A stretch of 64,000 nucleotides of DNA, taken from Ascidiella aspersa. Its lineage: Eukaryota. Every line of letters starts with the position of its first letter. Position 1 is the first letter of the stretch. Below the pieces are notes generated by a model, which worked only from the letters and a program-made list of their open reading frames with translations, had not been told where the DNA came from and did not search any database. A program made the translations under genes and the position numbers. This document shows, piece after piece, positions 1-64,000 of this stretch. The stretch covers positions 12,028,001 to 12,092,000 of the forward strand of contig OZ004607.1 of the NCBI GenBank assembly GCA_963924565.1, written 5' to 3'.

Positions 1-930
1 ATTTCATAAGATGGCATATGCTACTACTAATGGCTGAATTCACACAATTTAACAGCAATCCTTCACAAAACTAGAAATTGTTGCCTCTTTGGCACCAATT
101 TTTCAAACTAACCACGTTGCTGGGATTTGACAGCAGACTGAGCATAACAGTCAGCTGCAACCAATGATACTGATTGATACTGACTGGCCCAATTTGATAG
201 TTTTTACCGGAGCTGGCGCCGGAGCAGTGGTATCAATAAGCTCCGGAGCTGGAGCCAGAGCAATTTAACATTTACGCCTGCTTCAATTAGCCCTGATTTC
301 AATATTATGTTTCACCACAAACTTTTTAACAGACAATTGTCACACTGTTCAACAAACAGCTATGGTTTCAATAAAAAAAATCTGTAAATCATGTTGTACT
401 AATATGCAATGATTTTTAAATTATTAAAATGGGTCTGTTTTAGCACATATCTTACTATAGGTTAAATGTTGACCACTTTATTTTATTTAGTTTGCGCTGA
501 ATTTATTTTAAATAAAAAAACAAGATAAAATATGTTATTTCTATGAACTACATTGTGAATTTGTCGTCAAGTTACGATTGTTATCTAATAATGGACTGTT
601 TTAGGACTGGGCAGAAACTGGGAAAAATGAAATCACATTTGCAACTGTTAATTAATAATTTATTGTTAGTTATTTATAGCAAATTTGACTGAATTTAAAA
701 GTTATCTGATTTATCAAATAACCTTTGAGAATGTATCGATTCAAGGTGGGTTTAATATGAGATAATCCTTGTGATATATTGCACAATTTTAGCTTACTTT
801 TCATAAAAATAAATTAACCTTAGGCTACAAAAGTTGCCTAATCGTTAACCTAAAACTGTAAATAAATATTTAGCAAAGATTGTAGAGAAAGATAGACTTG
901 GTTAGACAATACTAAACGTTGATATCTTAG

Positions 931-3555
931 ATTGCGTCGAATGAGACCAGCATCGCAATAAGAAATCTGCCAGGAATGATTCCCCAGATTCAAGCCATTA
1001 CAATGCGAAATGCTCCCTGCAATTACCGGAAGGACATTGCAGGGGCTGGAATGTTTCCGTTTCAAATTACTGACTTCACGAAGTTGCTGGTAAGTAGACC
1101 TAGTTTTAAATCACCAGCTTTTATAATGTGATAAGGTTACATGTGAAATTTTATTAATATATGTAAATTTTTCTTTGAGTTTTGGAGTTTGGTGTTAAAC
1201 ATATGTCTAGTTAAACGTTTATTGCCGGTAGAAAGGAGAATAGTATCCTGTGAACAACGTCCACCAATGCAAACGCATTTATATAATAAGTTTTTATTCT
1301 GTTTAATAGAAACATCTGCCTTCTGAATATGTCAGCACCCTTTTCCCAATTGCCGTTCAAAAAGAAGAGGTAACTAATAAATGCCTAAAACGTTGGTTTC
1401 TGCATTTACTAAAGACTTTTTGTGCAGAATGAGACTTCAGGACAACCCGAGTCCTTTACTGAGAGAGTTCAGATAAATGATCAAAGTGGTAATTCTAACA
1501 AGAACGCAACATCGCACAAAAATTCAATAACTGTAAGTTTATTATTTGTTTTTATTAATAAGTATCAGACAACATATTTTACTCTAAAATTTAACAATTA
1601 CATTCGATAGAATAAAAAATTAAATTACACTATGTTAAAGACTGGCCCATCAACTTAGTACGATTTCAGACTGTCAGTGAAAACCAACGTAGATTATCGC
1701 TTTACAGATGGAAAAATTTCAAACAACCGCGGTTCAAAATGCAAAAGGAGAATTTTCGCTAAATGTTACGCAACCGGAAATGATAGGCAGCACTATAGCA
1801 ATGTGGATAAAAGCCATATTTACTTTGGTAGGTCGACATTTTGTTCCTGCTTCATTCAATATTATTTATGTTAAGCTTTTATCTTTCATATTTAATTTGC
1901 TACTTCGTAGGTGTCTTCAGAAGTGGTATAGACGCATAGGCGACAATAGTTGATTTGAGCTGGCTTCAAATACACTTTGGTGTAAGTGTTTTGCATCCGT
2001 ATCGTGTTGTTAAACTATAATACATGAACTTAGAAAGTATTCTTAAGGATAAATGATTAAAAAATAAAAAATAAAAATAAGCTGGTTGAGTCTTGCTTTC
2101 CCAATTAGTAAGGATATCTCAATATATGACCACGGGGGTCCTTGTATTCACATAATTTCAAAAAATATTTTCCGTTTATTTAAAAGTACTACAGAAGAAT
2201 AATCAGCTAAAACGTTAACAACGATTTTTTTAGATTGGAAATCACCGTGGAATTAAGGTAAATAATAGTTTTATCAGTATCAGTAAAATTAGTATTCAAC
2301 TTATCGTAGTTTTTGTAATATTAATTCAGTTATTTCATTTGTAGAAAAAGTGTCGAACCAGAGAAATAACCCGTCAGTTGGCTGTCACTCTACCACCTAC
2401 CTTGGCTGGAAATCAAATTTTGCTTCACCAGCTATCGAAGAAAATTTTACGAACTAAGGTAAAACGATGTTCAAATAGCAATAAAGCGTAAAAAACCTGT
2501 TGGTTTGTTGTCCAATGTAAAATTTAATAAAAGAATTGTTGAATTTACAGTTTGAACCTTTCAGTTTGGTACAATGCATCGTTTCTCATAAAAGGCTGAG
2601 GGAAAATTATAGACAGGTAAAAGGCAATAATAAAAAAAATGTAAAACGCTAAATTCAAGTTTTATATAAAAACATTTTGGTTATTATTTGTTTTTAAGGT
2701 ATCTCAAAAGCCGAAAAGTTGTACCAACAATCCATATATGAATCACAAACAGGTTTGCCATTTTTTATGTTTATCGGTAAAACTTGTTGTGTTTTTATAT
2801 TAGTTAGATATTTTTTATTAAGGAAAAATACGCAGCGAATATTGCTTCAGTTCAACATTTGCAAGTTGTGTGGAGGATTCTAACAAGCGCAATGAGAAGG
2901 TTTGAAGTCGTTAAGGCTGCGAGTAAATACAATATAGCAGGACATACTTATTTCTATGTGTTATTTAGAAACAAGAAGCAGTGAACGACGACAACATTAA
3001 CAAACTTCAACAACCGAAACGTCATGTCGATAGACCCGATGTAAATAAAAAGCAGGTTTGCAGTAACTTGTAACAGGATTAATCAAAATTATTTAAGAAA
3101 CAAACACCCAGGCCGTATGTACATGATTTAAACATGCTGATTTGCTAATATTTGTGGTCGATCCACCAAAAAATAAGGATATTTAACAAAAGTTACTCAT
3201 TTTTCCGAAAATATGGACGAAATTCCACATGTTAAAGTAAAGGCAAATGTTATTTTTACCAACTTTTCAAGGTATGATTATGGTTTAATTTTAGTGTATG
3301 TTACAGAAAAGCGCAATAAGACGTTTCGGAAGTTTCCTACGTAATACGATTTTCAGCTGGTTTCCTCGAAAGCGGTTTTAATGAAGGTAAGTTTACGTTT
3401 AAAACTATAAATTTATTTCAAAAAAACATCCCGTTGTATATATAATTCTACAATCTTTAACTATATTTTGCAAGAAAATGAAGTCGACAAGTGATGATAT
3501 TGTCCCGTCACACATGGATGTGCCACGTGCGGATCTGGAATTTATTTTAGTGTAA
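931..3555 (+). pseudogene. Multi-exon gene of unknown identity, probably an unprocessed pseudogene (possibly a glycosylated FN3-like membrane protein)
   Basis: Candidate exons with AG acceptors and, except the terminal one, GT donors: 931-1089, 1310-1369, 1428-1532, 1708-1827, 1911-1981, 2234-2257, 2345-2458, 2551-2616, 2699-2752, 2823-2899, 2969-3055, 3307-3386, 3475-3555 (stop). Ten are open multiples of 3 in phase 0. Three (71, 77, 80 nt) are 1 nt short of a multiple of 3, and two of these carry stops. No homolog recognised. Confidence 0.5.
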
Positions 3556-3557
3556 TG

Positions 3558-3984
3558 CAGGGGTCGGGAACCTATATGGCTCTTTTGATGAACGAATCTT
3601 GCTTCAAGAAAAATCTAAGCTAATGTTTCTGAGCATGATCTCAAATAAAACTTCACGCTGCACGACCGCTTTTTTCTTTAGTTTTCCTTTTTCAACTCAC
3701 ATAATGGCAAATTTTCTGCGATTCGTGCGAATGCTATTTGTTTCGAGCCTGTTATACCCTTCAAAGAAGTCTCTTATATTAAAGGCGAAAAGTTGCGCAA
3801 ACTTAATTAATTTTTAGTGCATATTATGTTCTGTTCTTTAAACGAATAAACGCGTCCGTGTTCAATTTTGTATTTTTTTCCAACCTATACCTACGTTAAA
3901 AAGTGTTATATGGCTCTCATTGAAATACAACAAAGAATATTTGGCTTATATTGCTCCTTTAACTAAAAAGGTTCACCAACCCTG
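3558..3984. mobile_element. Non-autonomous hAT (Charlie/Buster-like) MITE
   Basis: Termini CAGGGGTCGGGAACC ... GGTTCACCAACCCTG; 8-bp TSD gtgtaatg/gtctaatg. Confidence 0.75.
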
Positions 3985-4137
3985 GTCTAATGTGTTTATA
4001 TTTTTTTATATTTGTATGACTTATCCATATTTTTGTAAAATAAAAACTTATTTGGAATATGAATACATGAAGCGTAGGTATAGCTAGGTAGTAAAAAAAT
4101 CATTCGTGCAAAATTGGAAATCAATTAGTGGTTAATT

Positions 4138-5122
4138 TTAAGCCTTTCAAACTGATTTTTTATATCCGTATTACTCTGAAGCCCATTAAAATTTATTTCG
4201 CTTAAAGTGAAACTAAAACAATGTGCTATGTTCGTTAAAAGTGCGACATTCTAAGCACAGAATACATACATTATATCGAATCTAAACTTTTCCAAAGAGA
4301 TAGCAGAAAACTAAAACAGTGCGTATTATACCATTAAGTTAAAACCTAGGGTAAAAGTAGAATAATTTTCTACTTTTACCCCAGACATAATTGAACGCAA
4401 GAAAACTTTCACAGATGATGTCACCAATTCTTGTCCTAACCAGTCATTTAAAATAGGTAAAACTTAGGAAACCTCTGGTTATCGTTCCACATGGTACACA
4501 AGTTTATCGGACACCGCTGACCACCTTTTATACACCCCTGTCTTTACAATTTGAGCAAATAAATTCCTTGTGAGATTCTCTAGATTTGTTTTAAACTAAC
4601 TGGTTTTAAACAAATTTGTTGTAGAAGTTGAAATTAAAGTTCTATTGTTCCTTTTGGTATACATACTGCTTGTAAAGTGTAGATTAATTAAAATTAAGCA
4701 TTCTTCGTGACCAATTAAGGAATCATGCTATACCTAGTGGTTTCACCTTAATTTCCTAATGACTATAAGCCTTTCAAACTGATTTTTTATATCCGTATTA
4801 CTCTGAAGCCCATTAGAATTTATTTCGCTTGAAGTAAAACTAAAACAATGTGCTATGTTCGTTAAAAGTACGACATTTAAGCACAGAATACATAGATTAT
4901 ATCGAATCCAAACTTTTCCAAAGATATAGCGGAAAACTAAAGCAGTGCGTATTATACCATTAAGTTAAAATCTAGGGTGAAAGTAGAATAATTTTCTTCA
5001 AAGAACGCAAGTAAACTTTCTCTAATGATGTCAGTAATTTATGTCATAACGAGTGGTTTAAAAAAGGTAAAACTTAATAAACCTACGGTTATCGTTCCAT
5101 GTGGTGCACAAATATATCGGAT
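4138..5122 (+). repeat. Diverged local direct duplication (~4138-4512 vs ~4766-5122)
   Basis: Both copies start TAAGCCTTTCAAACTGATTTTTTATATCCGTATTACTCTGAAGCCCATT and end ...GGTTATCGTTCCA..GGT.CACAA...TATCGGA. Confidence 0.85.
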
Positions 5123-5823
5123 TTGTAGGTTTCTATTGTTTTCCTAGTTTTTATTAAAATATATTTACAGAAAAAATACTGTCAAATACAAGCAGCATCA
5201 ACGAAAAACTTTTATTGATGCAGAAACAGCAAGTAAATTTAACAGGTAGGCTATGGTGTTATTTAACGGTTTCACTGATCACATTTTTTACGTGAAAAAG
5301 TGTGAATTAAATTGTTTTTGATATTGGAACGATGATATTTTTTTACCACAACGCATGACAACTTTTAGAGATGACGTCACAAATTTACGCCATAACGGGT
5401 CGCATAATATAAGCAACTCACTCGTTATCCGATTTGGTCGGCAGTAATGCTTAACTAGCATATCGCATATTTGAATAATATAGCCTACGGAGTATCAAGC
5501 ACCCCTAATATATGGACCACCATCAACTGAGTCAAGAGTTTAAAAATACACGAACAAACGGTGTGAATATAACTCATTTAAGATGTCGCCCTAACCTGCC
5601 AAAGCAAAAGTAGGCGACTAAAGTTCCCAACCCAAAAACTTTTTTTACAACCTGAAATCATTACCATGGCGCTAATTAAACTGATCATTTTCAATTATTC
5701 GTAAACCTTTCAAAATGTGGCGGCGCACCTGACAAGCGAGTCGACTGCTAACTTTGTTTGGATACTTTGTTTTTTGCTGGCAGTTTTTATAACATCAGGT
5801 TCCTAATTTTATTATCTATTAAG

Positions 5824-6197
5824 CAGCTTGCGGAGTCGGTTAAAAATAACCCGACTCCAACTCCCGAGTCCGACTCCGGCCAAATGTGTGATTTCGTCAA
5901 TTTCCGAGTCCGTCTGCAACCCTACAGCATTTCATTTTCCCATTTACGTAACTAAACTAAGGTGGATTTTCAACAATCCCCTCATAGGGGTGTCATATAT
6001 CTCATCCAACCACAATACATTGCTGGAAAATATCCACCATATGCTATTTCGCCTTTTCAATTTGCATTTGGCGGCATTATTAGTTTTAAAATTGTTACTG
6101 CGCACGTCGGACTCGGGACTCAGGCAGTCCGACTTTAGCAAAACAAATCGACTACGGTACGTTGAGTCCCAAATCTGACTCCGACTCCACAGCTCTG
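5824..6197. mobile_element. MITE with GGAGTCGG/CCGACTCC subterminal repeats
   Basis: Degenerate TIR cagc..gcggagtcgg / ccgactccacagctctg; reverse-complement homolog at 33945-34323. Confidence 0.75.
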
Positions 6198-6217
6198 CTT
6201 TAAAATACGATGTGCTT

Positions 6218-6742
6218 AATAAGACAGGCCGAAATAAAAATAAAAAAATAAAATAGGCCTTTCCTGTTGTAAATTATGAAAACACACGGTATGTTAGTTA
6301 AAGTTCGATGGAAACACAGAATAAGCCCCAAGAGCAACAAGATCTAACTCGGAATAAATCCAAAATGTAACGGAAAAAAATCTAAATGGACAAAATAACG
6401 CTCAAAATTGCAAAAAAAAGGGTATGGGTCGATTAGAGGACATATTCTTGGCATCGGCCGTTTTGGTGTCGACGTTTGGGTGCCATAGGTTTTGGCACAG
6501 GATTATTTGCCTCTGTTTGGGTTTAGGCGCGAGTAATGGGTAGAATAAGAATTTGGGTTATGGTAAAAATTATTAGGGGAGTTTGTGTTGAAGTTATGGG
6601 TGGGGTTTGGGGTTAAGTAAAAGGTAGCAAAGGCCTTATTCTTGCCATTTAGGCCTTACTCGGATGAATTTAGGTCTTATTTTGATTTAAACGCTATTAG
6701 GAGTATTAGGTATTAGTTCCATTTTGGTCTTACTCCGAACTG
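6218..6742. mobile_element. Degenerate MITE family (AATAAGAC..AAAATAGG / TATTTTGGTCTTA.TCCG ends, GGGTTA-like core)
   Basis: Similar segments at ~16115-16250, ~34445-34887 and ~53205-53227. Confidence 0.5.
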
Positions 6743-7148
6743 TTTTTTATGCTGAAGTTGCTGTTGTTTTAATTGCGGTTTTATGGCGGAAGCCCCGCTA
6801 GAAATGTTGCAATAGTTCCTCTTTCTTTGTTAGCGAAGAGCCAACATCAACGATTGGGACTTCAATAGGGGCTACGCATCCAGTCATATTGCTCAGTGTT
6901 TATTCACAGAAAATATTGACTAGAGTTTATTCTAAAATTGTTCGCAAATTCTACAAATAATACAGAATTTTTGTAACATTTTTTCCCCATTTTCTCGCGG
7001 CGCACCTGGCCACCTTCCACGGCGCACCGGTTGAGAAACGCTGCTGTAGAGTGTAGATCAATTATGAAAAAAGCTTTCTTCGTGACCAATTTATGAATCA
7101 TACTATACCTAGTGGTTTCAACTTAATTTCCTAATGATGGGGTGCAAC

Positions 7149-8360
7149 CATGGGCGCCCGCACGGGGGAGCGGGCGCCCCCCCCCCCCCCCCCCCTACAA
7201 TTTGAAAATGCGATTATTAGTATTATTTACAAGTGTAATATGTATGTATTACTTATAAAGGTTAAAAATGTTATACATTATCCATTGCCCCCAATAGCGT
7301 ATCCAGGGGGCGGGAGTTCTTACCCCCATTTTGTAAGTGATATTATCGTTTTTTGTTCGTTTTTGTCATGGTTTAACAAACTGTTCGAAGCGGCGTGCTT
7401 TTTGTAATTGGGTCACGCGTCTTAATCTAATGAGAAACCAAAATCGAGTGCAAAACGCCATTTATCGCCTTTTGTTTGGTCGACCGTAAACGCTGGAAGT
7501 TTTTCTCTTTTGTTATTTTTTTAGGTTGACTGATTAGCAAGTGTGTATTGGACAATTGACAACGCTAAGTCAAACCTTCTTTCTTTTTTTTCTTGCTGAA
7601 AAACGTCGAGTTATACGCCGTATGCTCCTCGCTGTTCGGTCTCTGCGCTAATATCCGATGTTGGTATAACATCGACATTTGTTTAACTGAAGCAGATTTT
7701 TAAAAGGAAGTATAATGGTGACTGTCGTGCGCGTTTCAAAGTCTCCATTTTTAAGTAATGATGGTTAACGCAAAATTATGCTCTTTAAGCATGCTCTAAG
7801 ACCACGTACTAAGTGTGCAATGGACACAACTTATTCCCCTCCACAGCTTGTAATTTAGGTGACTTGGCACATAGCTCGGCGCAGATGTTGATAATAATAC
7901 CCGGAAAAAACGACCTTCGTTTAGTAGTGCAGGTGGTGAAAGACGTGCTTGTAATTTAGCGCTCGTTCTGTTCATGGAACTTGAAAACTGCGCTGCTGAT
8001 AGTCGAATTATGTGTGATTCTACCACAATTAATCACACATATTTCACGGTCTTGGTTTGTTTTTTTTGACTGAAGTTAACGATTGCACACCGTGATTTCG
8101 CAGTTGGCGCCTGACAGGATTGTCGACGACGCACGTGTTCGCTTTTGCTGGACGTATTTGTCTGTTTCTGATTAGTTTTTTTATCACGTCTTGCAATCAC
8201 CATTCTATGACGTCATACTGTCACTGTTTTATCATTATTCATTTACGTCAGACGAAAAATAGGGGAAGTCCCTAAGTTGAAAATTCAGGACCCCCCCTTT
8301 TTGATTTTCTGGTTACGCCCCTGGTTGCCCCCCCTGGAAAATTTTCTGCGGGCGCCCCTG
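7149..8360. mobile_element. hAT-type MITE, outer element of a nested pair
   Basis: TIR CATGGGCGCCCGCA / TGCGGGCGCCCCTG (13/14 match); 8-bp TSD ggtgcaac/ggtgcaat. Confidence 0.8.
7292..8323. mobile_element. ~1-kb non-autonomous hAT-type element nested in the previous MITE
   Basis: Ends caatagcgtatccag / ctggttacgcccctg; TSD attgcccc/gttgcccc. Confidence 0.65.
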
Positions 8361-11300
8361 GGTGCAATAATTTTTTTTTTATAAGACCATTCAAAAAAAA
8401 TTGAAGGTTGTAGGCAAAGTTACAAAATAAGTTTCCATTATATTAGATTGCAATTATTTTCGCTTTACGAATAACCTTCCGCTATTTCGTGTTTTTAAAT
8501 CCATGTTGTGTAACCCCAATTAACGTCTGAATAATTAATTATCAGGAAATCTTATAAAGCATCCATAAACAGGTTGAATAAATTATTGGTAGGGGAGGCG
8601 GGGAAAAACGGACCCCTTAAGGGATAAATGCTATATTACGAATATTTTTTGATGAATAGGGTATCAACTGAAAGGGATTTATCAAGCTCGATAACAGAAA
8701 ACTAATGACACGGACAGCATTAAAAGTGAGTGCGACATAAAATAGAAGATTCGTAGCATAGCCTACCTAGCACTAAAGTCTGTTTATACCTTGTTGTTAT
8801 TAAAACTGGATACTTATAACGTTTGTAGCTTTCGTAGATTTCTACCCATTTAGCTGTTGGTATGGAAAAGGTTTCTTTATTGCAACACAATAAAAGTATA
8901 TGTTGTAAAATATATATATTGTGCAATACACAAATATGAAAAAATATCGTTATTGTTGTCTAGCTCTAGCGCACATATTATTTTATTGACCGTACCAGCA
9001 CTGCACATCTCGCGTGCCCATGTACCAGTTGGTAGAAAGAAAAGTAAAGTCAACATTGGATGTCCAGTCGAAGTTTTGATACAGAGCCTTCAATAGAGCA
9101 TGGAATGGTTTTACTTCTTGTACATACATTGAGCAAGAAGCCTTAATTTTTAGGCACTTTTAAAGATAAATGAACAAAATCTATTGACCGCATCTTTAGT
9201 AAAATTGTCCAGGAAATTTTGTCATTTGGGTTTTAGTTTATCCAAACAGTGAGCACTAGCCATTTAACTTAATTAATTTAGCATCGTATCATAGTTTTTT
9301 GCCCTAAGTATTTCATTTTAACTAAGTATTATAGTAAAACGAACTTAAATATTATTTCCCAAAAATCTCTCTTCGAATATATTTTTTACCTTTATTTAAC
9401 CAATAAAATCTATAATTAATTACCTACGACTAAACTATTTTTATCCGTAATTGAATTAAAATTTGACCAACAATACACATTGCAAATAATATTGTAACAG
9501 TTTATATCGTTCGTTTAACCACAGAAAATTCTACCTTTACTTGAAGACATATACAGAAATAGTCCCGAGTTCTAGGTGGATCAGATACGTAAGTTGAATA
9601 GGTTGCCAGAGTTGCGTTATTCAAATCATCTGTCAGTCGCTTTCGCCGTTTTCCCTCCATGTGGCAACCTTCAAACAAACGTCTGAATTATAGCGTTTTA
9701 ACTCTTTATTCTTGACACATTTTTAACGTGCAACGATTTATTTTTCTTGGGTTCATTTTCTGCATTAGTATTTTTTTCTTGGAAAGTGACGTTTCTTTCA
9801 TTCGTTTTTTCTTTTTGTATCAGCTTCTTGTCTCAGCCATTCTCAAATATTTCTCATTTAATTTATCACAAAGCAAATGAGAACCTTTATGGTTGTCATA
9901 TTTCTCAAATAACGTTTTTTTAAGAACACTGCGGAAAGCAAAATGGCGATTAAGTAAGATATTTGCTATGGTCTGCAGACAACAGAGCCAAAGCTATAAA
10001 GTGCAGTTTTGTCAGCACAGGCGCATCCATCAAACTAAAAAATAGTTTTTTGGTAGCATTTATTACTATTGCTTTACATTTATTAAGGAGCTATAAATTG
10101 TTACTCCTACAGTACACAGTCATGGTAAAACGTTTCAATGAGCTACGAGTTAAAAAAAAAACAGTAAGTTCCGGAATTTGATAAACCGGTACAGTAACTG
10201 ACAAAATTTAAGCTATAAAACAGCCGTGCCATGCTCGATTACCCCAAAAAATATATGTCAAATAAGCGGTATTAACAAATAACATACCATATAATAGAAT
10301 TTTACTTCCTCTGCACAGTTGTTGTCTTGTTTAGAAAGATCATGAGCATTAAGTTGTAATTTCCACGAATTCTTGACATGTTGTTATATACACAAAGCCT
10401 GACTCAATTGAAAGTATATTGTGTTCATGTATGTATTTCGGAGTTATAACAAAATAGCTACAACTGTGCAAGGTTAAACCCAAAAGTAATGTTGTTAACT
10501 GATTTGAGTAGCTCACAAAATACAAAATGTTGACACCTTTACAATATTAGGCAGAAAAATTACATTTGGGCTACGCCGCATTAACAAATGCGAAATTAGC
10601 CAGGGGCTAAATACGATGCTCTGTACTGTAAAGATTATTATTACTGAACGGCCAAAGCGGCGTTTCCGGAAGATTATTTTGGCAAGTACGCCGTCCGGTA
10701 ATGTTCTTTTTAAACAAGAAATATTCTTTATTTATCAGAACATGTCCCTTTATCACCAGGCCATTAACCGTCATCTTCGTGACTGAATTTAATTAACCCT
10801 AAAATTTCATTTGCGTATTTGTGCACGAGATTATAACCTCAGGTATCCTAAAATGACTTGTTTTAGACGTTCCGTTATAACTTTGTGACGTCATCTCTGA
10901 AAATGTTATTGCGTTTCGGTAAGAAAATTATTTTGCTTTCACCCCTGCTGTGGATTGTCAACATTTGCTAAGGTTATGATTAACACCGACTCGTACTGCG
11001 ATAAATGTGCATGGCAAAAAGACCAGAGGGTCTAAGCCACGCAGCTTGTGTTTAAGCAGTAGGTTGCATGTATTAATTTGAAAGTTAGAATAAATATTCC
11101 ACCACTCTGATTTTTTTTAATTTTCTTAGTTTTAAGCATAGGCAACTTCATTATTTTAATAAAGCAAAGCGAGTTCACCAGGTAAAATATTTTGGAAACC
11201 ACTGCACCCCATTTTTAAACGGGCCACAATTGACGTCTCAGTCGTCTGACCTACTCGAGTTATTTCAATAAACACTGAGGTACCATTTTAAATTCGGAAA

Positions 11301-12794
11301 TAAAAATCTCTGTAGTGCCCCTCTTCCATTGATGCTCTAGGCACCGGTGCTTATTTTGCTTAATGGTTTATCCAGCAATTACTAAACTAGAGGCTGAATA
11401 AATACATAGATAAAAACAATAGTGGATGTCACTGAAATATAGCATTAGTTAGAGTTTTTATAAATCAACTGAAGATTCATCTTGAAAGTCAAACATTTTA
11501 AATGACTAAAAAGTTATACTATATTATTACAATTACAAATATTTTTAGGATAACTCGTATAGGGGTCGCGCCCAACGTTATTAATAGTAACAAAAGTCTA
11601 ATGATAAAATTTGTTAAAAATTATAAAAAAAATTATTTGTTTGGAAATTTCTCAGAGTTTGCTGGCTAAAAAGTTTGTGAAGTTTTAATTCAGCGCATAA
11701 TGAAGAGTAGTGACCCTAACCCACGCATTTTTTCATCATTAATAACAAATAAATCATTCACGAACAAATCAGAGAAAATTTGGTTATATTTGAGTTGAGA
11801 TTTAACAAAAAACATTTAACGAATTGGTATGTAGTCTACCGGTTGGCTAGACGTCACAAAAGAATAGGTTTTTGATATTCAAAAATGCAACTTTCACGTG
11901 ATGATTAAACTTCAAGATTGAAAAGGACAGCGTTGTGTGAAATAGCCTTCGTGACCAGAAAACGCTCAGAATAGGATAAAAAGCACGTTGTGGTAGGCAA
12001 ATAACATCAAAGCCCAAATAGCTTTATTCGCCATTTAACCTATAAATGTTTGCTTAACATTGATGACCGTCGCATTTAATATTTTCTTCACGTCGATGTA
12101 CAACGTTCCTGTAGAATCACGGTTTTCTTGATTATGTGTGACGTCGTTTATTTGCAAAACAAATGGAACAGAGGACAAAAATAACGACTGTACATTTAGA
12201 GCATTTGCAATAAAGAAATAAAAAATAAGCGAAATCAAAAGAAAAAACACTGAACAATCTTAAACAAAACAACTTTAAATTGAGAGAGGACATAGATTGT
12301 TTCAAATGACGACATAAAACAACCATAATTTGAAAAACACGTGCTGTTTTCAATCGTATTACAGTAATCGCGAAGGCCTGGAGATATTTCTTTCGCGAAG
12401 ACCCTGGAGATATTTAACATAATAGAAACTTAAATAATTCACGCTAAGCGGGGGGTTATTCCCCCTTAAGTTCGCCCTTGCCCACCAAACCTTTAATGAT
12501 TTAAGAACTTTATAGAAGTTTGGTGAAATATACCAGACAGCCCAAGCATAGGTGCTCCAAAAGCATATAAATCATATGTTCTTCGAATATAATTACAGTA
12601 CAAACGGTTAACGTCCTTCTTTAGCAGAAATCTTTTGCAAAACAACTAATACAAATAGTGAATTTTTCGGAAGATATTTGCACAAATTTACAAGATTGCA
12701 TGTGTGCTTGTGGCGCTTGCGGATTTCACAAGAAATCTTTACGTATCGACAGTGAAAAAATCGAAACATTTTAACAGATTGCGCAATCTGGGTG

Positions 12795-15700
12795 TTAGAT
12801 ACCAACAGTCGGTTCTTCGGGTGGCGCATCTTCTTTATTGCTGGGCAAAGGTGTCGGTTGTGGGGCTCCAAGAGGGGCATTTTGATCCAAACTTCGCCAA
12901 AATTCTTCATCTTCGCTCATCGCCAACGCCTGACGCTGTCGATTCGAAAGTTCCCTGTGCAAATGTTTTGTTTTTATTTATTTGCTGTTAAATAATAAGT
13001 AGGCTTATACTGCAGCCTTCATTTGTATAGGCTGTTGGATTTGATGTGTCATTTTTTACTCCCACTATAGAGCAGTTGCACTCAAGAATTAAATTTGAAA
13101 ATTTCGAAAATCAAAAAATTGTGTTCTTTCAAAAAATCGCGTGAGGACACTTTTTTTGTTGAGATAAGCATTTTTAAGGTTTAAAATGCATGGTAAAATT
13201 CGCACAGAAATCCCCGAATGACGAATATCAATAAAAACAAAAAACTCACCATTGTTCGTATTTGAAGTTACAAGGCAACCAGCATACATCTTTGGTCAGC
13301 TGAGAGGTTAGATCACGCGCCAGTTTCTCGTAACCTTCGGTGATGATCTGCAAATAATCCGGACCGGAGGACATCGAAGCAAGCTGGGTCATGTTCATTC
13401 GATTATATCGGTTCACAACCCCAACAACGTAGATCTGCAAAGTAAATTGTGTTTGAAAAAGTAGCTTCGTTTTAGCACACTTGTTTAGGGGTAATTCGAT
13501 ATTAAACGTATTAAATAAATTCGTGACAATTTAAGAGATTTGCTAATACGGTCAACAGACAGTTTGCATCATACAATATTCAGGACGTATTTTTGACAGG
13601 CAACACAAGCAACCTACGCCTAAAGTTTGTGCTCACGGCGCTAAATAGGATTTTGTACCTATTCTACTGCATTGCTTTGTATAACCACGCCGTTGATTCG
13701 ATGCGTGTCATTTATTGTTGCGAAACGACGAAGCGTTAATTTCACCCTGTGATATATCTAATGTCAAAATAGGTTAGGACTAAACCGTTAAACAGACACC
13801 TTGTGAAATCCTAAACCGTTAAACGGACACCTTGTGAGAGTGAAATCCTAAACGAAACTTCACCCTTCGTCATTCATGAACAACAAAGAATAAACATAAC
13901 ACTCTTTTCGGTCGATTTATACCGGGGCGGATATAAAGTAAAAGAAAGGGGCAATAAACACCGCACATTTAACCCGAGCAAAACAAACCCACCTTGACAC
14001 CTTGATCCCTGATAGCCTGAGCAGCCTTTTCCACTTTGTCGGTTGCTTTTCCGTCCGTGATGATGACAATCACATCGGGTACGTTGGGCCGGTTTCCGGG
14101 TGCGCGGAGACTTTCTGTGTGCAGATGCCACAGAGCTCTACCAGTCAATGTACCTATAAAAACATTTTAGTTTTAAAACGTTAAATTGTACGAGAAATGG
14201 TTCTTAGTCATTTAATTCTAAAAATACGCACCTGCAAATTTAAAATGGAAAGATAGTTTTTTAAGATTGCATAACTTTTATAAATCAGGGGTGTGCAGGC
14301 TTTTATACCAACGGGGCAAATACGTACCCGTAATAGACCACGGACTAAATGATTTTCCATGGACCAGTCCTACCTCCACTAAAGATTTTACAACATAATG
14401 TTCATTACCAAAGGGTTCATTATTCATTAATAATATTAAACGAAGATTTCGTAAACTAATTTAAAAAAGGCTGACCCAATTTTATAAAACAACTGACAGT
14501 ATTACATCCACGGAGGTGCAAGGCTATGTGCTGAGGCAATATAAATGGGCGACAACGTATTACACATAATTAGCAACGTATTACACAGAAAATTTCACCA
14601 TCAAGGTTAAGGGACATGGTGAAGTATGTATTGACTTAAACAATTTTTTAGCCGTTTAAAGAAAAAAAATCTGTCAAACATGCGTTTTTCTAACCTCTTC
14701 CATTGTAGGGAATCTTATTCAGCTTGTGTCGCAGCTGGCCAACGCTCATATAGTCGCCCATCAAGATCTCATTCCTCTTATCGACCCTTCGGTTGTACCG
14801 GGCGACCCCAACTCGCATATCTTCGGGTCCAATTACGAACGAGTCAAGCTGGTAAAAAAACACGTAGTTTTACTAAAATTGCGGTACTTTTCAGCACTGG
14901 ACGTAATAGACAAAGAGGAAGGAATAAACTTTACGGTAGTGTTTGTTTTTACAATGATTCCACAAATTTTATACCTGGTATTTTGGCCTTATAAATGACC
15001 TAACTTGAATTAACTGTGATAAAACGCTATTATATAAAGGACCTAAACGTCATTGGTGAAAAAGAAAGGTAAAGCCAAACAACTGAAGAAGTTGTTCTTA
15101 AACATAGCGAATCACTAATAGTAGGCCTATACGCAAGAATTTTCGGGTCATATAATTAGTTTAAAAAAATTAACGCAGGTCTAATGTGGCGGGCCAAAGC
15201 TATATTCTACTTTTGTCGTATTACATAGAAAATAAAATGTAAAGTATAACTTGAATCGATTTTTTGACGGGTTTCAATATTAATAAGCATATTAGAGTAA
15301 AGTGTATATTTTTAAAATGCGTTACGCAACGACAGTTTAAAGCTGGCGTCCAGAAAAGGTAAGAACCATTGAGTTTTCTCTAAAGCAAAATAACACAGAC
15401 AAATTATAATTAGTTTATAACGTGTTACATGTAACCTAGATAAGTCTTAACGAAACTCGCAAAACCGTTTAAGGGTCCTCTTACCAGAAGATTTGTAAAT
15501 TCGATAAGAGTCTTCCAGTTGCTCTTGCCCACGGAAGAGGAGGAGTCGAGGAGGAAGAGGAGGTCCACGAGGGCGTGAGGTGGACACGGGAGGTCGCAAC
15601 AGGGCACCTTGCCAGACCATGTTTGGCTGCACGATTAAAAGGGAAGATCAAGTTGGTAGGTTGCATTAGTTACAAAGCATGAGGTATTAGGCTTTGTGAT

Positions 15701-18700
15701 AATATAAATGACGAATTCAATTAAACATACTTGGTAACGAGTATCGACGAATGCAATGCGCATTTATAGATTTCCCTAAAATGGCATCAGGTCAATTTAA
15801 CTTTACAGCGTTGGCATCAACATGAAACATTCAACTTAAAATGGTGAACACGTTTTATTGTGACCAATTTTTGTAAAGCAAACAGAAAACGGGCAACAAA
15901 TAGCAAATTATAATTTATTACATTTAACAATTGGCCTAAATAACCATATTTAACTAAAACGTATGTAATTAAACCATTTTAACATATGCCAAGCCATTTT
16001 CGTAAATGACTTGAGTCAAGTCTTGTCTAAATTATTGTAGCCCTCCTAAACCTGCTTAGTACGGTCTCCAGTCATAAGATTGACATTAAACATTAACGCC
16101 GGAATAACACATTTCGGAATAAGACCTAAATGACCAGAATGTACCTAACCCCCAAACCTATGCTTCGAACTTCATAAGTAACTCGCCTAATTTCAACCTT
16201 AACCGAATATTCATATTACTCTGTTTTAGATAATGTTACTTTTCTTTGTGTTCCCGCCCTATACATGGATATTCCTATCGTTGACTTTTCCATTTTAGTC
16301 AGTGGATGTCGACGTTCATAAATGTAGAAACACGGGTTGAACTTAGACAAAAAAGTTTGACTCACTCGCTCTGGCACGTGATCCTATCCTCTCCACCGGC
16401 AATGTCAAGTTCATTTGGACAAGAAAAATCACAAGTATCGCCAACCTTGTAGCCTGTGCAATTTACCGTACCGCCGTTCATTAGGTTTTGGGGAGGCACT
16501 TTACAATCTGAGTAAAACAAATTGGTTAGTAGAACTGATTGCACCTTCCAAAATAAACTGCAACCAGGTACTTGACCAAAAACTACTGCTCTGCCCTAAT
16601 CGTCCGATGCCATCTACTGCATATTAGATTTAGAGCAATGTGGCCTAATATTTCTTGCTATATTTTGTGAACTATAGTGGAGTTTCAAGTTACGAAGAAA
16701 CCGAGTTTCTCTACAATGAATACAACACCTGGTCTCAAAGATAACCTAGTGATATATAATGATTTATACATAATCAAAATACGCGATTTAAAATTGAAAA
16801 ATATGAGCAATATATATAGGACCCCATTTAACCCACGTCCTACAACGTGTTTTCATCAAGAGTTTTTGTTCTTAAAGCTAATGAAGGTATTTTATTTAAA
16901 GGGGTGGTGTTTATCAAAATTTATCACGGACCAAGGTAGTTTGTAAGTAACTCGGCTCGGTATTTTCAAATTACTGCAGCCGAGCAACATCCTTTTTGAG
17001 TTATCGCAGAGACCTATAAAAAGTACTATTTACGAAATGATGAGACTTACCTTTAGCCACGCAGAGAGTGAGCTCGAGCGAGGACCAGTAGCCGTCCCTC
17101 AAACACCTGACGTAGGACGGGCCGTGCTGCTCATACCCTACTCCGCAAGCGTACCTGCACCGCGAGCCAAACTTGTTGCTGTCCGTGCATTCCAGCTTTC
17201 CGTTCTTTGGCGCGCTCAGTTCCCCGCAGAAAACTGGCGGCAAAAAGATACAGTTTATTCGGTTCAACGCTATGTTCGCTAGTTACTTGGGTTTTGCACA
17301 AAACAATACGAATTTTAAAATGCTTAACGAGAAAAAAATTGAGTTAATCGCAACCAGACAAACATGAAAAAAATGATAGCGTATATATTTATTGTTAGTT
17401 TTTCGTTTTCGTTAATAGGCAAGAAATATACAGAAATATTACCTTTGGTATCGCAAATCTTTCCCCGCCACCCGGGAGTGCATTCGCACTCGTAATCATT
17501 GATGAGGTCATTGCAAGTACCGTGTATGCAAGGGTCTGGCTGACAGTCGTCTGAGAAGCAAAAAGGTTAGTTTAACCTATCAGTCAACACAGCGGCCATA
17601 TTTGGTTTCAAGTATAATCAAAGCGTGTTATCCTGTGCCTGTTTATGCCGCAGTGTTTTGCGTTTTTCATTAAGCAGGATTACAGGTCGCCCATATTTGG
17701 GCTAATTAAACTTCTTCGCGTGTTGCAACGTCTGGGCCCTGGCGTTTTGTTTTTAGAAACAGGAATAATTATAAAGTGTTTTTTTCTCAGACAGGGCGCC
17801 CACATTTAACTTCACGTGCCCCTCCAGTGGATTTATTTCAAGAACTGCTAATTCATTTCAAACGTTTTAAAGTTTTCTGTTTTGCATAAAAAGTCTCACG
17901 TCATTCCGCCTCTGATCGGATAATGTACATTGTGCAATTTAGTTGGAATTGCGCGGGAAATTTTGCAATGGGCACCGGCGAAAGTTTACAAAGAGCCAAT
18001 GGTTCAGCTCGCGTTTACACAACATATGCTGAAATGTAATCCATTGCAAACGGGGTCTAAAATCGCTTAACTATCAATTGAGAGTTGGTCAACTTTCTAA
18101 TTGTTATTTGTAACTCCTTTAGCTTAATAGAAAATGTATCACAGTATTATAATTAACTGTGGTAATATGATTGTCGTTTTAACAAAAAAAATCCTTTATT
18201 TAACAAGTTTAGTAACCCTTGGTCTGTCATTATCAGAAAAACTATACTCCACCTTGATATTCCATTTAACCTTTCGGTACACAAGTCAAATGAAGGTTAC
18301 AAACTGCATTATTAATTCATGCGATTAACAGAGAACGCTGGGTAAATCCCAAACTTATAACTCGGTTATTTGCATTTATTTTAAATTGAAAGACGTAAAG
18401 GTTAAATTGAAAGGATTAATTTAAAGGTTACTAAAAGGTTACTAAAGGTTAAATTTAATCTTTTAAACCTGATAAGTTTACGGGCCGTACTTTAATGGTT
18501 GTAAACATAATCCACCTTTTCGTTATGTGACGCATGTCGTGAGCTTAACTGCTCTTTAGATGTGAATCATAACGGGATAAAAAACACAAACCTACCTATC
18601 TGGAGACAAGTCGGTGGGTCGTTTTTCCACTTTCCTTGTCGGCTGCAGGCAACTCGTTTCGGACCAGTGAGCATGTACCCGCTTTTGCACTCGACGTCAC

Positions 18701-21700
18701 AAACTGACCCACCGTTGAAATCGTTGCTGCAACTGAGAACCATGCCTTCGACGTCCAATTCAGGGCAGGGCTCTGAAATTGAAAACGCAAATATTGTTGT
18801 TTTCCCTGCAAAACGTATATTGGGAATTAAGTTAGGGTATTAGAGCATTAAATGTAAACGATTTGCCAGCGATCTCAAAAAATCCAAATTTTGAATAATG
18901 AATCCTTTTGTATTTTGCAACGACCGCTTGTTGATGTTTTTTTTATTTATAGGTTTGTCAGTAATATGTGTTTATGCAGAACGCAGGACGAAAAATCTGT
19001 TTGGTTGATCTACCTAAAAACAAACATAATTTTGTTCATATCACATAACCTTACGCAAATTATAAATTCGATGACTAAACATTTTTTTAAAGGTATTTTA
19101 AAGTATCAGTAATTCAGTAATAGCAAAAATGCGTTCTCAGAGAGAAATTCCAAATTGGTTTACAGAAACGACGCCCTACAGTGTAAGGCACTAAAGTGCG
19201 GAAGATAAGAACCCGGCAGGTGCGGAAGTATGTATAGTGGCTTACAAGAGAAAATCGCATTACATGTTACGTCACTACTGTAAGTTGCATAAATCACACA
19301 GGACAAAGATGAACTTGTGAGATACAGCATAACCAAGACGTCATGGACTAGTCTGTCTGAAAGTTTATTAACCTGGCAGATACATTATATATGAAGTATG
19401 AACCAATATCGGAATAAACAGAAACAAATCCAATCAGTGCAAAAAATGCTGAGCAAATTTGAATCCCAAGCAACTAGTTGTAAGTTTAGCCTTATTTATT
19501 GCAACAGCGTAAAAAGGTATAACGCAAAAACGCAAAGTGTATCGGCGACTCATCTGGTTAAATTACAAAGTATCTCCGACCGTAATTTATCGAATTTGCG
19601 TCCTGTTGTTTATTGGCTGAGCAGGGCTTAAAAAAAATTACTTAGTTCGAGGCATTGCGGCGTCAACGCTGTCCACGAGCCGTCATTGGAACAGGAGCTT
19701 ATGCCCACTCCCACCAAGTAGTAACCTCCAGAACAGGTGAAAGTGCAAACTGACCCGATCTCGTTTCCGCTGCTGCAGATAACCATTCCGTTCGTGATAA
19801 GGCTGCGCTCCTCGCAGTATTCTATAAGTTAAAACATAATATGTGTGAGTAGTGTGACATCGTTTTGTCTTTATTATAATGATAAGAGGCTATTCAGTGT
19901 AAAACTGTTTTTTGCGTATTTCAAAATGCCTAGTTTAAAACTACTTTTAGATGTAATATCGGTAAATGCTATAAGAAAACTTTAAAATCCACACAAGATC
20001 AAATTTAAAAAAATTATAAACTTAAGAAAGCTGACAGAGGTCACTTACTAACAAGGAAAAGTATACATACCAAGGGGTGAAAAAATCAGTTGTTCGGGAG
20101 ATCGGAAGGGGTCCAACCATCCTAACACACGACCGCAAGTTGTACCCGGCCCGTTGCATAGATCACCCTCACAACAACATCTGAAAATATAAACAAGTAG
20201 TCGGTGGAGAGCCCATATTTTGGTCACTGAACACTATTGTATTTTAGTTGCTTGTGTCCCAATAAAATTTGGCTAATATTGCAAAATTCCTTTTCTGCAA
20301 TAGATTTTAAAGGGATACTCCGTGAAAGATAAATAGATATAATTACCTGCAGACCTCGGGCGGATCTACATTTCGATTTCTGTCCGGATTGCATTGTTCC
20401 GTGACATTCTGTGGAAAATAGTGGGGATTGTGACGTCAATCGTTCAGGTGGTGTATTAAAGTACAAACAATTATAGGAAAATAACTTAGCTTCATTGGGA
20501 AAAAGCAGTAATCGTGTACAGGCAGGCATAGGAAGCCAAGCCAAATGTATACCAAAATTATTTAAAAAGTAGAAAATTAACTCCTAATGACATAATAATA
20601 ATTCTACTCTTTCGAAGCCCTGCTTTTCTTGCAAAAGGGCAGTGAAAGCGTTATTTGTAGGAAAAACATCCCTTTATCGAGAACCAAAAAAAATATTGAT
20701 TGTTACCTTTTCAAAAAGTTAAAAGTGCTTTCTTTTTTAAAACAATAATGAGCCCTGTCATTTTTACCTGCTTCTCGTTATCATCGCAGGCATTGGGCTG
20801 TTTGCAGACAAGAGAAGCCCTGTAGCTGGACGGCTGGTATTTGCCGGTGTTGGTTACCGAGTGACGTCGAACCACGTTGAGGCAGCCGCTTGACTCAGGG
20901 GAGCATTCCACGATCGCCATGCACTCGTCACGTGACATCGCGTCGACGCACCCGTAACAACGTGTCACTGCGCATGCGTAAAGAGAGACTATTTTTACAA
21001 GCGTGTTCTTGTTTCCGTACAGCTTTATTTGGACCAAATAATAGCTTTTCGCGATTCGCTAGAATCCATTACAAGGCATTTTACGTTCGATAAAAGTAAT
21101 TAATAGAAATGTGTCTATAGTTTCATATTAAACTTTGGGCTGAAAATTTATTTTTCGCGACATATCTTGTTTTTGCCACTATCCGTTTTTACTTTATTTT
21201 GGTATGTTTAGAATTTTCACTTTTTCATTAACATATGTTTTACCTGTAATCTGGCCGAGGGTATACTTTTCAACAGTGTAATAATTTTGATCAATGGCAA
21301 TAACGAACCCGGGGACGAGGTCGGAAGATAAATCTTTGCAATTAACGTTCTAATAGCTTTTCTCGCTTTAAGTTTGCTGACTCAATCTATTCGCTCAAAT
21401 AACTTTTGAATAGTTTAGTTAATGTCTAATACGAGGTTTTGCACACAAAAAATAATACATTTACGCGTATCAACCTCCTGCCGGTTCAAAATGAGAAATT
21501 AGCACCACATTGGCCAACTTACGTGTCTTGATAGGCTCCGAATAAGCGGTGACTGAATCTTTGCCAGCGTTGCTTGCCTTGATGCTGAACGTGTAAACTG
21601 TACGAGGTGTCAGTCCGGTAGCGGTGTAAGAGCGTGCGCTCTTGTCCAATGTTGTGTCTAAAATAGTAAAAAAATATTCCAGCATTTCGGTTCTCAACCA

Positions 21701-24700
21701 ATGGCACGTAAAAATCATTAACGGATCTCAATAGATTGTTTTTCGAAGAAACATACCTTATTAGCAAATGCACTTTTAGCTATTGCATAAGTTGGTGGCC
21801 AGCGTCGTTTACCGTGGAAAAAATGTATACGGCCATTTGATTTAATTGAATTGCGTTTTTTATTGCTAATTAGCTTTGGCCGGTTTGAATATTTTCACTG
21901 CACTAATGTTCACACATATTATTAATTAAAAAATATATCACGTTTGTCTCGCCGTCAATACTTCCCGATCGTTCGGTGACATTTCATGACCAGTTTTTGT
22001 ATGACGTAATCGAGATGCGTATTCTGTCGAATTGGCAAGCATGCCTGGATAAACAGCGACAATCGAATCGCCGTTTCGTGACAATGGAATCGCTTTATCC
22101 CCGGTTGGAGTCGCCACCTTCGCTCGAAATGCCATTCGTGCCGAAGCCGCTTAATTCTTGCAATAATCGACAACAATAGCAGGCGGCGCTCGGTGCATTG
22201 TAATACAACAATCGGGCAGCGCGGGAGCTTCCAGATTACGAGTTGCCAATTGATCATCGCGTGGTGGGCACATTACGCATTGCGCAACCAGCATTCAGTA
22301 ACTGGATTTTGATCGTTGGATAACGGTTTTACGAACAAGTAACGTATTTACCAAATATTTAAATTAAAAAAAGAGTAAATATAAACAAAACTTAACAATT
22401 AGATGTTTGTATATTACACCAAATGAGGATTTTATCATAGCTTATTACCAAATTTCAAATAAAAAAAGAAAAAGTGCTAAAAAATACTTCTATTTTGGGC
22501 GACACTAACTATTCTAGAAGTTTTGTTTTTAAACTTTCAATTAAATGCACTTTAAATATTGTAAGCTTTTTTAATAGTAAAAACGGGATAACTGCTGAGT
22601 TCGTAAAAAAAACTATTATATTAACTTTTTGCTATAAAAAAATTAAATTAAAGTCATTCAAACATGCATGTTATTTGCTTCCTTATTTGCGTAGGGTTTT
22701 TTCGCAATTTTATTCAACTTACCGACAAGGATTCGTCCGTGGGTGTCGTCGCGCACCGTGATGATAAACCTCTCCTGTGATCGTTCTGTTACGTAATATG
22801 GCAGTCGGAATGACCAAGTGATGCTGGTTGCGTGCAACTCGGAAGCCAGGACCTCGGCGATTCCGGGAACGGCTGAGTTTAAAAAACACTCCGTTACGAA
22901 TTTGCTTCTTTGCGCACAAGCTTCTGTTTAACGCCGCCTTGGCGCAAATCCCAAAAAAAAGTTATTTCTTGTCCGATAGTGTAAAGCAGTTCTTCCCAAC
23001 CAGTGGGTCGCGAAGCTATTTCAGGTGGGTCACGAAGTACCTCTAAATGTTACAGTTTTCTATTAGATCGGGAAATTATTGCATCACAATTACGTAAAGT
23101 TCATGCATCAATTTCCCAAATATGTAACAATTAGATGTGTTGTGTCGCATTACTTATTTCAATATGTACGCCAGTAGTAAAGATGGAAGGTTTATGTAAC
23201 TTTAGTTGTTTGGTCATACCTCATTGTGGGTCGCACAATATAGTTCGCATTAAAATGTGAGTCGCGAACTGAAAAAGGTTGGGAAGCACTGGTGTAAAAT
23301 ATGTTTTTTTGCAAATTCAGTATCCCGGCGGCGGTCGGTGTTGAAATGCAAATTAATCATAAACGTCAACAATAATTACCGACCGCAAATTTATTTTAGC
23401 CCTAAACGTAAGCGTTTGGTTGGAATATCTTAAAATACTTTTATTTAAAGAAGATGGACAGTCATTTTGCGATAAATCACTTTATTGTTGTCTTCGCCAA
23501 GAAACGCAAGCTTTCGCTATTCAGAGGCGTAGCTAGGGGGGTGCGGTGGGGTACATATGTCCCCGCGCCAAGGTACAGGGGCGCCAAAATAAGGCCTACA
23601 AATGCCTAATGAGCCGGCTGCTTCTTTAAATACAATGTTCTATTAAAATTATTTTTTTTTTCTTATAAAGTAAGGTATACTATGTTAATCTAATAGAAAA
23701 TGTGATTGGACATTGAGGAGGGGGCGCCAATTTTATAGTTTGCCCCGGGCGCAACATACCCTGGCTACGCCTCTGAAGCTTTCTATGCGATCAAATATTG
23801 TTTTATATTTAAACGCGTTGCGTGCTGTTACTATAGATAAGAAAGCTCAACAATATTGCAATTGACACCCACCAGTGGTGACTTTCAGGTCGACCCTTTT
23901 CGAAACCGCGACTGTTCTTCCGGCAGCGGAAACTACGTCAGTCCAGGCGGAAATGATGTACTCGGTGGACGGCATAAGATCGGGTATCATCACGAGTCCA
24001 GCCCGGGTAGAGGACGGCAGTCGAAATTCGGCGGAGACAGGTTCATCGGCCTTCCTGAAAGAACAAAAAGAAAACGGTTCTAAGACTAAGTATGGGGAAA
24101 AATAAAACAAAATTCTACGCACTTTTTTTTTTTTTTTAAGCCTTGCTAATTTCATAATAAGCAACAACAGGGTCGCAATACAGCAAATAGGAAATTTAGG
24201 ACAAAAGTGATTAACTACAAAAAATATTGATCAGTTATGCTCGTCAATAAATACAAAAAAGTGTATTTTTTTTATTTTGGAGTCTACATCTCGAAAAGGC
24301 CACTAAAGACGGCAACCCAGTGTACAACATGCACCATTCCACATTTAAACCGAATTGATGGCATATAAACTACTCAAGTAACCAATCTACCGAAAAAATT
24401 ACTCTCAATCAAAATGGTGCAAGTTTTCTTACCTGTAACTGACCATATAATGACTGACCCTGTCCCCGTTGCCCGGTCGCGCCATTGTGACGAACACTGA
24501 GACCGTGTTGGTGTCAAAGTTCATCAGTCGAATTCCCTGAGGTGGTCGGGGCCCTGAAGATAAATAGCGATGTTCCCGTTGACGATACCAACATTATATG
24601 ATTACAAAACTTTAGAGTTTTTAACAATCTTTAAATAGATTGTTTATGTATGCCATATAGAATAATCAAAGGGGATAACCGGATATAATTTGTATCACTT

Positions 24701-27700
24701 TCAACAAAGGTAAAATATTAAAAAATTAAAATTGCCGAATTTAAATAAATTAATTGTTCGCAGAAATATCTTTCCACGAATCCGTCTGCCATTGACGATC
24801 GGCATTCGTGTTCCAAAATGATGTACGTGACTTTTTAATTTCCATTGTCGATTTATATTTAAAGTGGTTACAAATAATTAACACACCGAAGTCTGGCGAA
24901 TATTTGCACAACGACACTGTTGCGCACGATATCGCAGGATTTACATTCAAATGTTTTACAAATAGATCGTTCAAACGACAACAAAGTGCTTTCCGATTTC
25001 GGTAAATACCGTGAGAAGCCTATTAAGTTGCAAATCACAAACAATTACAGAAACAGTGCAGAACGTACAAGACAAGGAGGCGACGGCAATTTACATTTTT
25101 GCCGTTTGAAGGACAAGAAGTTCGCGAACTTCAATCGGTTGTTCTTTGCAGCGGATAATAACTATATTTGGAACACCTACTTGTGTAGAAGGTTTTAAAA
25201 ATCTTCTTGGAGTAGATTGCTGACTTGTGCTTGGCGATAACGCTGATTCTGAAAAGTAAGCAATGCACAATTAAAAATTTAAAAACAAAACATCGCGTTT
25301 CAACTTATTGCATCCACCACGACTGTTCTAACTTCATAAGACGATTTCCGTTTGTTTTTAAAACAACCCAAATAATTAAATCATCGAACGTCGAATTTAT
25401 AATCCGCAGACTTGGCACGCGAACCCACGAAGTTGTCGGAATACATAACGCATTTGCCGTTTATTACTTTTTCGCAAAACGTAACAACGTTAAAAGTTAA
25501 CATTCTTCGCAGGATTAACCGCAACGTATGGAGACATCGTCGAAAACGTATATATTGACTTTATAAACACACGGAAACTTACAGCGATAAGGTTAATCGC
25601 TCTGGCAACATCCAAGTTACCGCGATCACCTGAAGATCTTATCTCGAGTGAGGTTTAGTAAAGCTAATTTTTATTAACCTAATGATAGATCGTAAAATAA
25701 ATAGATTTTATCAGTTAAACGTTTTTCGTTAGTCTTATGCGACAAACATTACATCGGTACCGGACTGCTTTTTAGCAAAATTTAATTAAAAGTGTGTGAT
25801 GTTTTCACACCCATTTCGACATAAATCGCAGTCGGAAAACAACTATTTTTGTGCTTTAAGCATTGCCACTTTCAATGCCTTTTAATTTTGAATTTAATCA
25901 CGAAAGTTCAACTCTAACAAGTTGCAAAAGGCCATATTTGGTGTGAAACCTTTACCGGTCCAGAAAGTCCCTTAATCCGCAGAATGCGTTGTTTACTAGA
26001 TACGGATCAACTGAGTGGTGACTTTACGAACTTGTAACTTGTTGGCATGTCGCATTTAATCGTCGGATTAGTCGCGACAATCTCGTCCGAATTGACCAAC
26101 ACCGGGTTCGAGAGCCACGCGATTATACATGACGTAACAACGATGCTAGAACATAGTAAGTGTTGTGTGGGTGTGACGACATAATTGCGACAAAAATTGT
26201 GTAGATTTAGCATTTTGTCGAGACATTGCAACTCCCCCACCCACGCTGAAATGTACACAAATCGAATTAAAATGTTTTGTTATCTGCGGTTACAATAATC
26301 ATGATCAAATCGTATCAAACCCATAATTAACAAGATTAACGTTGTTCGGAAAAGCAGTTTTGGTCGAAACAATTACGTCTTTCCAAAACTGGAGAAAGGC
26401 TCAAAATACTGGTCTACGCCTAAAATTTTTAACTTGTGTGCTGTGATGTTAAAAAAACTTTAATCTACAATGAGTATAACAAAGTCTTACCTGTATGGGT
26501 TTCCGGCTGAGAGTCCCCTGACCAAGTAAGTAAGGGTTTTCGGGGGAAGTTTCTGGGTAAAGCTGAGACCAGCGATACCGGAATTGTTGCGCAGGATCAC
26601 CGGAGCTATTCTGGTGTTTCTCCGCGGTGACAGTTGGACGTTAAAAAAGGAAGCCGAGTGGTTTTTAATATCTGAAAAAAAGATCGGTGGTTCGAAAAAA
26701 GACTTTTGGTAGTTAATAGATTTATTTGGATATTTAATGTAAATTAATGTCATAATTGAGCTACTTATCTAACCTAATCAATATATGATTTGTTATCAGT
26801 TGAACCGTCGTTAAAACTGAGAAAAACTAAGAAAAAAATTTTTTTTTTTGATTTTACCCGTCATAAAATAAAATTTTCAACCGTCGTATTGTACGTAAAT
26901 CTCAGTTAAGTATGCTAAGACCTAATTTACCAGAATGATAAACAAATGCTGGCGAACTAACTGCAATGTTCGCAACAGGTTCGTTGCATTTTTTACGCGT
27001 AACAGGAGAAAAGTTTTATATTGCTTTTTATTCTATTTATCACACGTCGAAGAATTGGTATCCCTGAAGTAACAGTAGTTTTTTGGTACTTTACAGTTAA
27101 ACTTGTCTTATCCGCAGTTTATTAACGTTTATCTGAACGGCGTAACCCGCAGGTTTGTATTTGTATCTGAATAATCGCGTTTAAGCCTTTCGTAAATCTT
27201 CTACGGGCACCTGGAGCTACGCTGCAAATCCGGTGAAGCGCAAAACAGATTCGTAAAACTGTAGCTAAAGTCGCATTTCAGTTATTCGCTTCCACTGATG
27301 TACTTTCGATGCTCTTACGTCACATTAGCAATGCGACAATTATAAAAGCTTTTTTGAAATGACTTCGATGGCAATTTATTGATTGTCAAGATAAAAACTC
27401 TGATATTTAAGGTTAAATGTTGCTTTTATGGGATTGTTATCAAATCTAGAGCCCGCGTCTCAATTTGACTTTTTCGACCGTGTAATAAGTGGAAACAAGA
27501 CCAAGGACATTAAACATTTTCTTAATGTTATTTTAAATATGATCACAATTAGAGGAGTGTTGGTGTAACTGAACCTGTTTATACTTATGGGTGCCACAAA
27601 TGTAAACATTCACAAAGAGAAAAGTTACCTTACTATTTTAAGGTATTTACATTTACCTAAAAAGGTGATGAGGGCCGTGTCAGGGCTGAGAACGTAAACT

Positions 27701-30700
27701 TTGACGTCACGAATAGCAGGCTTGACCGGACGCCAGCTTAATGGAGCCTTTGGATTTATCCTTCCCGTGCGACTCTCTTCCTTCAAATAAGGCCTGCGAC
27801 CAAATGAGATTCTTATTCATCCGATCCTAGATTGCTATCAGTTCGAATTGGACACATAACTGACATTCGTGTTTAAGCCATGGTTTGTTACCTAAGGCAT
27901 CATTTTTATATTAGGCCTTTTGTGAAAAATGGATTTCTCAAAACCAGTTAATGTACATTTAATAGTACATACGATCCGTATACCGCTAAAGCTGATTCAT
28001 GCAATTAATCATAAGAACTACCTTAAACTTGCTTTAAGGTAAGTTAGATTTAGAAGCATTTCAAAACAAAGCAAAACAAATTGTTGACAAATACGGAGTT
28101 GTTGCGTGAAATGTTGGACCGATGCAAACACGTTTCTTTCTTTTTCGTTGGGTTTATTTGGGGAAATAAAACTAACCTGCGCCGTCATCACTACACAAAA
28201 AGAAGTTTACAACAACTTCGTAAAGGCACTTACTTTTGATTGCACCCGTCGCCCTGGCAACATGACCGGCACACGCTGGGCGGCAAGTTGGCGTTTCGGG
28301 GAATCACCTCCCGTTGGATGACGCTGACTGCTGCCGGTTGGCATTGGCGGTAGTTCTGTGAAACATTTGGAAGTAAAATTCCAGCAAATTATAAGTAAAT
28401 TTAAGGTTGGGTTACACCTTTAAAGTTAGACAAATAAGCTTTTTCACCGACAGCTCTTTAAATTTCAGTAAGTGACCATTCCCTCTTTGAACGGGAATCG
28501 TGGGACATTTTTTCCAACTCTAGCTTTTGCGACGGCGATTTGTTTCAGCACTTTACTTCCAATTTTGTCAGATATTTGTCTATGTTAGTATATCATACCC
28601 GTCATATAAAGAGAGCGATCGGCAAAAATTGTCAGACGGCTGAAAGTAAAACCGGATGCTTTTAATAAATCTGCGGCCGGGTCACCTTGATGTACTTATA
28701 AGGCCAGAGGTCTAATGCGTCCAATAACACATTCTTCTTTTGAAAACTCGAGCTTTCATTTATGTTGCGAGATTGTGTTGTGAGTCGTGTCGCTTTGCTA
28801 CTAAAGACGCAATTTAACTTTAGCGCCAAAATGTTTAGGTATTTATATCAGACACAAACCAAATTCGTCAAAAACGCCTTAGGGAATGAAATGCGAAAAT
28901 TATATAAAATAAGTTCCTGGCAAAAACATCAGTTTTTACAAGGAAGGGCGACTAAAATTTTAACGCATTTAACAAACGTTGGACTGGAAGACCAGATATG
29001 CATATAAACTGGGCTTAGCTTTGCATGATACCATATTTATGCAATTGTGTTTGCCCTCGTGATTTTGTACTTTTGCGCAGATAAACGATTTATATTGCGT
29101 GTGACGTACAACAAAATTGGCATATGTCCAAAAACAAGGAAATCAATGATAATATCAATTGCAGCTGCATTGTGGGGATTTCCGAGCTACATCAAATTGT
29201 TGCGATTATAAAATCTGTGCAAAAAGGATTACGTGCCACAACAAAATATGGTGCAATACCGCCGCCAAATGTTAATAAGCATGTAATTAACGTCATGTTG
29301 GTTATTGAGTCACATCACGTTTATCTTTATTGGCAATCAAAAGCAAAACATCGCGGAATTGGGCCAAAAAATAAATGGAAGCCCTCATATTAAATGAAAA
29401 ACTTATTCCCATCACGGCATTTAAACTGCTGAAAGCAGTGCACGTTGTTGAACCAGTAGCTATCTCCTATGTATGGGTTGAATAGAAAAATTGCCGTAAT
29501 TTAGATTGATGATGCATAATAATAATTCGACGATGCCTTGTAACACAACAACTTGAATTGGGAACTTTATTCGAGCGAATTTCAATACTTGGTATCGCAT
29601 TAACTTTTTTGTCGTGTTCATTGCAGAAAACAAGCGAAAACAAGCTGCTTAACAAGTAGCTTATTTACTAGTTACGAAGTGTACAAATAATAGTTGCTCC
29701 TTGGCGCAACACGAAATCAAGGCCGGGCATAAGACGAAATTAAGAGACTTTTTGAAAAAAACGATTAAATAATCGAATTACCAGTTTGATCGCACGAACG
29801 CAAATACCTCGTATCGACATAACATATCCTTTGAGTCTGCACTAATCAATAGCAGAAAAGTGCATAACATGATCAAGTGCGACTTGAATGACGTCGATAC
29901 TGATGGATTATTGAATCCTACGAGAATGTCTGGACAAGAAAAATAGTTGGTCTATTCAAGTTGTTTCGTGGTAAAACGTTTCGTTTTTTTTGGGCGTCAG
30001 CGGGTAAAGTCGTTTGCTTTTGTTTACCGTATTTGGATGCGTACAAGAGAGGTCGAGTTAAATTTCCTCACAAACGTGCCCTATAGAAATGCCAAGGTTA
30101 AGTTTGAACTTTCTTCGTGCGTAAAGGATTTGCGGTCAGCGGCTAAACAGCCATGTTGCCATCGGATTTGCTTGCACAAAAGCTGGTGTGGTTTTATTGG
30201 GATGTAAACCGAGTTCATTTAACCTTACAAGGTATAATGCAAAGTCGGCGAAACTTGCCACAGTGCTTTGTTACATTTGTTTACAAAAAAACGCGTTTAT
30301 TTAATAATTTTAAATCGCAGTTCTACACCGAACGACTTTTCGCAGCGCAATAAACAAGTAATTTACGCAATTTATGTCGTGAAAAACGGGGTAGGATAAA
30401 AAGAAACAGAAAAACAACCGCTTATAATTTAACCTGTCTGCTGCTGGACCGGCACGCCTCGAACTGTTGACAGGCCTTGGAGATTCGCAAGAGTCCGTTC
30501 TCCATCCGTACCACGTTCTGGCAGCCGTCGGCGCCGCTCGGACACTTTCGGAGTTGAGTGCACTCGGCGTTCGACTTTGCGTCGTTGCAAACGTAACATC
30601 GCAGCCCTGAAAGCGGAAAGCGGAAGCTTAATAAGGATCGGGGTACATATGACATATATAACGGCTTTTCAGTTTCGTTTCCTCGAACCACGTATAGCGG

Positions 30701-31392
30701 GTCAAATCGTATGGCTATAGGAATAATATGATTGAGGCCCAAATAACGGGGACCTGTACCGCACTTTCGCCTTATAACGAAACAGAGTAACAAAGCTGGC
30801 GATCGAAACAAAACGTAATTTATATTATAAATTTCATAGTACCAAAATTACATTCTACAGAAAACATCACATTTCGACGTTTTAAGTTGTTACAAGAGAA
30901 AAATCATTAAAAAATTATAAATCTAGTTAATTTTAACTTATCAATCAAAATATAAATTAAATTTTGGCAATTTATTTCTGTGCGTTTCACTCGCATAAGC
31001 ATCGAACAATTGACATAAATAATAATTACGGTTGGTAAATGTATGGCGTAAATACGTCCTCCTTGGCAATATGAAATGATGCTGTCACAAACGAGTGTTA
31101 AACAAGTGAGGGGGGAGGGAGAATCACCAACGCTCTAAAATTCTAATGAATGGGTATTTTGGTCGAAACCACTTGGCTTACATCAGATTACAAGTCAAAG
31201 TGAGTTATTCTAAGAACGGCGTTTTGCAGCAATACTTTTCATTTTTTTAAGGCAAGCTTGTAAAACAAGCAGAGTTGCTAGTATAGCAATAACAATAGGA
31301 ACACAGTTGTTATACAAAAACTCCTTACCGTAACTCGAACTTGCAAAGGCGCCAACAATTGCCAAGAGCGATAAAACTTTTTTAACGCTCAT
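12795..31392 (-). CDS. Secreted mosaic protein, ~1098 aa: signal peptide, Ly6/uPAR (LU), 3x FN3, LU, 2x sushi/CCP, EGF, 2x CCP, vWA, acidic Pro-rich tail
   Basis: 23 frame-consistent exons, all introns GT-AG: 31392-31329, 30606-30434, 28355-28234, 27793-27657, 26671-26491, 25248-25181, 24553-24433, 24054-23873, 22872-22723, 21657-21523, 20967-20768, 20408-20347, 20180-20071, 19821-19642, 18772-18596, 17550-17443, 17233-17051, 16507-16366, 15626-15485, 14848-14695, 14153-13993, 13434-13250, 12954-12795 (total 3297 nt). Motifs: MSVKKVLSLLAIVGAFASSSYG (signal peptide); LRCYVC...CCQGDGCN and RCYGC...CCEGDLCN (LU); GLSAGNPY, DLMPSTEY, GLTPRTVY (FN3); C-C-W-C (CCP); DDCQPDPCIHGTCNDLINDYECECTPGWRGKIC (EGF); DLLFLLDSSSSV...GTLTG...ITDG (vWA). 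Confidence 0.9.
13250..15626 (-). other. vWA domain exons of the mosaic protein, with intact MIDAS
   Basis: DxSxS (DSSSS), T in GTLTG and D in ITDG are all present. Confidence 0.9.
13780..13853 (+). repeat. Short tandem duplication (~31-37 bp units)
   Basis: ctaaaccgttaaac(a/g)gacaccttgtga twice, plus a partial third copy. Confidence 0.8.
16366..19821 (-). other. CCP-CCP-EGF-CCP-CCP exons of the mosaic protein
   Basis: Sushi Cys/Trp pattern in four exons; one Ca-binding-type EGF exon at 17550-17443; phase-1 domain boundaries. Confidence 0.9.
22987..23291. mobile_element. hAT (Charlie-like) MITE in an intron
   Basis: TIR CAGTTCTTCCCAACC / GGTTGGGAAGCACTG; TSD gtgtaaag/gtgtaaaa. Confidence 0.85.
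23522..23775. mobile_element. hAT-type MITE in an intron
   Basis: TIR CAGAGGCGTAGCTAGGG / CCCTGGCTACGCCTCTG; internal GGGGCGCC motifs; TSD not clean. Confidence 0.8.
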
Positions 31393-31751
31393 CGCAAATA
31401 ATTTTCGTTCGCTATATTTCTAATTGGAATGTCTAGTAACTGAACATATACAACTAGATTAATTGAATGACAGTAAACGAAATATTTGTCAAAAATGCGA
31501 TTTTCGCACAGATGTTTAAATCTAACGAGTAAAATAAACTAACGATTCCACGAAGTTTAACGTCGAGGAAATTCGATCAAAACATACTAAAAATAATCTA
31601 AAACAAGCCCACAGGTAAATCGTTGCCTGTCGCTCAAAACCTGTCCTTCTAGTTTTATTTCGCCTATCCTAATAAGCTCCCTGAAACCAAATGGTTTTTG
31701 GTTCGACCCGTCCAATTGCCTAATACAGATCTAATTGCACCTTAACGGGTG

Positions 31752-31759
31752 TATTTATA
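31752..31759 (-). promoter_or_regulatory. Candidate TATA box (TATAAATA) of the mosaic-protein gene
   Basis: Correct orientation, ~360 nt upstream of the ATG; AG acceptors at ~31420 and ~31411 just before the ATG. Confidence 0.4.
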
Positions 31760-33552
31760 ATTTTTTCCCAGAAGTGCGAGAGAACTGCTTATCTGGTTGC
31801 CTTTTTTCTTGCCATTCTCTTGTCGCGAAAGTGACATTCACCGAAACAAATGGAATAAATCGCCCGAAATTTAGAAATGGCTATTAAAATGTGAGTTTGT
31901 TTGTCGTTGCCTTAGGCAGAAAAACAAAATTCTTTAACCTGTTTGTAAACAGGATGCAAACTTGCTGGAGCACTTCATCGTAAACCAATTATCGATTGGT
32001 TACAAATTAGGGTGCGTGTAACGAGAGCGATTATGGAACTGATTCCTCATATGGTGCCTGTCATGGCGCTACACGAAAACCGATTATTTTACAAATAGGG
32101 TTTAAAAGTTTAAATTCTTGGTGGTTTGCCAAAAGGGGTTCACGTTTTGTAGTAATTTTATAAAAACTTTACAGTGGTTTCGGGGAAGTTAATATTCTCT
32201 GAGTCCCATTTTCGAATTTTGAAAGAAATATTTAATGTCCAGGCGCCTTTAAATCACGAATATTTCCTGAGGTCAGAAAATATTTTTTTTTAATATCAGA
32301 AAGGGTAAATAAAGGTCACGCAACATAAATATTATCATTTGAATGTTACCTAATTAATTTACATAATAAAATATTATTTTACAAATAGTAACCTACAGCC
32401 TATAATGACAACCAAATGGAGAAGGACTTCAATAACAAAGCTGTTTTTGGAAACAGCATTATTTTTGAGAAAAAGCAAAATTATCAAACAGGAATAACCC
32501 GATGTGTAACACAGACTCTAACTTTCAAACAAAAGCAGTTCGAAAGAATGTCTGTTTATTGCGACTGGGCAGGATTTGTAGATCGTCATGTGTGGTCTTG
32601 ACAAACCGGATTTTAAAAACTCAGTTTTGTGCCACACGCATTTCCGAAGTTAACAATATACGATAATCAAGATCGTGATGTTGTTGAATCGGGCTCGAGT
32701 ATTTTTTTCGCGTCTGAAACTTTAATTTGTATTGGTAAATAAATAAATTCAAAACGACTATCGGATATTTGAGACAAACGTTTCTCGTACAAGATCAAAT
32801 TTAACATCGGCTATTTCTGAAGTTCGCAGAATGATCGCTATTCTCAAAAGTCTTTAAAATTTAAATGAAGCCTAGCCATAGACAGCCCCTTGACTTATGT
32901 GGTATTTTTAATGACACTTATCGATTCGTCCACAACGTGATATGCACAACACAATATTTGTTGGCATGACATCCTGATATTCGTAAAACCGAGCATACCC
33001 TGATTTAACCCAGGGTATTTTTGTCTCATTTAGTGCAATTTTATATGTGAAGGCCAACGCGGCACGATCACGTGGGGCGTGTGCAAAGCAGCGCAACAAT
33101 TGCGCAAGTGGCATTCGCTTTTTTCGGGTTATTGGGCTCTTAAATGTATTATCGGTAACTTTTTAGAGACCGGGTAATATCCAAAATTTATTGAAATAAG
33201 AACGGTACAAATAATTTTTTCACGTGCAACTTTTGCCTTACATTTAACAAAAGTAGAAAACTGTTTTAAGCTTTCAACTACAAATTTTAACAAAATACTT
33301 AACAGTTGGAATGTCCGATAATATCGGATCGAAGCCGATACCTGATACCAAGTGTAAAATCGGTACTCGTCCGATACTCGATACCAGGATGGTATCGGCC
33401 CCCATATTAACAACGGAAGATAGCTAAACCACTTTACACTAAAGCAATTTTTGGCCAAATAACCTGAAAAAAAATCTTTGAACATTATCATTTTATCTAT
33501 TTTTCTTGCTTGAGCATAGCAATGATGTCATTGGTGTTCGTTTTGTCTAAAA

Positions 33553-33889
33553 CAGGGGTTATTTAACTGGGGTCCATGGACCCCTTGGGGGTACGTGGAC
33601 TAGTTTTAGGGGTCCATGAAGGCCTAATTCAACTATTAGCGTATATTTAGGGAATAATGTTTTCAACCAAATAGGTAGGCTATATTAAAAAAAAAACGTT
33701 TTTGCACTAAATATATTTAGACTTTATTTCATTTCACATATTTAGGACAGTAAATAGCAAATTTTTGAAGTCTGTTTATTTTATGACGTAAATTTATGAC
33801 GTCATCTTTAAAAATGTCTTTCCTACACTGGTCCATGCAAAGCAAAAAAAATATAGGGGTCCGCGGTAAAATAGTTTAAGAACCCCCTG
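33553..33889. mobile_element. hAT (Charlie-like) MITE
   Basis: CAGGGGTT...AACCCCCTG ends; GGGGTCC subterminal repeats; gtctaaaa duplicated on both sides. Confidence 0.8.
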
Positions 33890-33944
33890 TCTAAAACATC
33901 GGGTATCGGATTAAAAGCAAGGTAATGGACAGCCCCTTTAACAG

Positions 33945-34323
33945 CAGGGCTGGAGTCGGAGTCGGACTCGGGACTCGAGTGTGACCACGTAAAACTATTC
34001 GAGCCCAGAGTCCGCCGTGCGCATTCGCAGTACCAAATTTTAAAACTGATTTGACGCGTACGAGAGAGGTCGAACAAATGTAAATTGTAAAGGCGGAATA
34101 GCATTTGGTGGATTTTTCTAACTATGTAATGTGAGTGGATGAATTATATGACACCCCTGTCCCCTATATGTGGATTGCTAAATATTCACCGTATTTAGTT
34201 ACGTAAATTGGCGGAATACAGGTTGTACAGTCAGAACCGGACTCGAGACTCGACGAAATCGCACATTTAGCCGGAGTCTGACTCGGAAGTCGGTTCGGGT
34301 TATTTTAACCGATCCCAGCCCTG
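33945..34323. mobile_element. MITE with GGAGTCGG repeats, same family as 5824-6197
   Basis: TIR CAGGGCTGG/CCAGCCCTG; TSD tttaacag/gttaacag. Confidence 0.8.
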
Positions 34324-34444
34324 GTTAACAGCATTGCAAAATTGCGAGTAATTGGGCCTAATTTTCTGCATGACGTCAGTAACATAAAATGCTTAAAATT
34401 AACATTAAATAAAAAAATAGTTTTTAAACAGAAAAACATATAGC

Positions 34445-34887
34445 AAGGAAAAACAATATCGGACATTTAATTGGAACACACAATAATACCTATAAAGCAA
34501 CAATACCGAAAGCAGAAAATGCTATAATACAATAGTATCAAGACCAACGACATAATAAAGCCAAATACGCGATAATAACCCCGACAGAATAAGACATTTG
34601 GGCGCCCTAGTTTGAACGGTGCCGTTAGAGCGCAGCTGTTTTGGCATCGGATTGTTGAGCCCTGTTTGGGGATAGTGGTGGGCAATGGGCGGGGTTAGAT
34701 AATAGGTGAGGACTGAAATTTTTAGGGCAGTTAGTGATGTATTTAGGGGTATGGGTTGCGGTTAGGTAAAATGCTGTATAGGCCTGATTATGGCCATTTA
34801 GGTCCTATTCCGACGGATTTAGGACGTATTTTGATTTATATGTTATTACGACAATTGTGTATGTCCTATTTTGGTCTTGTTCCGAAC
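34445..34887. mobile_element. Degenerate MITE, same family as 6218-6742
   Basis: Shared 3' part: GGCCATTTAGG.C.TA.TC.GA.G.ATTTAGG...TATTTTGATTTA...CCTATTTTGGTCTT.TTCCGAAC. Confidence 0.55.
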
Positions 34888-35726
34888 TGTGTTTTTCTAT
34901 GCGAGCGAGTTAAAATCACCCAACTTGCAATTTTTTGCAGCACCCTTTCATCAGTTATATTGGCCAAATTTTAACGTTATGGATTCATTTACATAGAAAG
35001 CAAACTGGATCCAAGAATATCTACGAATGAAGCGAATGACAGCAAAAAAATCCTGAAGGGTTAATTACAGCTTGGGATACTGGAGCCAAGCAAAATTAAG
35101 GCAAAATGCATATTTGAATTGCAAAACTCATTGTTCCCCTTTTAATATCTATGTATATTGCTTCGTGTTGCCCAAGTCATTTCCTGCAACTATAATAGCC
35201 AACCACGTGTGGATATACAACCATCTTCTAGGTTCGTGAAATAGTAAAATAAAAATTCGAACGCACTTGGCATTGCATCGCGCTGTGTTAGCAATTTACG
35301 TCAATACATCGCGCGGTCGTGATGCGGTGATGATTGCGGCGTGTCGCCGTCCATAATTGCTTCGACATGGGCTGCGTCGCGCGCCACAATTAAGCTCGGC
35401 TTCCAATCGGCATTATCTTTAACTCGCGTTGAAACGTATTGGTTAACGTCCAGTAAATTTCCAGAACTGCAAGTAAAAACAAAGCGATCGTGACAGGCGT
35501 TTGGCGAGAGTTAAGCAATCAGTCGTTTCAAGAACCAGCCCAAAGCGGTGTAATTACTATAGCGTCGCGCAGCGCCCTTTAAACCCGATGTGACCTGTCG
35601 CAGTTTTGGCAGCGCAGCAAATTGCAACCCTCAAAATTTAGGGGAAATGAATTGCGATGGTAGTGGAAACTTTTTGTCACCAACTTAAGGCCACCCTTTA
35701 TTTATATTCCTGATTTTAACGGCTAC

Positions 35727-35933
35727 AGCAGAGGGTTCCTAAGGGTTGCCGTGACACAATGAATTTTAGCTCTCTCGATTCAACCCTTTGTGCAAGATTA
35801 AAGTACAATAAAGCAAATTATATTTTCCCATATTGTGTTTATTGTGACACTAATGTAAATCAAATTTTAAGAGTGCCGCGACATTTTTGTTATTTCTAAG
35901 GGTGCCATAAGCCATGAATGTTGAGAATCACTT
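35727..35933. mobile_element. Decayed hAT (Charlie-like) MITE
   Basis: cagagggttcc...gttgagaatcacttg ends with GTGCC/TTGCC subterminal motifs. Confidence 0.45.
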
Positions 35934-38900
35934 GTTGAACGGCATAAAACGGGGGATCATCCATAAAAGCTTATGAAGTATTAACCAGTTAACAAAATAT
36001 ACCGGAACGTTTTTTTGTCTATTTACTGCAAATAGAATGCCGAAAGAAATACTTTAATTTACAAAGAATCAAGAATAAAAAAAAATTATCAGTTTGCTTA
36101 TGATTATTTATACCCCAAAACAGAACACGCCACAGTAGTTTTTTTTTATAGCATACCACCCTACGTCAATAGAAATCATCAGCAATAACAATGACGACCA
36201 CATTTCCATAGCGTTTTGGTGTGTGTTCATAAAAGCGCAGTTCCCTTGCAAAGTCGGCATTCGGCTGATGAAAATAATAATAATTCGAGTGGAAAAAGTC
36301 CTCAGTCCAAATCATCGTCTAATGACGTGCATCGGGGCGACTGCAAAGTCACATTGCCCGCTATTTGAATGCAAGTTTTCTGCTTTTTTATTTCGTCAAA
36401 CCGGCGACCGACGCTAACGGCTGGCATCGTGCCACTTCCCCAAAACGTGATTGCGGTATGTCACCATGGCGACGCGCGAATAACGTTGTGACGTCACTGT
36501 CATGAGGGTCTTTCCGGTTCAAGTGTCATAAAATAATCTGCCTGCACGCTGTTTGTTTTCTGAGTTGAACGCTGTTTGTTTTATGCGCCTCATACCCTCA
36601 TGTGGAATTTATGGCTTGTTGCTTTTTCTCAACGAATCTTTACAAAAACACTATATTTTATTTTTAATTAACAAGGAAAACTAGTAATGCTACATGGTCT
36701 GTTAATATTAAAATTCGCAAACAGACATCAATTTTTACTACCAAAACAGAATATCTGAAATCTATTGAGCAAATTTTATTCGCTTTTAATGTAAGTCGGA
36801 GTTACAAAGGTTCAAGCGAGTTGGGAAGATCATCAACATGATTAACCTTTGAAAAAGTTTAATTGGCAAGATTCGAGCAGTTTTCAGGCAAGCATTAAGC
36901 ATTATCGTACGCCATTTAATCGACGACTTCCGTTCCCAATTATCCTAGGCATTCGTGACATTTGCTTAACCCTAACCGAAGATTTTTAACTGCACTTTTC
37001 AAATTCGATTTTTTAATATCTGTCAAACAATAAATAAGTACAGTTATCCTGGCGATAAAAAGGTTTTAAACAGCGCGTGACGACAAAATAGTCAGACGGC
37101 TCACCCTTTTTCAGGCGACCGTATTTTTAAATAGGAACTTGTGGCGTAGACATTATCGTTCAATATATTTTAAATCCATCGTAATAAATCATTTGGTGTA
37201 CTCAAGTTTAAAAATTCGAAAAGTTTTTCAGTTTGCGAAACCTACTAATTTTACTAATACCCCTGCTCAAATATTATGCTTTGTTTTTAAATAATTTGCG
37301 GATTTTATTTTTTTTTATCATTTTACTTAAATTGTTATTACTAAATGTTTTGTTTGTTTTGGTAGGTTTTGTTTTTTGACAACTAAACTAGGGTTAATTT
37401 TGAGCATGCGCAAAAAATTAATAACCAAAAAACTTGAATCATGAGCGGTAATTAATTTATATTTCGTGCTAATGTTTCTTTTTGCGCCAGCTTGGTTGGG
37501 TTTGTCCTAAACATTATCGTGTGTTTAATTTATTTAATCGCTAAAAGAAAAATATTTGTGGTCTTTGGGTGAAAATGTTGGCAGAGAAAATTTCGATTGA
37601 ATGCACGAAAACTCTGCAGTTAGTCATTTTAGGCCATTCTTCTAAGTACATAATAAATTTATCCTCACATTATACACCAAAGTTCGACCTTAAAAGCGCT
37701 TTTGCATAGCAATAGATAAACCTGTGAGCCACGTTAAATAAAATAATTTATTCCAGAGAACTTACAAAAATACATTTGTGGTAATGAAAATGACTGTAAG
37801 TCAAAAGTTAGCGTAAACTTATGAATAAATGACTCTGTACTAAGACGCCACAATGACTTTGTACGTTGCTCCTTTTTGAAGCCATTTTCGTCATTTACGT
37901 GTAACGGCCAGGAGATGTCTTTCTATTTTACAAATTGAGTTTGTCATTGGTAGTTTAGTTGTGCTAAAATTTTAAATAGGCGAATAGTTAACTTCTATTA
38001 CGTGACCTTAACAGTTTTCATATCACTATTATTCACAAATCGAAAGTCGCAATGCCAGAGTGGTATCGTCGCCGAGTGACAGTCGGTTATCCCTTTTGGA
38101 GCGCCTTAATCGGGTTTAAACCAGTTTTACATTGCAAATCCTGGCACGGTCGCATTAATCTTGCTGAATTGTGACCGGACTTCGCTCAAAGTTCGTTCGG
38201 AATTTGTCCAGACAGGCGCGATTCCCCGCTATATGACGTTTATGAATGCCCGACGGTCGAGGAGCCCATTACATGACGTCAATCGACGTCCGCCAGCAAA
38301 TGAGAATAAATGAAGGTGCGAACGGGATGAGGTTTAGGTTAGTCTGAGAGTGGGTTGTTATTTTAAGCGCTCGTTAAATATTGGATTCTATTAGAAAGTA
38401 CTTACCGTTAGTTTGGGTTAATTTTTAGTCAGTCCGAAAGGTGCAGATTCAATTAACACCACGTACGGCTTACTATATCATAAATTGTCAATCGTTTTTA
38501 GCTTCGAGCTCCCAAAAGATTGCCAAAAAATCCTCATGGATTTTCCAAACAATACGAATATCATCGGTGCAGCTTAACATTTACTTTGCACAGACGGGAA
38601 CATGAGCCGTTCAAGTTCGCTTTGCCGCTTCTGGGCAACTAATACTTTAGGAATGTTAAGCGTGGTCGCGCGACACAAGTGCTCTGTAGTCTAGGTCAAT
38701 TTCGTTCCTCTCTCGCGGGTCATGACATCAGCAAAAAGCGACAACTTGCGTTTTAATGTGCTCGAAAATCGCCTTTCGCTCTCAATTGGTCTGCGGCCTA
38801 CGCTAACAAGTAACGCGGTCGAAGTTCTCCACTGGCGGCAGTTAACGAACGTCGCGGCCCTAAAAAAACACGAGTCAATCAAAATTTAGGAATTGCAGGA

Positions 38901-40077
38901 CGTTTATTGTGGCACGTACACCTTCCGACGTTTATGTAAGGTTTGGGCAGCAATAGTGACTCGAAAGTGCACTTACATGATATGTAATTGTTACAAGCTA
39001 CAGCGTTAATAGGTTTGGCCGAAGGTTTTTTCTATAACCAAACAGAAAAAGTTCTACATTGGTAAAGAAGTATAGTGTTAGTTAGCAAAAAAAGCCTGGA
39101 AAGGGTGGTTTTGCAAAAAAACATTACTTCGAATTGTTTTGTAACATTCAAGTGCCTCAGCATGGGCCTTGTGCAGGAAAATTTAATATAAATTCAAACT
39201 TGTGATTTCCAATACGAAAAACAAAGAGTTTCTAGCTGAAAAGCTGATGCGAACGCGGCAGTATTATCAGATATTTTTCTAAAATGTTAACAAACTGTAA
39301 CGATTGTTTCAGAATGAAGACATGTTCGATTAGATGCCAAGTCGTTGACAAAAAAAGTACATAAAAATAAAAATTAATTTATATTTTTTCCAAAATTTTG
39401 CCCAATTTTTTGTAAAGGTAACAACAAGAACAACGTCATACTCTTTTCCGCAACGAGGCGAGTTTAAAGGCATTGCAGTTCTCGTCGTTTTAAATAAAAA
39501 AGTGTTCGACGTGACCATGATAACTCGCCTATCACACACAAAAGTATTGTCGGTTCGCATCACATTCTCCAAAAAGTCTAACTTCCTCTTGGGCTTCGAA
39601 CTTTTGCCTTAGAAAAGCTAATTGGACACTTTTTACATAGCATGACTCATCGTTGGGGAAGGTCGGAAAAGTCGCCAGTGACCTCACTTGGACTTGGAAG
39701 GCTCGTTAACGGGGAAGCACCGCAAACAAGGTTCGCCTGAAGAGAGATAAATTTCCAAGATTAAAATGCCTTGTATTTACTCCTACATTGCTAAGCAGTT
39801 TGAAAGATAATTTTGCGCCGCGCCACATTATATTTCGAACATCATGATGACCACTTTTGGCAGTCACGCTTTTTATTGAAATTTGAGGAAAATAAACTAA
39901 ATTTTTAAAAGATTTTCGGACAATTTTTAAATAAAAAAGTCAGTCATTATTGGGACAAACAAATGTCTAATAAAAAGTTTGCTAAACCTAAGTAGCTTGT
40001 ACATTATTGTATAATTTACAAACGTTGAGAAGAATTGCTTTAAATACATCGTAAAGCGGAAAAAGAACATGGCTCAA

Positions 40078-40096
40078 CTACGCCATCTAGTGAACA
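40078..40096 (-). promoter_or_regulatory. CTCF-like motif
   Basis: Minus strand TGTTCACTAGATGGCGTAG resembles the CTCF core CCAC(C/T)AG(A/G)(G/T)GGCG. Confidence 0.45.
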
Positions 40097-40397
40097 ATTA
40101 GATTTTTAACATAATCAAAAAATCTGAAATAATCTCGCTTAAACTATCACACTATACCAAATTTGTCAAAAAATAACACAAGCAGTGCGAGATAATTTAA
40201 TTCAGAATCGTGGTAACTGTTTCACTTAATCTTTACATAAAAAACATCTTTAGAAAAAAACAGTAAATGCATTTTAAGATGAATGGCTTTACAACACAAT
40301 AGATTATAAAGCAGATATGCTAAAATTTATATTCTCCATGAAAATTTGATTTAACCCTTTTTTACCTTTTGTTAATTCTGTGTGCAAAAAACATCTG

Positions 40398-42055
40398 TCA
40401 CAAATACACACGACAAGTAATTTCTAAATTTATTAAAGATGTCTCAGCACAAAAAAATATTTTTTCCACCTCAAGTTTCCTTGCAGCAAGCTGAGCTTGT
40501 GCGATGTCGACCAGTGCTTGTTGCACTCTGGCAAGTTGCAACTCTCCGTGGTTGACAAACGATCGGAGTTTCGTTGCTGCTTCCTGATTTTCATGCTCCA
40601 GTTGGGTCAAGTAGGCAGCCTAGCATAATAAGTTTTAAAGTCTTACAAACAGCAATTTATGTATTTTTTTATCTGGATCATATTTTGGAACACAATACAC
40701 GGGTTTTTTTAGTAAAGTGACTTGTTTTCTACACTGATGATGGCATGAGGTATTGCTGAAACGTCTGTAAACGGCAAAATGTTGATTTTATGAAACATAA
40801 TGGATTAATATTTTTATTGAAATCAATGTGAATTCATTATAAAAATTGAATGAGACATGCTTAGTATTAATCGTGAATAAGTCCACACCTGTAATTGAGG
40901 GGTGCTGTCTTCACTTGGCAAGGAATCTATCAACATGTCAATGTCCTTAGCTGTTCTTGTGACCAGGTTGCAGAACAATGCAATTGTTTCTAAACGATAA
41001 AGGAAAGGCTGCAATAAATAAAAATGAACTTATGCATACATTACAGGGTTAATTTATACAAGATTAAAATTTGCACTCAAAGAGGCCTATAATTAGCACG
41101 CCAGGCAAAACAACACTACTTAAAAATGTTGACACGCAGTCTGCACATTTTTATTTTATTTAATGGTTTTGACCAGATTTGAGCTGACTTTCTAAGCTGG
41201 TGGATTGACATGGTTATTGCCTGATTGCCCCTGATTATTTACAACACTATTGAGCATTTGGAGGTGGTCTGAAACTGTAGGTTCAAACTGGGGAACCACA
41301 AACCCTGAGGTGACATTTGTATGCTCAGGGGGCCTTTCGGCATCTAGGAGAAAGGATATTTGGAACTCTTTAACGAAATATTTTTTTCGATTTGCAAGCC
41401 TTTTTATACAATTCTTTGTGTACGATTAGAGTACAATAAATCAACCGAGATTTTTTCACATTATATTGATTTGTGTTTTTCCAGTTCCGTTTATGGTGAC
41501 ATTACAGTAAATCATTTTAAAGCTAAACTAGCACAATGGGTTTATGAATTTTAAGGGGTTCTGCTAGCCATAAAAAGTTTTGAACCACTAATTTAAACCC
41601 ACAACTCAAGTTTTCATGAGACAAGAGTAGCTGGAACACTATAACATAATCACTTTTGTTTTGATATTACTGAGACAAAAGCTGCATACCATCATTATTA
41701 ACAGCAGGTGGTTTGGTTCCAGTTTTTTCTAATCCAGCAAATGACCCGGGAGGAGCCGTTTGTTGCAAGATGCCAACGCTGTTGCAAAAGTGGGTGGCAA
41801 GCTAAACGTGCAGTAAAACAATTAAAATTACAATAATGGTCACGAAAGCTTAAAATCTGAAGCTCTAAAAGATTATATGTAAAATAACAAACCAAGTATA
41901 TGTAAAATAACAAACCAAGAGTTTAGCTGGAGATGACCAGATTTTACACACAACAGAAAATATTTTTTAAGCAAAGATATGAAAGAAGGAGAAAAAGCTA
42001 GCAAGTTACTTACTTGATTAACAGCATCTTGCAGTTGTGTTAGTCGATCAGACAT
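40398..42055 (-). CDS. MED21: Mediator of RNA polymerase II transcription subunit 21
   Basis: Exons 42055-42014 (MSDRLTQLQDAVNQ), 41801-41690 (LATHFCNSVGILQQTAPP...), 40989-40889 (...RTAKDIDMLIDSLPSEDSTPQLQ), 40619-40398 (...LEHENQEAA...VQQALVDIAQAQL). The extreme C-terminus is uncertain because of a possible donor near 40470. Confidence 0.95.
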
Positions 42056-42419
42056 TTTCAGAAACAAACAATTACCAAAGCTATATATTTATATATAATT
42101 CAAACGAAAAGTAATCTAAAAAGTACAAAAATAAACTTTTTGTTAAACAGCAAAATAACAAATCAATAGAATTTCGAACATGGTAAAATGTGTTTAGCGA
42201 AACAAAATTTCTGTAAAGATAGCAATGAAATACTACTAACAGTAGCAGTTAATACAAACGAAACCTGTAAAAAACAAAGATTCCATGTAGAATAGCAGAA
42301 AAACATTTGACTTTTCACAATTTTCCTTATTGTATACAAAAAAGTAAAGCATACTAAAAATGGTACAGTTATTGCTTTTGTATAGCGTATAGTTCTAACA
42401 GTTTCGTTGCAGCTACACT

Positions 42420-42530
42420 GTTTACCCGGCCCTAGAAATGTCCAATAATGTTGGATCGAAACCAAAAACCGGCGAAAAATGGAAGTATCTGTACTCGTCC
42501 AATTCTAGGGTGGCATCGGTGCATACCAAA
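42420..42530 (-). promoter_or_regulatory. Putative MED21 promoter and non-coding first exon
   Basis: Local CpG cluster in CpG-poor DNA; YY1-like CCATTTT and TGCCACCCTA on the minus strand; donor CCGG|GTAAAC near 42425. Confidence 0.4.
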
Positions 42531-42830
42531 TTAATGCAATGTGCAAAACAGCCATGTTTTGCAGTACAACATAGAGTTTTTTAGTGTGAAAGGAAATCCA
42601 GGTCTAATACCCTACAAATCCTTACTATAGCACTTTTAAATTCAACCAAATAATCAATTTTGCTCATTTTGCAATATTAAGATGTCGTTCGGTATCGGAT
42701 TGAATGGTTGTTGTTTTTTCAAAATAATGGGTATTAGACTAATTGGTATGGGAATAAAATATCAAGTATCAGACATCCCTACCCAACAATAGATAGTACT
42801 TTGCATTTGGTAGAATCAACTTATCGGCAT

Positions 42831-43280
42831 CTATTTCTGACCAACGCCTTTCATTAAAACACCTTGCTCAGTTGCACTCAAATCATCATCTGTAGCCTCA
42901 TTTTCTTTCACAAAATTTCTGACACTGTGTCTGTTCGTGAAGTTGTCCAGCAGGCTGTAGAGCAGTGGAACTTGCACTGAAGTTTCGCTGTCTTGCACAT
43001 TCAGCTCTTGACACAAAAACTCACGCTGGAGTTGTACATCGGGCTGTCCTGTTTCCGCCACCAGAACCGAATCGGTGTATTTGTAGTTGTTAAAGATGAG
43101 ATACTCGCGTATGAGGTCGTTGATCAGCAAGTTTTCATTGGACAGCCTTGGCTTTTCACTTGTGGGATCATCAAGCGCTTTAAAGACTTCAGTTCGGACG
43201 CGAGCTTTTAGCTCTCCCAGTATACCTTTGCTTTCTAGAGTTTCAGTCAGAGCTTTTTTCAGTGCTTCAACAGTTGCCAT
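42831..43280 (-). CDS. CEP20: Centrosomal protein 20 / FOPNL / FOR20 (TOF-LisH protein), single coding exon
   Basis: 149-aa ORF MATVEALKKALTETLESKGILGELKARVRTEVFKALDD...ENLLINDLIREYLIFNNYKYTDSVLVAETGQP...PLLY matches FOPNL along its full length. Confidence 0.93.
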   Translation of the reverse strand: MATVEALKKALTETLESKGILGELKARVRTEVFKALDDPTSEKPRLSNENLLINDLIREYLIFNNYKYTDSVLVAETGQPDVQLQREFLCQELNVQDSETSVQVPLLYSLLDNFTNRHSVRNFVKENEATDDDLSATEQGVLMKGVGQK

Positions 43281-43479
43281 AGCGTTTGTTATAACACATA
43301 TATTTTTCGGAAAAAGTGATAGCTAATAAATATAATAAAACAAAATTTATTTATCCAAATTAGCTTTGAATGCCTTTCTTTTAAAGCAGTGGTTCTTAAA
43401 CTTTTTCACCAGGCAGACCCGTTACACATCCTTGTTATTAGGAATTTTACAAGTTTTTCTAAGAAGAAACAATAACGGC

Positions 43480-43675
43480 GCTGGTCTAGAATCCTACCAC
43501 AGCTATTAAATCAAAGCACAATATTTTGGTTAGGGTGAGAGTTAGCGTTTGGGTGTGGGTTGCTCAAGTATTATTATATTCATTATTTACTAATAATACT
43601 TGTCCCACCCTAAACCAAACGCTAACTCAAACCCTAACCCAAATAATTTGCGTTGTGGTAGGATTGTAGACCAGC
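43480..43675. repeat. ~200-bp foldback (palindromic) MITE with degenerate TTAGGG/CCCTAA arms
   Basis: GCTGGTCTAGAATCCTACCAC ... GTGGTAGGATTGTAGACCAGC; inner GGTTAGGGT.GAGTTAGCGTTTGG / CCAAACGCTAACTCAAACCCTAACC; a second half-copy at ~44335-44406. Confidence 0.8.
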
Positions 43676-43691
43676 AACAAAATAACTTACT

Positions 43692-44197
43692 GTAGGTTCC
43701 TCTTTTCCCCCAATTTTTTCACTCCCGGGAAACGGGATTGAAAAATGAAAATTCCCGGAAATCCCGGGATTCCAGACAAAAAAATTATACCTAAAATTTT
43801 GTCATTATGACGTTTAAAATTATTTTATATTAGCTCCAAAGATTTAATTAAGCTTATTAATGTTCTGTAGTCTTGCTTCTGCAATCTTACAAGACCTTCT
43901 CACACATTCAAGTCAGCACCCTGTTTTGTTTTTATTTGGAAAAAAACACATTTTTTTGGTAGAATAAATTTAATTAGTTTTTTTCCACTGGTAAGCGCAA
44001 ATAAAGCAACTTAGACAACAACTTTAACAGGGTTGGTAATATTTTTTTCTTTCTATCAGTCAAAAACGACAAATTTTTTAAGTTTTGCTATGTTGCTGAA
44101 TAACCAAGATTAAAAAATTTTCCCGGGATTCGGGATTGTTAATTCGCGGAAAATACCAGGAATTTTCCGTTGAAACATTCCCGGAGAGGAACACTAC
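43692..44197. mobile_element. MITE with TTCCCGGGA subterminal repeats
   Basis: gtaggttcctct / agaggaacactac ends; CCCGGGA clusters at both ends. Confidence 0.6.
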
Positions 44198-45420
44198 ATA
44201 AGGTACTCTAAAAGTTTATATCAATCAGACCATGTTAGCTGACACTCAACAGCTAATAAAAATAATCAAAAAATGAATGTAAAAGAAGGTAAGAGGAGAG
44301 GGCTGCTTACAATTTCCTGACAGACTCTTAAATAATATTGCTCAACCTACCCAAACCAACAACCCTAACCGAAATAACATTTCTTGTGGTGGGATTCTAG
44401 ACCAGCGAAATTTGAAAACACATCCAATTAAACAAAATCAAAAATCAATTTTAACTCTTCTAAAATGGCCTATTGTTTATAAAATCTAAAATTTATAAAC
44501 CTAGAAGCAGCAAACCAAAATAAAATATTCGATAACCCAAAACTCTTAAACCATAAAAACCAAAACAATTTAACAAGTAATGACACATCTTGCTTGATGA
44601 TATTAACGTTCATTTTAAGCTACAATTTAAATAACCATCCAACTTACCGGCGTAGCCTATATTACAACGAAAATCATTTGTTGGTTTAAAATGCTAGAAA
44701 CATTTTACTTGAAACAAAAATAAACTTGGGAATGTGTCCACTCTCTTTTTTCACCAAAACAGTTTTTTTAACCTTTCCTCCAACAGACATGTTAGATCCT
44801 AATTTTTAAATTAAACCACTAAGTCACTCTTTAGGGGAATAACCGTGACTGTTCAAGCGGAATACTCTAACTAGTAATTTTAATTAGGGTTGCGGATATA
44901 ACTCGGACACTGGACCAGGCAGTCGACCCGTTTGACTCTTCCGGTTTAGGTTCGGGTTCAAGGATTTTTTCGGAATACAGTTCAGTTCAGGAACACTAAA
45001 CACGGATCTGTTGATTATCTTCAGTAGAAAGAGAGTGGCCCAAATAATAGATAAAAGATTCATTCAGTTCAGGTTTGATCATAGTTATTTTAAAACCGGT
45101 TCATACTGTTGGTCAATAATGTAGAAAATAAGGACGTATTAAAAATCAAGCAACTCATTATTAAAATATCTGAAAAATTAAAAAGCAACGTTTTATTTAG
45201 CAAATTTTTTTTTCGTTGGAGGGAAAGCTATCAAAAGGTGCTATACATATTGCATAGCCCCGTGTGGCTCACAAACTTTTCTGTACCATGTAGCCTACCT
45301 GTTATCTGTACTCCTGTCTTTTTCACTTACTAAAACTGTTTTATGCACCCTGCAAAACATTTCTGCACTGTACAACATTGGAAGCCTAATAAAAATACGC
45401 CACAAATCATCTAGTCTTGT

Positions 45421-45426
45421 TTTATT
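45421..45426 (-). terminator. Probable FoxM1 polyadenylation signal (AATAAA)
   Basis: TTTATT on the plus strand, ~1.27 kb past the FoxM1 stop, at the end of a T-rich UTR-like tract. Confidence 0.5.
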
Positions 45427-46696
45427 TGCTTACAATTTAAATGAAGATGATGGGTGCTATAGAACAAAGTATGTTTTGAAACACACGCGTAAGCTTATAA
45501 GACAAAACAAAAAAGCAGACAATCCCAGTACCAGAAAGCCGCTTAAACGAAATAAAAAAAATCTGTGAGCTATTTACAGTAAATCTAGAGCGTAAGGTAA
45601 CTATCAAGTGACAAATGGATAAAATGGCTTCGTTTTACAACTACTCTAACACGGTCGGGCTACAAAACTAACAACTAAGAAACAGTGGTTTTACCAAAAA
45701 TAAAAAAGTCACCGTCTGAAAAGTGGATAAATAATTGCGTGCTGGCTAGTGGGTAATTAATAAGACACACAAGTTACAGAAAGAGAATTACAAAAGCAAA
45801 TCTGAGAATAAAAGTTTGAAAACGCGCCGCAAATGACGCGCATGTGCAAAGCTATTAGAGGGGTTAAAAATGAGTTCGTAAAAATATGCAAGGTATACAA
45901 TGAAAACACGAAACGCTCCTAACACTGAGCCCACAAACAAAACAAGCATAAGCTGAAAAGGAATTATTGCTTTGTCGTCCATTGCAAACATCTAGTGCCA
46001 ATTAAAAAAAAAATAGGACAATTCAGCTATATGTTTAAAATTAGTTCATGAGATTAGTTAAAATATAAATGTTTTTCAGTCCGGTTAATGTATACAATTC
46101 TATAACTCGGGACTGTTTTAATAAATGTACAACGGCAATTTGAAAAGCAACATGTCGTTTAGCGTATCACTTTCAGCAAACTTTCAAGACTGTGACAAAT
46201 AAATCACCAACAATAACGCGAGGGCTTTAACAAACGAACAAACAGGACACAACGTATCGGGGAACTTAAAATAACGAAACTTTTGCACAACACAAAGAAT
46301 GACGCAACAAAATTTGAAAAAGGTGTCTTGTACGTGACTGTAACCATTACGCGACTCACAATATATACATGTTATAGTTATTTGAACAAAGTACCAATAT
46401 ATAGATGTCGGTACAAAAATTAAAAACTTTTAGTTTCAACTTTTTTGGCTTTTGAATAATACTGTTTTTTATACTGTAAGAGTCGTCTGTTCGACTAAAT
46501 TATCTAAAAGGCACATTTTATTGCAACTTTCTTGGAGAACCTGATGACATCAAATCCTTCTGTAACAAAGAAAACGCGTAACGCCATGTTAAGCACTTAC
46601 GGGGTCAAACTTTCCCATGACCATCAGCAGAAAGGTCAACAGCTTGGAAGAGAAAAATCCAAGCTATGTCGTCACAGGTTCGAGAGATATGTGCAA

Positions 46697-49600
46697 TCAC
46701 AGCTGAGTGAGACTCGACCAGCTGAGGTTCAGGTCGGCGATGTCGCTGAAGTGGTTGTTAATGCGGGAAAAGCCGCCGCTGCCACCGCTGATGTCCAGCA
46801 ACTTGCTGAAGCTGCTGTCCAGCACGTCAACCTTCACCGGAGTGGTGAGGAAGTGCTGCTCGCCCGAAGATGACGTCATGCGCTTGACGTCATCCTGCTG
46901 CGCGGTGACGTCGGCAAAGGGCACGCGCGTGGGCGAGAGACTGTCGAAGTGTCGAGCCGGGGCGATCGGGCGCTCCGGGGTCTTGAACATGGTTCCCATG
47001 ATGTCGTGGAGGAACTGGGACTCGAGATCTTCGCTCCTGGATGAAGGGATTGGAGAAGGAGTCCTCATAGGAGCCGGACGCAGCGGATTCTCCATCCAAT
47101 TGGTTCGACCGCGACAAAGTTGCGGGGGAATGTTCTCTTGGTTCTCGATGCCAGCATCACAGGATCTGATGGAAATATAAGGCGGAAACGACAATTTTAT
47201 AGTATATTTTATTTAAACGATCATATCGATCGGTTTGCAACAAAATGGTATATTACGACGTTTAGTTATTTGGAAAGTGATGGGCTGTGAAGAATGTATG
47301 CACAGTCGCACACTTCACAGTTGAGTGACTTGACCAATCTAAAATTAAAATACAAACATAAACTGCAATTGCAAAATATATTTTCGTCATATGTGTATAA
47401 TGTATATATTTAAAAAAAGTAACTTGTACTTTGCAATACAAGAGTTTCCGGGCATTTTAAACGTATTCGAAATCTAAATCGTCTAAAGGCAAGTACTTCA
47501 AACTCACAGATTTAAAAATAACCCAAAGAAAAGAAAAATCTCACTTGTAGTGCAGCGATTTTTTCCACTTTTCCTTTAGCATCGGAGTGGAGGTGGGCAA
47601 ATGGCGCTGCTGCCCCTTGACCGATGACGCGACACCGCCAACGGAGGTTTTGTCGTCGCCTCGCTTAGCCAAATCGCCGAGGTCGCTCTTGACGCGTCGT
47701 ATCTGCTGCGACATGGGCGTGGTCTCGTTCACGTTCCTGATCACTTGCATCGCAGAAGCCGATGTGGAGCCTCCGGAATAGCTGGAGTCGGGAGACCCCC
47801 AGGAGCGGCGCCGTTTGCGGTTGTTGGGGGCCTTCGGGGAGGACTTGGCGAGCGGGAAGTCCTGCGAGAAGATGCCCTTGAAAGGCGAGCCGAGGTCGTT
47901 GAGGATTTCGGTGAAGCTTTCCTCCGAGAGACCGATAGCGGTCGGTTTGTCTTCCGAGGAGGCGATGGATTGGGAGTGGGAGCGCTTGCTCTGCTTGGAG
48001 AGCTTCTTGCAGAGGAGGAACTGCGCGCCCGAGGGCGAGAGCGGGCGGCGGCGCGGGGACGGCAGAGGGGAATCACCCTCGCTGCTCTCCTGCTGCAAGC
48101 AGCGAATGAAATAAATGTTAGCACGTTAAATGTAATTCGTTACCGGCTTACCGCCGAAAGTGCAAAAAAATATACAAAGAGGATAAACTGGAAGTGTTCT
48201 CAGAGGTGAGGCTTGTAAACTGTGCAAAGCACGGGTGTTCAACATGAGGCACGCGACCTAATAAAAAATGGCACGAAAGCCCTAGCCAAAATACTTAATT
48301 TGTTATTCAGCCGATTGTCAAAAAATGCTGAATTTGTTATTCAGCCGATTGTCAAAAAATGCTGAATTTGTTATACAGCCAATTGTCATTGTTTATTCAC
48401 AATACAGAACAATCCCATCAATTACGACAACAAACAATTACTTCTGATATTATAACATTATATTGTTTTTATTTTTTGTACAAAAGCGCTTTTAATATTA
48501 GAAAAAAAAATAGTTGCTAAACTTTGGCACGGGAAGAAGTTATAAGATAAAAATTGGCACGTCGGCATGTTTGAGTTGGACACCCCTGGTGTAAAGTCGT
48601 GTTAGCATTTTTTTTATTTAATACGCGCTATAAAGAATATTCTTTATTGGCAGTACCTTCACAAAATGCAGAGATGAGTTTAGTGAATCGTTGAGCGTCT
48701 TCAGTGGCTCTTTCCTGGACTGCTTTTGATTCAACGACTTGGTTGCATTCTGCATATAAAAAAGCATGTTGATGTTGTATTATAATCTACTGATTTCCAA
48801 ATATCTGTGCAACGTACGTTAACTTGGGATAACGTCGGACTCAGTTCCTTCCCAGTAGAATGAGGTTTCATCACAGAACGAGATGACCCTGGACAAAGCA
48901 CAATGTTTAAAGTTAAGTGACTGAATTTGATTAGTTTTTAAGATGCAGCCTTTCTTAACCTGGGGTAAATTTTCTCGTTTAAGGGGGTAAATTCGATCAA
49001 TCAACATGTCCACGTCAATTGGCGAGACAGAAAAAAATTGTCAGCTGTAGGTATTGATAGCCTACTTTGCTAGTTTAAATTAACTGCTAATTCGAAGCTA
49101 GCCTAATAGCCTAATGATTCGTTATCGTCTAGTGTCGGTAACGTTATGCTTGGCTAATTGATACTTTCTATTTCTTAGTTACTTCATTGTTACGTCATGT
49201 ATGAGCACCATTTTATATATTGGGGGTAAATTTGATATTAGTCATTGCTAACAGGGGTAAAACATACAAAAAAAGGTTAAGAACCCCAGGTATAGATTAT
49301 GTAAAATCGTATATTTATCTGATATTTGTTGTAACGGCAGAAAAACTTTAAAAACATTAGAACTTGCCAGGAGTTGACTGACTAAGCATAGCGCCTGAAG
49401 GGGTGGTGTGGCTGATGTCTGAATGAAACCCAGAGTCGGCAAAAAACGATGAGCTTCCGGTTATGTCTTGGCTGCAAAAGTGGAAACGTCTGCTGTTACT
49501 CGCCGTTCAACATTTTTTTTAAACACTAATTGGCTAGGCGACATTTTTTAAACATGCGTGGTCAAAATGTACTGCTGTAAATTTAATAACTTAAAAATGG

Positions 49601-52440
49601 TTTGATTGTTTTACAATGTAAAAAGGTTACTTTACACAAATAAGAATGATAATATCAACTAAATTTACAGGGTTTACCTAGCATTGTCGAAATCGACATG
49701 GTGAGCAGAGCTTTCTGGGGTCTGGGGGGTGAGAGGGGGTTGGGTGGGGGTGCTCATCATCGGCCCATCGCTACTCTATAAAACAATGTGAAAAATACAA
49801 CATGTGATTGTAAAAGTGACTCAATTTTAATCCTTACATGCAGTTTGTTGTTAAGACTTTTACTCAACTGGAAAAAGTAAAAACATATTTCATCCAGCCA
49901 TAGAAAAGTCATATTTAACTCGCAATGAGAAGTGCAACAAAATGCTAGAATACAATTCTGCCTCACTAACCTGCAGTATTGGTACTGGCAGAAACACGTA
50001 AGGTTTCGAACAATGGGGGAGCCTGGGTAGAAGAGGTTTTTGCCCAGGGGTCTGCGGCACGGACCAGAGTTGTTGTTGTTGTTGTTGTTGCTGCTGCTGC
50101 TGTGGGGATTGCTGGGACTTGTTCAATGTACAATCTGAGAATGTATGCTGAGCACCTCCTCGCTATAAATGAAAAGGCAATTAAACAGTTGCAAAGATAT
50201 GAAAAAATATTCAAAGAATTCTTTAAGCTATGCAAACTGCCATAAGGAGTTTTTTCAACAAATGTATAATTATCTTTCAATGAACATTACACAAAACACC
50301 TTAACCCAGAAAAAAAAGTTAAGAAATGGCACATAAAATCGTCAAATGCAATGGAGAAAAGGGCTGAAAATCAACAAAAATTAAAAAATTACCAAGCTTT
50401 CTAAAGTGAGTGGCCTGACATTTAGATCAGCTCGAAGAGTCCAGTAAGAAGCCTTGGACCCAGCTGCCACCTCCCGCACAAATATATCATGCAAAGACAA
50501 GTTGTGCCTGATCGAATTTTTCCAACCTAGAATTGTAATATACTTGCAATACTGGTTTGTTAACTCTAATGTCTTAAAATACTATTTTGATGAACCATCA
50601 ATAAAGCATACTATTAATGAAAAAAACATAGAAAAAACACTTTAACCAGGGGTTAGTAAACTTTGTTTATAGTACTTCACATAACTAACTGACAGAACAG
50701 GCTACATAGTAGGGTTAATACAAAGTTGACAGTGACATATAAGTGAGACTGAGATCTATAGGTAGAAGAACAAAAACTTATGACATAAGTTAGTCTTTGG
50801 TTATAAACAAATACATTATTGCAGATTTTTGTGAACTGTGCCAGTTATATCAAAGTTTAATAAAAACATGTTAACCCAACTCATACCAGGCTTTGCAGTT
50901 TTGAAGTAGGGAAACTTCTCTTCGATCCATTGGTAGATTTGTCTTAGTGTCATTCTTCCAGAAGAGCTGCTGTTTATTGCAAACTGGATAAGAGCCATGT
51001 AGGAGTAGGGTGGCCTTCCGCGTCTGTCCCTCTGCTAATAAGCAGAACAAATATTTTATAATATTTCACAACTAGCCTGTAAAGTTCCTCTTTTAATTTG
51101 CTTTTTACTATACATATATACAAGCTACTTAGTCAAAAAAAAAAAGATAGTTTGTAAAGTTTGTTGTATTACCAATGCTGTTTATCCAAGTCAATGCTGT
51201 TTATCTAAGTTTCGATAATTTTATCAATGTTATATACAACTCTTAACAATAACTATTGTTTTTTTAAACAATTATATTTATAGGTGATGATAATTTAATG
51301 ACAATCAAGTTAATAAAGTTTGACACAAAACATTACATGTGGCCTGCAAGTGTTGCACCTAAGTGTATTCTTTGAAACACACATAATTCTCATAACAAGG
51401 CAAAATATAGATTTAGAAAGTAAAGAACATACTTCTGCATATTTCCTTTCTAGTTCCAACGGCACTGGCATAAAGTTGTCGACACCCATTCTACCTAGCC
51501 ATGTAATGTTGGTAAGACTGTCATCCATGGGACAACCATTAAAATTGGTGTTTATATGCATAGGTTGATTGGGATTGAAATACTGTAAAGGTTGCTGCTG
51601 TTGGTAGGCAGGAACTGCAAAAAAAGGAAGTTGAACACTTTATAATGAGTAACTGTAATTACGTAGAAAAACAACTCATAAACACAGACCTGTCTGTGGC
51701 TGAAACAGGTTTTGAAAAGGCATTCCACTAAAATGGGGTTGGTTGGAAATTGGCTGACCAATGTTGTTTACAAAAATCTGCTGATTTGCAAACTGATTTG
51801 GGTTGTTAAAATTGCCAACAACCGAAAAATTACCATTTCTAATGGAACCATTAAAGGTATTCTGAAATGGGGCACTATTGGTGTTTTGGAAAAAGTAGGT
51901 TGCATTTTCTCCAATGTCTTCTTTTATAAAAGTTTGTCCAGAATGGTTTGCTGTAATATTGCCGGATGGGAGGCATTGGTTTGAAACAGAAAAACAATTT
52001 TCAGGTGTTTGTATCTGTTGACTAATCTCTGAAACAGGCCATCCATGAGACTGTTCCACCTTGACATCAACACTACCATTGTGATTTGACATTGCACTGT
52101 TGCAGACCGGTTGAGTGGGCAATTGTGGGGTTGGTAATGTGGGATATTCTTCGATTTGTTCAACCTTAACTTTAGGTGAGGAAGCTTTTTTCAATACTGA
52201 TGGTCGTTTCAGCTCAATATCTGTCATACTTTTTAAACGCGGCATTTTCACATGTTTGCCCATAGTTGTTGCAGAGTTGGGTTGTATATTACCACTAGAG
52301 TTCCGCCGCAATAGTATGATCGGCCTGTGTGACTTGATTTTTGGCTTTATTATGGCTGCATGTACTTTTCCCTTGGCCAGTTGTGGCATTAAGGTTGTCT
52401 TTTCAGCAGAGCCTAAACTGGTTGAAGGGCCGCTGGCCAT
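46697..52440 (-). CDS. FOXM1: Forkhead box protein M1, ~929 aa
   Basis: 11 coding exons: 52440-51690, 51614-51433, 51034-50887, 50526-50393, 50162-49971, 49775-49678, 49471-49368 (GC donor), 48888-48818, 48749-48657, 48092-47545, 47165-46697 (total 2790 nt). Forkhead [58 protein letters not shown]; FoxM-type motifs SLTNITWL, PLTLE, KPLLPR and C-terminal DSSFSKLLDIS...LSWS. Confidence 0.92.
48230..48588. mobile_element. hAT (Charlie-like) MITE in a FoxM1 intron, with an internal 34-bp tandem repeat
   Basis: CACGGGTGTTCAAC / GTTGGACACCCCTG; TSD gtgcaaag/gtgtaaag; aatttgttattcagccgattgtcaaaaaatgctg x~2.7 at 48297-48388. Confidence 0.85.
50069..50103 (-). repeat. Coding CAG/CAA microsatellite (poly-Gln) in FoxM1
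   Basis: Plus strand (gtt)n(gct)n; translates as PQQQQQQQQQQQL. Confidence 0.85.
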
Positions 52441-52735
52441 TTTAGATTGCTGTTCGATCAAAACGTTTGACAAATTAAAGTCAGGCTTTCCATGGATCAA
52501 AGCCCCAACATTGGCAGTGTGAAACTCAGTTGAAATATATACATTAAGTAATAAGTGCCTAAACGTGGACAAATCCACTCGTATATATGCAACCCTAAAA
52601 AAAAACATTTTGATTAAAAATGGCAAACTTTTTCATTTCAAAGCAGTGTTTCTGTCCACGTATATGTATTCAGTTTAATAAAGCACAAGACCAAATCTCG
52701 CATTAAACACTAATATGATTGTTATCAATCTAGCA

Positions 52736-53406
52736 CAATGTTTTTCAACCTTTTTTACCCCGGGGCGCACTTGAAAACTTCTAAAAATGTCCGGGCACCT
52801 GGCAAATAAGCAAAAACGTTGTTTGATGGGCTTGATATATCTATTTGATTTCTAGCAAGTTTTTTTACATAGGCCTCCTAATTTCATTATCTATAAAGTG
52901 CGGTATGCTCTGTGAGATAAGCCAAAAGCGAAAGAAAAATTAAAATAAGCCTTTAATATTTTATGAAAATATACAGTACAAGTTTCAAAAATACACCTGA
53001 CTTTAACAAAATACAATCCCATTTAATAAACTTAACTACCCGACAACAAAAAATATTTTATAAGTAGCAGATATTAAAATAAGAACTTGGACACACCTTT
53101 GGTTTTATGCATGCATAATGGCAATTTTGTGTTAGACTTGTATTTGATGGGACCTCTCATTTCTTTAACATAGATTAATGTAAAATGTTGTTTAAGTCTT
53201 ATTTTGCCCATTTTGGTCTTATTCCGACTATTATTATCTATTGGTCCCATATCGATTTAATTTCAAACTGTGTGTTTTTCTAATTTGTCTTATTGCAGGA
53301 ATTCTTTCAGTGGCTAATTCGTAAAACAATACAGATTTTTAATGTTGTTTTATTTCTTTGCGCACCTGGCCACCTTCCATGGCTAACTGATGGAAAGAAA
53401 TTGCTG
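52736..53406. mobile_element. Decayed hAT MITE in the FoxM1 5'UTR intron
   Basis: caatgtttttcaacc start; GCGCACCTGGCCACCTTCCA subterminal motif shared with 7000-7043; TSD atctagca/atctagag. Confidence 0.6.
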
Positions 53407-54482
53407 ATCTAGAGTATGTAAATTATATATTATATTCCTGAGGAAAAGTCATACTTAGTATATATTTCTTCCTTTGTAAAATTTATATAACCGATTATGG
53501 GTTATCGTTAACAGGATATCCACCTATGGACAGTTGAATACATTAACAAAGAAAAAAGTTAAGAATATATTTAAACTTTACCATCATACACTGAAGTCCT
53601 AAAAATATCTATTTTGAATGAGTAACTAATCAGACGCTTCACAATTTACATACTAGTGCGAAGAAAGTATTTCTGAATTACTCATATACCAAACAGTTAT
53701 TTACAAATTGCCTACTTTTTTGATAATATATATATTTTATAATTGCAACAATTTAGGTTTCATTTAAAAAGACAGACAGGTCTTATATGAGTATTGATTA
53801 TGAATATTACCTATGATCTTGTATCTTACAGTTCAGCTTTTTAGGCAACTGTTAAAAATTATCCACGTTACAATATGCAGTTTATATCACTAAATATATG
53901 CTTTATTTCAAGACACACAAATTTAGAAGTCCTGTCTTTCCACGTAAAAGCCGAAGACAAACAGCAAACCAAACCATGGTTGAACTAAAAGTACTTATAA
54001 ATAATAGTATTTTTAAATAAACTTAGTCATTGTACCAAATAACATGAGTCAATACTTTCCAATCTTAGGACGTCATGCCATTTTAAGAATAAAAGTTTGT
54101 CATTGCAACAACGCAACTTTAAATAATCTAATCAAAGTTTCTAAAAAATTGTAAAATCCTGCACTATGTTGTGTTTTAAATACACTTAAAGTGGCATACT
54201 ATAATAACACACTATGTTTTCTAGCTACTAAACACACTATGTTTTTCAAGAATAAAACATTTAACGTCCTATGTTTTCCACAGCAAGTGACAAAACAAGT
54301 TTGCCAATATCGGCATGTTTATGACTTTATCCATTAAAAATAAAAGCGGTAATTGGTTAATAAATAGCAATATCCTTAACTTTAGGGCAAAACCTAGACT
54401 GGATTTGTAAATCATTTTTAACAAATTCATTGACTTGTTCGATCGATGCTGTACACTTGAAGCAGTTCTTCTCCTCGACCAG

Positions 54483-54515
54483 TTCAAAAACCGTGCCGAC
54501 TTTCAGTCGACCAAT
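54483..54515 (-). promoter_or_regulatory. Candidate FoxM1 core promoter: CHR (TTTGAA), CDE-like GGCAC and CCAAT box
   Basis: Minus strand reads ATTGG...GTCGGCACGGTTTTTGAA inside a CpG-rich island (~54440-54810); further CCAAT boxes at ~54771 and ~54805. Confidence 0.6.
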
Positions 54516-55633
54516 CACGAGCGAGATGCTGAAGGGCACTCTCTAGTGCGCAACTGCGACGTAATCAATTCGAGTGGAGATCGAAAGGCACTTTTCGGAA
54601 CCCCCTTGTAGGCGGTACAGGGACAGCTGCTGTGCGGGACAATCACAAAGTCGCGTCAAGTCAAATTACAAATGTTTAAACGCAACTGACATGATGATTT
54701 TCCACGACAATCTAGTTCGCTACGTCCGCCGCCCGGGGGTCTTTTCAACGCATTTTAGGATTTGTGTAATCCAATATTGAGTTTTTATGCGTGTGCATTT
54801 ACGGATTGGTTGTTAGTGTATTTAAATGCTCGTAAAATTGCATTTGTCTATCGAATCAAAGGCCTTTAATAAACACTGTACGATACTGAAATGGGTCGTG
54901 TCAAACACAGTAAGCACATTGCAAACAGTGTTAAGTTTTGTCACAATAAAAAAAAATTACAGGCACCGACGCTAACTTATATTTAATACGCTTGCGCAAA
55001 CTATACAACTAATATGGCCTGAAGGTAATAAATTATTCAGTGGTGTCTTATATGTCTTATAGAAAACTATTCCAATCGGGAAACCGTTAAAAACCAAAAA
55101 AATAAAAAGGGGCCCGGTAACGCAAAACTTTTGTTGAGCAAACAAACTTGCGAAAGTTTAAAACACACTATTTATTGGAAAATCAATGATGGCAAAGCGG
55201 GCCCCTTGGAACAAATCCTATTTTGTGGGTTTTAAACAATATTTTTTATTGGGCCGGATAGTAACCGAAAGGTATCCTTGTGGGTTACGCCTGGGCTAAA
55301 AGCCCCATGGAAGAAGCGTACCATCTACTTTTTTGCCAATTTTTGCACGGTGCAAAACGGACCTGGTGGGGCAAAACATAGAACACTAATAAAAGGTAAT
55401 AATCCTAATTGCTTTTATACGTAGAAGTGTCGGATCAAGGTTTTTTGTTTGAGAGGCGCATAAATATTTTCAGATATATTTTCACAAATTACTTCGCAAC
55501 GTTACGCCATAGTTCAAATAATATACATGGCGTCTCGCAAGCTGAAAATATTTTATTAAAGTAGGCCTACGCCAAAAACAGATCACAAAATATAATAAGG
55601 CCTAGTACTGTGCGTAAGTAGCATTGTATCTAT

Positions 55634-55720
55634 ATAAAAGTTAAATTTTTATAAATACAGAAAAAGTTAAATTTTTATAAAATTTTTTTTTTTTATAAAA
55701 GTTAAATTTTTATAAATACA
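55634..55720 (+). repeat. AT-rich tandem repeat
   Basis: aaaagttaaatttttataaa(tacag) three times. Confidence 0.75.
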
Positions 55721-56229
55721 GCTTTTTCGACGTTAAACACTTCTGTTTAGCAAACCAATATTGACGCTGGCAATTTTCATTATCGAAAAAAAGTGAGAGG
55801 CCTATACGTTTTGTCCCGCTTTCTCCTGAGGACAAAAAATATATACTTATTGCCTTGTCACGTAGGCTATTAAAGGAGAATGTCACCAATAAAACAATAG
55901 TAGGCTACGCTATTATTAAATACAAAGCAATATATATTAGCCATGTCTTGTAGAGGCAGATCAAGGATTTTTGTTTGGGAGGCAGCATGAAAATTCCTCG
56001 GTGATGACAATAAAATGTTACGTCATAGATTGAAAGGTGACGTCAAAAAGTAACACCTAAACGGAACGTCATAAGTAGTGACATGAAGAAAATCACACAG
56101 TTCCTTTAGTTCGTGTTTGGAAGGAGAGTTGTTACTAACAATACAGAAGAGTTGTCAAAATATTTTATTTTGAGTAAAAACTCCTTTTGAGCTTAAACAA
56201 TTTTATCGAAATAGGCTAATAGGCTAGAT

Positions 56230-56639
56230 CAGGGTTCTTCAACCGGTGTGCACGGTTCACCCTAGGTGAACCAAAATATGCATGGGGTGCACCAGTACGA
56301 AAATACAAGGATGTATCACAAACTTTTTATGAACCATTAATATTTGACAGATCCGTAGATAAAATATGATTAAATAGTCTCTTTTCTATTTTCTCAAGTT
56401 TGTTTCAATGCTGTTTTATGACATGCAATTATACTCGCAAGCAGCCTGGAAGCCATAGTCGAACTCTCACCGATAGTGTGTTCGGCAGCTCAGCTTGGTT
56501 TAATTGACACGATATTGATATGCATATTAATTTTTCATATCGCTTTTTACCTCAGATTACGTTTTAAGCAAACAGGGTGAATGAGCTCGTCGCAACAACT
56601 TTAAGGGTTCACAAAACCGAAAAAGGTTAAAGAGCACTG
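56230..56639. mobile_element. hAT (Charlie-like) MITE
   Basis: CAGGGTTCTTCAACC / GGTTAAAGAGCACTG; perfect 8-bp TSD ggctagat. Confidence 0.85.
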
Positions 56640-58900
56640 GGCTAGATAGATACAAGAAACACAACTTAAATTTGTGCGACGTAGAATGTGAAGTCGAGAA
56701 CCTAACCATATCGAACGGCGATACAAATTTAAATGTTGTCTGCTTGTGGAGTCGCACAAAGTAAGCTGTCGATTTTCTTGCAGTTAGTTTTTTACACAGT
56801 TTAGGCCCAGAACCTACTTAAATAACTTTTTACGTGACAACTTTTCGCAGATAGCTTACTTAGAAGTTAAAAAAGGTAAACTTCAAAGTTAGAATAAAAC
56901 AGTGTTCATTGTTTTTTAAATATTTGTTTTGCTAAAATTATCTCGTCAGGTCATGTAAATGATACTTAAAGCGCAACGATTATTTTTTTAAATAAGATGT
57001 CCGATCTTGCTACCACGAGTTTTGTTTGGTATTACATTTACAAAACTGTAAATTTACGATAGCGTTTTATTATGCCTAATCGTATGAAATTTTCAAATGC
57101 AGAACAATTCCAAAACTGCTGGTGTCACTTCAACCCGCAAACAAGGTTATACAAGTGTAACTACGCATTTCATTTAATTTTCTTAGTTCATAAAACTAAG
57201 GCAGAGCACACCACTCTTACACAAAGGAATGTGTATTTTCTAACACTTTGTTGCGCAACAGGCGATTAATTCGAAAGAAGAAAGAAAAATATATATACCT
57301 GGCGAAATAAATTACATCTAGAATCGTACACAAAAGAGATTCAGAGCAGCAAGTAAAGAGAAAGAAGCCTACGTCTACGGGCCTCGGCGCCCCAAGAGTA
57401 AAAGCCACGGAAATACAGTTAAGCGAACAAAGGGATGTAAAATCACACCAGGCGAATAAAGAGGCAGTAGAACACAACCTTGCATTACTATTTTAAGGCG
57501 GGTCGCAAAAAGAAATGGACGCCAAAGCTAAAAACCGCAGGCCAACCAATGCAAGCGCGTATCAGCCAAACTTGGAAGATAGTACAAAGCGTTTAAGCAA
57601 AATTGGCGACTTATATTTGGTAGATAAATGAGATTTGGGCGTGTTTTAAAAGTTCACGGTGACAACCTAAAACCAACGTTCTTAGTAGACTAAACGACAT
57701 AAGTGGCCCGCTCTGAAAACTTAAGTTAGAAGTGGTGAAATGAAAACTCGAGAAAGGCGCTCTTTTATACTGCTTTAGTTCGCAATGTTACGTCATATGA
57801 ATTTGAACGACGGTTTACATAACAAAAAAACTAGCAATTGCAAACAGTTTAGCTTTAAAGAACGTAGCTATGGAAGACGCGATGATAGACAAAATGACAA
57901 ATTTAAAATTTACAAGCATTTAAAGGAAGTTCACATTTGGCCAAAACTGTTTTTCAGCACATTTCACCTTAGGCTGCTTTACATTACGTGTTTTTGCCGG
58001 ACTTACTAGGTCGTTACATATCTAAGCTTTTTAGTTCGGTATTTTTTTAAGCTACACAAAACAGCACACCAGCGTTTTAAAAAATACCACAAAGAAAATG
58101 ATTGCGAGTTGAATGGCTGAATTTAATTTTAAATTTTTTAACCTTTAACTATTTAAAATAAAACATATCTGGAGGTAAACAAACCTAGCCGTGCCGATAG
58201 ATGTATCTCATTAAGCAAACAACGGCTAGCCGAGTTCGTGACGTAATACCCAATAGTGGTTTCGCTTAATCGACGAATTTCCTTTCACAAAAGCGCGTTG
58301 CTGATTTATGGCCGACGATCATAGGCGCCGACCGACGGAAAGAATGGAATAATCAAACCGCTGCGAAATTGTTTTATTGCAGGAAAGGCGAATGACCTTG
58401 TCGCGGCGCATTGAAGGTCAAACGGCGGGAAGGCGCCCCATTGTTTGTGTGTTAATTGCGCAGCCGGAGACCGAAATCACAGTAAGGGAAGGGAATTAGG
58501 CTTCCGAGACTTTGTTCTTTGTTAAAAGCACGCAAGTATGCTGCTAGATTGGCGACAGAAAAGCCTGGGGAAACCCGTTATTACAAAACGTTTCGATTTT
58601 AATAACCTATTTATAAGTGTGTATATCCTGTTTGGGGTGGCACTATTTAACCGCAGGTTAGGTTAATTGTTATTCAATTCCAGTTTTTCACAAACAATAT
58701 AATATATACTTGTCTTGACCGAATGAAAGGACGAAAGCAACAGCGCTCCACATAGTATGTTTAAGTAAAATCCGATAAAAAAATTATATTTTTGTGCCTT
58801 TTCGCTTTTCCGCTAGACGACGCTGCGCGTCCGATTTCGACCGGGAGCAGAAGTTGGAACGATCACAGTGCTTGTGCGCGAACAATGGGTCAAAATGACG

Positions 58901-61742
58901 TCACTGAAGTGCGGCCTGTAAGTTGTCGACCCAGTGTTTCGCGGCTTCCGGGGTTTCGGCGATGAAGTGATATTGACGTTTCGAAACTCTTACCTGAAAT
59001 TGCAATTTAACAGTGTTTATAGAAATATGTGCCTACTGCATATAACCGAAAAAAACTTTTCATTATGTGCTGCCCATTTATGTTGTTATTTTTCTTATTT
59101 TACTTACATATACACCTTTAGTAACATGTCAATTTTTAACGTGAAAAGTGCCGTAGCATTCGTACTAACAGGACTGTAACGTATTTAGATTGTTAGACTT
59201 GCGTTTTATTCTCCTTCTGTTTAGTCATTATTTACGTGATTGAAAGTGCGATATAACATAATTAGTACATAAATGGCGACGACGTTTACAATGCTTACAC
59301 TTAACTTTTGAAATCGACAAAGCGGGTTACCTGTAGTGTAACATCAGATGTTTAGACAAAAAATCGATTAAAAACAATTTGGTGATAAAACTGTAGGACA
59401 TTTTGTGCTCTTATAGTTTCATACCAAACCATAGTAAAGCCTCCACTACTGTATTGGCCTTTTAAAACAACTGTTAAACTTCAGAACATTTCTTTAAAAC
59501 TCACTTCGAGAAAGGCGTTTTCATCGACTTCTTTAGGTGCCCCTGATATGGGTTCGATAAGCTGAACCGACTCCAGGTCCTTAAGGGCGATCACGTTTTT
59601 GCAAACGCTGTCTCCTTTGTTCTCGTACTGACGCAGCTGTCAAAAGAGAGCGTTCACGATTCAAGGCTATATTTACTTGTCTGCGGTAAGGGCCGTCGAG
59701 TCTGAATATTCAGCACTTCGGCGTAATAACTCCGGGAATTACCAAGTTTCGGAAAAGGTCTTAGCGCAAAATTGCACTGATGGGGAAAATGTTCAAGTTT
59801 AAAATAACCATTTATAAAACAAAAATACTATCCTTTAATACATATTTTAAAAGCCGAAGCCATTTTGTATATACAAAGAATTAGCATAAATCTAATTATG
59901 TATAAAGATTTTAAGATAATAAACTTATTTTCCTAGCTTTTAGGTATGTAGAAAATGACCGTACTTGTTGGGAGTAGGGGCTTATTATTATTGACCTGAA
60001 ATGACTTGTTGTTTTAAATTCCACTTTAAAGAATTTCGTGACAATCGCTCGCTGTGTTGTACCTCAGTTTAGTCAATAACGCGCAGCGCTGTCTCATAAA
60101 ATAACGAGCGCTGTCTCATGAAATAACGATCTGTCACAATATGTCATCTTAAGGTATTGTTTCCATTCTTTGTTCTCGTGTGAACTGCTTTCGGCCAGTT
60201 AAAATAATTTTACTGTGACGTAAGATGTGCTGTCGTTCAGACTAGAATGTTCAAGATTTTGTTAGTTTTCGTTCAGTTATATTTATCTTTTTAGTTATTA
60301 CACCACTTGTGCCAAAATAAACTCCTTTCATATTTTTTTCCCTCTAAAGCAAAAGACAAGTACGCCAAACTGTCAATTTGATCACAATTTAACTAGGTAC
60401 AGAATGATCCGAATTATAAAGAATAGCCAGGTAAAGTCGATCTCTTAATGTAGCGCATTTGCACACAAATACCAAATCAGCGTTGGGGTTCACGTTAGCC
60501 CCGGCAGACGTTCAAATATGAGTGGTAACAAAGAAAGCTTAATTCAAATAATTGGGAAACCTTTATAAAATCCACCTAAATGCTAATAAAAGTTTTATGT
60601 AATTATAGTATGTTAACAAAATTACGTCCGCGCCTTATTCCAAATGAACGCCAAACGGACTACCTTTGGGGCTGTTACTGGGAAAGTGCAACAAAAAGCT
60701 CACCTCGTGCTTTGTGGTGTCCAACACAAAGTATCTCTGTTTCCAACCCTTGATGTACGCCCCTCGTTTCCACAAGGCTCCCTCGTACGTTCGAACCTGA
60801 ATAACGTAGCAGTTGGTTGGATGTAAAAAACTTAGAAGCATAGAAACAACAATAAACAATTATGTGAGCTTTAATAATGTTTTTTTTCTTAATTTATGAA
60901 TAACGAAAAGAGACAATAGGCGTGACTACCTGAGCTATCTGTCGGGAAGGTTTAAAAACTATTAAAATATAGCTAGAAAAAAAAAACTATTAAAAACAAG
61001 AATTTGCCAGAAAAAAACGATTAAATTACAGATGACTAAATAAAAATTGAAAAAATCCAAAATAATAGTAGCAATCATGAAAAAACAGTTTGGCAACCAT
61101 TATTTTACCCAAACACCATTACAAAAGTGAAACAAACAATGATGAACTGTCAGAAATCACAATTTAAACAACAGAATTATCAAAAATAGGACACGACTAG
61201 TAAAAAAACGTAGAACTATTCAAACAAACCATAACCATTATTATGAGCTTTATTAATATTTTTTTATTTTATGAAATAACAAAAAAAGACAATAGACGTG
61301 ACAAACTGGGCTATCTACCAGGATAGCTCGAAAACTAATAAAAAATAGCTAGGACATAAAAACTATTTAAAACACATAAAAACTATTTAAAATTCTTGCC
61401 AGAATTACAAATGACTAAATAAAAATTCTAAATTCTAAAATGATAGCAGCAAAAAAAAACAGTTTGGCAATCATTGTTATACCTAAACACCATTACAGCT
61501 GAAGCAAACAATCATAAACTGTCAGAAATCAGAATTAAAAAAAATGAATTATTAATAATTGGACAAGGTTACTAAACCGTAAAATCGTCATTTGGTCTAA
61601 TCAGTACCTCCTGTGAGTTGGTTTGGAACTGGTCATACAAAGACACCGTGTCAAACTTTTCTCGAACGCTGTTCTGTGGCGTGAGCGTGTCGGAATCGAA
61701 TCCAGCCTCCGACGAGATACTCTCTTCGCGTATCACACTCCT
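58901..61742 (-). CDS. SBF2: 3' end of SET-binding factor / myotubularin-related protein 5/13 (C-terminal PH domain); the gene continues to the right of 61742 and probably beyond the window
   Basis: Phase-0 exons 61742-61608 (...SLYDQFQT), 60796-60704 ([31 protein letters not shown]), 59636-59505 (LRQYE...CKNVIAL...[13 protein letters not shown]), 58993-58901 ([30 protein letters not shown]). These match the SBF1/SBF2 C-terminus; probably co-orthologous to both. Confidence 0.88.
60086..60129 (+). repeat. 22-bp tandem duplication
   Basis: gcgctgtctcat(a/g)aaataacga twice. Confidence 0.75.
60860..61580 (+). repeat. Diverged tandem duplication (~380-bp period) in an SBF intron
   Basis: ~60860-61215 vs ~61240-61580 share GAGCTTTA.TAAT, GACAATAG.CGTGAC, ATGACTAAATAAAAATT, CAGTTTGGCAA, AACACCATTACA and AACTGTCAGAAATCA. 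Confidence 0.85.
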
Positions 61743-64000
61743 CTGTTAACAAAATATAGAAGTTGCTGTATTTTTTTACTAAAACAGAGCTAATAAACAA
61801 CTTAAAATATTCTGGGTATTTCTGTTAGTAGAACAGCAAAGTTTTTTATAATCGTTTGACAAAAACCGCCTCTTAGTAAGCCTTGCGTATCGTCCTTGTG
61901 GGTTTTATATCGTTATACCGTAATTATACAAACATAACGCATGCGATCTCAACCAAAATGCGCAATAGTAATACAAAAAGGTTGTTACACTTAGGTAGAG
62001 GAACTTTTTAACTCCGCCAGACTGTAATAATTAGAACTTTGTTGGACCAAAGGATCAGTTCGACGAAAGACAGTACAACTTTCAGTCCTAAATTGTTTAT
62101 TTATTCGATAGCACAACGTTTTCAGTGATGCTGAGCTCTTGTCAAACTTATAAGAAACAAAGGAAATTGAATCGCCCAAAGTACTACGCACAAACAACTT
62201 GCAAAAATGCTAGCATGCTTGTCAAAGCCGCTCTCAGTCGAAAAGAAAATGCGCAAACCATGCAGAAACAAAAGTTTGCAAATATAGAGAAATCACAAAA
62301 AAATAAAACGGGAATTGGTTCCTTCAAAGGAAAATAAGGTAGACATAGGGTATAACAATAAAATAAACTTATTACTATTGTTTAACCTAAACAAAATTAA
62401 TTAAGACTAGCAATCTTGAAACTTTGCTTTCAAGTTTTTAAATTTGCCATTTCAAGACGCAAATGCAGCATGAGCAGATTGATTCGTGTAAAATAACAAA
62501 GGGCGACATCTACAGGCCAGGCAGTGCGATATCTACCATCAGCATGGGGGCGCCCAAGCGCCGTGGAGAACTTTCTGTTGTTGTCTTGCTTCGGGGACGG
62601 AATGGCAAAACTTGTTGGTTTTGAAAGAAATCCAATCCCTGGTCGGAGAGTCACATGAGGTCAATGACCAATAGTACCCTCACAGTGATAATAAATTAAC
62701 GAAACGAAAAGGTGTGGGGCATTAACAGATCATCAGCAGACTTCAACAAGTGTTTGGCACATAAACGTTTTAATAATGACTGTGCTGTTGATGGTGCCAT
62801 TCAAAAAGCTCTTTAATTGCCATATTATGCAAATACAAACTATATGCCTTAAAACTTAAACATGATTGTTCCACATGTTTTTGTAGGAATAAGCGCGATA
62901 TAAAATCGTATGGTTTTATTGATAACAACCAAAAAGTGTTCATCGCACAATCATCGAAATTGAGATCATTGGTCCGAATCAGTAGGTAATATCTCCAGCC
63001 TTTAAGGGAAACTAACAAAAAAATACTTTTAGCGACCTATCAAGTATATTCATTAGGACCCCACATTGTGAACAGGCTTGGGGTTACAGTTTACATTTCA
63101 ACTTAAGCTTTTATCATATTTTAAGCTGTGTACCAAGTTGAAGATCAAGATGAACTTCTGGCCTAAATAATTTAAGGGATAGAAATGCAAGCTTCGCAAA
63201 GTCAGTATCAAAGCTTTAGAAAGTAAAACACATGCAGGGCGAAAATAAGTCTTACATCATTAAAGCAGAAAGGCATTAAATGACTCTGATATATTAGCAG
63301 AAATTAGAAATAATGAGGCATGGTAAATAATCAAGCCTTTACACAGAACGATGTAAAATATAGCTTAATATAAAAGTTTTCACAGCGAATGGGTGAAGAA
63401 AAGCCAAGCGCAGCAAACGGAACACAAACTTGCTGTTTTAACGTCACAAAAAGTTGTGTTAGTTCAACTGAATTTTGGTTACTTGATTGGCTCAAACAAG
63501 ATAGGACTTCATTTGGCATTAAAAGCGTTCATGTAAAATAAATGACATGATAGATCTGGCGGTATATGGTTTGGTTACATTAATGATGAAGGTTTATTAC
63601 GTCATAACTTACAAAAAAGTGACGTTTGGGTCTTTGAAGATGCTTCAATAAAATACAAGTTAGATACATATAATAGGGTTAGTTAAATGCGTATTGCACA
63701 GTTAAGATATATTCAGAGCTAACCTCAAATATGAAGATTTAAACAGGTTAAACTATAAATACTAGAAATCTAATTTTTGGTAAGAATTTAACCGAACATT
63801 TTACACTCCTAAAGGAGGCCCTTATAAAGTATCCCGGTAAACAGATGAAGGCTCGATAGAAAATAGATAACATAATAACAGCATTGTCCATTGTTCATTG
63901 TAAACCTCTACTTCAAAGCCCAGAACCCCCGATAAGCAGCACTTGGACTAATATGATTGTGAAACACTAAAACCCAAGCACATGATGGCGTATAACCAAA

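What the first reader, a model, noticed from the sequence alone, without database searches (positions are those of the whole stretch)
12795..31392. Uncharacterised secreted LU-FN3-LU-CCP-EGF-vWA mosaic protein
Seen: a complete 23-exon frame from signal peptide to stop, with no TM helix or GPI tail. Established: LU (three-finger) domains usually occur in small secreted or GPI-anchored proteins; CCP+vWA occurs in factor B/C2 (with a protease) and in SVEP1 (N-terminal vWA); a MIDAS vWA binds ligands in a cation-dependent way. This domain order matches no vertebrate protein I know. Inference: a lineage-specific domain-shuffled extracellular protein for tunic or adhesive matrix, gamete or self recognition, or complement-like immunity. 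Related LU/CCP/vWA proteins may exist under generic annotations in ascidians, so the novelty may lie in the architecture and function.
Basis: partly seen in the sequence, partly recalled or inferred. Interest (0 to 1): 0.75.

Follow-up and report, generated by a model that had tools for sequence, protein, structure and literature searches.

The report
Sea-squirt two-ended secreted linker protein
This is a real, transcribed sea-squirt gene, with an unstudied full-length counterpart in Ciona, for a likely secreted protein that adds a positively charged three-finger/fibronectin head to a rod ending in a predicted metal-dependent binding domain, and that likely ties negatively charged sugars to proteins outside the cell.

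Summary
The gene is real: 23 GT-AG exons on the minus strand, one open frame, no TM helix or GPI tail. Two corrections: it has three FN3 and four CCP domains (SP-LU-FN3x3-LU-CCP2-EGF-CCP2-vWA-tail), and exon 9 most likely starts at 22872, giving 1098 aa. RNA reads confirm 5 of 22 junctions exactly. Ciona LOC100182484 ('uncharacterized') is a full-length orthologue: 54% identical, 60 of 60 cysteines kept, so it is one gene and not species-specific. The LU-CCP-vWA core belongs to a large tunicate family (LU+CCP+vWA at 8 of 10 paralogous loci fetched) that databases label SVEP1-like or matrilin-like. The distinctive part is the front LU-FN3x3 cassette: single-copy, FN3 at 0 of 10 paralogous loci, and strongly basic in both species (pI 10.0 and 10.8, against 5.6 for the rest). 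The MIDAS is intact and there is no protease. Best reading, inferred: a two-ended extracellular cross-linker, with a polyanion-binding head and a cation-dependent vWA tail. Self or gamete recognition is disfavoured. No paper on it was found in ten searches. Verdict: new architectural variant; function untested.

The parts
31329..31392 (-). Exon 1: ATG and signal peptide (aa 1-21, cleavage likely after about aa 22)
   Evidence: hydrophobic N-terminus also in Ciona; cleavage site by inspection; no RNA depth here
28234..30606 (-). Exons 2-3 (30606-30434, 28355-28234): LU1, 12-Cys three-finger domain, aa 23-119, net charge +6
   Evidence: Pfam Toxin_TOLIP 34.6 bits; profile and fold matches LYPD1/6/6B; charge
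25181..27793 (-). Exons 4-6 (27793-27657, 26671-26491, 25248-25181): linker and FN3a, aa 120-248; FN3a net charge +14
   Evidence: junction 4/5 read in RNA
23873..24553 (-). Exons 7-8 (24553-24433, 24054-23873): FN3b, aa 249-349
   Evidence: hhalign probability 95.6 to an independent FN3 profile
21523..22872 (-). Exons 9-10 (22872-22723, 21657-21523): FN3c, aa 350-444; exon 9 acceptor revised from 22923 to 22872
   Evidence: Pfam fn3; acceptor scoring; Ciona alignment
20071..20967 (-). Exons 11-13 (20967-20768, 20408-20347, 20180-20071): LU2, 14-Cys tunicate-type LU and linker, aa 445-568
   Evidence: Pfam Toxin_TOLIP 23.8 bits; 60% identical to Ciona; single copy in genome
18596..19821 (-). 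Exons 14-15 (19821-19642, 18772-18596): CCP1 and CCP2, six cysteines each
   Evidence: Pfam Sushi; Cys list
17443..17550 (-). Exon 16: EGF domain
   Evidence: Pfam EGF 35.1 bits
16366..17233 (-). Exons 17-18 (17233-17051, 16507-16366): CCP3 and most of CCP4
   Evidence: Pfam Sushi; junction 18/19 read 8 times
13250..15626 (-). Exons 19-22 (15626-15485, 14848-14695, 14153-13993, 13434-13250): end of CCP4 and vWA domain, aa 843-1039, MIDAS D859-S861-S863, T932, D964
   Evidence: Pfam VWA; motif positions; junctions 20/21, 21/22, 22/23 read in RNA
12795..12954 (-). Exon 23 coding part: charged, then proline-rich acidic tail and TAA
   Evidence: junction 22/23 read 4 times
12300..12794 (-). 3' UTR, at least to 12300 (edge of the stretch laid); AATAAA at about 12152 and 12028 is the likely poly(A) signal
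   Evidence: sense depth 14.2 in bin 12300-12946; hexamers; 3' end not mapped

Best explanation
The gene encodes one 1098-residue modular protein, likely secreted and non-enzymatic, that likely works as a two-ended cross-linker in an extracellular matrix or mucus. Shown: the frame, the domain order, the intact MIDAS residues, the lack of protease, TM and GPI parts, conservation in Ciona, and a charge split (LU1-FN3a-FN3b pI 10.0 here and 10.8 in Ciona; the rest pI 5.6 in both). Inferred: the basic head binds polyanions such as sulfated glycans, as the basic FN3 triplet of fibronectin binds heparin (recalled); the CCP/EGF run is a spacer; the vWA domain uses Mg or Mn at its MIDAS to hold an acidic residue of a protein partner such as a collagen or another matrix protein; CCP4 and vWA are predicted to be clamped by an extra disulfide (C842-C1039). 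Inferred origin: a standard tunicate LU-(CCP)n-vWA gene gained an LU-FN3x3 cassette before this species and Ciona split.
For: Full-length orthologue, 595 of 1098 residues identical, 60 of 60 Cys kept, gaps of at most 1 residue before the tail. MIDAS intact in both species. Charge split conserved; FN3a net +14 and Ciona FN3b +11, while 0 of 115 control FN3 domains reach +11. Family LU domains P0085 and P0119 are acidic (pI 4.9, 5.5), so the basic head is not a family default. Best PDB sequence match over the vWA domain is collagen VI. vWA and CCP domains occur in tunicate matrices: oikosins 17a, 23, 35 (PMC3390340, passages) and Ciona stolon ASP-1 (PMC12817120, section 3.3). Genes labelled SVEP1, P-selectin and matrilin-2 are enriched in the anterior ascidian endostyle (PMC9953650, passage); that these are this family is my inference from the labels.
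Against: No binding, tissue or stage data exist for this gene in my calls. Expression in the one RNA run is low (about 1x mean depth over most coding bins from 6% of the run), which fits a minor component better than a bulk structural one. No oligomerisation module was identified, so each chain would bridge only two partners. A basic patch would bind microbial surfaces as readily as host glycans. The basic residues are dispersed: no contiguous basic cluster in this species' head (0 matches for three patterns, against 4 in Ciona). The Ciona orthologue's identifiers were absent from the 11 supplementary files of one Ciona metamorphosis proteome (its id system was not checked).
Confidence: 0.45

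Rival explanations
1. Soluble immune adaptor (opsonin-like): the basic head binds microbial surfaces and the CCP-vWA end binds C3 or a hemocyte receptor.
For: CCP directly followed by a MIDAS vWA is the front half of factor B/C2 (architecture in PMC11312191, passage). PDB sequence hits include complement receptors, factor H and selectin. A two-ended microbe tether, VCBP-C, is known in Ciona (PMC6109156, passage). Sushi-rich genes mark Botrylloides blood cells (PMC12212465, passage).
Against: No protease domain follows the vWA. The vWA groups with tunicate CCP-vWA proteins (factor B was not in the tree). The gene is single-copy and well conserved, with vWA 66% identical to Ciona. CCP hits to complement proteins are generic.
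Confidence: 0.2
2. Secreted signalling modulator: the LYPD1/LYPD6-like LU domains bind a receptor (Wnt co-receptor or nicotinic receptor) while FN3 and vWA anchor the protein in matrix.
For: The LU profile's best PDB hits are LYPD1, LYPD6 and LYPD6B (E 0.0003 to 0.017); the LU1 model's best fold matches are the same proteins (Z 4.5 and 4.2). Low expression fits a regulator.
Against: The resemblance is mostly the cysteine frame and is shared by the whole tunicate family. The N-S-I at LYPD6's loop tip (its role in LRP6 binding is recalled) is not matched: N-G-L here, N-G-Q in Ciona. No GPI anchor.
Confidence: 0.12
3. Component of the larval or stolon adhesive itself: the basic head wets negatively charged surfaces and vWA gives cohesion.
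For: ASP-1 has one vWA domain and adsorbs to surfaces (PMC12817120, section 3.3). The head is basic.
Against: The size (1098 aa) does not match ASP-1, AAP1, APAP1 or APAP2 (47-65 kDa). Tyr is 3.5%, not enriched. The list of 26 stolon proteins was not seen.
Confidence: 0.1
4. Gamete or self/non-self recognition molecule.
For: LU proteins act in fertilisation (Bouncer, cited in PMC13719153). Two non-synonymous variants were seen among three coding differences checked (only the top 40 of 180 listed differences were visible).
Against: Single copy and 54% identical to a distant ascidian, with LU1 55% and LU2 60%. The two Ciona records differ at only 1 and 3 positions in LU1 and LU2. No membrane anchor.
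Confidence: 0.06
5. Two adjacent genes (SP-LU-FN3x3 and LU-CCP-vWA) joined only by prediction.
For: Junction 10/11 and exons 1-3 have no listed read support. The second half alone is a complete family architecture. The Ciona records are predicted models.
Against: Intron 10 is 555 bp, with a phase-matched GT-AG pair. Two Ciona records run through the same joint with no gap. Sense-strand depth falls steadily from the 3' end to exon 4.
Confidence: 0.04

Closest known systems
Ciona intestinalis LOC100182484 (XP_002123557.1, XP_078484039.1), 'uncharacterized protein'
   Same: Same domain order end to end, 54% identity, 60 of 60 Cys, intact MIDAS, basic head
   Different: Longer, diverged tail. It is a database model with no study found.
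Tunicate SP-LU-(CCP)n-vWA proteins (paralogues in this genome; P0085, P0119; Ciona 'SVEP1-like' XP_018670279 and Styela 'matrilin-1-like' XP_077975928 share the CCP-vWA part)
   Same: Extended LU ending VCRCC(C)xxDxCN with a shared phase-0 intron after Q, six-Cys CCP run, PCC..CPP junction into vWA; vWA in one tree group (89/95)
   Different: Two LU domains, three FN3 domains (0 of 10 paralogous loci have FN3), a basic head, and loss of the W before 'PxQC' seen in 8 of 10 family LUs
Complement factor B / C2
   Same: CCP modules directly followed by a MIDAS vWA
   Different: No serine protease; LU, FN3 and EGF added
SVEP1 (polydom), matrilins, collagens VI/XII/XIV
   Same: Secreted, with vWA plus CCP, EGF or FN3; collagen VI is the best PDB match of the vWA
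   Different: No pentraxin, HYR, collagen helix or recognised coiled coil; vWA is C-terminal; vWA falls outside the collagen VI/XII/XIV-like rows
LYPD1 (Lynx2), LYPD6, LYPD6B
   Same: Closest solved LU domains by sequence profile and fold
   Different: These are single-domain GPI-anchored proteins; here the LU domains sit in a 1098-aa secreted chain with a longer third loop

Membership tests
Tunicate LU-(CCP)n-vWA family (undescribed; defined here) | Signal peptide followed by an extended LU ending VCRCC(C)..CN | tested here: met
   LU1 and LU2 align with 10 family LUs
Tunicate LU-(CCP)n-vWA family (undescribed; defined here) | CCP run joined to vWA through PCC..CPP, with a C-terminal C..PC | tested here: met
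   PCCDLPCPP at 840 and DVCWLPC at 1033; same motifs in paralogues
Tunicate LU-(CCP)n-vWA family (undescribed; defined here) | vWA groups with the family's vWA domains | tested here: inconclusive
   Inside a 19-row group at 89/95, under the tool's 95/80 mark; one family protein (P0085, second vWA) fell outside; 35 rows used, chosen by score to my own profile
Tunicate LU-(CCP)n-vWA family (undescribed; defined here) | Single N-terminal LU directly followed by CCP or vWA, no FN3 | tested here: not met
   LU1 is followed by three FN3 and a second LU; hence a variant
Ly6/uPAR (LU) domain | CxxC start, CC/CN end, three-finger fold | tested here: met
   Pfam over cut-off. AF2 model of Ciona LU1 has pLDDT 71-75 over residues 1-50 and under 50 over 54-84; 29 of 30 VIA matches are LU-fold or receptor ectodomains, best Z 4.5
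LYPD6-type Wnt regulators | GPI anchor and NxI loop motif (recalled) | tested here: not met
   No GPI tail; N-G-L / N-G-Q at the loop
Complement factor B/C2 | CCP-vWA followed by a trypsin-like protease | tested here: not met
   Exon 22 splices to a 53-codon last exon with stop, read in RNA
Complement factor B/C2 | MIDAS-dependent binding to C3b | not testable with these tools
   MIDAS residues present; binding needs an assay
SVEP1 | N-terminal vWA, pentraxin and HYR domains, long C-terminal CCP array (recalled) | tested here: not met
   Pfam scan of the orthologue shows none of these; vWA is C-terminal
Matrilins | vWA-EGF-vWA with a C-terminal coiled coil (recalled) | tested here: not met
   One vWA only. 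The tail is predicted helical in a low-confidence model; no coiled-coil program was run
FACIT collagens / collagen VI | Gly-X-Y triple helix | tested here: not met
   None in the translation or in the Pfam scan

The most novel reading that the evidence does not exclude
Tunicates have built a large, unrecognised family of secreted 'three-finger - spacer - vWA' linkers, and this conserved single-copy member is the first protein to join LU with FN3: its basic LU-FN3 head is a new glycan-binding module that ties sulfated polysaccharides of the tunic or feeding mucus to the protein matrix, a job that fibronectin and FACIT collagens do in vertebrates.
Probability: 0.2. Interest if true: 0.72.

Novelty: new variant of a known kind. 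Interest (0 to 1): 0.48.

Why it matters
LU domains are known mainly from small toxins, GPI-anchored regulators and receptor ectodomains. A 2026 survey of LU architectures in 387 invertebrate genomes had amphioxus as its only chordate and names neither FN3 nor CCP among partner domains (PMC13719153, parts 1-3 of 4 read; figures and supplements not seen). This gene, and the family behind it, fill that gap in the vertebrates' sister group. Because the orthologue is single-copy here and present in Ciona, a knockout model species, the function of LU domains in a secreted mosaic can be tested directly. It also shows that 'SVEP1-like' and 'matrilin-like' labels in ascidian expression studies hide a separate family. 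The gene itself is already a RefSeq model, so the gain is in architecture and a testable mechanism, not in discovering the gene.

Tried and rejected
Word-index protein searches with single exons found nothing. With the full Ciona protein they found only itself and one collagen XIV among 7993 scored candidates; this is weak evidence on range, so I do not claim absence from stolidobranchs, thaliaceans or appendicularians. The 150 listed vWA hits held one full-length orthologue. The metagenome scan found no relative (60 pattern matches, 0 confirmed). AlphaFold on the full Ciona chain without alignment failed (pLDDT 33.8) and was not used, apart from noting a helical tail. LU2 against CCP4-vWA (head-to-tail assembly idea): no verdict, runs 0.42, 0.01, 0.00; not evidence either way. 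Whether LU1 and LU2 arose by duplication inside this gene: they are closer to each other (67 bits) than to two family LUs (40-57) and share loss of a Trp, but the 14-row tree leaves it open. ESM Atlas on residues 22-570 gave FN3 leads only, at most 0.81. No indexed RNA holder was listed; only the added raw-read run X3 was usable. Literature: ten searches found no paper on this gene or architecture; one search searched its accessions (0 papers). Most subscription papers are not held, Ciona studies mostly use KH/KY ids that I do not have, one paper was not held and one had no readable supplements. The open frames near 22180-21950, 26279-26010 and 29925-29780 were considered as exons and rejected: they are not needed for frame and have no Ciona counterpart.
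Full report
Observation. Joining exons by coordinate gives an uninterrupted 23-exon frame on the minus strand from 31392 to 12795, with GT-AG at all 22 introns. The order is signal peptide, LU1, three FN3, LU2, two CCP, EGF, two CCP, vWA and a short acidic tail. Pfam passes its cut-off for both LU first exons, FN3c, all four CCP, the EGF and one vWA exon. FN3a and FN3b needed an independent profile from 115 FN3 domains of other proteins: 13.2 and 22.7 bits, against shuffle maxima of 2.5 and 7.6; hhalign probability 70 and 96. The ESM Atlas scores the Ciona FN3a at 0.96 to fn3 clusters. There is no hydrophobic stretch after the signal peptide and no GPI-type tail.

A correction. My first model opened exon 9 at 22923. 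The Ciona alignment showed a 17-residue gap there. An in-frame acceptor at 22872 scores -0.5 against -8.6, where the other 21 acceptors score 0 to 12.2. With it the protein is 1098 aa with 60 cysteines, all matched in Ciona. No read covers this junction, so the choice rests on score and orthology.

Expression. About 6% of one RNA run gave 231 laid reads. Five of 22 junctions passed the 3-read threshold (4/5, 18/19, 20/21, 21/22, 22/23), all as modelled and of the right strand. Depth falls from 14 at the 3' end to zero over exons 1-3. Intronic repeats near 21.1 and 23.0-23.7 kb attract unrelated reads. The tissue is unknown.

Orthologue. A full HMMER search with one vWA exon returned 150 listed hits. 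One of them, P0088, aligned over residues 1-1086. It is Ciona intestinalis LOC100182484, 'uncharacterized protein', present as two full-length records. Identity to the revised model is 595 of 1098, from 36% (CCP2) to 66% (vWA) by domain. This places the window in an ascidian and makes a one-gene reading very likely. The LU2 and FN3c exons match only themselves in the own genome.

Family. The genome holds many tunicate-type LU exons (34 matches to one family LU) and vWA exons (25 matches). I fetched 10 loci picked from these hits. Nine show LU then CCP, eight show LU, CCP and vWA in order, and none shows FN3. Limits: the loci were chosen for such hits, some had only 0.5-3 kb upstream, and the FN3 profile came from six sequences. 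Unnamed database proteins P0085 and P0119 are SP-LU-vWA mosaics, and named relatives are labelled SVEP1-like, matrilin-1-like or collagen-like. In a 35-row vWA tree, the query, Ciona and a neighbouring short gene form a 99/99 clade inside a 19-row tunicate-rich group (89/95), apart from the collagen VI/XII/XIV-like rows. Two earlier AI notes on this genome describe the same family; my searches test that independently of their text. So the back half is a standard family member, and the front LU-FN3x3 cassette is the novelty.

Mechanism. The MIDAS is complete (D859, S861, S863, T932, D964) and conserved. The LU domains are closest to LYPD1, LYPD6 and LYPD6B by profile and by fold of a medium-confidence model. 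The most informative feature is charge. Residues 22-349 carry 49 basic and 21 acidic residues (pI 10.0), Ciona 49 and 16 (pI 10.8), while the rest is pI 5.6 in both; none of 115 control FN3 domains reaches +11, where FN3a here is +14. The charge is kept across about 50% sequence divergence and sits on different domains in the two species, which suggests selection on overall basicity. I infer a polyanion-binding head, a CCP/EGF spacer and a cation-dependent protein-binding tail: a two-ended linker, most likely in matrix or mucus (0.45). An opsonin-like role uses the same anatomy and cannot be excluded (0.2). Signalling (0.12), adhesive (0.1), recognition (0.06) and two genes (0.04) are weaker. 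A test of LU2 binding to vWA gave no verdict.

Known systems. It is not factor B/C2, SVEP1, a matrilin or a FACIT collagen by their defining features, though it may work like a matrilin- or fibronectin-type adaptor. Papers seen: PMC13719153 (parts 1-3 of 4; tunicates not surveyed; VWA appears in a figure legend, FN3 and CCP do not); PMC3390340, PMC6109156, PMC12212465, PMC9953650, PMC3308698 and PMC11312191 (passages); PMC12817120 (passages and section 3.3); PMC13225635 (supplement search only). None describes this protein. Ten searches found no paper on it, within the library's limits.

Verdict. A real, conserved, weakly expressed ascidian gene with an architecture I could not find described. 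It is a new variant of a tunicate LU-CCP-vWA design, already present as an uncharacterised RefSeq model, with function inferred only. Interest 0.48.

Noticed in passing
G000:C1:11,919,261-11,997,541 (L006-L014), 45-120 kb downstream of the gene, same strand: Four recent, near-identical (96-100% per exon) six-exon copies, each with an intact 269-aa frame: new signal-peptide exon, one CCP, vWA with full MIDAS that stops early in the last helix. Their vWA groups with this gene and its Ciona orthologue (99/99), so they likely derive from its 3' end. A fifth, lone signal exon without ATG lies at about 12,000,475. Expression not tested.
   Followed up: partly
G000:C1:11,910,000-12,033,000, including window about 300-4,800: A patchwork of 1.2-7 kb segmental duplications (82-99% identical) and about 1.25-kb repeat units surrounds the short copies.
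   Followed up: no
G000:C4:12,615,000-12,648,000 (L024-L027): A gene with about 38 CCP exons in a row ending in a vWA; its 5' end lies beyond the stretch fetched.
   Followed up: no
G000:C4:11,923,000-11,931,100 (L030-L031): A paralogue LU-CCP4-EGF2-CCP2-vWA, the closest architecture to this gene's back half, with an altered first MIDAS motif (DRSSS); a second LU-CCP gene follows it.
   Followed up: partly
G000:C3:38,769,000-38,822,000 (L020-L021 cover the upper part): LU followed by repeated CCP-CCP-vWA units; nine vWA exon matches in about 48 kb.
   Followed up: no
window 40,400-62,700, minus strand: Ordinary neighbours: Med21 (42088), an apparently intronless FOP-dimer/LisH gene like CEP20 (43280-42834), a forkhead gene (51034; FoxM-like by recall) and a PH-domain exon (60859; SBF/MTMR5-like by recall).
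   Followed up: partly
window 21,136-21,182, 22,982-23,292 and 23,522-23,755: High-copy short interspersed repeats in introns 10 and 8, with summed contig depth up to 20,000; the 22,982-23,292 element appears to have inverted ends.
   Followed up: no
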